Source: Octopus sinensis (Eukaryota). Taken from it: a stretch of DNA of 64,000 nucleotides. The stretch is from the NCBI RefSeq assembly GCF_006345805.1, contig NC_043002.1, forward strand, positions 90,148,001 to 90,212,000, written 5' to 3'. Below, in pieces: positions 1 through 64,000 of this stretch. The notes beneath the pieces are model-generated. The model worked only from the letters and a program-made list of their open reading frames with translations. It did no database searches and had not been told where the DNA came from. The translations under genes were made by a program, and so were the position numbers. Every line of letters begins with the position of its first letter. Position 1 is the stretch's first letter.

Positions 1-17
1 TACATCAACCAATTTGG

Positions 18-1638
18 ATGGGTGACAATTTCATATGACACCGCTAGAAAAAAACTGCCATTCAAACCGAAAAGATCCCAGAGAGATAACAGGGTTAATG
101 CCACTACTGGGATGGTGAGAAGGGGTGTCAGAGAGAAACACGGAACACTATGCTAAGAGAAGTAAAGCTAAGTTAGGAGGAATGAAGGACAGAAAGAATG
201 AGCAGGCAGAGGGATGTGATAATTGGGAAGTTAGCAATTAGCGATGGAGAAACCAAAAGCCAAGAAGGAAAGTTGACAGAATTAAAAAAAATGAAGAAAT
301 ATGAAGAAAAAATGATGGAAAACGCAGAAAAATGACAAAACGAAACAATGAAGAGATGATGAGAAACTGAGGCAATGTGAAAGGTTTTATGAACGGTTTT
401 AATAGATTTTAATAGATTACATGAACAGTGAACAGTGAGGAGGCCCTTTGAAATCCTCATTTGAAAATCTCAGTGAGTGAACGTTCAATTAAACAACTGA
501 TATTGGTCAATAGAGATAGGCCAATTCTCTTGCAAGATAATGCTCGACCATATATTGCACAAAGAATGCTACTCAAGTTACAGGAACTGAACTTGGAAGT
601 ACTCTGTCATCCACCATATTCAGCAGACCTTGCACCAACAAATTATCACATTATACAGGCATGAGACAACATTTTTCAAGGAGAAAACTTCAAATCTGAA
701 AACGATGCAGAAACAGTCTTTCATGATTTCATCACCTCTTGTTCTCCAGAATTCTTCACTGCCAGCATAAATAAGCTACTGATAAAATGGCAAAATTGTG
801 TTGATAATTTAGGTGCATACTTTTATTAACTGTATTGCTTTTTCTTGACATTTCATTCTTAATGATCTGATATATTAAAATTTAGCTAATTGACTTGCAT
901 GAATTTTCTTAATTACTAATTAAAAAGTGACAATTTTACCAATATGCAGTGCATATTTCCCCGGCATCCATGCCCCAGTATTTTCCCAGGTTTCAGAATT
1001 ATTTCGGGACTCATGAAAGAAAAGCTTTATGAGAATATATGAAACAAAGGCTAACTAAAGCGCTGAAGACAAACATGGACATTTAAGACATACTTAGGAA
1101 AATGTTTTGGACAGGCAAAGGATTAAGAGGAAAGTTGTTAAATTAAGGTATTTAAGACCTTTAAAACTTTTGAACTTTTGAAAAATTTAAGAGAGAAACT
1201 TTCTGAGATTTTCAAATGAGGATTTCAAAGGGCCTCCTCACTGTTCATGTAATCAATTAAAATCTATTAAAACTGTTCATAAAACCTTTCACATTGCCTC
1301 AGTTTCTCATCATCTTTTCATTGTTTCGTTTTGTCATTTTTCTGCGTTTTCCATCATTTTTTCTTCATTTTTTAATTCTGTCAACTTTCCTTCTTGGCTT
1401 TTGGTTTCCCCATTGCTAATTGCTAACTTCCCAATTATCACGTCCCTCTGCCTGCTCATTCTTTCTGTCCTTCATTCCTCCTAACTTAGCTTTACTTCTC
1501 TTAGCATAGTGTTCCGTATTTCTCTCTGACACCCCTTCTCGCCATCCTAGTAGCGGCATTACCCTGTTATCTCTCTGGGATCTTTTCGGTTTGAATGGCA
1601 GTTTTTTTCTAGCAGTGTCATATGAAATTGTCACCCAT
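18..1638. repeat. Long inverted duplication: arm 18-473 is the reverse complement of 1203-1638; spacer 474-1202
   Basis: Aligned by eye end to end (e.g. atgggtgacaatttcatatgac at 18 vs gtcatatgaaattgtcacccat ending 1638; gaggccctttgaaatcctcatttgaaaatctcag ending 473 vs its reverse complement from 1203), with scattered substitutions and small indels. Confidence 0.95.
474..830 (+). mobile_element. Mariner transposase C-terminal fragment, degenerate
   Basis: Translation gives PILLQDNARPY and LCHPPYSADLAPTNYH (decayed HDNARPH and YSPDLAPSD motifs), then an in-frame stop and ...KWQNCVDNLGAYFY*. Confidence 0.92.
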
Positions 1639-2006
1639 AATTATGACCCTAGTATCGATCTATTGCATTTCAATCTGTTTTAGGGTTAGGTTTAGTTAGG
1701 GTTAGGGGTGGGGGGGAAGGGTATCTTTTTTTCTTCAGAAATGTAAATAAACCCAATCTGTTTCTTAAACGAGGGACATATTCTTACGGCACAGAATGTT
1801 GTTTACCTCAAAGGACGTCAGTGATTGGTTGAAATTGCAGAAATTGAAGAAAAAAAACAACAAATATCTTACAAACTATAGAATTTTCTCAAGAAAGTGA
1901 AGAGAAAAAGATGTTTTATAAACACATTCTACCAATATACGAAGTTTAAAATTTTTTAGTTACCTAGAAATTATGTTAAAAACTGCCGTTCAAACCGAAA
2001 AGATCC
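1578..2006. mobile_element. Non-autonomous DNA transposon (MITE), Merlin-like
   Basis: ~29-bp TIRs GGATCTTTTCGGTTTGAAYGGCAGTTTTT at both ends and a perfect 8-bp TSD TCTCTCTG (1570-1577, 2007-2014). GG...CC termini with an 8-bp TSD fit Merlin/IS1016; the superfamily call is inference. Confidence 0.8.
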
Positions 2007-2149
2007 TCTCTCTGTTCTAGTTGTTAAATCATCTGTGTTTAAATTTAACAAATTCTTATATCTACTGCAGTGTTTTAGATATGAAATTTTTTTGTTGCTG
2101 TGACTTTTAACATAAAGTTTACAAAATGTAAATTTATCTTTTATTTTTT

Positions 2150-2555
2150 ATCTTTCACTTTCTTCAGTCATTGCATTATGTCCATGCTGGAGCACTGTTT
2201 TGAAGTGTTTAGTTAAGCAAATAAACCCCAGTACTTATTTTTTTCAAAAGCCTGGTATTCTATTGGTCTCTTTTGCCAAACCACTAAGTTATGGAAATGT
2301 CACCTAATCAACACTAGTTGTCAACTGGGTTTCGGGGACAAATACAAGCACAAAGACACACACACACACACACATAGATATATATACAGATATCTAGGTC
2401 AGGCTTCTTTCAATTTCTATCTTCTAAATCTACTCATAAGGCCTTGGTTGGCCTAGAGCTATAGTTTAAAAAAAGCACTTTCCCAAGGTGCTATGCAATG
2501 GGACACAACCTAGAACTATATGGTTTGGAAGCAAACTTACTATACAACCACAAGG
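2150..2555 (-). mobile_element. tRNA-derived SINE (GGAGTGGCTGTGTGGTAAG-head family), degenerate
   Basis: Reverse complement matches the head, (CA)n middle and tail of the full-length copy at 60529-60930. Confidence 0.85.
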
Positions 2556-2954
2556 ATTTTTTTTCTCTATTCTGTAGAGTTTTTAAGGTATTTCACTTAG
2601 GTCCTTGATATTAGTATTGAGTAGTTGCGAAATAAATATCACTTGGTTTGGATGTTGACCCTTCTGATACCAAACTGCCTGAGACAGCTCCTAATTCCTG
2701 TGATGCAAACTTCCTGTTTTAAATTGATCTAAATTAAAACCTTCCACCATAACTGCTTATTAATTTATGTTTCCCAAAACCAGCTTCATAATGACAGGGT
2801 TAGTTTAGCATTATGCTTCATTATTTTCAAACTTAATTTAAGCAAAGACTATTTATTTAAACAGAAATATGGTAACAAAAGGGTTAAGTTAAGTAAACTT
2901 TTGGGAGGCTCTGACACACATTGCTGACAGCTAAGTGAACTGAGAGAATATATA

Positions 2955-3520
2955 TTGGGTTGTCTGGAAAGTTCATGCCGATTTATAGTAGTTTACTTTT
3001 CAACTTATTTTAGAACATGGTTGAGTCCATAAAAAAGGATTTGACTACACCTCTATTTAGAGCACAGTTTAAGCTATCTTTTCGTGGAAGAAGGTTTATG
3101 TTCCTATAACCTGTGTTAATTCTGTAACCCTTTAAAATGGAAGATAAGAAAGTTCGTTTTTGGCACTTGATGCTTTGGGAAACAGACAAAAATTGTTGCA
3201 GCTTGACTGGGATGTGTTACCCCACCCTCCATATTCACCAGATATTGCTCCTTCGGATTTCCACTTATTCAGGTCTCTGCAGAATAGTCTTAATGGTAAA
3301 AATTTCAATTCCTTGGATGATGTAAAAAGATACCTTGAGGAATTCTTTGCCATGAAACCACTTCAGTTCTGGGAAGAGGGTATTTTCAAGTTAAAGGAAA
3401 GATGGAGATGCATTGTGCAACAAAATGGTTCATATTTGGTTGATTAAAAATGTAATGGCAAATATTTATTGACCTTTTTCTTTCCTTTAAAAATCGGCAC
3501 AAACTTTCTGGACAACCCAA
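2955..3520 (+). mobile_element. Internally deleted mariner element with both TIRs
   Basis: TIRs TTGGGTTGTC(T/C)(G/A)GAAAGTT..TGCCGATTT and a TA target duplication. Transposase N-terminus MEDKKVRFWHLMLW is joined directly to C-terminus WDVLPHPPYSPDIAPSDFHLFRSLQNSL...NGSYLVD*. Confidence 0.95.
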
Positions 3521-3542
3521 TAGAAGTAAGTATACTGCTTAA

Positions 3543-3758
3543 CTCTTTAACATTCAAACTAGCCATATCTGGCCCAAACATTCTACTTGCTTTATGCTGA
3601 AACCAACCAGGTCAAGGCTCTCACACCTGCCCTATAATATCATTTTGAAAACAATCACATCATTGAAATCCTGAAGCTATGAGATAATACATGATTACTT
3701 TAAAACAATGTGAATGAATAAGAATTACATTTGATTGAGTATTTTGAATGCTAAAGGG
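3543..3758. mobile_element. piggyBac-like MITE (TTAA TSD)
   Basis: TTAA|CTCTTTAACATT...AATGCTAAAGGG|TTAA; same family at 5908-6119, 6333-6525 and 53176-53396. Confidence 0.8.
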
Positions 3759-5456
3759 TTAACCCTAAGCATTAAGATTAATTCGTCAAATAAAAAGAGA
3801 AGTGAAACATTTACACTAGATTTTAAACTAGAAAGCTATGGAGTGTTTCTCATATATTATATCCATTCAGTTTATTTCAATTTGCTATTAAATGTAGTTA
3901 TAATCCTAACTTTATCTCAATTAGGAAAGATTAGAATGAAATTTCATTACAAGCTACATTAACTGATAACTGCATTGGTGTTTGGAAATATAATTATTGA
4001 GAAATTCCAAATTTAGCTTCATGTTGGGTTTTGTCATCCACCTTTACCTAGGGTAAATAGGATCCTGGTACTTTTTTCATTCATGAAGGTGTATAGCTTA
4101 GTGGTTCATGACTATAAAGTCAGGATTTTGATTTGCAGCAGTGTATTATGTCCTTGAGCAAGACACTTTATTTTGCATTGCTCCAGTCCATCACTTGACA
4201 AAAATAAGTTGTACATGTAGTTTATGGGACAGCCTTGTCACAGTCTGTGTTACGCTAAATCTGCATAAGAACTATCTGTCTTCATCTCTCTTTGAATCTC
4301 TTTCTGTCACACACAAATTTGAGGAATAGTGTCATTGTCACTAGATTTTGATTAAACATGAAGATTATAGTTTTAAGTAGGAAATATTCTAAAGAGGGTA
4401 GAGTAATACCAAATTAAATATTTCAGTCACTGAACTAAACTGATCAAACATTTCTCAGATATTTGAATTTAAAAAAAAAAATTTTATCCAACGAGGATAA
4501 GATTTTCTCAATATATCATTATCAAAACAAGTTTAGAAATTACACTTGACATGTATGTATGTTTTGGTGCATTAGTGTGTCTGTGTCTGTATTGGTGTGT
4601 CTGTGTTATATATTGATGTGTGTATGTGTTGGTACGTGTGCACACTTGTGTACGTGTGTGTGTTTGTGTTACTGAGTGTGTCTGTGTGTTGCAATAGTTA
4701 TTTCAGAAAGTCTATTCATATAAAGCATGGGAACCGAATGAATGAATGAATTGAAGAAGTAATATAATACAGGCGATGGCAGAGTCTATGTAAAAATATC
4801 TACAGCAAGGTAAGATTACCAACTTACATTAAACAAGCCAGAACATATCCTTCCATTTGTGCTTGGCCAGTGAAGCAAGTGAAAGCTGAATGTCATCATG
4901 GAAATTGAAATATTTGATTCCATTGTTAGAAGCACTTACATAAGAAGTGGTTGAGGAATTTAAAGTGCTAGCAAAAAAAAAAAAATATATAGATCTATAA
5001 AAATAAAATAATATTTAAAAAAAAGTCGCTGTGTCTTGCACCCCTTTTTCATTTTGCTTAGAACTCCTCTGCAAAACAAACCTTCAAAAACATTTTAAAA
5101 TTTCTACTGACCTACATCTTATATGTCACTCTGTCAAAAAAAAAAAGGAGAAAAGAAGACAAAACAAAACAAAAACAAAACACAGCAAAATTCTGCCAGT
5201 GACAAGAAAACAGTACAATAGATTGAGATGGAAAGAAACTAGAGAATCATGTTTAAAATAAGTTGTGTTATTTGAAAAAATTATAAGAAGTATGTTATAT
5301 TATTGGGTTTAAGCAACTCTTGCTTTGCCTTTCATAAAGAAATCTTATATATTTTACTCTTGTGGAAACTACATGCTGTAAACTTGAGGTAAGAAACTAG
5401 TTATACATTTGCTTCAGTTTTCATAAATATTGTATGTATACATGTAGTGTAGTGAA

Positions 5457-5787
5457 GGCGCATGGCTCAGTGGTTAGAGCATCGAGCTTACGATCATGAG
5501 ATTGTGAGCTCAAATCCTGGACCGGGCTGCGTGTTGTGTTCTTGAGCAAGACACTTTATTTCACGTTGCTCCAGTTCACTCAGCAGTAGAAATGAGTTGC
5601 GACGTCACGAGTGCCAAGCTGTATCGGCTGCTGCCTTTCCCTTGGATAACACTGGTGGCGTGGAGAAGGGAGGTCGGTATGCATGGGTGACTGCTGGTCT
5701 TCCATAAACAGCCATGCCCAGACTTGTGACTAGGAGGGTAACTTTCTAGGTGCAATCCCATGGTCAGTGTCGTGACCGAAGGGGGTC
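5457..5787 (+). mobile_element. tRNA-derived SINE (GGCGCATGGCTCAGTGG head)
   Basis: Box A-like TGGCTCAGTGG, box B-like GAGCTCAAATCC, CTTGAGCAAGACACTT core, tail ending GACCGAAGGGGGTC; related copies near 28130 and 59350-59645. Confidence 0.85.
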
Positions 5788-5907
5788 CCGGACATGTAGT
5801 GTTACATTAGAAGCGACTTCTTTAATACATGCCAGCTTTTGTTCATTCATATAGATGATGGCTGTAGACTTCAAAAGACAGCTATGCATGCAAATTAATC
5901 AATTTAA

Positions 5908-6119
5908 CTCTTTAGCATTTAGGTTACTCTCTCAAACGTAATGCGATATTTTTTTTTCAAATTGTTTTGAATTAATCATAGCTTTGAGATTTTGATGATG
6001 TGATTGTTTATTTTTACAATGACATTGTTGGGTAAGTGTGAGGGGCCAGATCTGGTCAGTCTGAACATAAAACAGGTAGAATATTATGGCTAAATGAGGT
6101 CTGTATAAATACTAGAGAG
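5908..6119. mobile_element. piggyBac-like MITE copy
   Basis: TTAA|CTCTTTAGCATT...ACTAGAGAG|TTAA; internal sequence is the reverse complement of 3543-3758. Confidence 0.75.
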
Positions 6120-6332
6120 TTAATGTTGATTTTCTTTCTCTAAAATCTGTAAACACTTAAAAAAATTGCTATTGTTATTTAGCTCTACACTAACTTTGAT
6201 AGAACAGACCTGCAACCTTAGAATTGTACATCACATGACCTTCTCCTTAGTAGAATATGATCGAAGGATCTGCTAGTGTTTGATCTAGAAATAACAGCTA
6301 TTTCACTCACTAGAATCACACTAGCATCTTAA

Positions 6333-6525
6333 CCTTTTAGCATTCAAATTACTCTATCATATGCAATGCTTATTTATTCTTTTAAATTAATCATGCATTC
6401 TTTCATAGTTTTGAGATTTTATTGATGTGATTGTTTACTTTTAGAATGGCATTGTGGGATAAGTGTAAGAAGCCAAAGCAGATAGAATATTTGGGCACAA
6501 TATGGCTGGTTTAAATGCTTAAGGG
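6333..6525. mobile_element. piggyBac-like MITE copy
   Basis: TTAA|CCTTTTAGCATTC...AATGCTTAAGGG; same internal sequence as 5908-6119. Confidence 0.75.
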
Positions 6526-6857
6526 TGAAATTTAAAAAAAAAATTGTTATAATGGGTGCAGGGGTGGCTGTGTGGTAAGTAGCTTGCTTACCAACCACAT
6601 GGTTCTGGGTTCAGTCCCACTGCATGGCACCTTGGGCAAGTGTCTTCTACTATAGCCTCGGGCCAACTAAAGCCTTGTCGGTGGATTTGGTAGATGGAAA
6701 CTGCTTACAAAGAATAAGTCCTGGGGTCGATTTGCTCGACTAAAGGTGGTGCTTCAGCATGGTCGCAGTCAAATGACTGAAACAAGTAAAAGAGTGATGA
6801 GTAAAGTAGATTAGATATTAAACTATGGAAACCATGTTTTAACCAGTCTTCTTTAAT

Positions 6858-7164
6858 TTGTTGTTTATTCCTTCTCGAGCCATGCCTGGCTCATAAGGGC
6901 CAGTTTCCCGGTTTCTTGGCGTATAGGTTCCCCACCTGGACGGGACGCCGGTCCATCGCAGGTGAGCTGCAAGATGCAGGAGGAAAGAGTGAGAGAAAGT
7001 TGTGGCGAAAGAGTCAGCAGAAGTTTTGTCATTACCTTCTGCCAGAGCCGCATGGAGCTTAGGTGTTTCGCTCATAAACACACACATCGGCCAGTCTGAG
7101 ATTCGAACCCGGGATCCCTCGACCGCAAGTCCGCTGCTCTAACCACTAGGCCATGTGCCTCCAC
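6858..7164 (-). mobile_element. Young full-length tRNA-derived SINE with TSD
   Basis: Minus strand begins GTGGAGGCACATGGCCTAGTGGTTAGAGC with box B GGTTCGAATCT; ~14-bp TSD CAGTCTTCTTTAAT at 6844-6857 and 7164-7177; CpGs retained. Confidence 0.92.
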
Positions 7165-8116
7165 AGTCTTCTTTAATGAGGTTTACACAATCAATTTCAA
7201 AGATGTATTCCAAAATATCTTCTTATAAGAAGTGAAAGTAGACAAGTAAATGATATTTGGATTTCCTATCCCATTGAAGACATCATTCACATTTGATTAT
7301 ATGTTTATTGAGGTAGAGATTTCTAAACTGATAAGGACAGCACTAGCTATTTTCAGAAGACTTTCTTGGCAAGTGTAGGAATCTTTGATCTTATGCGGGA
7401 AGAATGATTGCTCATACCAATATATGTGCTCGTAATTTAAACACTGTTTAAATAAATCCTTGAAATGACGTGTAAGGCAATACACAAAATATTGTCCAAA
7501 ACCTGTTTACAGGAATATGATTTTTAACTTACTTTTATAGGTAAAGGAGAAATGTCTTGGTTTCAGAATAAAACATCTAACATTAAACTAATCCATCTCA
7601 GACACGTGCAACAAAATCATGCATTTGTATATGTGTATATATCAGTATTTATTTAGCTACTTATTCTTCAATATGTAGGTATATGTAGTCAGTGTGTAGA
7701 TATATTTATGAGTGGATATATGACTGCATATATGTGTATGGATGGATGGATGTTAGATATTGTATTGTAAGAAGCATGAGACCTGATGTTTGAGATGTGA
7801 AGCTTATGACTGTAAAATTATGGGTTGAATTCCTAGACACATTGTGTCCTTAAGCAATGCACTTCATTTCATTTTGTTCCAGTTGAAATGAGTGCCACTA
7901 TTCTTTCTCTCCTCTCTCTCTCTCTCTCTCTTGTCTGTACTGGTGCTACATAAAAAAGCACTCAGACCAATCTGCAGAGTGGTTGGTGATAGGAAGGGCA
8001 TCCAGCCGTGAAACCCTGTCAAAGCAGATACAGTAGCCAGGGGTAGTCTTCTACCTGACTGGCTCCTGTCAAACCGTGCATCACATGCCAGCATGGAAGG
8101 CAAATGTTAAACAATA

Positions 8117-8148
<32 letters not shown>

Positions 8149-8715
8149 ACCCGTATAAGGTAGTATAACCATAGACCCTTCTATGCAACCACCCATATCA
8201 TTTTCCTACCTCCGTTACTAATCCCTATTCTTTCCTGTGTTCCTTTCCCTTTTTGGGACTGCATTAACACTGTTACTCTGTTACTTTTTGCACTATAACC
8301 CTTTGCAACTATAAACCTTTTTCTCTTATCTTACTTACCCTTAGACTTTGTAAGACTTGAGCCCATCTTTATTAGTGCAGGTGCCATGAAAAAATGCATC
8401 CAATACACTCTGTAAAGTGGTTGGCATTAGAGAAGAGCATCACCAAAGAAATCTTACTAAACTAGGTACTCTACCTCATCGGATTTTGTTGAACCATTGA
8501 ACCGAAGCCAGCTTGAAAACCAGGTGTTAAATGATGATGATGTCATATCTACATATCTAACAATGTACTAAAGACATACACTTTTATGCTCACACACAGG
8601 CACATATTCACATACATGCACATTTACACATATACACACACACATTTGCACACACAGACATAGATACACACATTTTGTTTCTCTTCTTAACTGAGTAATT
8701 CCAGACAAGACAGTG

Positions 8716-8758
<43 letters not shown>

Positions 8759-10122
8759 AAAGCAATGTAGATGCAAATCAGTTGGTGAGGTTGATTTTGT
8801 GTGATTAATGATTTCCTGAGAATTTCCAAGACTCTATTGTAAAGGAGGAGGAAATAAGCACCGGAAGAAATGTGTTTCAGAATGAGTACATATTATTATT
8901 ATTGAAAGTTTCTCTATGTTTTTGTAATAATATGAGTTATTGGTAGAGAAGTGAAGGGGAAGTTATAGGTATGGCAGTTAACAGTTGCCAAGTGTTGATA
9001 GCTTTAGTAAGTCTGGGAGAAAATACAGCTTCAAAGTAACAATGATGTGTAGGCAGTGAGTTGTTAGAAGGCATAATAGTGTTCAGTTCTCAATCAAACT
9101 CCGATTGAAGTTGGTTTTGTATTCATACATGCAGGAGTGGCTGTGTGGTAAGAAGTCTGCTTCCCAACTATATGGTTCTGGGTTCAGCCTCACTGCATGG
9201 TACCTTGGGCAAATGCCTTCTACTACAGTCTTGGGTTGACTAAAACCTTTTGGTGCAGTTTGCTAGATGGAGACTGAAAAAAGCCGATCAAAATTAAGAT
9301 CCTAAAACCAAGGTGCCATATAAAAAGCATTGGTGTAGGTGCTGGTGCCACATAAAAAGTACTGGTGATGGTGCCTCTTAAAAAGTACTTAGTACACTCA
9401 GTGGAGTGGTTGGCATTAAGAAAGGCATCCATCTGTAGAAATCAAACCAAAACAGACTATGGAATCTGGTGTGGTGTCCCTGGCCTTGTGAGTTCCTGTC
9501 AAGACATCCAACCATGCCAACGTGGAAAATGGGTATTAAATGTTGATGGTAATGATGATGATGATGATGATTTGTGTGTGTCTTTGTGTCTGCGTTTGTC
9601 CCCTACCACAGCTTGAGAACTAGTGTTGGTGTCCTCATAACTTAGTGGTTCAGTAAAAGAGACTGAAAGAATTAGTACCAGGCTTTATATAAAAATATAA
9701 TACTGGGGTTCATTCATTTGACTAAAATTCCTCAAGGTGGTACCCCAGCATGGCCACAGTCTAATAACTAAAACAAATAATTAATAAAAGATTTCTCAGA
9801 CATCAACAAAGTAGGTATCAGTAATATATTGGGGGGTTAGTTCCTGTCATTAGGCTGCTTTCTACAAAACCTGTCTTTTAGTATTACATTTGTTTCAATC
9901 TGTAAGAGTTGTCAGTTACTTTTGTCTTTTACTTGTTTAACTCATGGAACTGCAGCACTTCAGGGGTTTTACCTTGAAGGGTTCTACGTCAAACAAATCG
10001 GAACCAGTACTGGAGGTTTTTTTTTCTTTGAAGGCTGTAAGCATTGTAATCTGATGATGATAATGATGATTGTCACCTGTTGTTTATTCAAACACACACA
10101 TTTAAGTACATCCTATTCACTA

Positions 10123-10480
10123 TAGAGGCAATTATGCAGATAAACAAATTAGACACATCAAATATATTAAATATATTAAATACATCAAATACAAAATATG
10201 TATACATACAAAAAAAATCTACCAACATTACTATGGATCACCGAGCCCCCAGAAACACCTTTCTTCAACTCCTTTAATTCCCTCTGTCCTTTGTACTCTG
10301 TGTAACTTTGGCCTGTTAATATAAATATGTATATATTAATACATAAAATTTCATCACTTGAAACTTTCCACCTTTCGTTTTCTCTCATTTGCATAATATA
10401 TGCATAATTTGTATTTGATGTATTTAATATATTTAGTATATTTTATGTGTCTAATTTGTTTATCAGTATAATTGCCTCTA
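10123..10480. mobile_element. MITE with long (~80 bp) TIRs and TA flanks
   Basis: TA|TAGAGGCAATTATGCAGATAAACAAATTAGACAC... pairs with ...GTGTCTAATTTGTTTATCAGTATAATTGCCTCTA|TA. Confidence 0.85.
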
Positions 10481-10611
10481 TACCCGCTCAACTTGATCCC
10501 TCTTATAGCCTTTCTTTACCCTGTAGAATGATCCCCTGTAAAGATGTCAGAGTCTAGGTTTGAATCTTTTGAGCCCTACTAAGAGTCATCTATACTGAAA
10601 ATCTCTGGATC

Positions 10612-10642
<31 letters not shown>

Positions 10643-10985
10643 TTAACGTCCGTTCTCCATGCTAGCATGGGTTGGACAGTTCGACCGGGGATCTGGGAAG
10701 CCAGAAGGCTGCACCAGGCTCCATCTTATCTGGCAATGTTTCTACAGCTGGATGCCCTTCCTAATGCCAACCACTCCGTGAGTGTAGTGGGTGCTTTTTA
10801 CGTGCCACCTGCACAGGTGCCAGGCGAGGCTGGCAACGGTCAAGGTCGGATTGTTGTATTTTACGTGCCACCGGCACGGAGGCCAGTCGAGGAGGCGCTG
10901 GCATCGGCCATGAGTCGGATAGTGCTTTTTACATACCACCAGACCAGGGATCCTGGCTGGTTCAATTCGATTTCGATTTGAATGA
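10612..10985 (-). mobile_element. RTE-type 3'-tail short element ending in (GAT)n
   Basis: Contains GGAAGGGCATCCAGCTGTAGAAAC and a (GAT)n tail on the minus strand; near-identical to 17962-18163. Further copies near 7930, 8370, 9310, 11355, 18555, 31995, 40375, 44375, 49075, 55915. RTE dependence is inferred from the tail. Confidence 0.8.
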
Positions 10986-11814
10986 ACTATATTCCTATTC
11001 ACATATACATGTATGTACTTGTAAGCCAAGCATAAATCATGAAATCATGTTTGTTTAATACTGATTACTAAAATACTTTATGTATAGTTTGAAATAAGAC
11101 CTACTTCTCACCTGGTCTGGGTCTGATTACATTTAACAATGAGGGAGCTTCTAATTAACCTGCTAAAAATAGTAGATAAATCTCTCTCAATTCACACACT
11201 ATCGTTGACAAATTGGAGTGTAGTGCATGATACATTATCTGAAAAAATACTGGGCATGGTGGCCACTAATGGAATCCTTTTGATCAAAAGTTGGTTCAAT
11301 CATAGCTGACCTAAGGTTAATCAACAACTACTGAATATTACATATTAAGGTGCTTGAGAAGACTTGTGAAGCCAAGTGAAATTGTAGCTGTGGCTGATGC
11401 TGGTGTCATGTAATTGGCACCTGTGCCGGTGGTACTTATAAAGTAGCCTTCAGTCATTGGCCTTATGGAGGCAATGACCAGTGTCCATGACATTTGGTGA
11501 TATGTTGTGCTTGAGAAGACCCATCAAGCTCAGTGAAATCATAGTCGCAGCTGATGCCAGTGTCACATAACTGGCACTCATGCTGGTGGTACATAAAAAG
11601 CACACATTACACTCTTGGAGTGGTTCGCATTAGGAAGAGCATCTAGCTGTAGAAACCATGCCAAATCAGTCTGGAACTTGGTGCAGCAAACTAGCTTACC
11701 AGTTCCAGTCAAGCCATCTGATCCATGCCAGCATGGAAAGCAGATGTTAAATGCTGCTGCTGCTGATGATGATGATGAAGGGAAACAGTGAGATGGATAA
11801 TATTTGCGCCTGAT

Positions 11815-12265
11815 AGCAGTGAGCTGGCAGAGCCAGTAACATGCTGGGTGAAATGCTTAGTGGCAGAAACGTTAGCATGCCGGGCGAATGCTTAGGGGTA
11901 TTTTGTCCGACGTTGCGTTCTGAGTTCAAATTCCGCCAAGGTCGACTTTGCCTTTCATCCTTTCGGGGTTGATAAATTAAGAACCAGTTACACACTGGGG
12001 TTGATGTAATCGACTTAATCCGTTTGTCTGTCCTTGTTTGTCCTCTCTGTGTTTAGCCCCTTGTGGGTAGTAAAGAAATAGGTATTTCATCTGTTTTTAT
12101 GTTCTGAGTTCAAATTCCACTGAGGTCGACTTTGCCTTTCATCCTTTTGGGGTCGATAAATTAGGTACCAGTTGCATACTGGGTCGATCTAATCAACTGC
12201 CCCCCCCCCACTCCCCCAAAATTTTGTGCCTTGTGCTTAGAGTAGAAAACAATATTTGTACCTGT
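11815..12265 (+). mobile_element. tRNA-derived SINE (GAGCTGGCAGAA head), internally duplicated or nested
   Basis: Two successive GTTCTGAGTTCAAATTCC...GGTCGACTTTGCCTTTCATCCTTT...GGGGT(C/T)GATAAATTA blocks; family also near 30945, 34500, 35358, 38755, 53415. Confidence 0.8.
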
Positions 12266-13904
12266 AATAATAAAAGCAGTAAGACTATCCTGACTAAAGT
12301 AGCTCTGTAAGGTTGAAGTTGGTTTTTGATGATGTTTTTGATTCATTGATTTTCTTCCTTTTCATTTCTTTTATTGGACTGTGGCCATGCTGGAGCACTG
12401 TTTTAAATGGCTTTTAGTTGAACAAATTGGCTTCAGTCCTTACTTTATATTTTAAGTCTGGTACTTATTCTACTGATCTTTTTTGCTTTTGCTGAACTGC
12501 TAAGTTATGGGGACATAAACAAACCAACACCAGTTGACAAACAACGATAGGAGACAAACATAACAACACACATATATACACACATAGATATATGCACACA
12601 TAGATATATTCATTCATATTAGAGAGAGAGAGGGAGTGAGAGAGAGAGAGAGGAAGTGAGAGAGAGAGGAGTGAGAGAGAGAAGGAGTGAGAGAGAGGGA
12701 GTGAGTGAGAGAGAGAGAGAGAGCAAGAGAGAGACTGTCAAAAAATGTATACGCCCTTCAGGAAAGGAAAAATTTGTATAAATATTTAAGTATAAATACC
12801 TCTATGAATATAGATACCCCTTTTGATATTTTATCAAACTTTTCACTACACATTTACGAAGTGGATTCTGTGGTTTGCTTGAAACTTTTACTCAAGATTT
12901 TTGTGTTGGACTTTGATAAATGTTAATGGCTTTGGATTCTGATCCTGAAATTTATTCTTACCAATAAAACTTCTTATCAAATTTGACTATAATTTATTTA
13001 AGAACAGTGATAGGTGTATAACCTTCTGCTTAGAAAGATTTTCACAATGGAACATTCCAGAAGATATTATATATTGTTCCAGGAGAATGCTGCATTGTTT
13101 AAATATGTATTTGAGCACAGATGCATGTAATTAGGAAATATATTACACTTATAATTCCATGTATAGATATAGATATTAAACCTGAACTTGAAATGTTGTT
13201 ATTTCAAAGATCAGTTTGATGTTTCACATGACTATTTAACTCACAATATAAAAGTTTATAGATACATATACACAGTAGTATATAAAAAAATCTACTTTAT
13301 TCCTATTTGCAAATACAATCTTGTCATTTATTTCTTCTCCTTATTTCCCGTTCCTTTTGCCATAAAAACATCATCTGGAATATAGGAACTTTTCAATATT
13401 TTCACGTGTTCTTGGAGGATATTTTATGGCTGTATGTGCTTCATGGAACCAACCATTCTTCAATTGGTTGTGTGACTTGACTTGAAACAATGAATTAAGT
13501 CAACTCTGGCAGTTCAGCTATAGATACAATCAGTGAAGCCTTGACTGTAGGTATCTGTAGATAATAACATTCCATATATTATGGCACATCTTTTGCTAGA
13601 AAATATATTTCAGGGTATATATGCATTTGCATGCATGTGTTTTCAGTTCTGTAGAAGATTTGAGACCATTGAATGTAGTTAAAAACAAAATGTAACAAAA
13701 CCAATAAAAAACCAAGGAAATTTTATTTATAACATTTATTAGAAAGTAATTTTACTGCTTGGATTGTGAAAAAAAAAGATAACTATGAAGTGGAGTGTAA
13801 AGGATGTGGATGAGATGGTTTGAGAGAGAAAATATTGCTATAGAAGTTTAAAGTGAATTAAGCTATGAAATTCTTACGTTCCCTTGATTTTCTGTAATTC
13901 AGAC

Positions 13905-14170
13905 TATCTTATGGTCCCAGTAAACAAAAAGCAAAAGGCATTACCCTGGAGGATGGCAAGGGAGATGTGCTGGAACAGCTACTCTGACTCATGGGGCTTA
14001 ACCATCTCTGCTTTGATAGTGGTGAGCAGGGATATGTGGGGGTCAAGAATGCTGGAGGTGTCCACTACCACAAACTCACTGGCCTAAGCTGGGAAGGGAA
14101 GCCTGTAGCATCTAGGTCATACTTTATGATTTTGTTAAGGGTGGTATGGCATGGGAAGTGGCTAACGCTG
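13905..14170 (-). mobile_element. C-terminal fragment of a CRE/R2-group (restriction-like endonuclease) LINE
   Basis: Minus translation ...KIIKYD...LFQHISLAILQGNA resembles the K..KY...LFQRISxAIQRGNA terminus of CRE-like elements; stops and a frameshift are present. Confidence 0.7.
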
Positions 14171-14582
14171 TAATGCATGACAATGGGTGAAGGCTGACAG
14201 AATCCACACTTGACTTGCAGTGACATTTATTAGAATAATTTGCAAAGGGGAGACAAAAAGTGGTTGATGCACTTAGCACTAATAAGATCATAATTTTGAT
14301 TCCTAGACCAAGTGGTGTGTTGTTTTCTTGTGCAAGACACTTCATTTCATGTTGCTCTGAGTTCCTGCAATAACTGAGAATTTAATTCTTCAATGGACTA
14401 GCATTGTATTCAGAGGGAAATATTGTAGGCTTTGTCACTTATATACCAAGGAAACTAGGTTAATCTCTGACCTTTATGAGTCCCAGGACTCATGATAAAC
14501 CTCAGGGACCTGTTAGAAATAGGAATGAAATCTCACTTAAGTCACAACTTACTCTTTTAAAAAGTGGAAGAAGACTTTAGAT

Positions 14583-14821
14583 CAGTGGTTCTTAACCATT
14601 TTTAAACTATGGACCTCTTTGATTCTGATTTTATTCTACCGGACATCCATAGTCATTCACTGTATATAAAAAAACATCTTACTGTATTTTTATAATTGAA
14701 TATTATTACGAATTGTATAAAAAAATTAAAATATTTTGTGTATTGTAGAAGTATAACTGATCTTTTTACACATGGATTTTAACAATAAAATCTTATATGG
14801 ACCCCCCGTTGAGAACCACTG
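14583..14821. mobile_element. hAT (Charlie-like) MITE
   Basis: TIRs CAGTGGTTCTTAAC / GTTGAGAACCACTG; 8-bp flanks CTTTAGAT and CTTTAGGT (7/8). Confidence 0.88.
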
Positions 14822-16304
14822 CTTTAGGTGATGTCAGTAAAGGTGATGGTGGTGTTGGTAAGGATAGTTTTTGGTGTGGTTGTGTTGTTGTTGTTGGTGG
14901 TGGTGATGTTGGTGGAATTATCTTTTATCTTTTAATTGTTTCAAATTGACCCCAGAACTTATTTTTTAAAGCTTGGTACTTGTTCTATCAGTCTTTTTTG
15001 CTGAACCGCTAAGTTAAAAGGGGCATAAATATTCCAACACCAGTTGTCAAGTGGTAGTGGGAGACAAACATACACACACACACACACACACACATAAGCA
15101 CACAGTAGGCATCTTTTAGTTTCCATCTACCAAATCCACTCAGGAAGTTTTGATTGGTCTGAGGCTATAATAGGAAAGGCTTGCTCAAAGTGCCATGCAG
15201 TGGGGCTGAACCCAGAACCATGTGTTTGAGAAGCACACTTCTTACCACACAGCCATGGCTGTGCCATTTGTTAAAAAAATGAAATACAATTATCTCATCA
15301 TGGACATTTTTGGCCTGTCTTGTATTGAATGATTTCTTGTCTCAAGTTATAATGTTTGGGAAAATTCCAATGGAAACGGTCAGCAGTGAGGCTATTTCTG
15401 TGATATTCATTTACATACTGATTAAAGACAATTTCAATCAAATATTTTTATAATGTCTAAAATCAAATAAAACAATGTCCCCCCACTGCCCACTCATTCC
15501 AAAAAAGTGATTAAATTTTGAACGAATTCCATTCCAAAAGAGAAAAAATAGCAAATAGAAAACATCAACAATAATAGTGAAACAGAAGTAAATTCTGAAT
15601 ACCAAAGTACCTCAGAAACTCTGTCTTTCAGCAGTTAAATAAACAGAAATAAACAGGAGAAAAACAAGAAGAAAAAAAACACAAACAAAATTGAGAAAAT
15701 ACAAAAAAAAATCTCATTTTATTATTTTTTTTTCTTGTTTTGCTTTTCTGTGAATTTTTTTCTTCTCTTTTTAAGTATAACAGATTAATTTAGATGATGA
15801 TGAGTTTTTACTGATAATGAAACATTAATTTACATCATTAGGATTTCAAAATAATAATGCATGTGTGTGTGTGTGTGTGTATATGCACATGCATGTGTGT
15901 GTGTATGTGTGTGTACTGTTTCATATATGATGATGATAAAATGTATATAGATATATATATATGTGTGTGGGTGTGTTTATGTATACGCATGTATATATTG
16001 TAAATGGACTTAGTGAAATAAACATGACTAAATGCAATTTCCTATTCCAATTAAACAGCAACTGTAATTGATTGGTTGGTGTGGCCATGAGTAATGTTAA
16101 AAAAGAAAAACTGAATTGATTCAATAAAGATTTCATTATTCATTCTCAATAATGTTTATGTTTAAATAGGAAAAAATAACATAAACCGTAAACCATTGTA
16201 GAGTAAGTAAGATTTTGTGCAATATTTCTCATCATCATAGCCAGTTTTTCAAGCTAAGTGGATGTAAACACTGCTTGACTTTTTTCTCTTTTTCTTCTCT
16301 TTTT

Positions 16305-16345
16305 CTCTGCCCCTGACGAGGGATTGAATCCGAAACATTGGATAT
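16305..16345 (+). ncRNA. Degenerate minimal type I hammerhead motif
   Basis: CC-CTGACGA-G-GGAT(TGA)ATCC-GAAA-C-ATT-GG; core and helix II intact, helix III and helix I weak. Confidence 0.55.
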
Positions 16346-17339
16346 TCCACGCCTCATGGCAAGTTCACTGTACCCCTTTCACTCTTTTCCATATATAGGC
16401 ACAAGCATGTCTCTCTGCTTACAAAGCTTGCTTCGAAGCCAGGTGGTTTTGGGATTCAGTCTCACTGTGCAGAACTTTGAGCTAGAGTCTTGTACTGTAT
16501 TACTGTAGCCTGGAATGACCAATGCCTTATGAGTGAATTTGGTTAACTGAAAGAAGCCGTTTCATATATATGAAGCTGCATGGCTTAGTGGGTAAGGATT
16601 CACCCCACAATTGTAAGGCCATGAGTTTGATTCCTGGGGGTGTGTTGTGTCCTTGAGCAAGACACTTTATTTCACATTATTCCTGTCCACTCAGCTGGGA
16701 AAAATGAGTTGAACATGTATCAGTTCTTATTTCTCTCGTTACTACCTCATTGGATGGTAATCTGTTCAAGACAGCAAGCTGTCTCTCTATTTCCTAAATA
16801 TATCTGTCAAATAAATCTTTACAACAACCACTGACATTGCCAGTCATTTCAATATTCAGTCTGGTACATACCCAACCAGTTATTCAGAACCTCATTTAAC
16901 AGGTTTCTCACCCAGTCAATCATTTCCTCCAGCCATCTGACTATCTGTCCACTTGTTTCTCTGTTTGTCTACCGTGTCACGCTAAAAACACTTGTCCTGT
17001 CCAATTCATGGAATTAAACAATACTAGAATCAACAAACTTTGGCTGACTCTGGATTAAACTTACATTTTGTGGCTGTGTGGTATGAAGTTTGCTTTCCAA
17101 CTGTATGGTTTTGGGTTCAGTTCCACTGTATGGCACTTTGGGCAAGTACCTTCCAATGTAGCCCCAGTCTGACCAAAGCCTTCTAAGTGGATTGGTAGAC
17201 AAAAAGTGAAAAAAGCTCATTGCATACATACATACATACATACATACATACATACATACATAAGTACGTACATACGTACATATGTATGTACGTATGTATG
17301 TATGTATGTATGTATGTATGTATGTATGTATCACCATGA

Positions 17340-17512
17340 TAGATCGCTAGCCACTAAACCTCTATTTTCTCTCCCTGTTTGTTTCTCTGTTCCTTTCTGT
17401 CGAAGAGCGTAGGCTCAAAGCATAAAAGACTTTCTCACTTCCTGAGCATATCAATTAATACATCTGTTTGTTGTTTACACACCTGTCTTCGTCTTTTGTT
17501 TTTTGTAAATTC

Positions 17513-17518
<6 letters not shown>
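17340..17518 (+). mobile_element. ~175-bp microsatellite-flanked element carrying a hammerhead-like fold (copy 1)
   Basis: Flanked by (TATG)n and (TA)n; homologous to 40201-40355; CTTT-CTGTCGA-A-GAGC(GTAG)GCTC-AAAGCATA-AAAG. Confidence 0.7.
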
Positions 17519-17561
<43 letters not shown>

Positions 17562-17612
17562 ATAATAAATAACAATAGGTTAATAAGAAATTATTATTTG
17601 GAAGCCTCTTGT

Positions 17613-17662
<50 letters not shown>

Positions 17663-17961
17663 TATGTATGTATGTATGTTTACATATATATGTATGTATG
17701 TCTACATATATATATGTATGCATGTCTATATATATATGTATGCAAATATATACGTGTATATATGTATGTACACACACACACATATATAATCTGTGTGTGT
17801 GTATTTGTGCTTGTTTACATCCCCTGTAACTTAGCAGTTTTGGAAAAGAGACTGATAAAATAAGTATCAAGCCTTAAAAAAGATAAGTACTGGGATTGAT
17901 TTGATTTGTTTCACTAAAACTCTAGCATGGCTACAGTAAAAACATAAAATGTTTCTACTGA

Positions 17962-18163
17962 TATCATCATCATCATCATCATCATCATCGTTTAACGTCC
18001 GTTCTCCATGCTAGCATGGGTTGGACGGTTCGACCGGGGATCTGGGAAGCCAGAAGGCTGCACCAGGCTCCAGTCTTACCTGGCAATGTTTCTACAGCTG
18101 GATGCCCTTCCTAACGCCAACCACTCCGTGAGTGTAGTGGGTGCTTTTTACGTGCCACCTGCA
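17962..18163 (-). mobile_element. 5'-truncated copy of the RTE-tail element
   Basis: About 200 bp nearly identical to 10620-10812, including the (GAT)n tail. Confidence 0.85.
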
Positions 18164-19097
18164 TAGATATATCTATGGAAAGTTGTGCAATGAAGTGTAT
18201 GAGAGGGAAAAGACAAAAAGAGAATTCTAACTATCTATTTCAATGTGTGATAAAAACGCTACCATGCAGTGAATTAAAATGAATTTTCTGTAGAGTGAAA
18301 TCTTTAGTAATAAAAGAAATTAAAAACTACATTATGATGAAAATATAACAAAAGTAGAATGATTTAGATAGGACAGACCTTAATAATTTCATTATTTTAG
18401 TAAAAGTTACAAATTCCAAAGTAATTAACAAGTAATTAACAAGTAGCTTCTTTTATTATGCAGTGAGATGCATGTAAATGTAACCCAGGTTCTGTATCAG
18501 TGTGTAAATACAAAAATAAATTTATAAATTTATACACCGCCTTGACTTGCTAGCACTGCCCTGACTGGCTTCTGTGCTGGTGGCATGTAAAAAGCACCAA
18601 CTGATCATGTCTGCTGCCAGCCGCCCCTGGCACTTGTGCCAGTGGCACGCAAAAAGCACCCACTATACTCATGGAGTGGTTCATGTTAGGAAGGGCATCC
18701 AGCTGTAGAAACACTGCCAGATCAGACTGGATCCTGGTGCAGCATCCTGGCTTCCCAGACCCTGGTTGAACTGTCCAACCCGTGCTAGCACGGAAAGCAG
18801 ACGTTAAACGATGATGATGATGATGAAAAGCATCTAGCCTTTTGTTTGCAAGTGTCATTGTGCTAATTTGACTTCAAAGGTAACCCAGGTTCCAGAGCAC
18901 AGATTAACTACAGAAATTAATTTACACTCATGAAAAAGCCCCCAGCCTTTCATTTGCAGGTGTCATTGTATTATTTGGGTTGCTTCTAACTGCTGAACAA
19001 AGTTGGCACACAAGTCGACTTTTTTGCTATGTTATCCTCATCACATTAGTTGATTGTAAAAGTGTACTGAGTGAACATATCTGGTCTTTTCTGCAAA

Positions 19098-19730
19098 ATG
19101 ACATACTCAGTAGTGGAAAGAATGGAGATTGTGGAAGTGTATGTGAGAACAGGTTCTGTTAAGCAAACATGTGAAATTTCTGAAGTCAAATTTCCAGGTA
19201 AAGGCTTACCAGTAAAGTGAATAATACAAATGTGGTTAAGAAGTAACACACCATAGGGGAAGTGTACAACACACCACCACCCACCCCACAAAAAGAGAAA
19301 ACCTACAGTTTGAATGTGGGAAGTTATTCAGGACATTTGCCAAATGATTACTCAAAGTCCAAAGAAGTCATGTAAATTGGCACGGCAGTCTCACATATGC
19401 AGGAGGTCATACCAACAGATGTTGGAATGTCTAAAGTTGAAGCCATATCAGTTCACATGAGTAAAGCAATTATGAGTGTGCCACCCTGTGGTATATATCA
19501 AGATGGATGTCACTTAGAAAACTCAGAGGAGTATAACATTTTGTTTGGAAGTTATAGGTCTAACACACTACCAGGTTTAATGCCATTTGGTTTTTAGGCC
19601 CCTTAAGTGGGAGTTTACTCTGTTACAGGTTACAGCTACCCATTCGCACTCACATTGTTGTTATAGAAATTGACCAACAGATGTTCAATCTGGGTTCCTG
19701 ATGGGGCACAAAATCCTCTAGAGATCATGA
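19098..19730 (+). mobile_element. Degenerate IS630-Tc1-mariner transposase with DUF4817-type N-terminus
   Basis: MTYSVVERMEIVEVYVRTGSVKQTCEISEVKFPGK..., then ITQSPKKSCKLARQSHICRRSYQQMLECLKLKPYQ and ...WVPDGA (decayed QQDGA); several stops and frameshifts. Confidence 0.75.
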
Positions 19731-20701
19731 GTGACCCTTAGATGTTGAGGCTGCACATTAATCAAATCAAATTTCATCAATACTAGTTTCACAAATTTTG
19801 CACACATCCATTTACACTCTCACTCACACATCCACACATCTTCCCATCAGCAATCCTGAAATTTCACCTCAAACAAGTTTCTACATGAATTCAATTTTAA
19901 AAATCTCTGTATAGTTACATGACCTGCTAGAAACAACAGTCACATATTCTCACATCAAACACTACTATTTTTACTATGGAAGGAAACATGCAGGTCCTAT
20001 ATGCTCTTAAAAAAAAAAGACATGATGAATGTGATTGATATACATTTGATCATTTGCTTAGTCATTCACTTACATGATCTGGTCTGATCTTGGGTTAGAG
20101 AACAACTATTTGACCAACTTCAGCTTAGGCTATCCAGTCATTTTATCAATCTGCCAATTCATCTGTCCATCTATCTTGTCATCCATCCCAGCCACAAATC
20201 AATACTTACACTAATCTGCCATTCATGCAATCTATACATTGACAGTAAAAAGTCCTTTCGAAAGGTGTTTAAATTTGCTAAAAGCACATCAGGCTTTCAT
20301 TGAAATTACAATGGACATTTGTTATGGTGGTTAACTTGTTAAATGATGCAGTAAAGCCAAACAGCTGAACTGAGAATATTCAACTATTGTTTCTCAGAAT
20401 ATTCCTATCTTTCACATTTAATCACTGTCAATAGTTTAAACTAATTAGTCAACAGAAGCAATTAGCACTTGCTTGTCTAATTATGTGCATATATATAAAT
20501 ATATCATTTTGTGTGTACAGTTATATATATGCACTCACACACACTCTCATACATACATACGTCCATACATACATATATAAACGCACACACTTTCATACAT
20601 ACCTACACACACATACATACATAAACATACATGCATTCATATATATATATGTACACTTATATATATATGAACACACACACACACACACATACATACATAC
20701 A

Positions 20702-20736
<35 letters not shown>

Positions 20737-21189
20737 TTCAAATCATGCCAAGTGAAATATAGACATTAAGTGATGACAATGATGATGATGATAGTCATAG
20801 AATTATATATGCATGTTCATACATGCATGCATACATCAGCAGTGGTTGTGTGGTAAGTAGCTTGCTTACTAACCACATGGTTCTGGGTTCAGTCCCACTG
20901 TGTGGCACCTTGGGCAAGTGTCTTCTACTATAGCCTTGGGCTGACCAAAGCCTTGTGAATAGATTTGGTAGATGGAAACTGAAAGAGGCCCATCATATAT
21001 ATATATATCCCTCTCTCTCTTTTGGAGAGGCACATGCACCTACTCGCACATATACACACACGGCAGTAACTTCCGCCTGCCGAATTCAATCACAAAGCTT
21101 CGGTCGGCTCGGGGCTATAGCGGAAGACACCTACCCAAAGTGCCACGCAGTGGGACTGAACCCGAAACCATGTAGCTAGGAAGCAAGCT

Positions 21190-21226
<37 letters not shown>

Positions 21227-21554
21227 TGTGTGTGTGTCCACCCTCATCACCACTTGACAACCGATGCTGGTGTGTTTATGTCTCAGTAACTTAATGGTTT
21301 GGCAAAATAAACCAATAGAATAAGTACTAGGCTTACAAAGAATAAGTCCTGGGGTAGATTTGTTCGACTAAAGGCAGTGCTCCAGCATGGCTGCAATCAA
21401 ATGACTGAAACAAATAAAAGAATAAAAAAAGAATGCATATAAATAAATGCTTGAATACATGCACACATCAACACATACATAAACATGTTTACATACATTC
21501 ACACACACACACACACATGCATATATATATGTATTTATATATATATAAATAATA

Positions 21555-21790
21555 TTAGGGAGTATATCCAAACTTACAGGGAAAAACTTACTATTGCCTA
21601 ATAATGGTTTTATCTCTAATTTATATATATAGCAAAGATTGTCCGATGAACGGCAACGGGAAACTCAGAGTAACAGATTTTGTTGAATTTTCTGCTGCTT
21701 TAAATAAAGCATATTACTCTACCACTGGTATTTGAGTACTCTTTTTTCCACCTTGTTTCACATTTATGTGTTTACTCCGGTATATAGATA
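21555..21790 (+). mobile_element. (TA)n-flanked Penelope-like terminal-repeat remnant with hammerhead-like fold
   Basis: Shares TATTAGGGA.TA.ATCCAAACTTACAGGGAAAAA and TGGTTTT.TCTCTAATTT blocks with 44060-44350; hammerhead-like fold at 21634-21681. The Penelope assignment is inference. Confidence 0.55.
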
Positions 21791-21916
21791 TATATATAAA
21801 TACATACATACATACAAATATCTTTTTATCCTTGCAATCTAACTTCTGGTCACTGTCTAGTAATAGAGCATATGCATATATGCTCACATACATACAAACA
21901 TACTCACACACACACG

Positions 21917-21957
<41 letters not shown>

Positions 21958-23438
21958 ACACAGAGCTTGTGAACTTTTCTCCCCACCTAACCCCGTGTAC
22001 CTACAGGCACACAGTGCATGCAAACCACCCCACCCACCACACACTTACAGACACACAGACAGCTTTTATCAAAGAATGATCAGAAGCCAAATTCCACTTA
22101 TTAATGGTAACCAAGTCAGCAGAAAGCTAAGAATCTGCAACTGTCTCAAATTGAAAGCCTTTTATCTCTTTTATTTCAACTGAATAAAGTTCTAGCAAGT
22201 GATTTGTGGAATTGCGGACAGCAGCAGTGTAGACAAGTTTATCCAGTTGCTATTTAAATAAATCATTGAAGGAAATATTTAAAATTTCAATCTTGAAGCT
22301 TCCTAATGAAAGCAGAGTCTTGTGTATGAAGAAATTAGTTATCTGCATCATTAACGCAGCTTTATCATGGCGACACCATATGTTAAAGAGATCGAACTGT
22401 CTGGGCAGTAATGTTGTCGTCATTCATTTATTTAAATCGGGTGTTACAAAGAAAGAAAGTGGTTCTAAGATACATTAATATTTATCTTTTTATTGCTATA
22501 ACTATGATTGTTGACGAAATACCTATTTACAAAGGCTTTCTTTTCACAGAAATACAATGTGGCAAGGCAAGAATATTTTTTTCTTTAGGAAATATTTAAT
22601 ACAAATATCATTGCAAACCACGAAAAATCAATTTTTTATATTCATATTTCTTCGTTTTTTTCCATTGATGTTTTTAATTTATTTATTCATTTATTCTTCT
22701 CTCTAAATTTTTCAAACAAACAACAAACATTAGGATTTTTCTAAACGGTTGAAAAAAAAAATCAATTTAACTCATTCATGATCCATTGAAAAATTTTCCA
22801 GTGCTTCTGTAAATATCGTAAATTTTTTCTTCTTTTTTATAAGAATTAGTTATAAGAATAGGAACTTTTCAAGTTTTATCAGAATACTTTAAATGTAACA
22901 TAAGTGGAATGGTGAAATAACTGATTCTTTGAAAGCTGTACAGAGTTCAGTTTCATTTCTGTTTGTGGCATTCTTTGTATATACAAATAAATATTCCTTT
23001 TGAATGTTGAAAACATTGTTAAAGAATCAATGTCAATATTTATTTCAGTGTCATTCAAAACATTTCCCCCCCCCCTCTTTTGCATAGCAGTTTTCAGTGC
23101 AATTTGTATATAAGCCTTTTGTCTGAAAAATGCATGTCTCTATTTCTAATATGCATTATTATTAAAGAAGGATGTCTTAAAAAACAGAAATTTTTAGACG
23201 ATTCTTAACCTTATCTCTTTTGCTTCTATTTACATTTCATTCTCATCAGTTTAACTTCTGATACTCTTCAAGTGTCAATTTTTTATGTATAATGTTTTAA
23301 AGAAGTTTTATCCAATCTTGCAATACTGATAAAATATCTCCCTGCGAGATATACCTCTTCCTTAGACTTTTCATGAGTAGTAAAAATTGAATGTGATAAG
23401 TAGAAGTGTTGTTTAGCATAATTTATTACAGTATAATA

Positions 23439-23937
23439 TCTATATATATAAAACTGTAGTTGTGTGAGTGTCTGTCCCCTTCGATTTAGATTCCTAACTA
23501 CTCCCACATTTTGCGGTGCAGTTTAACCAAATTCGGGTATCTTATAGTCGTGATTCATATCGAGCCCGTCTGAGTATTAGCGCGCATCTACGATGAGTCT
23601 ACGATTTTAAAAATAATTTAACATCATTTTTTATTCCATTTTAATGCATAATTTTTCGTGTGTCGATGGCGGCGGAGTTGGCGTCCATGGTCACACCTGC
23701 ACCTGTTTGCTTCTCCCTTGTGAAGCTGTGGGGAAGGGAGTGTAAGGAAATCAACGTCGTAAAGCATTGTCAAGGACACCAGCGTTCTTTTAGAACATTG
23801 ACTTCATGGCTTGAAGACACCAAAACAGAAATGGCTAAGAAAGCCCGAATTGGCATCTATAAGGGAAGTAACTCTCTAAAAATGCTTATATAGTTATTTC
23901 CCTTACAAACCCGAGCAACGCCGGGCAATACTGCTAG
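23439..23937 (+). mobile_element. Non-autonomous Helitron (family 1)
   Basis: A|TC start (TCTATATATATAAAA), subterminal hairpin CCCGAGCAACGCCGGG, CTAG|T end, no TSD; second copy at 61360-61759. Confidence 0.9.
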
Positions 23938-26900
23938 TATTATATAACAGTAGACACAGGCATGGTGCAGGTGTAGCTGTATGTGGTAAGAAACTTGTTT
24001 CCGAATCATGTGGTCTTCGGTTCAGTCCCACTCTATGGCATCTAGATCAAATGTCTTCTAGTATTGCTCCAGACCTACATATGCTTTATGAGTGGATTTG
24101 GCTGACAGAAACTGAAAAGAAGGCTGTTGTGTATATGAATGTATGTAGATATATTTGTATGTACATGTATTTTATATGTATATATGTACGTATATATGTA
24201 TGTATATGTATGTACATATGTGTTTGTTTGCACAGAAACACACATGTGTACCATGTCTGCACATCATATAACAGTCGTAAATGAGCATCACCATCATACA
24301 AGCAAGGTTGTTAATTTCCAATTTTCTTTTAAAAGCATGCATTCCTAAAGAAAAAAATATTACCTTGCTTGGAAACAAGTGAGGATTGGTACGGGAAGAG
24401 CATCTGACCATAGTAAAATCTGCCTCAGTAATTTCCAGCTAAGCCTTATGAGCATGGGAAAATGAACATTAAAGGACAAAAGATTGTGATGTACTGTGGT
24501 TGTGAGGTTAAAAGTACTGAACTACTTATTCCATTGTTCTGAGTTCAATACTTACTACAACAGCTGTCTTCCATAACTGCAAGAATACCGTGTATACACA
24601 AAAAATCTATATTATTAAAATTAAAATTCAGAATGTTCTGGAAACAGCTAATATATAACATTTATATGATTCTGTTATCATTACATTGATAAATAGAGTG
24701 GCATTTTTGCTTTACTGATGATATCACAGAATATATATGGTACTCTATTGGTTATGATGACAAGAGTTCCAGTTGATCTGGTCAACAGAACAGCCAGCTC
24801 GTGAAATTAATGTGCAAGTGGCTGAGCACTCCACAGATACGTGTACCCTTAACGTAGTTCTCAGGGAGATTCAGCATGACACAGATTGTGACAAGGCTGG
24901 AACTTTGAAATACAGACACTACTCATTTTTGCCAGCTGAGTAGACTGGAGCAGCATGAAATAAAGTGTCTTGCTGAAGGACAGAATGCATCGCTGAGAGT
25001 TGAACTAACGACCTTACAATCGTGAGTTGAATACCCTAACCACTAAGCCATGCATCTTCATGATATCACAGTAATACTGACACATATCCAGATTTGTTTC
25101 CCATTCTTGACAAAAAATGTAAATGATATTAGTCAGTGATAAAGGTTTTTTTTCCTCACCACATTTTTTTCTGAACATTTGGTGTTTTAAAAATGCTTAT
25201 ACTAGCTAAACAGTGGTGCTATATGAAAGCCTGATCCAGTGTAGAGTTTTGGGCTAGGAGCAGAGAGAGACTTTGAAAGCCAGCTGTTTGGGGCAGTACA
25301 GTTAATTCTATATACCATATTCTACCTGTTATGAAGAATTTGTGTTAAATTTTCTGGAAATATTACCTGTGATAATGTAGTGTCCAGTCTGAGAGATTTG
25401 TGTCATTTTCCTAATATCAACAAGATGGATCTTAAGAGATAACTCTGAGGAACTCTGTGGGACATCACAGAACAAACAGTGGATAATGTAGTCCTTGATA
25501 TACTATAGCTGAATTAGAGTTGGGATGGTTATGGTTGAAATATGCCTGATCTTTAATGAGATCTTGGGCTAAATGATGACCACAACAACAACAGGTCTGT
25601 AGGATTTAGTAGATATTATTAAGCAAAGACAAATGAAGATGAGAAATTTTCTTTTCGTGACATCAGTATTGCCATTATTTATCACTAGAGGGCAGTTGTG
25701 TTGTAGGTGGTGGATGACTGTAAAACATGGGATCACTACTTGGTACCCCAACCTGTGAGGAATAGCAATGAAATCTCCCTAACATCATAAGACTACCATC
25801 TTAGGGAAAATGAAAGAATACATTGTATGATGTGTAATTCTTGATACACAGTATCTGAAAAATGTTACTATGGTCATGGCTGCAGTGCCTTTGATCATAG
25901 TTCAGCCTTATTGAGCTGACCAAGGGCTAAACAATTACCATTTGTATGCAAGTGATGAGTTTTTAGAAAGTTATTGTCTTTATTATTCTAACACCACCAT
26001 CACTGTTGTATATTGGCAGCATAATTACAGGTTTCAATTTTACATTATGATTTCAAATCCACTTATAAACGGCAATATAGAAATGAAAATCTTGCTAATT
26101 GCTTTCTAAATAGTCACTTCATAACTAAATGCTATATGTAAGCTTTGTTATTCAGATATTTTTCCCCATGTCTTTTAATTAAATTTCCATCTAGGAAACC
26201 AAATTTGTGAGCTGACTGATAATAATTATACATTTTATTTTATGAAACATCTCGCTATATTGTTGTATTCAAGATATGTTCTTCTATTAATGTTTTTAAA
26301 AAAAAAATCAATTATCATGCTAAATGCAAGTTTTCTTGTGGCATAATATCAAATGATCCTCTCAGCATTTGTCGGTTTACTGAGTGATTTTGAAGAGTGT
26401 ATGATATGGAATAGAGAGAGAGAGAGGCACACAACAATAATGGCCGACATTGGAGTTGACACTGTCGCTTGTGTAGGAAAGGTTTCTTTTAGAGTGGAAT
26501 AAGAGAAGAGAAAATGTGTAGTCAAAGAGAAAATAAAATAAATAGCTTGATGGTGCTGGGAATCTTCCCTAATTAAAAGGAAAACAAAAGTTGTCAGTGT
26601 GTGAAATGCTCTCAATTCAATTTAGGATAGTTTGCTGTTTAAACCAAAGATTGCGTAAAGAGATTTTGGTAAGGTATCAGTGTTCACACCGATCAATATT
26701 TTCAACAGGTATCTAAACTGACACAAGAAACTTTGGTTTCAACATTCTGGACAAACATTTTGTAGGAAAAAGGAAAAAAAGCAAAAAAAAAAAAATAATA
26801 ATAATAACAAAAAGCAAAAAAACAAAATTGTTTTAACCTTAACCAACTAACTAACCATATTCCAGAACCAAGGAGAGAGGACTGATACGAATAAAATGAC

Positions 26901-27729
26901 AAAAACTGCAAAAAGAAAAAAAAAGCAAGCTTGAATAGCAGACTAATTACTTTTAAAAGCCTGAAATCTTGGTAAATAGTTCTTCTCCAACCAGCTAGAA
27001 TCTCAGTTTCTAAAATTGAGCTTTATGTTTTTATAAATCTCATAATATTTTCCATTTCTGCAATGAAATTAGTTTTTAAGCCTCATTCTTGCATGCTATA
27101 ATGCTATCTACCATTATTTACATTGTTCCATTCATATGTTGATTTGTCTTCAGTGTTTTTTTGTCTTTCCTTTTCATTTGTCCAACATTTTCTGCTTTGT
27201 CTTTCTTTCTTCTCTGCTTTATTTTCTCTCAGATTCTGCCCCCCCCACCTCTTCTCTCCTTTCCTTCCTTCTATTCACTCTGTTCTCTGGTTTTTCTATT
27301 TCTATTCCTTATCTTTCCCTGTTTATTTATTCTTTACCATTTCCTTTTCTATCCTGCCTACTCCTACAACCTACCCCTCCTCCTCCCCCCAGTCCACTTC
27401 CTCCTCCCACCACAACCCATCTTTCTTTGTTCTTCACTCTTCCTCCTTTCAACACAATCAATGAAAAGCATCTCTATATGGTTTCTCAGCTTGCTAGAAA
27501 TAGCCAACAAATCTCCCTCCAACCACACTCTACCATCTTACAAAAAAAAAAAAGAAGTACAAGTTGTATAATGAAGTCTTTGATTTTATTTATCAGTTTG
27601 GTTTGGAAGAAAGGGGGCAATGCCCATGACTATTGCATGTTCTTCCTAATTGTTGATACTGAAGGCCTTCAAGTTATGCTTAAACTGTTGCAAGTGAATA
27701 GCTGCAAGAAAGTTAGACTGGGGCCAGGG

Positions 27730-28130
27730 AGGGAGGTTAGCATGATCTGAGGTATGAGGTAAAGAAGGCCTTATTCATGAGTGGTGTGAGTCAGGAGACT
27801 GAATTGGTTGATAAAATTACTGATGCTGGCACAGTAACATGCCAGCTTCAGTATTCAGTCCTCAGAAGAGGCGAGGTTAACTTAAAAACCCAAACTTGCT
27901 AGGTTCAATTTAGTTTTTGTGCCTTTCCTCACCTATGGACATGAATGTAAGGTGATAATGACCAAAAGAGTACTATTGCAAATTCAAATGGCTGAAATGG
28001 GGTTCCACTGAAGGACCTCTAAGGTACAAAGTTTGGATGTCAGGGAGTCTATCCAGGTCAAGCTGCTACTTCTCTGCATTGAGGGGACACAGCTGCAGTA
28101 CTACAGATGTGTGATTAGAATGTGACAGTG
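27730..28130 (+). mobile_element. RTE LINE C-terminal fragment, degenerate
   Basis: Translation includes KTQTC..FNLVFVPFLTYGHECKVIMTKRVLLQIQMAEMGF and ...LLLLCIEGTQLQYY, matching the RTE C-terminal pattern (LTYGHE.W.MT...IQ..EM.FLR; IE..QLRW.GHV.RM). Confidence 0.8.
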
Positions 28131-28884
28131 AAGGCATGTGGTTTAGTGGTGAGGGTATTCGGCTTGAAATTGTAAAGTCATGAATTTGATTTCCAGTAGT
28201 GCATTGTGTCCTTCAGCAAGACATTCTATTTCATGTTGCTCCAGTTCATTCAGCTGGCAAAAATGAGTTGTACCTGTATTTCAAAGAACCAAGCTTGTCA
28301 CATTCTGTGTCATGCTGAATCTCCCTGAGAACTACATTAAGGATACATGTGACTGCAGATGGCTTGGCCACTTGCACGTTAAGTTCATGAGGATCAATTG
28401 CACGTTAAATTCATGAGGATCAACAGGGTTGGATCAAATGGAACCCTCGTTGTCATAACCTATGGAGATCTAGTTAGAATGGGGCAATAAAAAATTGAAA
28501 GATGGGTTATTTAAGCTGGCCCAAATGGCAGAAGTAGGAGTAGACCAAAGAGTAAAATAGCTGGATAATATCTGTAGTCTCAGCTGGTCATGCTTGAGAA
28601 TCCAGCAGAAAAGTGTAATGATGGTTGCTCCTGATAGGTAACAAAAGGTAAAGTTACAGTCTCGAGTCATGCTGACTCATAAGGGCCAGTTTCCTGGTTT
28701 CATGGTGTGTAAACTCTCCACCTGGATGCAACACCCGACTGTTACAAGATTACTCATTTTTGCCAGCTGAGTGGTCAACAGCATGAAATGAAGTGTTTTT
28801 CTCAAGACCACCATGTATCATTTGATCCAGGAATTGAAACCACAATCTTACGATCACGAGTCCAACACCCTAACCACTAAGTCA

Positions 28885-29460
28885 CATGCCTCCACGCTTC
28901 TGATGGGACCCTATGAAGGTGGTGCCTGAGGACTTTATCCCCATTACCCTTCCAGGAATAGTGGATAGAGGAGGAGAAATGAATGAGTTAGAAGTGGCTA
29001 AATGGAGGAAACTCAACTTTGATGAACATAGGCCACTATTGTAGTTGTGGCAGGAAAGGCAGAGAGGGAGGACACAAATGTCTATGGCCAAATGGTCAAG
29101 GAGGTTTGAGAGTAATTTGATGTTGATCAGTCAGATGGTGTTTCTATCAATGCAGTCTAAGATGTTTGTGTGTGTAGCAGTGGTACTATTCCAGTCGTAG
29201 GAAGCAGTACTCCATTGTAGGCAACACTAGCATAGCTAGAAGGGGATGTAGGAGAAGTCTGCTCTGGGCAACAATTTTATGGAGGCTGCACCAATTTTGG
29301 TTCTGCTGTAGATAATATGTATTTTCTGTGGAGGCCCAAGGGAAACAAACTGAAGGGCCACTCTGGGTGGCACATATTCTAGCTATGTTAGTGGTGGGTA
29401 ACAAGCTTTGTAGAGGATTATAAATACATGGAAGCCTGAAGGCCAAGTTTTGAAAGACTG
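28885..29460 (-). mobile_element. CR1/Jockey/L2-like LINE 3' fragment, degenerate
   Basis: Minus frames give PTMEYC, LDCIDRNTI*LINIKLLSNLLDHLA and LCLSCHNYNSGLCSSKL, resembling RPxMEYC..LDSIQRRAIRLI..LCLFYRYY.GLCSSEL. Confidence 0.7.
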
Positions 29461-31309
29461 TATCAGATAATAGCTGAAAGTTTTGATGGTAGTATTAATA
29501 TTTGGTGGTGAGGATTTATATAGTGGCTTTGTTGATGATGGTGGTCACGTCAGTGTAGATTGTGGTGGTGATGATGAGAATAATGGTAGTGTAGTTAGTG
29601 GTAGGCACTCTGTGGCTAAAAATAAGATGGAGAGTCATGGTTGAGAGACTTTTGATCATATATCAGTTAGAGACGGTTTTTCCCTGGGGCTAAACTGTAA
29701 CAATATCTTCCCTGTAACCTCTGCCATTTCTTGTCTTTTTCTTCAACACAAAATCCAGTACATTATCTCTCTTTGATAATAGGGCTACTGGATCAGAACT
29801 GATTTGGAATTAAAAATCAACAACAAATCAAATTCTATTCTTAAATTCCCCTCCTCCTCCTCCGCCCCTCTTCCAGTTTGCTGTTCCCCTAAATTGTGTA
29901 TTGTGTATTGTATTGATGATGAGGATGATCAAGTTGGATCTAAAATGAAATAAGGTACTGTGGTGTTAATGGTAAGAATGATGATGATGATGATGATGAA
30001 ATAGACAATCCCTCCCACCCCACATATCTGATAGAAGTGGGTGAGGAATAAAGAAGTCTTTATCTCTTTTATATTTCACAGAAGGTGATGTGTTAAGGTG
30101 AGAGAGACAGATCCAAAGTTGTTATAATGTGGATCCTCATCCACTTGTATGTTATTGTTGGCACTGTAATATTCTCGTTTCCGTTTCCGTGTCTTATTAT
30201 CTTTGACTCATCTATTGTGCTATCACTGACAGCTCTGCAAAACAATGACTTTGAAAAGTCTACCTTGCCTGTAACTCAAATTCATAATTATCACATAACT
30301 GATACAGACTCCAGCTGAGAACTCATACAAGGGCCCTACTACTACTGACCTCCTACAACAACTGCCTATCTGACTTTATAGTGTCTGGTTCATACCACTT
30401 TGTCACGTGGGAAGGGGAGTATCATTTTCTCTACAACAAAAGTCAAAGTGGCTGACTCCATTAATATTTTCACAATATGTCACCTTTTATCACACAGCCA
30501 GATGGAAGTCAGGTTCTCAGAGACAGGTACTATTTTTCAAGGTTGACAGTATTTGACAGTATATTTCTAAATCATTATGTAACTCTTTTCTTATTTTGAA
30601 TTTTCTGTAGTTAAAATCATAGGTTATGGTCAATTAAGAAATATTATATTAAGTTTAAAGATATTAAAGTTCGTCTTTGTCTAGCTGTTCTTGTTTTAGT
30701 ACCAGCCACTATGCCTAAATTCATTTGTGATTAAAACTGACAATTTTTGCTTTCTTTAGAAGTCATTCTCAATTAACCTTTTGCCTGTTGAAAACATCTT
30801 CATAAGTTTGTCCTAAAATGTTCATGCTTGTTTTCAGAGTTTTATTTAGCCTTTGTTTCATATATTCTGCGTTATATAAAGCTTTCCTTTCATAAGTCCC
30901 AAGTTCCACAGGTTCCCTCCACACTTAGAGATTGGCAGACGCTAAATTGGTTTCAAATTTTGTCACAAGGCCAGAAATTTTTGAGGAGAGAGTAAGTCAA
31001 TTATGTCGACCCCAGTGTCTAACTGGTGCTTATTTTATCAACTCCAAGAGGACAAAAGACAAAGTTGACCTCAGTGGAATTTGAACTCAAAACATAAAGA
31101 TGGACAAAGTGCTGCTAGACATTTTGTCTGTCATGGAAATGGTTCTGCCAGCTCATCACCTTTATGTTCACTACAATATTTAGCTCATCACTATATTACT
31201 CTTTTTCTCTTTTACTTGTTTCAGTCATTTGACTGCGGCCATGCTGGAGCACCACATGTTTGGCTTCATTTTGTATTTTCTGTTGCTTGGAAAGTACTCT
31301 GATAAATAG

Positions 31310-31640
31310 TAGTAGTACTATTTTCTGAATGTGTATGAATGTAAGTCATCAAGGTTTGGGTGACATGTTTGCTGCATGTTTATTTTTAATCATTCCTGAA
31401 GCACCTCTTATTGTAGTTGATTGTTTTCCCCCTACACATTTGGGTTATCCCTATTATTTCCAGATATTTATATGTGGATAATTTCTCCATTTCTTTAAGA
31501 GCTACATTATCATCTGTTGGGACTGATATTTTGATTCAGAGAGATATCCTTTCTTATTGTAACCCTTGACGATAATATCTGGTCAATTAGCCTTGATCTC
31601 TTTGTCTGCTAATGTAGATTAGCATATCCCAGAGCATATA
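31310..31640 (-). mobile_element. R4/Dong-like LINE restriction-like endonuclease fragment
   Basis: Minus strand: LWDMLIYI..DKEIKAN*PDIIVKGYNKK...SVPTDDNVALKEMEKLSTYKYLEI, the LWD..IQTD..I.ANRPDI..KE.EK..KY pattern. Confidence 0.85.
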
Positions 31641-32429
31641 GACATTATTATTATTAAGGCTTAACACCTGCATTACTAAAGCTTTAACACCTAAGCCAAT
31701 AAAGGTTTAACATCCAACCTAATTAAGGACACCCAGGACACCTAAACTGATTAGAGCTCACCATCTAATGTTATAATTTTATGGAACTTGCTAAACATTT
31801 TGAACCTTCAACTGTCAAAATCTCATATTTTTCACAGTTTATTGTAGGTTAATCCTCCTTTATTCTGAATGAAAATGACAACTTCCTTCTACATTTTTAG
31901 CCTCGACCTCCGAGTCTTTTCTTTGTTTCATTCTTTAGAAGAAGTTGTTATTTATTAACAGCTATATTTTTGAAGAATAAATATAGTTGGTGATGATAAG
32001 TGACCAAGATCTTTGGCAATATGCTGTGCTTGAGAAGACTCATCAAGCCAAGTGAAATCATAGTTGTGGCCCTTGTCGGTAGCATGATCTTTGAATGTTG
32101 GGCCTCACTGAATCAACGACAAGTGATCAAGACCTTTGACAATATGCGGTGCTTGAGAAAATTTGTCAAGCCAACCAAAATAATAGTCATGGCCGTTGCC
32201 AGTGTCAATTAAATGGCACTCATGAAATCGTAGTTGCAGCCATTGCCAGTGTTGTGTAAATGGCACTGATGTTGGTGGCATGTAAATATCACCCATTACA
32301 CTCTTGGAATGGTTGGCATTAGGAAGGGCATCCTGCTGTAGAAACCATGCCAAATCAGACTGGAACCTGGTGCAGCCCTCTGGCTTACCAGTTCCAGGCA
32401 ACTGTTTAACCCATGCCAGCAGACATTAA

Positions 32430-32462
<33 letters not shown>

Positions 32463-33784
32463 AACAGAATTGGTAAATACATGAAGGCTCTTTTCAGAAA
32501 ATTTTGGTTTTAGGCTTACCTAGATTTTGTATTTTTCTAAATTCTTTATAATTTTCTTGACTATCATTTTTTATTTCTTTTATTTTTATGTCTAATATAT
32601 TTTGAATTCTTACAAATCCCCACATTGAGCAAGAATTCTCACGTGCCACATTAGTGTGTCACTCAGAGTTAGTTAAATATCACTTTTTATATAAAATAGG
32701 TTGATTTCTGAATAGCATAGTTCTTTTGTGTGCGACCCTGTTGTTAAAGGTTTTTAAATCTCTTTTCATGATAGCAAACTCCTTTCATCTGCTTTAACTG
32801 ATGGGATTATTTTCATTGAAAAATTGTTTTACTTTCTCTGAAAATTGATTTCCTACACAAAAACCTTAGAATGTAGAGGGAGAATGGAAAATGAGATTGT
32901 GTGACATACATACGTTTTTCGAAGGTAATTGTAATATAACCACTTTTTTTTTGTTTTTTCTATACCATGCTCAGTGTTTCTTCTAAACTGTGCCATCAAT
33001 TTGTAATAATTTTGAGAGAAGATTGTTCAAAAGTTTCTAAATATATCTATGATTGATTTTCTTTTTATCTTTCTATTATTGTGATCCAGTGTTTCAATAG
33101 TATTAAAAATACCAATCATTTCTTCCCCACAAATATCCATATTATCATAAAGTGTGTTTTAGTATCTAGCATATATTGCTGTGATTCAATAACGATGAGC
33201 TCCTAAAATATTTACTATATATTTATTCACATCGCTCTAGCAATTAAATTTGTGTGATCTTATAAAAAGAAAAATTGATTGCCTTTAAAAATAGTTTTCA
33301 ATTGGATGAGATATTGATTCAAGAAGCTTCCACTTCAAATTCCCTTATCACATTTCTGTATTTATAGTTCAGTAACAATGAAATATTGTTTACTTTAGAA
33401 ACGCAATGAAGCTTTTAAGTTGGTTGTAGTAACAACCATACACTGTCTGATATTGACCCAACATTATTTTATGAGTTAAAACTTTTAAAACTTAAATAAC
33501 TGAATAATTATTTTCCAGATGATGGATATTTAACAAAAATATTTCAGAATTATAAAAAAACAAACAAACTATGATATAAATTTTAATCTGTTTACCTGAT
33601 CAATAGCATGGAAATTGAATCTGTTATTACTATTTTTTAAATAATTGTATTCTGTCTCAGCATCCTTCCGTTTGTGCAGAAGTTGAAATTGGCTGCCAAA
33701 TCTCACTCAAATCTCAGCTTACTTATGAATTGTAGGTATCTCCAGTTGGGGAAAGAAACTTGGTCACATAATTTGACTAGCTTA

Positions 33785-34190
33785 TCCATAATAATAAATG
33801 TGAAATTCTATCTGTCCGTTTGTCCAGGACCAATGTATCTCAGTCTATATTTGTTCTACATAGACATATTATACCTTTTTGGAGTCAGGATGATCCCGGG
33901 ATTGAAAATCTGCCCTTCATTTTGTTCTTGAACATCCAGCATTTGGGAGTAGGTCTGGATGATGATTTGTTATATGCTAACAGTTGAAAATTCAAATTTT
34001 AAAAGAACTCCCAAAATTTGTGAACTTACAAGTTTTTCATTTAAACTGAATTTAAAGTAATACCATGTTGGTCAGGGGTATTACCATATTTGGTAAGGTA
34101 CCAATAAATGCTTTATTACTATTATTGCGCTCCTTAGTTTTGGGCTGCAGGCCCAATTAGTCCTCTGCAGGAGTATGGCTTTTAAGCTAA
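33785..34190 (+). mobile_element. Non-autonomous Helitron (family 2)
   Basis: A|TC start (TCCATAATAATAAA), ends TTTTAAGCTAA|T (decayed CTAG); reverse-complement copy at 53633-54038 with intact CTAG. Confidence 0.75.
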
Positions 34191-34712
34191 TATTCAAATA
34201 CAATGTGATGCTGTATGTATGTGCGTGTGTGTGTGTGTGTGTGTGTGTATGTATAAATGTGATCTTTTGTTTTCTAAAAAAAGAATTTGTTGAATTTTTT
34301 ATTTTTAAATTGCATTACTTACTAAAATGTACAATTTACTAAATTTCTTTTGGCCAGTCAAATCACTTGCTATCATTTACTGCATATGTGGAAATAATAT
34401 TGGTTTCAAATTTTGGCACAAGGCCAGCAATTTTGGTTGAAGGGGTTAAGTCAATTGCATCGCCCTCCCCACAATTTGAACACAGAAGGTTTGCATATAT
34501 AAGGCAATGAGCTGGCAGAATCGCTAGTATGCCAGACAAAATGTTTGGTGGCATTTCATCTGTCTTTACAATCTGAGTTCAAATTCCACTGGCATCAGCT
34601 TTGTCTTCTCTCCTTTTGGGTGGATAAAATAAGTACCAGCTGAGCACTGGGGTCGATATAATCAACTTAGCTGCTTCCCTGAAATTGCTGACCTTGTGTC
34701 AATATCTGAAAC

Positions 34713-34744
<32 letters not shown>

Positions 34745-34749
<5 letters not shown>

Positions 34750-35305
34750 TTTGAGTGAGAGAGCAGAGCATGCTATCGAAGTGACAATGGGGTAAAATAT
34801 ATGAAGCCCAGTATACCCATCATGACTACCCGTCTGATAAGGGTACATCAGGCACATGCATCACAACCATATGTGCGTGACATGGTGATCTCATATCAAG
34901 ATAAACAGTGTATGACCTTGCAGGTGGGGCCCAGTTAGAACTTTCTTCAGGTTGAGTAGCCCATTCCACTCAAAAGGTCCCTGAATAAGGGTTGTTTAAG
35001 GATGTTGAATGAAACACCTATGGTTCCAGAGGTGAATTATCTAAACCCCAAAGAATTCCTCTCAACACATAGCTGTCAAGCTCCCCCACTACTTCTGCTC
35101 ATGATCAAAGATGCACATATCGTCAGCCACTAAGGGACATGGTCAACTGCTTAAGGTCAAGCAACAGACAAGCAAATCTGTGGTATTGAGCAGAATATTT
35201 ACTGTGGCCCATCTTTTATACCAAGACAAAACAAAGTACATGATAGCACTTCCAATTAGTTAAGATGAGAAACCATGAGAGCCACTGCCTGGTACTGCAT
35301 CAGGG
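34745..35305. mobile_element. ~560-bp interspersed repeat flanked by (ATT)n, family unassigned
   Basis: GC-richer block between (ATT)n runs; an internal segment (GCTCAT.ATCA.AGATGCACATAT..TC.AGCCACTAAGGGACATG) recurs at 37320-37395. Confidence 0.6.
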
Positions 35306-35306
35306 C

Positions 35307-35354
<48 letters not shown>

Positions 35355-35589
35355 CATTAAGGCATCAAGCTGGCAGAATGGTTAGCATCCCAGGTAAAAT
35401 GCTTAGCAGTATTTCATCATCTGTCTTTATGTTCTGAGTTCAAATTCTGCTGAGGTTGACTTTGCCTTTCATCCTTTCAAGGTTAGTAAATTAAATACCA
35501 CTGAAACACTGGGGTCAATGTAATCGACTAATCCCCTCCACCTTCCTCCAAATTTCAGGTCTTGTGCCTTTAGTAGAAAGAATTAAAAT

Positions 35590-35815
35590 CATTATTATTA
35601 TTATTCCTTTGTAACACAGTGTAGGTTTTTAGTCATCTGTCAAGTCACAACAAGGACCTCTGACAGATAATACTTTCCTTAAGATATGCACTGTACCCAA
35701 TAAGGCTACTTTTTGCAAGACATCAATCTTGCATGGGATTTCCAGTTACCTTAAGAAGTCTTGAAATTTCAATGGGATTGAGCCCAATGCTCTGATCACC
35801 ACTGGCATCACTTTT
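35590..35815 (-). mobile_element. Extreme 3' end of an R4/Dong-like LINE with (AAT)n tail
   Basis: Minus: IKVMPVVIRALGSIPLKFQDFLR*LEIPCKIDVLQKVALLGTVHILRKVL, followed by an (AAT)n run. Confidence 0.85.
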
Positions 35816-35822
35816 ATATTAC

Positions 35823-35892
<70 letters not shown>

Positions 35893-35893
35893 C

Positions 35894-35931
<38 letters not shown>

Positions 35932-35965
35932 CGTAGTAGTAGTAGTCGTAGTAGTAGTAGTAGTG
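35815..35965. repeat. Compound microsatellite (TAT)n(TAG)n
   Basis: Directly visible; explains the poly-L/poly-I ORF 35814-36068. Confidence 0.98.
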
Positions 35966-36249
35966 GAAAATAATATGCATTTTCATGAGAATTAAAAGCT
36001 GTTAATTCTTCTGTAATTCTGTTCATCCAGAGTTTAATGGCAGTCACCATCTTTGTAACATAATACATATTTTTGTTAGTGTTAAAATGTTGGTCAATTC
36101 TTCAGTAGCTGTAAGCAAGGGGAAAAAATTAGCTGAAACTCAATGCATGAAATTAATACTACATACACTGCGGTTGAGAGGAGAATGAGATCAACTATCA
36201 CAGACCTTGAAATTTCAGTGAACCTTTGAACTGAACTTAGTCCTGTATC

Positions 36250-38033
36250 AATTCTATAAAAATGATTTGGGAAGATCCCTCAATTGATTACATGCAAAGA
36301 ATGAAAAGTGATAGGGATTTAAACGACCCCTCCCCCATACACACTTCTCAGACTTTAGTGCCAAATAGTTACATGGACACAATAGCAAGCAACCTTTGCT
36401 GAGAAAAAATTTGCAGTTATCTCTATAGACCTATAAAATTGCAGAGTAAATAAGAGTCAGATCAGGTCAGTGAATTTTCCTCCTGAGAAAAACACAAGCA
36501 ATACAGATCATGACTATTGGGATAACAATAAAACTGAGATGAACCCTCTGCCATTACATGAGCAAGCAGTAATCAATTATGATGAAAGAGAAGTAATGAG
36601 TGTAGAATGTAAACAACTGAAAGTAAACACAATTAACAGCACTAATAAAGAATTCCATGAGAAAACAATTTCCACACAAATTGATAGAAAACCTTCCATC
36701 ATGGTGTTATCTGGGATGGATCAAGTAGCTAAGGGAGATCAAAATCCCATATTTTGGATATTGAATGTTCTTCTATTCTGTGCTGCAATTACCATTCACC
36801 TACAGATGTGGAGGTGCAATGGCCCAGTGGTTAGGGCAGTGGTTGGAGGATTGCGGTTTCAATTCCCAGACCGGGCATTGTGAGTGTTTATTGAGCGAAA
36901 ACACCTAAAGTTCCACGAGGCTCTGGCAGGAGATGGTGGTGAACCCTGCTGTACTCTTCCACCACAACTTTCTCTCACTCTTTCTTCCTGTTTCTGTTGT
37001 ACCTATATTTCAAGGGGCCAGACTTGTCACACTCTTTGTCTTTCCCTTGGATAACATCGGTGGAGTGGAGAGAGGAGACTGGTATGCGTGGGCGACTGCT
37101 GGTCTTCCATATACAACCTTGCCCAGACTTGTGTCTCGGAGGGTAACTTTCTAGGTGCAATTCCATGGTCATTCATGACCGAAGGAAGTCACAACAGATG
37201 TGAGTAACAAAGATCAATTTCACTGGGTAACATGATGTTTATCCTTGGGTAGCAACTGCTGTTTCCTATTTGCTTACTCCTAGAAAGCACAAAAAATGGT
37301 TAATACTTTCTTCAAACTTTGCTCATAATCAGAGATGCACATATTGTCCAGCCACTAAGGGACATGCTCTGTGGTATTGAGCAGAATATTTGCTATAACG
37401 ATATTTCTGCTTCAGCATCTCAGTGCTGAATCTGTCTGAAATGTAATGGAAAATAGGTCAGTTTGAAAACATTGATGTCCAGGTTACTGAAACAAAGTTT
37501 GAAAGGAATAGTAGTCATTTCCTTTGATTTGTAGGTAGAAACAAATAGGAAATAACACTTACTGACCAAAGACAAAAAAACAACAAAATAAATAAAAAAT
37601 TTTGTTACAGTGTTATGAAAAGAAACAGTCAAAATGGATTACCTCCCTTCAGTAAAATATTGACAGACTTTGAAAAAATATTTGACAGCTAGATGCTATC
37701 ATTAAGTGCAAAGTAAATGATAAATTCATGAATACCCAGTCTAAAATCTATGGTAACTGTCAACACAAGACACAAATGGGCAATCTAATCATGCTTAAAC
37801 ATTAACTGTGAGTAGTAAGTGAAAGTTTTTAATTGGTGCAGGCGTAGCTGTGTGGTAAGAAGCTTGTTTCCCAACCACATGGTTCTGGGTTCAGTTCCAC
37901 TGCATGACACCTTGGGCAGTTGTCTTCTACTATAGTCTTGGGCCAACTCAAGTGAGTGGATTTGGTTGACAGAAACTGGAAGAAGCCCACTGTATATATG
38001 TGTGTGTGTGCGTGCATGTGTGTGTGTGTGCGT

Positions 38034-38087
<54 letters not shown>

Positions 38088-39300
38088 CTGTGTGTGTGTG
38101 TGCCTGTGTGTGTCCTCGTTTGTATCCCACCACCGCTTGACAGCTGGTGCTGGTGTGTTTACATCCTCATAACTTACCACTCAACAAAAGAGTCCAATAG
38201 AATAAGTACCAGGAATTAACAAAAAAAAAAAAAGAAATATATATATATATATATAAGTACAGGGGTTGATACATTCGATTAAAAATTCTTAAAAGTGGTG
38301 CCCCAGCATAGCCACAATCTGAGGACTGAAACAGGTAAAATAAATAAAACAAAAGAAAGACTACTGTGATTGATGACTTTGCACTGAACCCACAAATGGT
38401 GTATTGGATCAAGGGCAATCTTCTTTTGTCTTAAATGAAAACTGTAAGGTTGTAAAAGCACCTCGTCAGAATAATCTACAGTCGTTTTAAAGAGGAATCT
38501 GGAATGTGAAAAAATAAGACAGCTGTAAGGTACTGTGGCTAGATGAGTCACATTCCATCACTGAGGATAATGTAGAACTATGTAAATGTCTGTCCTGAAA
38601 CTTATAATATCAACAGTAAAATTTTCTAGATGGTTGCTGCAAAACTATCAAATGAGAGAGATATGATAGTCAGTTATTAGTATATAAAGATCATATTCTA
38701 CAATTATAGCTCTTGGTAATCTGTTGTAAATAGCAATAAATGCTGAAATTTGTTTCTTTATTGCCCACAAGGGGCTAAATACAGAGGGAGCAAACAAAGG
38801 GATTAAGTCGATTGCATAACTGGTACTTATTTTATCGACCCTGAAAGGATGAAAGGTAAAGTCGACCTCGACAAAATTTGAACTCAGGACGTAAGAACAG
38901 ATGAAATACCGCTAAGCATTTCACTCGGCGTGCTAATGTTTCTGCCAAAATGCTGAAATTGATGTGTCAAACTTATTGGCAGTTGCATGTAAACACAAAT
39001 AGTTAAGATCCAGGAGATACATATGGCCTAAAAATACAGGCCCATAGTGTACTTGAACGTGATATATATGAATTATACATAAGTTGCTTGAAAGCATTTC
39101 CCCAAGATCACAGTGAAACGCATGAGATAATTGAAGAGCAGGCAGGAGGGAAGAACGTGGGCTAGAGTTGTTGAACAGTTCCTTCTTGACAAAGTTGTCC
39201 TTAAGGAAACAAGGCAACACTGCCAAATCTTCTGACTCTATGGCTTGATTACATGAAGCTGTTTGACTCTGTTCCTTACTCATGGAAAATAGAATTACTA
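36250..39300 (+). mobile_element. Fragmented R4/Dong-like LINE (N-terminal region through RT), interrupted by SINEs
   Basis: IDYMQRMK..HFSDFSAK near 36280-36380; VKAPRQNNLQSF*RGIWNV at ~38453; PKN-RPI-CLNVIY pattern at ~39027; IIEEQAGGK and LWLDYMKLFDSVPYSW (WxDYxKAFDSVPHSW) at 39128-39285. Joining these into one element is inference. Confidence 0.75.
36811..37193 (+). mobile_element. tRNA-derived SINE with 9-bp TSD, inserted in the LINE relic
   Basis: GAGGTGCAATGGCCCAGTGG head; TSD ACAGATGTG at 36802-36810 and 37194-37202. Confidence 0.9.
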
Positions 39301-40127
39301 TGCTTTGCATGCATACTTACATGCATGCATACAAAACCAAATGTGAAAGCCAACTTCAATGTCTTTGAAATAATAAATAATATATTTGTATTAGCATTTT
39401 GTTAACAAATTTTATTTTAAATTTGATGATATAGAGCTTCAATTTATCACCTGAACTTAGAAGTTATTATGTAGTTATATCACATACAAAATTGGATAGT
39501 AAGTTTCTATCTTCATGTCTTCTTAGGATGACAAATTGACACATTTCTATCAAATTTTACCTCTAAACTTGATTGCTGTTTGAGATTCTACCCCACCCCC
39601 GCCCCATGACCGCATATATTTGAGATTAACTACTATCACCTCTTGTAAAGGTTTGATATTTCTTATGCATGATATCCATTAAAATTTCGGTATTTCTTAT
39701 ATGGGATATTTATAAAAATATTCACACTGTTTCTGAAGATAAAATTCTATATACTCTTTGATCTTCCCTTCTTAAATAGTTTTCTGAAAGCAGAATGATC
39801 CTATAAACACACATCGAGCTTATCAGTTAGTGCTGACCTCAATCACTTCCACTGAATGTCTTTACTTACATATTCAAACACAAACTGTCTCTGATCAACA
39901 CTGATAAAGAAAAAAAATCTACAAATAATATATTGATTTCTGTCAGTGTAAAATGTTTTAGTACCTACCAGCTAATACTGTATGCCTGCCTTTATGGCAC
40001 CAATCTTTCTAATCTAGTGTTTCATCTGAAGTTGAGATGAAGCTCACGTGCTCTTTTTTTGCATGCCACCTATTTTTCTGTAGATCACACTATGTGTGTG
40101 TGTGTGAATGAGTATGTGTGTGTGTGT

Positions 40128-40200
<73 letters not shown>

Positions 40201-40204
<4 letters not shown>

Positions 40205-40355
40205 CTCTCCTTGTTTTTTCTGTGTCCCTTTCTGTAGAAGAGCATAGGCTCGAAGCATAAAAGACTTTTTCTATTCCTGAGCGCTATACTAATACACCTG
40301 TTTGTTTTGTACACCACCTGTCTTCGTCTTTTGTTTTTTTCGTAAACTCTCCCTA
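40201..40355 (+). mobile_element. (TA)n-flanked element carrying a hammerhead-like fold (copy 2)
   Basis: Homologous to 17340-17518; CTTT-CTGTAGA-A-GAGC(ATAG)GCTC-GAAGCATA-AAAG. Confidence 0.7.
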
Positions 40356-41975
40356 TATATATATATATATATATATATCATTAACACTTAATGCCTGTTT
40401 TCCATGTTGGCATGGGTTGGATGGCTTGACAGGAACTGGCAAGACCAGAGGCTGCACCAGGTTCCATAGTTTGTTTTGGCATAGTTTCTATAGCTGGATG
40501 CCTTTTATGTGGCACCAGCATCAAACATATATATGTATATATATAAAATTCTTCTCTATCATTTCACCAATTCCACCAATACCAGTTATCGAACCGTTCC
40601 AGTTTTATTTTATTGGTTCTTGGTAGAGTTAAAGTTAATTTACCTTTGGCATTAAGTGACCTCTTAAATTGTCCTCGACATTAAGTGAACTCTTACATTG
40701 TCCTTGACGTAAAGTAAACTCTTAACAGTAAAGATCTCCTTACAACTATAAACCAGTTGACATTTGTATTGTTTTACATATTGAAAGTTTTAGATGAATC
40801 ATTTCATATATTTTCACTAATTGCTAATTTATATCTTTTTTCTTTCTTTTTTTTTCTACATTACAGGTGAGTACTCACATTTAGTGTAGTAGGTGTGCAG
40901 TTACAGGTAAAGTGTCAATTTATAAATAACTAACTACACTCATCATCATCATCATTATCATCATCGTTGTTGTTGTTGTTGTCCTTATCATTGCCATCAT
41001 TGGCAACAACTGCAACATCATTTATAGCTTGATTTATTTTGAGTTCTTCAATTAAAAATGAATTATTCCATATTGTCTTGGAGTTCTTCTATGATATAAC
41101 AGACTTAGCTGTGTGGTAAGAAGCTTGCTTCCCAACCACATGGTTCTGGGTTCAGTCCCACTGTGTAACACCTTGGGCAAGTGTCTTTTACTATAGCCTT
41201 GGGCTGACCAAAGCCTTGTGGGTGGATTTGGTAGGTAGAAAATAAAAGAAGCCTATTTATCTATCTATCTATGTGTGTGTATCTTTGGATCTTTGTATGT
41301 CTCCTACCACTGCTTGACAACTTGTGTTGGTTTGTTTACGTCCTTGTAACTTAACAGTTCAACAAAGAGAGACTGATAGAGTAAGTGTCAGGCTTTAAAA
41401 AAATGTAATTACTGGGGTTGATTCATTTGACTAAAAGATCTTCAAAGCAATGCCACAACATGGCTGCAGTCTAATGACTGAAACAGATAAAAGATAACAT
41501 ACAATTCTTGCTAGTGAGAACAAACTTCTAAAATGGAATATTTCGGTCCAATAATAGAAAGTCTTTTGTGTTAACAGAAGATGAGGGTTTGTATCCTACA
41601 AGCTGCTAAATTGCACACATCATCGTACACATAATAGTGAAAATCAAAATAATGATGTAAACAACACATTTGTTACAGATAGAAACAATTGTCCCCATCT
41701 GGCTCCAGAGTTCTGAGGAGGGACAACCATATTGAAATACAGGTGTCAGAGTTTGCTGATGTAACTGGAGCAAATGTGTTGTTTACACACATCATTTAAA
41801 AGGAGAAATCATTCTCTAATGATAATCTAACACTGAAAAGCTTTGTTCATGTTCACATCTGCTAGAATGTTTTAAGAATGAATATACATGAAGGCGTATA
41901 CACCTTATAGAAATTAATGGATGAGATGAAAAACATTAATGTAATCAAGTATTTATATTATTTTAGTTTTTCTAA

Positions 41976-42053
41976 CAAGCATTGCAAGAAATTATGGACA
42001 TGTTTCAGTATTATTCTTACCTCATCAGCAAAACACAGTTTGCAATACACTTG
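41976..42053 (-). ncRNA. Type I hammerhead ribozyme motif with intact catalytic core
   Basis: Minus strand: GTATTGCAA-ACTGT-GTTTTG-CTGATGA-GGTA(AGAATAA)TACT-GAAA-C-AT-GTC|CATAAT-TTC-TTGCAATGC. All core nucleotides present; palindromic ACATGT helix III; predicted cleavage after C at 41997. Confidence 0.8.
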
Positions 42054-42559
42054 CTGAGTTAGTGAAGAAGGAATCAGTAAGTAAATACAGGTGCATGCAT
42101 GACTGGGATTAGAAGCTTTTTTCCCAAATATTTGATCTTGGGTTTAATCCCACTGCAGGGTAACTTAGGCAAGTGTTTTCTACTATAGCCCAAAAGTGAC
42201 CATAGCCTTGTGATTAGATTTGTTAGAAGGAAACCAAAAAAAGCCTGTTGTGTGTGTGTGTGCGCGTGTGTATATATATATTTGCATGCTTCCTACAGCA
42301 TTATGAGTATTTTAACTCTTATTTCTAGCAATGTAGGTGTCTTGGCAGCCTTAGTCACATTTAGTGAAGGTTGAATTTTTCCTTTATGGTATTGCATTGC
42401 ACTTAACTGTTTATATGTGTGTGTGTCTATATATTGGTGTATTTATGTCCCATAACTTCACAGTTTAGCAAAAGACACCGATAGAATTCTTTTATTCTTT
42501 TATTCTGTTACTGGGGCCATGCTGCAGCACTGCCTTTTAAAAAAGATAAATGATACTAC

Positions 42560-42668
42560 TGCCTGTGAACTTGAACTCACAACCTCTGCTTATTTTCTGA
42601 CTTATGAATTAACACTAGGAAGATACTGTCTATTAGTATGATGCGCTAACTGATTGGGCCACCAGGGC
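42560..42668 (-). pseudogene. Intron-containing tRNA-Ile pseudogene (pre-tRNA-Ile(UAU)-like)
   Basis: Minus: GCCCTGG TG GCCCAATCAGTTAGCGC A TCATA CTAATA [~37-nt insert starting GACAGT] ...GCAG AGGTT GTGAG TTCAAGT TCAC. Aligns to the metazoan tRNA-Ile(UAU) GCTCCAGTGGCGCAATCGGTTAGCGCGCGGTACTTATA-intron-ATGCCGAGGTTGTGAGTTCGA; stems are decayed. Confidence 0.8.
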
Positions 42669-43711
42669 AGACTATGTACCAGGTTTCAAAATAAGAAATA
42701 ACTAAATACTAGGGCTGATTCATTTGATTGAAAAATTCTTCAAGACAATTCCCCACCATGGCCACAGTCTAATGATTGAAACAAGTAAAAGATAAAAGAT
42801 AAAAAAAAAGAAAAAAAATCCACTGTGAAGTTAGTGTTGCAGTTGCGGTTAGTGTTATGTATTCGGTATAAGGAATTGTAATTATCTTAACCAGAAATTA
42901 ACATGTGTAAAAATATTTGTTTTGACAACACTAGCCAATGTTTGTAATTTGAAGCTCATTGCAGTCCCTGATAGCAAGCAAAGCAAGAAGGATAAGAAAG
43001 TGGTGGTGGTGGTGGTGGTGGTGGAAAGTAGGTGTGGAATATTAAACAGCAAAAGCAACAACAACAACAACAACAACAACAATGACAACATGAATGGTGT
43101 ATAGAAGGTAGAAAACTAAAGTAAACCATTGTCTTGAAATAATCTTTTCTGTCATTTACCAATATGAAATGGGGGGAAAACTATTGGAGGGTAAAACGTT
43201 AGGAATATTTATGGAACATAATTGTAATAATAGAATATTCTTGTAACAATAGAATATTGCAAAAAATAGTAGATCGCTCGTCATCATCATCATCATCATT
43301 GTTGTCATCAATATCAACACATAATTTGAAGTTACAGGTTCAATGGTAAAGCATCTGTTTATGGTAAGTAAGAGTAGTAGAAAATTACTGGAATACAATA
43401 TTGTTGGATATGAAACACCATTATCGGAATACCAGAACATTTTCAGAGATTCCAAGGGAACTGGGCAAGATTTACCAGCCAGCTGAAGACACTATTATAA
43501 GCACATTCTTTTCTTTTTATTCTTGCTTTTACTAGTTTCACTTACTGGTTAGTTTGTGGTCATGCTGGAGCACTGCCTTTTTTTGTTTTAATTGATTGAA
43601 TCAAAGCCTGGTATTTATCTAAGTCTGTAACTTATTCCACCATACTCCCTTTTTGCTGAATTGGTAAGCAGCAGAGATATAAACAAACACACACAGACAT
43701 ACACCTATGTA

Positions 43712-43740
<29 letters not shown>

Positions 43741-43742
<2 letters not shown>

Positions 43743-44026
43743 CAATGATTAAGGGTAAAATCAATTAATTATTAATTAATTTCACCAAGTAAGTGTTCAG
43801 TATGTAAAAGGACCATTCAAGGTGTATTCAAAATATTACGTTATTGAGCCCTAATTATTTTACTGAGCCCTAATTATATAATATATATATATATCAATGA
43901 TTAAGGGTAAAATCAATTAATTATTAATTAATTTCACCAAGTAAGTGTTCAGTATGTAAAAGGACCATTCAAGGTGTATTCAAAATATTACGTTATTGAG
44001 CCCTAATTATTTTACTGAGCCCTAAT

Positions 44027-44032
<6 letters not shown>
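43741..44032. repeat. Tandem duplication, period 152 bp, separated by (TA)n
   Basis: ATCAATGATTAAGGG...GAGCCCTAATTATA at 43741 and 43893; no differences seen by eye. Confidence 0.95.
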
Positions 44033-44058
<26 letters not shown>

Positions 44059-45508
44059 ATAATAAATATTAGGGAATAAATCCAAACTTACAGGGAAAAA
44101 TCAGATTTAGGATTGAATCCAATTTTATAGTAAAATATTATATTATATTAAATTAGAGACAAAACCACTATTATGCAAATCAAACAACTCTACTACTCAA
44201 AGATGTGATGAAAAGAAGACATGAAACGATCGTAGTGGATATTAATAATTGTTAAATTTATAAATAATATAAATTAATTTATGTATTGGATTAAGTCTTT
44301 CTTTGTTTGATTTCATAATAGTGGTTTTGTCTCTAATTTAATATAATTTATATATATATATATATATTTATACATATTGAAATCAAATTCGATGACAGGC
44401 ATCCGTGCTAGTGGAGCGCTAAGAGCACCATCCGAGTGTGATCATTGCCAGAGCAGCTAACTGCCAGAGCAGCTAACAGTGGAACATAAAAAGCACCATT
44501 TGAGTGTGATCGTTACCAGCATCGCCTTACTGGCACATGAAAAAACATTTGAACAAGGTTGTTGCCAGTGCCGTTGGACTGGCTCCTGTGCAGGAGGCAT
44601 GTAAAAAAAACACCATTTAAGCATGGCCATTGCTAGTACAGCCTGATTGGCCCTTGTTCCGGTGGCACGTAAAAGCACCCACTACACTCTCAGAGTCGTT
44701 GGCATTAGGAAGGGCATCCAGCTGTAGAAACTCTGCCAGATCAAGACTGGAGCCTGTTGCAGTCATCTGGTTCACCAGTCCTCAGTCAAATCGTCCAACC
44801 CATGCTAGCATGGAAAGCGGATGTTAAATGATGATGATGATGATATATATATATATGTTATGTGAGTGTGCGTGTGTGTATGTATATATATATGTTATAT
44901 AAGTGTGTGTGTGTGTGTGTGCATATATATATATATATATAAATGCATACACACACACACGCACACACATATATATATATATATATATACTAGGTGAATA
45001 GCCTATCGTTGCCAGGCAATTTTTACAATAGAATGTCTTCCCTGACAGATAGGCCTCTAAATCAGGACAGATTTGTGAAGTTTTAACCAAAAAACTTCAT
45101 TGAGGATTTATTTCCTTTTTAAATTACTTACATGTCCATTCGACCATTTCACATGACTTTATTTATTAAGACTTCAGAAGTTCTTACAACTTTGGTTGTC
45201 ATAATGCTTTGCATTTGTTTGTTTAATAAAAATTCCTCCTGCTGATTTTGCTTTCATTACATGATAGACAACTTTCATGCAGAAAATGCCAGATTCCAAA
45301 TCTTGTTTTCTGATTAAGTAAAATTGATTAAACTTTAAACCTTAGTAATATTTTTCTGGAACAAATAAATAACAAAATTGAATTTAACATGGAAAATTAT
45401 TTCAATATACCAAATTTGAAAATTTTGATGTAATTTTAAAATCTCATAATATGTGATAGCAACAGGGAAAACCCTACAAAAGTAGAGAGACAGACAGTTA
45501 TAGAATGT

Positions 45509-45581
<73 letters not shown>

Positions 45582-45753
45582 ACACACATTTAGAAATGTA
45601 CACAAATGTAATCACGAGTTTAAAATGGTGTATAGTAGACATATGTATGTATGTACGTATGCTTGTATGTATATATAGGAGTGTGTGTGTTTATCTGTGT
45701 GTGAGTGTTTCTTTGCAATGGACAGCAGAAAAGCTACATATTCCTCACACCCC

Positions 45754-45793
<40 letters not shown>

Positions 45794-46184
45794 CTATGTA
45801 TTTATGAAAGAATGTATGCAGTGTCATGTGTATATGACAGCTGTAGTAACATTATCATCCCATTCTCACCGCAGCTCTCGCTTTCAGTGATATAAGTCAC
45901 CCTCTTTCTGTTCTACCTTTCCCTCAGACTAATACTTCTTGCAACCTTCTCATTTTATCATATAATTCACCCAATGCCCCTGGGCGGCATATAATAAATT
46001 TTTATTAAAATCCAATTAACCTATTATTGAACTGGATATTAATGTAACATGTATGCAAAGTTTTGTGAATAGTGGTTTGCTGGTTTAGGCCCTAAGATGG
46101 TAACAGGCAGAAAGACAGATAGAAATTGCCATTTATATATATATATATATATATAATATATATATATATATTAATAGTTAACAC

Positions 46185-46383
46185 CAAGCTAACATGGCAG
46201 TCCAGATAAATAGGATGAATGCTGCCGTTGATTAGCTCCAAGAGGCCATCGCCTCTAGCTAGCTATGTGACACACAAACCTGTGTCCATTATAACTTTCG
46301 AACAGGGGAGGTCAGCAGCTTTCCCTTGCTGGTCTGGCATCCACAGACTAGTTTCAAGGTGTTTGCCTCTTATGAATGTGGAG
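46185..46383 (-). mobile_element. ~200-bp (TA)n-flanked element with a decayed hammerhead fold
   Basis: GC-richer block between (TA)n runs; minus strand TCCACA-TTCATAA-GAGG(CAAACA)CCTT-GAAA-C-TA-GTC-TGTGGA. Confidence 0.7.
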
Positions 46384-46454
<71 letters not shown>

Positions 46455-46526
46455 TTATATATATATACATACACTCACATAAATATATACATATATATAT
46501 GTGTGTGAATATATATCAATTATTTA

Positions 46527-46593
<67 letters not shown>

Positions 46594-48379
46594 TACATAC
46601 ATACATACATGCACACAAACATATATACATGCATGTACATGTGTGTGAGTATAGAAAGAAATAGATTGCTAGATAATATGCATAGTCTTGGTTACTTTTG
46701 AGAATCCTGCTGTTAAGTGTTAGGATGGTTGGTTTTGATAGGACTCCATGGAAGAGGTGCTTTAGTTCTCTGCATGACCATCTCTGTAATAGTGGCTGGA
46801 GAAAATGGATTGATACGTATGTATGTATGTATGTATGTATGTATGTAGTCTGGTGGGTCAAGATACAGGTTTCCAGTAGCAGAGGGCATACTGAACATTC
46901 TGGTCAGGGTTAAATATTCTGTGGAGGCTCAAAAAATGTTTTGCTGGTGGTACTCCAGCATAGCCACAGCCTTAGAGCTAATACTTATAAAAGAATATAT
47001 GTATGTGAGTGTGTGTGTGTGTGCCTGTGTGTGTGTGTGTGTGCATGTGTGTATGTGTGTGTTTGCATACAGGAAGCTTTTTTGATAGTTTCCTTCAGCC
47101 AAATTCACTGACATGGCATTGGTCAACTCAGTCCTATAGTAGAAGACACTGGTCTAAGTTGCACTGGACCCAAAGAAACATGGTTGCACAGTCATGTATG
47201 CGCTGTCTCTTTGCCCGATTAAGCAAGAATACCTGTTGATTACTTATGTAACCTTGGATTGAAATATAACCTTCTGTTGAAGTATGGCTGTGGATTGAAA
47301 GTATGGTTTGGTTTTGAAATCCCAATCTCTGATGAGGGAGCTTCAATGTGATCATGTAAAGTGTGGTAATTAGTTGAGAATGTATATTACTGTCGTTGTT
47401 TACGCCCTGATCAAGTAGACCTATAAAGAGGTGCTGGAAATTTTCTGGCTTCCGGTAAAAGAAAATACAGGAGTATCAGTTGATTATGAATTTATTCAAC
47501 ACATTCCCCTCTCATTGCAGCAGAACTTCAGTTTTTCTAACCTATGTGAAAGAATACGGAAAGGTGAGCCTCCAACCAGGCCTTTCAGAACATCCTTAAA
47601 TCCCCCTTATACAATCAAAGACATCCGAGCCATGACCATTTCAACATTGCTCAATCAGTATATCTAGGAACGCATAACCAAATATGTTATTCCTGGTTTA
47701 AGACGGTAGAATTTAACTTGAAGGAGATTCGGCTGCTATTTCTAGCAAATCGAAAGACTCTATAAAGATACCTGTACCTTTGTTGGCTCCTCCTGTGTAA
47801 TTGAGCACAACAGTGTTACCATGAGTAAACTAATGGAAGCATATATGTACATATATATAAGTAACTTTTACTGTAAAAATAATGGAACAAAATAGATTTC
47901 TTCAGACATATCAGCTTCCTCATCTGCCAAACATCAGATTTTCTCTTGCATGAAATATATTAACTCTGCAAACATTTCCCAGATTACAGATCCTGTATTT
48001 ATTTATTTTATTTTACCGTATATTTTTTCTACTGTTATGTTAGATATAGTTGTTGTTGTTACTATTGTTGATGTTGCCGGAGATAGATGCAGTTATTGCA
48101 CTTGTTAGTCTGTTTTGTTTTTTTTTTGATGTTTTTTTTTTTAAGGTTGCATGTATAAATTTAGTTTCACTTCCTCCTCCTCCTCCTCCTCCTCCTCACT
48201 CCATCTCTTGTTCCATGGCCACATGCCTTCCTCCTGAATGCATCAGAAATATTCCAGATAATTCTATCATCATTTCAAAGGAACTTAAAAGACCAAAATT
48301 ATTGCATTTACTTTGATCGCCAGACTTATGCTAGACAGCACAACACAAGTGAGAAATACAATGTAATATATATTGTGTG

Positions 48380-48416
<37 letters not shown>

Positions 48417-50433
48417 TATGTGTGTGTGTACTTTGGATAGGAACTTTCCAGGTGCAGAAATCCATGCTCAGTCATGACCACACAAAGATCTATAATGTAT
48501 TAGAATACATAAGATAATGTATAATGTATAAGATTTTATATAGCAGGCTTGGCTATGTGGTAAGAAGCTTGCTTTCCAACCACATGGTTCTGAGTTCAGT
48601 CCCATTGCATGGCACTTTGGGTAAGTGTTTTTTTTCTACTACACCCTCTGATTGACCGAAGGCTTGTGAGTTTAACACAAAATTTCACATTAGCTCTTTG
48701 TTCCAACTTATTGTACATGACAAAAATAGCAGACTACAGCATACATGTGATCACAAAAACACAAATTTCACAACCTGCAAAGTAAACACAGTGATGTCGC
48801 TTGGCTCACTGATAGCTCTCACTGCACATGCAACTGTGTGCTGCCATCTGTTGTCATGCTACAAAAGTAGTCCAGGAACTTTTTGATACAAACTGCAGAC
48901 ACAAATATGCACACGCTCATACACATAATTGTAATAGTTAGTATTTGATTAAACATGCAGCATATGTATTTTAGACGCACACACTTACATACACTATTTT
49001 TTTTTACTTGTTTCAGTCATTAGGCTGTGGCCATGCTGGGGCACCGCCTTGAAGAACTCTAGTCAAACAAATCATCATCATCATCATCATTCTTTAACGT
49101 CTGTTTTCCATGCTAGCATGGATCGGATGGTTCGACCGTGTTCTGGGAAGCCAGGAGGCTGCACCAGGCTCCAGTCTGATCTAGTAGTGTTTCTACAGCT
49201 GGATGCCCTTCCTAACGCCAACCACTCTGTGAGTGTAGTGGGTGCTTTTTACGTGCCACCGGGGCCAGGGCCCAGAGGAGGCTGGCAAACGGCTCAACCC
49301 AGTATTTACTATTTTTAAAGCCTGGTGCTTATTCTATTGTTCCCTTTTGCCGCCCTGCTCAGTGAGAGGAATGTAAACAAACCAACACCGGTTGTCAAAG
49401 CAGTGGTGCAGGACAAACACACTCACACACAATGGGCTTCTTTCAGTTTCTATCTACCAAATCCACTCACAAGGCTTTGGTCGACCCGAGGCTATAGTAG
49501 AAGACACTTGCCCAAAGTGCCATGCAATGGAACTGAACCTGGAACCATATGGTTTGGAAGCAAGCCTCTTACCACATAGCCACACATGTCTTTACAGCTC
49601 TTTGGTATGGTTCATGGACAGTTACATGATACATTTGTTCATTGTGCTTTTGACTATAAACAGCTGTTGCTTGGAAAGCAGGGCTTGGTTGTATGGTAGT
49701 TTAGTACTACTCTACTGTAGTACAACAGATGTTAGTTGCATTCTTACCAAGCAGAACCTTTCCAGTTTCAATAAACTTCCCTGGTAAAAAAAAAAAAAAA
49801 AAAAAAAAAGCAACAACAACAACAAAACAAAATAAATGAACAAACAAACAAACATTTAAATACATAAATTCTGCCTATTGAAAATAAACATTACATGCAT
49901 TCACATGCCTTCAAGTAGATGTATCCCTCTCTCTCTCTCTCTCTCTTACTCACACACATACACACACACACACACACAATCATATTTGCACATAAGGGAT
50001 AATTGATGTTGGTTGGTTTATTTTTAGGAGGTTGGAGAGAGAGAGAGAGTGGGGGAGAAGTGCTCTGTTATTCTATATTCTTCCTGCCCTCCTTCATCTC
50101 TACTAAAATAATCTATGTCTGATGTTGTCCAAATACTTTTAGTCAGAACACTAAGATTGATAACCTTGTGTATATTACAAATAACAGTGTCTTGTGTAAG
50201 TGGTTTCCTTCATGTTGATGGCCGAGGGCAATGTTTTTTAAAGGTATTGTCAGTGCATGCGCTTGTTAGGGTCCCACAGGTGTAAGATCATCAACGTTAC
50301 AAGTTTATTATCTGATGTTTAATGCTAACACATTATAAACTTAAAGCATTGATGGGATGAAAATATACTTCTGAGAGATCTGGAATATAAACACACAATG
50401 ATACAGATCATAATGCTTTATACATACATACAT

Positions 50434-50471
<38 letters not shown>

Positions 50472-50506
50472 GTTTGTGTGTCTGTGTGTATATATGTATA
50501 TATATG

Positions 50507-50537
<31 letters not shown>

Positions 50538-51331
50538 ATATATATGTATATATATATATGCATTTCAATAAACATATCTGTATATGTTTATTGAAAATAA
50601 ATATTTAAAAGCCTAGAGCAAATGCATTAGATTGCTCATATATTGTTACGCCAAATTTTATTTCAATATAAATTATATTTTGATATAGCTTAGTTTTGTT
50701 GTTATTGGTTTGTTGCATGCTAAAAACATTTCCATGGAATTCATGAAAATTACATCTGAAGGCAACTGACTTTTAGTTTTCTCAGAGAAAATTCGGTTAG
50801 TCATAGATACAAGCTGCCCAGTGAGAATTCTGAACAGACATTTCAAGTTTTATCAATATACGACAAGAGACGCAATTGTTTGTCTACGGCACTCAGAATG
50901 GCTTGCTGACCTTCGGACAATCATTTCAGTGGGGAGTTTATACAGCACTTGGGAATTGAGTGGATGAGGAAGAGAGGTACTGTATGGAAATGAATATGAA
51001 AGGAAATCTATCTAACACACACACACACACACACACACATGCACATCCACCCATATATACACACAAATATACATATATTTTGGCATATTAAAAACATGAC
51101 TTTATTCAAGTTTTGCCTGTATATTTTTTTATGGACCATATGTGTATTTATATGTATACATTATCATATTCATTGTTTTACATCCACTCCTCTGTATTAC
51201 CAATAACTGGGTGGGTTGTTTGAGGCAGTTTTTTATGGTATATTGCTTCCTTAATGCCATCCCTTTTAGATGCCTCTTATGATATGAAAGGATATAGAAT
51301 ACTGCGTATATTCTACAATCAGAATTCATGC

Positions 51332-51388
<57 letters not shown>

Positions 51389-51584
51389 ATATATATATTA
51401 TATGTAGAAAAATACAAACTGGGACAAGAACGTAAAACATTTAGAAGACGATACAAAAAACACGGACAGGACATTCGAAACCTTCAATCTTCAGTCAAGA
51501 ACCGGATCATCCTCGCAATTTCGGCTGATATATATATATACATACATGTGTATGTGTGTGTGTGTAAGAGAGAGAGAGAGAGGT

Positions 51585-51760
51585 GGGGGTTGAAAACTGA
51601 ATTATGGTGGACACCAACTTTCATATCAAATTCATCATTTTATTCATTACTCTCATCTTGTTCACTGCATCGTAGTGCAACCCACCCAAGTCATTCATCT
51701 ACCCCAACTTTCCATAGCAACTATCAGGTTACAGAATTCGAGACCGTGTCAAAAGCCTTC
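51585..51760 (-). mobile_element. RTE reverse transcriptase fragment
   Basis: Minus: KAFDTVSNSVT**LLWKVGVDE*L...FDMKVGVHHNSVFNP, matching KAFDRVPR..W..LRKLGV.EW...VGVHQGSVLSP. Confidence 0.8.
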
Positions 51761-52198
51761 TTGATTAAAAAACACTTTGTATATAGTTACTTACATGTGT
51801 GGTTTTCCATACATCATCTTGTGATGCACCTGGATGCATCTATCATAAGTGATGTTTCTTAGGATCACTGGGTGCTTTTCAACTATTAGACATCATTACT
51901 CAGGTGACTCATCTAGTGTTGATAAAGCTCTAGCTTGTGTATGGCTTACACTGCCCCAGGTAATACTACTCATTCTAGGGTTTACACTTTTTTTTTATCT
52001 ACAATTACTTTGAAGACACCTCTGCTGCTTCCATAGTTAACTATTTTATCTACTTATTCCCATGATGCCCCACATCACAAGACTAGGCCCTGCGGAGCAA
52101 CTGGCATGCAAGCGCTCTGTACCCCACCTTGTTTGCTACTCATTGTTTGGCATAACTCTACCAGTTTAGTGTATTTTGTTCTCATCCTCTGCAGAGGC

Positions 52199-52243
<45 letters not shown>

Positions 52244-53175
52244 CTCTTTATTCTTTTACTTGTTTCAGTCATTTGACTGTGGCCATGCAGGAGCACCACC
52301 TTTAGTTGAGCAAATCGACCCAGAACTTATTCTTTGTAAGCCTAGAACTTATTCTATCGGTCTCTTTTGCCAAACCACTAAGTTACAGGGATGTAAACAC
52401 ACCAGCATCGGTTGACAAGCGATGTTGGGGTGACAAACACAGACACACAAACACACACACACACACACACACACATGTGATGAACTTCTTTCAGTTTCCG
52501 TCTACCTAATCCACTCACAAGACTTTGGTCAGCCCGTGGCTATAGTAGAAGACATTTGCCCAAGGTGCCACATAGTGGGACTGAACCCGGAACCATGTGG
52601 TTCGTAAGCAAGCTACTTACCACACAGCCACTCCTACACCTATATATATATAAACATATCTGTAAATAAACATATCTGTATATGTTTATTGAAAATAAAT
52701 ATTTTAAAACCTCGAGCAAATGCATTACATGGCTAATATATTGTTACACCAAATTTTATTTCAGTATAAATTATATTTTGATGTAACATAGTATAATCTT
52801 CTCAGACAATGGAGATCTCTAACAGAACCACTGGTTTAGATACTTCTGCATTATGTCTGGCCTTAGATATGTTGATGCTACAGTGTTTGGAAACTTCAGC
52901 TGCTTCTCCATATCAGCCTTCAGCTCCTGGTCTTGTGCCATTGCTAATAAGTCCAGGGAGGTGGACCAGCTAGCTGATATCATCTCCACACTATTCTTTC
53001 TGAAAGCAGTTGTATTCTCTGGGCAGTGTTACTTAGGGCAAAACCCTTTTGTTGTCTCACTTTTTCTTCATTACAGAGTAGATAAAGTAAGTACCAGACC
53101 TAGCACTGGGTTCAATATGATTGGATAAAATCCTTAAAAGTGGAGCTCCATTCTGGTTACAAGTCAGTGACTTAA

Positions 53176-53396
53176 TTCTTTAGCATCCAGATTACTCCGT
53201 CAAATGTAATGCTTATTCAGTTACACTCTTTTGAATCAATCATGCATTATCTCGTAGCTTTGAAATTTCAATGATGTGATTATTTATTTCTATAGTTTCA
53301 TTGTATGGTAGGTGTGAGGGGCTGGATCTGGCTGGTGTGAACATAAAAACTAGTTGAATATTTGGGCCAGAAATGGCTGGTTTACATGCTAAAGGG
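53176..53396. mobile_element. piggyBac-like MITE copy
   Basis: TTAA|TTCTTTAGCAT...ATGCTAAAGGG|TTAA; same family as 3543-3758. Confidence 0.75.
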
Positions 53397-53632
53397 TTAA
53401 ACTAGCAAAATAAACTATTGTTAAATATTGGCTTCAAACTTTGACACAAGGCCAGCAATTTCTAGGAAGTGGGGAAAGTCAATTACATCAACCCCAGTGC
53501 CAAAAGGATGGAAGGCAAAGTCAGCTTCAGCAAAATTTGAACCCAGGAAGTAAAGATCAACAAAATACCACTAAGCATTTTGCCCAGGATGCTATCAATT
53601 CTGCCAGCTTACCACATTACCATTATTAAATA

Positions 53633-54038
53633 CTAGCTTAAAAGCCACACTTGGTGTGGACTTTTAGACTAGCTCCTGTGGTGGGCTAATTAGGCTTGTA
53701 GCCTAAAGCTAAAGAGAGCAATAATAATAATAAAGCATTTATTGGTACCCTTCCAATATGGTGTTATTTTAAATTCAGTTGAAATGAAAAATGTGTAAGT
53801 TCACAAATTTTAGGAGTTCTTTTAGAATTTGAATTTTCACCTGTTAGCATTTAACAATTCCTCATCCAGACCTGATCCCAATGCTGGATGTTCAAGAACC
53901 AAATGAAGGGCAAATTTTCAATCCCGGGATAATCCTGATTCCAAAGAGATATAATATGTCTATGTAGAACAAATGTAGACTGAGATACAGAGGTCTTGGA
54001 CGGAGAGACAGACAAAATTTTGTGTTTATTATTATAGA
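53633..54038 (-). mobile_element. Non-autonomous Helitron (family 2), second copy
   Basis: Reverse complement of 33785-34190; A|TC start and CTAG|T end on the minus strand. Confidence 0.8.
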
Positions 54039-54690
54039 TAAATTACAAGCTTTCATTACATTTGTACAGAATACTCAGTATCTGCAAAGGAAATATTCTA
54101 TAATATTGACTGAGATACACTTAAAATGACAAGATGGTCTTGGATGGAATGTCTTTCATCATAGGTCAGCATGGCAAAAGACTGACCAAAGGCAAAATTA
54201 GTAACTTCTTAATTGTTTAATTTTTAAAGATGGCCAGAAATTTTCCATGAAACAGAATAGAATGTTGATTATAAGAGTTTCAAGTAATGAAGGCCACTAC
54301 TTCTCTAATGACAAATGCAAGTCCTTTGCTGAACAACTGATTCTCTCAAACGTTGATCAAGAACTTTGGAAGATCTTCTCTTCCTCCTCCTCCTCTTCAT
54401 CATCATCATCATACCCTTCTCCTTCTTCTCCACCTTCTCCCCTCTCCAACAATTGATTGATTGTTTATATTGAATGAAGACAGGGACAAATCAATACCTT
54501 ATCCTTGCAATGTCCATCTACTTACCTACATATGCATACTTATTTATCAATAAATACATACACACACACATAATATATATATATGTATAAATGCATACAT
54601 ATATATGTGTACTTAGAAATGTATCTAAGTGTGTGTACAGACATATGTATATATATAATATATATATACGTATATATATATATATATATA

Positions 54691-54727
<37 letters not shown>

Positions 54728-54760
54728 CATATATATATACACACACATATATATATATAT

Positions 54761-54830
<70 letters not shown>

Positions 54831-55776
54831 ATATATATATGTGTTTGTGTGTATGTGTCTGTGTATGCATGTGTTTATATACAATAGAGTAAGTATGTGT
54901 ATATAAACAAATTCATAGATTTATTCTCTAGCTTTCTCTCTCTCTCTCTCTCTCACACACACAAACACACACTATCTCTCTCTCTCTCGCTCTTGTACAC
55001 AAATACATGCACACACACACAAACACATACTTTTGTTCTGTCTTTGAAGACGATGTCCTGGCTGGATTTAATACATTCAGTACATATTTGGTGAGTCTTC
55101 AGGAAAGGCACTGGCATTGCAGTGTTTACATATTTCATGTAGGATTAAGGAAACACACCGCTAAATGAAGACTTGTGCACACAGTCAATGATGATGACGA
55201 CGATGAGGATGATGATGATGACGACGACAACGACAGCAGTGCCCTTGAACAAGTTTAGTTGTTCTCTGTAACCATTAATGGCCTTGACTAAGCAAAGATG
55301 ATTGGATTCATCCATAAATGTATATTATTTGCTTTTGTTATTGTTGGTGGTTCTGTTGGTGATCTTACAACCGTTGCCATCAAGATTGTTATTGTTGTTA
55401 ACTTGCTGTTTACCATTATTATTACGATCAGTTCTGTTAAGCTATTTCTGATGTCTTTATTACTATTCACTCAATTCTACTATCCACTTGATTAAGTCTT
55501 TGCAGGATTTAGATTCTTCCATACTGCTGATGGTGGAGAAAATACCATTTTATATGCTGCTTCATGGACAGGAAATCTTAGTTAAATAGAGAGTGGTGGT
55601 GGTGGTGGTTGGGAGGGGGAAGTATGTGAGTAAGTGTGTGTGTTGTCATGTGTCCTTTATTGTGTGTGTGTGTTTGTTGGTGTATATAAATTCTACATTG
55701 AAGTAATTCAGCCTATCATTGATTTATATATGTGTGTGCATGTATATGTAAGCATATATGTATATATATGTGTGTG

Positions 55777-55824
<48 letters not shown>

Positions 55825-55885
55825 TATGTAATATATATATATATATATATACTCACATACACATATATAATATATACATATCTCA

Positions 55886-55917
<32 letters not shown>

Positions 55918-56479
55918 CATCATCATCATTTAATGTCTGCTTTCCATGCTAGCATGGGTCAGACGATTTGACTGAAGTCTGGCAAACCAGATGGCTGCAC
56001 CAGACTCCAATCTGATCTGGTAGAGTTTCTACTGCTGGATGCTCTTGCTAATGCCAACCACTCCCAGAGTGTAGTGAGTGCTTTTACATGCCACTGGCAC
56101 GAGGGCCAGTCAGGCGGTATGGCAGGTCAGGCAGTACTGGCAGGTCAGGCGGTACTGGCAGACATACTGAACTACAAAAGAAATGTCACACTGTAAAAAA
56201 TTATTTTTTTCACACATGATATTGAAATTGTATGGATTTTATCACATTTCTTGGTAATTTAACATCAGGAAGATGTCACTGATCCACAACGCCACTCTCT
56301 TTCAAAAGCACAAGGATTGCATTTAGTGTTCAAACTTGATCACTTTTCATGAACATGGCAATGCTCATGAATGCATCTTTATGAAAAGTTTGATGCATAT
56401 GCAAGAAGTTGACTCATTGGGTATAAAAGACACTCAAATTTACCATCCTGTCATTGTCATTTCTTTCCTGAATGTAGCA

Positions 56480-57400
56480 AGCATTCTAAGACTGACACAA
56501 CATCAAAGAGAGCAAGCCATTGGATGTCTCCATGCTGGTCAATGTCCATAGGCCATTGCTAATGACTTGAACTGCAGTATTTGGACATTTAAGTGGCTGA
56601 GAAAATGATACAATGCCACAAACAGCACAGATGATTGTCTATGCAGTGGCCTACTGAGGGTTACAATTGCACATCAAGATTGTCACTTGCAGGACTGATT
56701 GTGGTGGACAATGGAATCAGCTAGGCAGACCATAGAGACTCACCACTGACCATTTGTGTAGAGACAGTTCGCCACTGGCTGAGATATTTCAATCTGTCTT
56801 GTTGATATCTGGCTAGGGGCGCCATCCTCACAGATTGTCATCAATGGGCACATCTGCTGTGAGCTCAAAAACGTCAGAACTGGGGATACCAGCTACGGAG
56901 GACTGTAGTCTTCTCTGATGAAAGTTGATATTGCATTTCTGTAACAGATGGCAGAGCTAGTGTTTGGAGAAGAAGGGGTGGACGTCATGCTGATGGCTGT
57001 GTGGAGGATAGAGACTCATGGGGAGGATAGAGCATCATGGTATCGGGCAGGATTGCAGTCCACCAGAAATTTGGACCAGTGGTCTTCCAAAACATCAGCC
57101 AAGAGTAGGGCAATGGTGTAACCACTGCTAGCTACATCAACCAAGTGCTGAGGCCTCACATTGTGTCATACTTTGCCTGTCATCGGAATCATGTGTTCCA
57201 ACACAACAATGCCCATGTCCGTGCTGCCAGGTTGACAACAGACTTCCTCCAACAGCACAACATCCAGACACTGCCATGGTCTGCCTTAAGTTCGGATTTG
57301 AACCTCACAGAGCACCCGTGGGACAAAATCTAAAGAAGCTAAATGACATCTGTCCAAGGTCAACAACTGCAGCACAACTCACTGTAAGTTTTAACAGTGT
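56480..57400 (+). mobile_element. Degenerate Tc1-family transposase
   Basis: LRLTQHQREQAIGCLHAG (paired-like HTH), FSDES at ~56909, GG.SIMVSG, FQHNNAHV, LPWSALSSDLNLTEHPWD (SPDLNPIE); many stops. Confidence 0.92.
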
Positions 57401-57719
57401 GGCAGTCTGTTCATAAACCAGTTTCTATTTAGTATGTGTGCAATGTTTCATGTATATATATAGATATAGATATATATATGTGTGTGTGTATGATTCAAAA
57501 GAACGTACGAAAATGGAGATATGACATTTAATAAAAATTTATTATCTGCAAAAATCAAACATGGTCCCTTACAGATGTTTCAATTAAGCCTAATAGATTA
57601 AATAGCAATTGATAAAATCATTATATCATCCCTTAATGAAGCTAATTTAACCTCTAATTGAGTCTATATGTGTGTATATATGCATGTGAGTGTGCATATA
57701 TATATGTATATATATATAG

Positions 57720-57773
<54 letters not shown>

Positions 57774-58310
57774 GTATATAATATATATATATATATATAT
57801 AATATTATATAATGTAATATATAATATAAAAAACGAAAAATTAATTCTGTTTTGTCATAACGTAGATATCTATTATGTATCATGCAGAATGGCTGTGAAA
57901 GTACTTGGTCTTGTGTGTGTTAATGTATGTTTGTGTGTGTGCATATATCTCTTACTTTTGTCACTGTAGTAATATGAAACTGAGACAGGTTTGCGTATGT
58001 ATGGTATTATATGTATGTATGTATGTATGTACATGTATGTATCTGTTTCTTTTAATTTTTCTTATGTTCTTTTCCTTTAAACTTCTCAAAGCTGGACACT
58101 AACAAAGTGGCAAAGGTCTTTTGTTTAAGTCAAGACAGCTCTTGGTGGTTTGTGGGCATGAGAATTATTTAGTGCGTGCATATATAAGTGCATAAATAAA
58201 CTTGCATTCATGTTGTGGGTGTGCAGATCATTTAAGTGCATAAATGTGTCAGATTACATTACATTGCTATTTATGTACATGTATGTATGTATGTATGTAT
58301 GTATGTATGT

Positions 58311-58685
58311 GGAGGTGCAATGGCCCAGTGGTTTGGGCAGCGGACTCGCGGTCGTAGGATCGCGGTTTCGATTCCCAGACCAGGCGTTGTGAGTGTTTAT
58401 TGAGTGAAAACACCTAAAGCTCCACGAGGCTCCGGCAGGGGATGGTGGTGATCCCTGCTGTACTCTTTCACCACAACTTTCTCTCACTCTTACTTCCTGT
58501 TTCTGTTGTACCTGTATTTCAAAGGGCTGGCCTTGTCACTCTCTGTGTCACGCTGAATATCCCCGAGGGTACACGTGTTTGTGGAGTGCTCAGCCACTTA
58601 CACGTTAATTTCACGAGCAGGCTGTTCCGTTGGTCGGATCAACCGGAACCCTTGTCGTCGGAACCGATGGAGTGCTTCCACTTCC
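58311..58685 (+). mobile_element. Young tRNA-derived SINE inserted in (TATG)n
   Basis: GGAGGTGCAATGGCCCAGTGG head as at 36811, but a different 3' tail (GTCACGCTGAAT...CACGTTAATTTCACGAGCAGG); many CpGs retained. Confidence 0.9.
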
Positions 58686-58899
58686 ATGTATGTATGTATG
58701 CTATACACACATGTGATTGCATACATATGTTCATATCCCCAAAAATCTAAAATAGATACAATTGAACATTTATAGCCTGGATATAAAAACTCTAAGTTTC
58801 ATATTACTTCTTCATACGTTTTCCTTTTCCTTAGTTTCTCTCAAAATTCACCTTACTTGGGAAGCTTAACTCTACACCAAAGCATAATTTTTGTTTCTT

Positions 58900-59015
58900 G
58901 TCCAGTAGACCAATATCTGGTCTGCATCTGCCAAGGTGACATTGAGCCTCTGGAGATCTTCCTTAATCATGATTAGCCATCTGATGTGGGGCCTGCCGCA
59001 AAGCCTCTTCCATCC
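58900..59015 (-). mobile_element. RTE LINE extreme C-terminal fragment
   Basis: Minus: GWKRLCGRPHIRWLIMIKEDLQRLNV, matching the GxR.RGRP..RW.D.I..DL motif. Confidence 0.7.
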
Positions 59016-59938
59016 CACAGTGTGTCTGTAAATATATATAGAGGTATCTGTGAATGTATTTATGTAGGCACATATGTTAATATGCGAGGCTGTTCTCACA
59101 ATTATTGCTCTTTGACAGAAATGGTGTGACAATACTTTTGTATTGTTGCCACTTATAATTTTCTACTGCAGTAAGAAGATAAATTGGTAAAAGTGATATA
59201 GAAAACAATATTAAATGTTATAGAAAACCATAAGTAATATAGTGCACTATACTAAGTAATATAAAATACCATATTAAATTATATAGATAATATTAAGTGA
59301 TATAGAACACCATATTGAATGATATAGGACACCATATTGATATAAAATACCAGACAAAGGGTAAAGGCCCCTTTTGGTCAAGAATGACCATAGGATTGCA
59401 CCTAGAAAGTTACCCTCCCAGGCTCAAGTCTGAGCAATGTTGTTTATGGAAGACCAGCTGTCACCCATACATACCAGCCTCCTGTCTCCACGCCACCAAT
59501 GTTGTCCAAGAGAAAGGCAAAGGCAAAGGCCAATACAGCTTGGCACCAGTGATGCTGCAATTCATTTCTACAGCTGAGTGAACTGGAGCAACGTGAAGTA
59601 AAGTATCTTGTTCAAGAACACAACAGATAGCTTGGTCTGAGAATTGAACAGCATATTGATGTAAAATATTATAGATCATTATATTGAAAGTGAACACAAT
59701 ATTAAGTGATTTAAGTTATTTAGCTGTGTGTCTTTATATAATGAGTTCAAAACCATACCATCTTATCTGAGTCTATATTCTCTTAGCTTTCTAGTGGTCA
59801 TTTTTATTGTATCTAGAATGTTTTTTGTTTTGTTTTATTTGTACATGTGGCTCTCAAATTTTGGCACAAGACCAGCAATTTATTTGTAGAAAGTGATGAG
59901 AAATTTCATGACCAAAGGCATACTGAGAAGGACTCTTG

Positions 59939-59974
<36 letters not shown>

Positions 59975-60109
59975 GCATCATCATCATCAACATCATTCAT
60001 CCATTGAAGGTGCACGATGTAATATGATGAAGTTTCCAAACAAAAAAATAATCACAAACTACTAAAGGGATCAACCCCACCACACAGACATTTTCTGAAG
60101 GATATTGTT

Positions 60110-60475
60110 TATCTTTTACGGGGGCTTCAGTCATTGGACTGTGGCCATGCTGGCACCACCTTGAAGAGTTTAGTCGAACAAATTGATTGTAGTACACATC
60201 TTGTTTTTTAAATCTGGTACTTATTCTAGAGGTCTCTTTTCCCAAGCTGAACAGTTACGGGAACATAAACAAACCAACACCAGTTGTTAAATGGACAAAC
60301 ACAACACAAACCCAAAGATACCCACAAAGATATATAGGTACATGCATGCACACACACACACATGATGGGTTTCTTTCAGTTTCCATCTTTTTGTAGAAGA
60401 CATTTGTCCAAGGTGCCACACAGTAGGACAGAACCCCAAATTACATGGTTGGGAGGCAAGCTTTTTACCCACCAC
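60110..60475 (-). mobile_element. tRNA-derived SINE (GGAGTGGCTGTGTGGTAAG family), older copy
   Basis: Reverse complement of the neighbouring copy 60529-60930, with internal deletions. Confidence 0.8.
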
Positions 60476-60528
60476 CTGTAAATATATATATCTGCTACTA
60501 TTATAACATTTTCCTAAACTTTTTCACA

Positions 60529-60930
60529 TAGGCGCAGGAGTGGCTGTGTGGTAAGTAGCTTGTTTACCAACCACATGGTTCCAGGTTCAGTCCCACTGCA
60601 TGGCACCTTGGGCAAGTGTCCTCTACTATAGTCTCGGGCCGACCAAAGCCTTGTGAGTGGATTTGGTAGACGGAAACTGAAAGAAGCCCACCGTATATAT
60701 GTATATATATATATATATATTTATGCGTGTGTGTGTTTGTGCGTCTGTGTTTGTCCCCCTAGCATTGCTTGACAACCGATGCTGGTGTGTTTATGTCCCT
60801 GTTACTTAGCGGTTCGGCAAAAGAGACCAATAGAATAAGTACTGGGCTTACAAATGAATAAGTTCCGGGGTCGAGTTGCTCGATTAAAGGTGGTGTGAAA
60901 CAAGTAAAAGAGTAAAGAGTAAAAGAGAGT
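60529..60930 (+). mobile_element. Near full-length tRNA-derived SINE (reference copy of the most abundant family here)
   Basis: GGAGTGGCTGTGTGGTAAG...GGTTCAGTCCC head, (TA)n(TG)n middle, (GAGTAAA)n-like tail; more than 12 related copies in the window. Confidence 0.9.
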
Positions 60931-61359
60931 AAAGAGTATAAAAAATTTCTTGTAGAGAAGATACAAAAGATCAGTAAACCAGTGAAATTTGGAGGAAAAT
61001 ACCATTCTAAAGTTCTGTAGAATATGTTAGCTTGCTCAATAAGATTTACTCTCATCTATGTTGACAGTATTATCAACAGAACGAATTTCTGATTCATATT
61101 TTTCCCCTTCATATTAGAAATTGATCAGGTTTGCAGGATTCCATCAATATATTTACTGTTTTTGTCCATTTGCTGTTTAATCTAAATCTTCATTGGGTCT
61201 GCTGTAGTACATTTCAGCTTTTCAGAGCTTACCTCTAGCTTATTTCTCGCCATCTACCGATTTAATCCACTTACTATTGGCTACTAATCCATTCTAAGCC
61301 ACTTAACCACTGACCATATTTTCTCTTCTAACGAAGAATAGGAAATTTTTTATCATAGA

Positions 61360-61759
61360 CTAGCAGTATCGCCCGGCGTTGCTCGGGTTTGTAAGGGAAA
61401 TAACTATATAAGCATTTTTAGAGATGTAAAGTATAATAGCCATCTCAATATGGCTAACCACAAAGGAGGGGGGTGTTACTGTAGCTTTTTACGTTCTGAG
61501 ATTTAATAATACATTTTTAGAGAGTTACTTCCCTTATATATGCCAAAAATGCATTAAAAATGGGAAATAATGATGGTAATCTTTTTTTAAAATCGTAGAC
61601 TCATCGTAGATGCGTGCTAATACCCAGAAGGGCTTGATAAGAATCACGACTATAAGATACCCGCTTTTGGTTAAACTGCACTGCAAAATGTGGGAGTAGT
61701 TAGGAATCTAAATCGTAGGAGACAGACACCACACAACCTCACTTTTATTTATATATAGA
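61360..61759 (-). mobile_element. Non-autonomous Helitron (family 1), second copy
   Basis: Minus strand A|TC start, CCCGAGCAACGCCGGG hairpin, CTAG|T end; termini match 23439-23937. Confidence 0.9.
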
Positions 61760-62049
61760 TTTATTGACTTCAGTTAAAATGGAAAGGTTACAAACCCTTC
61801 TGTATATCTGCAAACCGTGTACACTTGTTGCCATTCTGGCATATAACTGGCTACCTAGAAATAGCTAAAACAAAAAAGACACTGGCTGTAATCACTGGAT
61901 GATGTAGTCCAAGGTGCATTGTGCTCGAAAAACATAAAAAGAAAAAAATACTGACGAGATGGTCACCACTGAAATGCATTGATCTATTGATCTGCTTGAT
62001 TACAGGTTGAACTGAGATTCAACAACATTCATTTTGAAAACCACAGCTG

Positions 62050-62061
62050 CTACTGCTGCTG

Positions 62062-62113
<52 letters not shown>

Positions 62114-62780
62114 CACTACTACTACCACTACTACTACCACTACCACCACCACCACCACTCCGCCTACCATCACACCACAACACCCACATACAGCACCCCC
62201 ATCACAACACCCCCCATCACTGCACCTATCCCCATCACAGCAGCCCCACATGGCACCCTCATCACGTCACTATACCACACTGCCTCCCCCCCGTCATCAT
62301 CCTGCCATCATATCCTTCCCCCATCTTGATCCCCTGCATCACACTTAGCGACCTCGTTCTGTAACCCTCTGGTTCCCTATTATTATAAAGGCCAGTTTCA
62401 TTCACCAGTGACAATAATTTCCTCTCTTCTCCGGTCTCTTTCTTTTGCCTAAACAACTGTAAACAAGCAGGTGCAGATAAGGTCATGTCTTATACAACCA
62501 TCATTTTCCTTTCACAATCACCACCATACCACCATCTTCCTCTATTAATACCATCACTTCAATCTTGCCTCTCCATCACTGCCCAGCAACACCATATTAT
62601 CATTGTCACCATAACCACACACGTTTCACTGTCTTTACTACCACTACTGCCACCACCACCACCCTATCATCAGTTTTAGCACCACCACCACCACCACCAA
62701 TACTGCTATCATTACCACCTCCATTATTACCAAAACTACCATACTACTTTCACTTTCCCCATGAATAACGAAGTCATAAT
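62050..62780. repeat. Low-complexity (CTA)n/(CCA)n-rich tract with a unique core at 62345-62490
   Basis: Directly visible; produces poly-T, poly-P and poly-V ORFs. Confidence 0.9.
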
Positions 62781-64000
62781 GATGCAACAACAACAACAAT
62801 AACAATGTCAAAAATGTGGAAGAACTAAGTTTCCAGTGCCTCAGTCTCTTAGAACTCTTCTTCTGCAATAAATTGGTTTGAATGATTCTGGAGAATTCTT
62901 TCAAAACTTTGCCTTTTTTAAAGAAATAAATTCTGTAAGGATGAAAAGGTTGGCATTGGAGGTGGCGACATCATCCAAAATCATTTTATCTTATTGACTG
63001 CAAAGACAAGATGGCACCAGCAGAATGTTAAGGCTCTAATCTCAGACATTCTGTCTAGAATATCAGTCATACCATTTTGCATTAATGATACGATTTTTTG
63101 ATTCATTCGATTGAAAACAATCTTACAGATTTCACTTTTAGCTTTCAGACACTCTTTCACCTCTTTCTTGTTTTCTTTATTTTTAGGTGGTGGTGGTGAG
63201 GGGGAAGAGAGGGTACTGGTTTGTTTGATTTGTGTAATAAACAACAGCAGCAGCAGCAACAGCAATGGCAAATATTTGAACAAAAGACAAACAAAATAAT
63301 GTAACACTGTCATAATTTTTAGTCAGCCATGCACTGATTTCTTTTTGCAAATTTTTGTCATCAATGCTACAATTTTTATTATTGTAATTCTTAGTCTTGA
63401 TAATTAACATATATAAGGAATCTATCAGACAATTAAATGCTGTCACAACAGCAACAGCAATGACAACCATATTAAATACATATTAATTACATTCTCTTGC
63501 AATGTTTGCTGATACCATGGTTACAACAACAACAACAAATATTCAAAGAAATTGTTTTTTTTTTCTTTTTTTTTTAATAGAGACAAAACAGAATGATACC
63601 ATTTATTTGTTTTAAGATTGTTTTCTAAGAATTTCGCCACCCAGGTTTTGGTTCTGATTTATTATTTTTACTGAATAGTTTGAGAATTACTGTTAGAGAT
63701 TTGAAATAAATCAAAGAATTAAGATTATCATCAGATCACAGTTAAAGATATTGGTGTATACCATTGCAGTTTTTAGTTTTTTAGTTTATTTTACATATTT
63801 ATATTTTTACCATTTGAATATTCCTGCTGAAAGCAACTGATAAATCTTACACACCACTTTTATTTTTACTTTTATTTATTTTTCCTCCTCTCTGCTGATT
63901 GTAAATCTCTCTTATCTAAAGACATAGCTTATGTAATCTAACTTGACAATGTTCTCTTACTACATTAAACACTACAGTTATAATAGAAAAGTTGGTTTAT

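What the first reader, a model, noticed from the sequence alone, without database searches (positions are those of the whole stretch)
41976..42053. Intact-core type I hammerhead ribozyme with a long extended helix I in unique sequence
Seen: CUGAUGA, a 4-bp helix II (GGUA/UACU, with a G.U at the 10.1-11.1 position), GAAA, a palindromic ACAUGU helix III and a GUC cleavage triplet. Helix I is GUUUUG/CAUAAU (one U-U mismatch), then an internal loop (ACUGU/UUC), a 9-bp helix GUAUUGCAA/UUGCAAUGC and a further CAAG/CUUG. Established: minimal type I hammerheads whose helix III forms through a palindrome between two copies occur in Penelope-like elements and metazoan non-LTR retrozymes, and helix I internal loops contact loop II in natural hammerheads. 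Inference: this copy lies in non-microsatellite sequence and keeps every core base, so it may still cleave, or be selected, within a minus-strand transcript.
Basis: partly seen in the sequence, partly recalled or inferred. Interest (0 to 1): 0.82.

Follow-up and report, generated by a model that had tools for sequence, protein, structure and literature searches.

The report
Hammerhead look-alike inside an old repeat
The sequence does spell out a textbook hammerhead-ribozyme shape, but it lies in a decayed copy of a short old repeat whose only other copy has lost that shape, and no test run here supports a working or selected ribozyme, so it is most likely ordinary.

Summary
The motif is on the minus strand at 42053→41976, as described. 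It has CUGAUGA, a 4-bp helix II, GAAA, ACAUGU, GUC with C17 at 41997, a 6-position helix I with one U·U, an internal loop and a 9-bp closing stem. Two details are wrong. The C of "CUUG" is already used by the 9-bp stem. The sequence is also not unique: it sits in a ~170-220-bp interspersed repeat (Y) with a second copy at 24667-24729 + 25072-25172, split by a SINE insertion with a 12-bp target duplication. That copy keeps CUGAUGA but has GACA for GAAA, no helix II and no palindrome.

Rfam gives no hit at gathering score; the best match is HH9 at 18.4 bits against 52. A descriptor matches about 2e-4 to 2.5e-3 random 64-kb windows, or tens per large genome. Predicted pairing is weak: helix I 0.02-0.03 and helix II 0.26, against 0.92 and 0.99 for the HH9 consensus. 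I found no second copy that keeps the hammerhead features (so no cis partner for dimeric cleavage) and no Penelope-like ORF.

Verdict: most likely a non-functional look-alike (~0.48). It could be a dead relic of a hammerhead-bearing retroelement (~0.37). An active ribozyme is unlikely (~0.07). Low interest.

The parts
41976..42053 (-). Hammerhead-like motif in type I layout. Outer CAA/UUG 42053-42051 / 41978-41976. Closing stem 42048-42040 / 41987-41979. Internal loop 42039-42035 / 41990-41988. Helix I 42034-42029 / 41996-41991. CUGAUGA 42028-42022. Helix II plus loop 42021-42007. GAA 42006-42004. ACAUGU 42003-41998. C17 41997.
   Evidence: Direct reading. It is the only descriptor hit in the window. 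HH9 scores 18.4 bits against a gathering score of 52.
41909..42076 (-). Copy Y1 of a short old interspersed repeat ('Y') that contains the motif. The profile alignment reaches 41882-42098.
   Evidence: blastn gives 48.3 bits against the 25-kb copy, and 0 of 200 shuffled queries reach that score. After the SINE is removed, 108 of 169 positions are identical, 58.3 bits. nhmmer profile search.
24667..24729 (+). Copy Y2, 5' part. It holds CUGAUGA at 24715-24721, in the same alignment column as the candidate's box.
   Evidence: Colinear alignment across the SINE insertion. The 48 nt upstream of the box are 26/48 identical in a fixed register, empirical p = 7e-5.
25072..25172 (+). Copy Y2, 3' part. 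It reads UAAUACU GACA CAUAUC CAGAUU...: GAAA has become GACA and ACAUGU has become ACAUAU. The helix II 5' strand UAUC (24722-24725, in the 5' part) no longer pairs with UACU.
24730..25059 (-). tRNA-derived SINE ('X') inserted into Y2. It is flanked by the 12-bp target-site duplication ATGATATCACAG (24718-24729 and 25060-25071).
   Evidence: Sequence reading. Seven further copies of X lie in the window.
42090..42818 (+). Abundant SINE-like repeat next to the motif. It has a tRNA-like head, an internal (TG)n(TA)n tract and an A-rich tail. A second copy at 41119-41504 lies on the other side of the 41505-42089 segment that holds Y1.

Best explanation
The 78 nt are a hammerhead look-alike, not a working or selected ribozyme. 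They lie in one of two diverged copies (about 64% identical) of a short (~170-220 bp), AT-rich, old interspersed repeat. This copy happens to carry every hammerhead core base together with weak, AU-rich pairings in the right places.

Shown: membership in the repeat; loss of the core and of helix II in the sister copy; failure of the curated covariance models; no second copy in the window that keeps the hammerhead features.

Inferred: no self-cleavage. As a monomer, helix III is one base pair. The hammerhead helices I and II are predicted to be minor conformers.

The shared scaffold (CUGAUGA, 15 nt, GA.A, CAU.UC) was already in the repeat's founder. I judge that resemblance not demonstrably more than coincidence.
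For: - Rfam: 0 hits at gathering score. No hammerhead hit at E<=10 in a 651-nt search. HH9 reaches only 18.4 bits against 52 when just 101 nt are searched. No hammerhead is among the best 150 of 206 sub-threshold hits in the whole window.
- Chance rates: about 2e-4 to 2.5e-3 per 64 kb, which means tens of such motifs per Gb-scale genome.
- Paralogue: Y2 keeps only 13 of 22 pairs, has 1 of 4 helix II pairs, and carries A14->C. The covariation measures are reached by 128 of 500 shuffles.
- G10.1.U11.1 replaces the G-C pair that PMC4209133 lists as a mark of non-random motifs. U11.1 is shared by both copies, so it is probably ancestral.
- Folding: the hammerhead fold is -7.6 kcal/mol against an MFE of -12.1. 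Pair probabilities are 0.02-0.03 for helix I and 0.26 for helix II. The double-hammerhead dimer is -18.6 against a dimer MFE of -32.0. The HH9 consensus control gives 0.92 and 0.99. Fold z-scores are 0.19 for the motif and -0.17 for the whole repeat.
- No tandem array. No further Y copies. No Pfam domain in the six-frame translation of 39600-44400.
Against: - For one given window the full architecture is improbable by chance: about 1e-3, and about 1e-5 if the 9-bp closing stem is counted.
- The layout copies the canonical metazoan type I design in detail (PMC4209133, PMC7229834).
- The motif sits in an interspersed repeat of retrozyme-like size.
- Core positions are more alike between the two copies (12/13) than the other positions (40/65; Fisher p = 0.027).
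- If the window is cephalopod, as I suspect, such genomes are rich in Penelope-like elements (PMC13282606, PMC8967140).
- Nearest-neighbour folding ignores tertiary contacts. A weak 10.1-11.1 pair also occurs in a genuine abundant hammerhead, axolotl HHR_Amex2, which has U.U there (PMC7229834).
Confidence: 0.48

Rival explanations
1. Dead relic of a real hammerhead. On this view repeat Y descends from a retroelement that carried a type I hammerhead, either a non-LTR retrozyme or the flanking repeat of a Penelope-like element. That ribozyme once cut multimeric transcripts into units. Both copies in the window are now decaying neutrally, and Y1 still has an intact core by luck.
For: - Full canonical layout, including the internal loop and closing stem (PMC4209133).
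- Membership of a short interspersed repeat whose two copies share CUGAUGA and the spacing to GA.A.
- The core is better conserved than the rest: 12/13 against 40/65, p = 0.027.
- Two compensatory pairs in the closing stem (U.G->G.U and C-G->G-C).
- The per-window chance rate is only about 1e-3.
- PMC4209133 reports that most such motifs occur as single copies, probably related to truncated elements.
- Penelope-like elements are abundant in coleoid cephalopods (PMC13282606, PMC8967140).
Against: - The ancestral base at 11.1 is U, not C.
- Helix II is absent in Y2, with no compensating change.
- The helices are AU-rich and weak.
- There is no tandem arrangement.
- No RT or GIY-YIG remnant was detected. 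This is weak evidence, because transposase-like fragments picked out by eye also reached only E of about 0.1 in Pfam.
- The whole repeat has no stable rod-like fold.
- The covariance-model score is at noise level.
- Only two copies are available, so there is no real covariation test.
Confidence: 0.37
2. One reading: a still active or selected type I hammerhead. It would cleave a minus-strand transcript after C41997, pairing with a second RNA molecule through the ACAUGU palindrome.
For: All 13 core bases are intact, the triplet is GUC, and there is a 6-bp palindrome for dimerisation plus a long closing stem that is predicted to form (pair probabilities 0.70-0.96).
Against: - No second copy in the window keeps the hammerhead features, so cis dimerisation is not possible; the only paralogue has lost them.
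- The ACAUGU duplex alone is only -4.6 kcal/mol, and the double-hammerhead fold is 13 kcal/mol above the dimer MFE.
- Helix I pair probability is 0.02-0.03.
- The 10.1-11.1 pair is G.U.
- The paralogue is not conserved.
- There is no covariance-model support.
- Even genuine minimal Penelope-type hammerheads cleave poorly in vitro (PMC4209133).
Confidence: 0.07
3. The boxes belong to something else. One option is a plus-strand micro-exon at 42029-42076, with acceptor ...cctcatcag| and donor |gtaagt. The other is a C/D-box snoRNA-like element, with UGAUGA as the C box and CUGA as the D box.
For: TCATCAG, the reverse complement of CUGAUGA, ends a pyrimidine-rich tract. GTAAGT follows 48 nt later, and the frame between them is open. 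UGAUGA and CUGA are both present, with weak snoRNA model hits of 17.3 and 12.3 bits.
Against: Splice-like hexamers are common in 36% GC DNA, and no protein family matches. The snoRNA scores are far below their gathering scores (40 and 37). The C-to-D spacing of 13 nt is too short for a guide region, and the boxes are not next to the terminal stem.
Confidence: 0.03

Closest known systems
Canonical metazoan type I hammerheads of non-LTR retrozymes and satellite repeats (newt/axolotl HHR_Amex1, Schistosoma and mussel families; PMC7229834, PMC4209133)
   Same: The core bases are the same. Helix I has 6 positions, then an internal loop and a closing stem. Helix II is 4 bp with a 6-7-nt A-rich loop. 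Helix III is a single A-U pair capped by a palindromic tetraloop, which implies action as a dimer. The triplet is GUC and the context is low in GC.
   Different: The candidate is not in a tandem array. The 10.1-11.1 pair is G.U rather than G-C. Helices I and II are AU-rich with a U.U mismatch. The loop bases differ from the HH9 consensus (UUAC/UAC against ACUGU/UUC here). There is no family of copies with covariation, and the one paralogue has lost the motif.
Rfam Hammerhead_HH9 (RF02275), the best-scoring curated model
   Same: The order and sizes of the elements are the same; the model aligns end to end (positions 1-77).
   Different: The score is 18.4 bits against a gathering score of 52. 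The helix sequences are unrelated, and helix III is deleted down to 1 bp. HH9 is an intronic element conserved in amniotes, and no conservation is shown here.
Minimal hammerheads in the flanking repeats of Penelope-like elements (PMC4209133)
   Same: Both are type I, both have a palindromic helix III region that implies dimers, and both are mostly found as scattered single, decayed copies.
   Different: Penelope-type minimal motifs have a long helix II (6-8 bp), a short helix I (4-5 bp) and an extra base between A9 and 10.1. None of these is present here. No RT/GIY-YIG ORF or second flanking copy was found.
C/D-box snoRNAs
   Same: UGAUGA and CUGA boxes lie inside a terminal stem.
   Different: The boxes are 13 nt apart and far from the stem. 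Model scores are well below threshold.

Membership tests
Hammerhead ribozyme (Rfam clan CL00010) | Invariant core C3 U4 G5 A6 N7 G8 A9, G12 A13 A14, A15.1-U16.1, H17 | tested here: met
   All are present at 42028-42022, 42006-42003 and 41998-41997.
Hammerhead ribozyme (Rfam clan CL00010) | Three helices around the core that can actually form | tested here: inconclusive
   On paper helix I has 5 of 6 positions paired, helix II has 4 bp and helix III has 1 bp plus a palindrome. Predicted pair probabilities are 0.02-0.03 for helix I and 0.26 for helix II. The HH9 consensus gives 0.92 and 0.99. Tertiary contacts are not modelled.
Hammerhead ribozyme (Rfam clan CL00010) | Score at or above a family's gathering threshold | tested here: not met
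   0 hits at gathering score. The best is HH9 at 18.4 bits against 52.
Hammerhead ribozyme (Rfam clan CL00010) | G10.1-C11.1 pair, listed as highly conserved in PMC4209133 | tested here: not met
   The pair is G.U. U11.1 is also present in the paralogue.
Hammerhead ribozyme (Rfam clan CL00010) | Related copies keep the core and show compensatory changes in the helices | tested here: not met
   The one homologue has A14->C, 1 of 4 helix II pairs and 13 of 22 pairs overall. The covariation measures are reached by 128 of 500 shuffles. With only two sequences the test has low power.
Hammerhead ribozyme (Rfam clan CL00010) | Site-specific Mg2+-dependent self-cleavage | not testable with these tools
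   This needs in vitro transcription of monomer and dimer constructs.
Metazoan non-LTR retrozyme | Tandem repeats of ~170-400 bp, each with a type I hammerhead | tested here: not met
   TRF finds no array at 41.5-42.1 kb. Only two dispersed copies exist, in opposite orientation and 17 kb apart. The unit size (~170-220 bp) is compatible.
Metazoan non-LTR retrozyme | Expressed as small circular RNAs | not testable with these tools
   No transcriptome data are available. The whole-repeat fold has z = -0.17.
Penelope-like element flanking-repeat hammerhead | Adjacent RT plus GIY-YIG ORF and a second hammerhead in the other flanking repeat | tested here: inconclusive
   Pfam finds nothing in the six frames of 39600-44400 or in the three plus-strand frames of 37900-39599. 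Transposase-like fragments picked out by eye also scored only E of about 0.1, so sensitivity is low. No second motif lies on the same strand.
Penelope-like element flanking-repeat hammerhead | Minimal-motif traits: helix II 6-8 bp, helix I 4-5 bp, an extra base between A9 and 10.1 | tested here: not met
   Helix II is 4 bp, helix I has 6 positions, and there is no bulged base.
C/D-box snoRNA | C and D boxes next to a terminal stem, a guide-length spacer, and a model score above threshold | tested here: not met
   snoR128 scores 17.3 against 40 and SNORD10 scores 12.3 against 37. The boxes are 13 nt apart.

The most novel reading that the evidence does not exclude
Repeat Y could be an undescribed family of short, non-autonomous, retrozyme-like elements, probably in a cephalopod. 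Its type I hammerhead would tolerate a G.U pair at 10.1-11.1 and carry an unusually long closing stem. The copy at 41976-42053 would still self-cleave when two transcripts pair through ACAUGU.
Probability: 0.06. Interest if true: 0.5.

Novelty: not a real feature. Interest (0 to 1): 0.15.

Why it matters
As it stands the finding matters little. Type I hammerheads and their decayed copies are already known in very large numbers in animal genomes. This one fails the tests that separate real families from pattern matches.

Its use is as a caution. In AT-rich, repeat-rich genomes a perfect core with plausible helices appears by chance tens of times per genome. A sensitive search for diverged paralogues can change the picture.

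If repeat Y did turn out to be a hammerhead family, it would add a further molluscan group to the known spread of retrozyme and Penelope-type ribozymes. That would be a modest extension, not a new principle.

Tried and rejected
- **Rfam scans.** I ran four: gathering score on the whole window, E-value mode on 651 nt, on 101 nt and on the whole window. Only the 101-nt search shows any hammerhead hit, and it is far below threshold.
- **C/D snoRNA reading.** Rejected on scores and geometry.
- **Penelope-like ORF search.** Pfam on X-masked translations (six frames of 39600-44400, the three plus-strand frames of 37900-39599) found nothing. Sensitivity on such fragments is poor. The six frames of 44401-47700 were only inspected by eye.
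- **Public collections.** Two patterns were searched in metagenome contigs and viral contigs: the motif itself, and the block shared by both copies. There were no matches. No eukaryotic genome collection was available, so orthologous loci and genome-wide copy number could not be examined.
- **Source organism.** Three window ORFs looked up with the look-up of encoding contigs were not on record. The cephalopod assignment rests on my memory of an octopus SINE and on the repeat profile, and is unverified.
- **Extent of homology.** I looked for Y1-Y2 homology beyond the repeat, including past the neighbouring SINE. There is none, so this is an interspersed repeat, not a segmental duplication.
- **More Y copies.** An nhmmer profile search found none.
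- **CpG-decay idea.** I considered that U11.1 arose from C11.1 by CpG decay in this copy. It is weakened because the paralogue also has U there.
- **Rod-like fold.** A retrozyme-style fold of the whole repeat was not found.

Full report
**1. The observation**

The minus strand from 42053 to 41976 reads CAA GU GUAUUGCAA ACUGU GUUUUG CUGAUGA GGUA AGAAUAA UACU GAA ACAUGU C CAUAAU UUC UUGCAAUGC UUG.
- All 13 invariant core positions are present.
- Helix II is GGUA/UACU, with G.U at 10.1-11.1.
- Helix I is GUUUUG/CAUAAU: five pairs, one U.U, and a terminal G.U.
- After a 5/3-nt internal loop comes a perfect 9-bp stem.

One detail is wrong. The C of the proposed 'CUUG' is the C that closes the 9-bp stem, so the outer extension is only CAA/UUG after a GU bulge.

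The layout is what Cervera & de la Pena 2014 (PMC4209133) call the canonical metazoan type I hammerhead: helix I 6 bp, helix II 4 bp, and helix III 1-2 bp capped by a small palindromic loop. The 2020 retrozyme paper (PMC7229834) describes the same one-pair helix III with a palindromic tetraloop in the axolotl family HHR_Amex1.

**2. Is it more than chance?**

The window has 10 CUGAUGA sites on both strands, most of them inside ATG microsatellites. I wrote a descriptor with these rules:
- an exact CUGAUGA box;
- a contiguous helix II of at least 4 bp;
- GAAA;
- helix III either a perfect palindrome or a hairpin;
- H17;
- helix I with at least 5 of 6 positions paired.

It finds only this site in the window, and it hits 1 of 400 dinucleotide shuffles of the window. 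With the core planted in a first-order Markov background, 22 of 400,000 trials pass, and 7 of those have a palindromic helix III. At 10-12 cores per window that is about 2e-4 to 7e-4 per 64 kb.

The Rfam E-value agrees. HH9 gives E = 0.015 for 101 nt and 4227 families. That is about 2e-3 per 64 kb for this one family, and roughly a hundred hits per 2.7 Gb.

A closing stem of 9 bp or more, with loops of 8 nt or less, occurs at 1.3-2.7% of random positions.

So the motif is improbable in a single window. Tens of such core-plus-helices matches are still expected by chance in a Gb-scale genome. Which source dominates depends on how many true hammerheads this genome holds, and I could not measure that.

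**3. Curated models**

Rfam at gathering score finds nothing in the window. In E-value mode on 651 nt no hammerhead family appears at E <= 10. Only when the search is cut to 101 nt does HH9 (RF02275) appear, at 18.4 bits against a gathering score of 52. It aligns end to end, but helix III is deleted and the helix sequences are unrelated. In the whole-window E-value run, 206 sub-threshold hits appear. The best 150 are all microsatellite-driven 'miRNA' and similar noise, with no hammerhead among them.

**4. Folding**

- The 78-mer's minimum free energy is -12.1 kcal/mol, with z = 0.19 against shuffles.
- The hammerhead secondary structure evaluates to -7.6 kcal/mol.
- In the ensemble the closing stem forms (0.70-0.96), but helix I has probability 0.02-0.03 and helix II 0.26.
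- A competing pairing of GUGUUU with GAAACAU, or of UUUUGCU with GGUAAGA, buries the core.
- The domain-swapped double hammerhead that a palindromic helix III implies is -18.6 kcal/mol, against -32.0 for the best dimer. The ACAUGU duplex alone is worth -4.6.
- As a control, the HH9 consensus printed by Rfam gives helix I 0.92, helix II 0.99 and closing stem 0.97.

Nearest-neighbour models ignore tertiary contacts, so this argues against activity but does not exclude it.

**5. The sequence is not unique**

Standard blastn of 41500-42600 against the window found only the neighbouring SINE. A more sensitive search (word size 7, +1/-1 scoring) matched 41909-42025 to 25172-25060 on the opposite strand: 67% identity and 48.3 bits. 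None of 200 dinucleotide-shuffled queries exceeded 39.7 bits.

At the 25-kb site a tRNA-derived SINE occupies 24730-25059. It is flanked by a perfect 12-bp target-site duplication, ATGATATCACAG. When the SINE and one duplicate are removed, the alignment continues colinearly across the junction: 108 of 169 positions identical, 58.3 bits.

As an independent check, the 48 nt upstream of CUGAUGA are 26/48 identical in the predetermined register. Only 7e-5 of all 48-mers in the window reach that level.

Homology stops there on both sides, even when I look past the adjacent SINE. A profile search finds no third copy. So the motif lies in copy Y1 (about 42076-41909) of a short interspersed repeat. 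Copy Y2 is 24667-24729 + 25072-25172.

**6. What the paralogue says**

Y2 has CUGAUGA in the same column (24715-24721), the same 15-nt spacing, UAAUACUGA, ACAU and UCCA. It differs in these ways:
- GACA replaces GAAA (A14->C);
- ACAUAU replaces the palindrome;
- UAUC replaces GGUA, so only 1 of 4 helix II pairs survives;
- A replaces G at 2.1.

Overall, 13 of the 22 pairs survive in Y2. Two pairs in the closing stem change on both sides. The covariation measures are reached by 128 of 500 shuffles.

This retention is what two sequences 64-67% identical would show with no selection for structure. U11.1 is shared, so the G.U pair is probably ancestral rather than a recent CpG decay.

One hint points the other way. 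Core positions are 12/13 identical, against 40/65 for the rest (Fisher p = 0.027). This is one of several comparisons I could have made, so it is weak.

The whole 217-nt repeat has no unusual fold (z = -0.17).

**7. Context**

- The motif is bracketed by two plus-strand copies of an abundant SINE-like repeat (41119-41504 and 42090-818). That repeat has 11 head copies in the window.
- No tandem array covers the site.
- Pfam finds no domain in six-frame translations of 39600-44400, or in the three plus-strand frames of 37900-39599.
- That negative result is weak. Fragments that look like mariner/Tc1 transposase by eye also reached only E of about 0.1.
- No eukaryotic genome collection was available. 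Pattern scans of the metagenome and viral collections, and ORF look-ups, found nothing.
- From memory, the main SINE resembles the abundant octopus SINE.
- The 36% GC, the extreme microsatellite load, the SINE density and the Tc1/mariner remnants fit published octopus repeat profiles. Those profiles also list Penelope-like elements as a major class (PMC13282606, PMC8967140).
- This assignment is unverified.

**8. Interpretation**

The claims of uniqueness and of likely activity or selection are not supported. The third, cleavage, cannot be tested here.

I weigh the explanations as follows:
- a non-functional look-alike carried by an old repeat: about 0.48;
- a dead relic of a repeat family that really carried a hammerhead (retrozyme or Penelope-type): about 0.37;
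- an active or selected ribozyme: about 0.07;
- other readings (plus-strand micro-exon, C/D snoRNA): about 0.03.

The first two differ only in what the founder of repeat Y was. A genome-wide census of Y copies would settle that. Several defining features were tested and not met: the gathering score, G10.1-C11.1, a family with covariation, and a tandem or Penelope context. I therefore do not file it as a hammerhead family member. Either way the novelty and interest are low.

Noticed in passing
window 42090-42818 (+), 41119-41504 (+), and heads at 6578, 15108, 20884, 21088, 37858, 47076, 49435, 52485, 60584: An abundant SINE-like repeat with a tRNA-like head (GGGTTTAATCCCACTGC), an internal (TG)n(TA)n tract and an A-rich tail. 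The window has 11 head copies. ARAGORN calls no tRNA. From memory it resembles the common octopus SINE, which suggests a cephalopod source.
   Followed up: partly
window 24730-25059 (-), plus 4136-4274, 5454-5597, 16572-16709, 28139-28391, 28751-28884, 58512-58673, 59562-59623: A second family of tRNA-derived SINEs. The copy at 24730-25059 has a clean 12-bp target-site duplication, ATGATATCACAG, and interrupts the paralogue of the candidate.
   Followed up: yes
window 42029-42076 (+): On the plus strand, ...ttcttacctcatcag|CAAAAC...GGAATCA|gtaagt forms a 48-nt open frame with splice-like borders. The acceptor TCATCAG is the reverse complement of the CUGAUGA box. No protein family match; probably coincidence.
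   Followed up: partly
window 452-661, 3148-3444, 57109-57330 (+): Stop-free stretches that read like Tc1/mariner transposase C-termini (for example ...HPPYSPDIAPSDFHLF...). Pfam support is only weak (DDE_3 E = 0.12, rve E = 0.19).
   Followed up: partly
window 39238-39285 (+): The peptide LWLDYMKLFDSVPYSW looks like the motif-A region of a LINE-type reverse transcriptase. There is no Pfam hit. It is on the opposite strand to the candidate and 2.7 kb away.
   Followed up: partly
window 43729-44032: A 152-bp tandem duplication in AT-rich sequence, next to TA microsatellites: two copies that are 100% identical ungapped in the repeat search, and 98% matches for TRF's wider 43722-44047 array.
   Followed up: no
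whole window, e.g. 17226-17331, 44876-44990, 46384-46634, 50420-50559, 54643-54885, 55725-55881: Very high microsatellite density (103 TRF rows). It produces about 200 sub-threshold Rfam 'miRNA' matches (mir-297, mir-466, mir-3149, mir-5014). These are TG/TA repeat artefacts.
   Followed up: yes
window 10583-10978, 44460-44681, 49000-49315, 55962-56193 and others: A recurring repeat whose translation reads ...FHASMGWT.RPGSGKP..CTRLQSDLA.FLQLDALPNANHSVSVVGAFYVPPA... appears many times on both strands. It is another interspersed family and was not classified.
   Followed up: no
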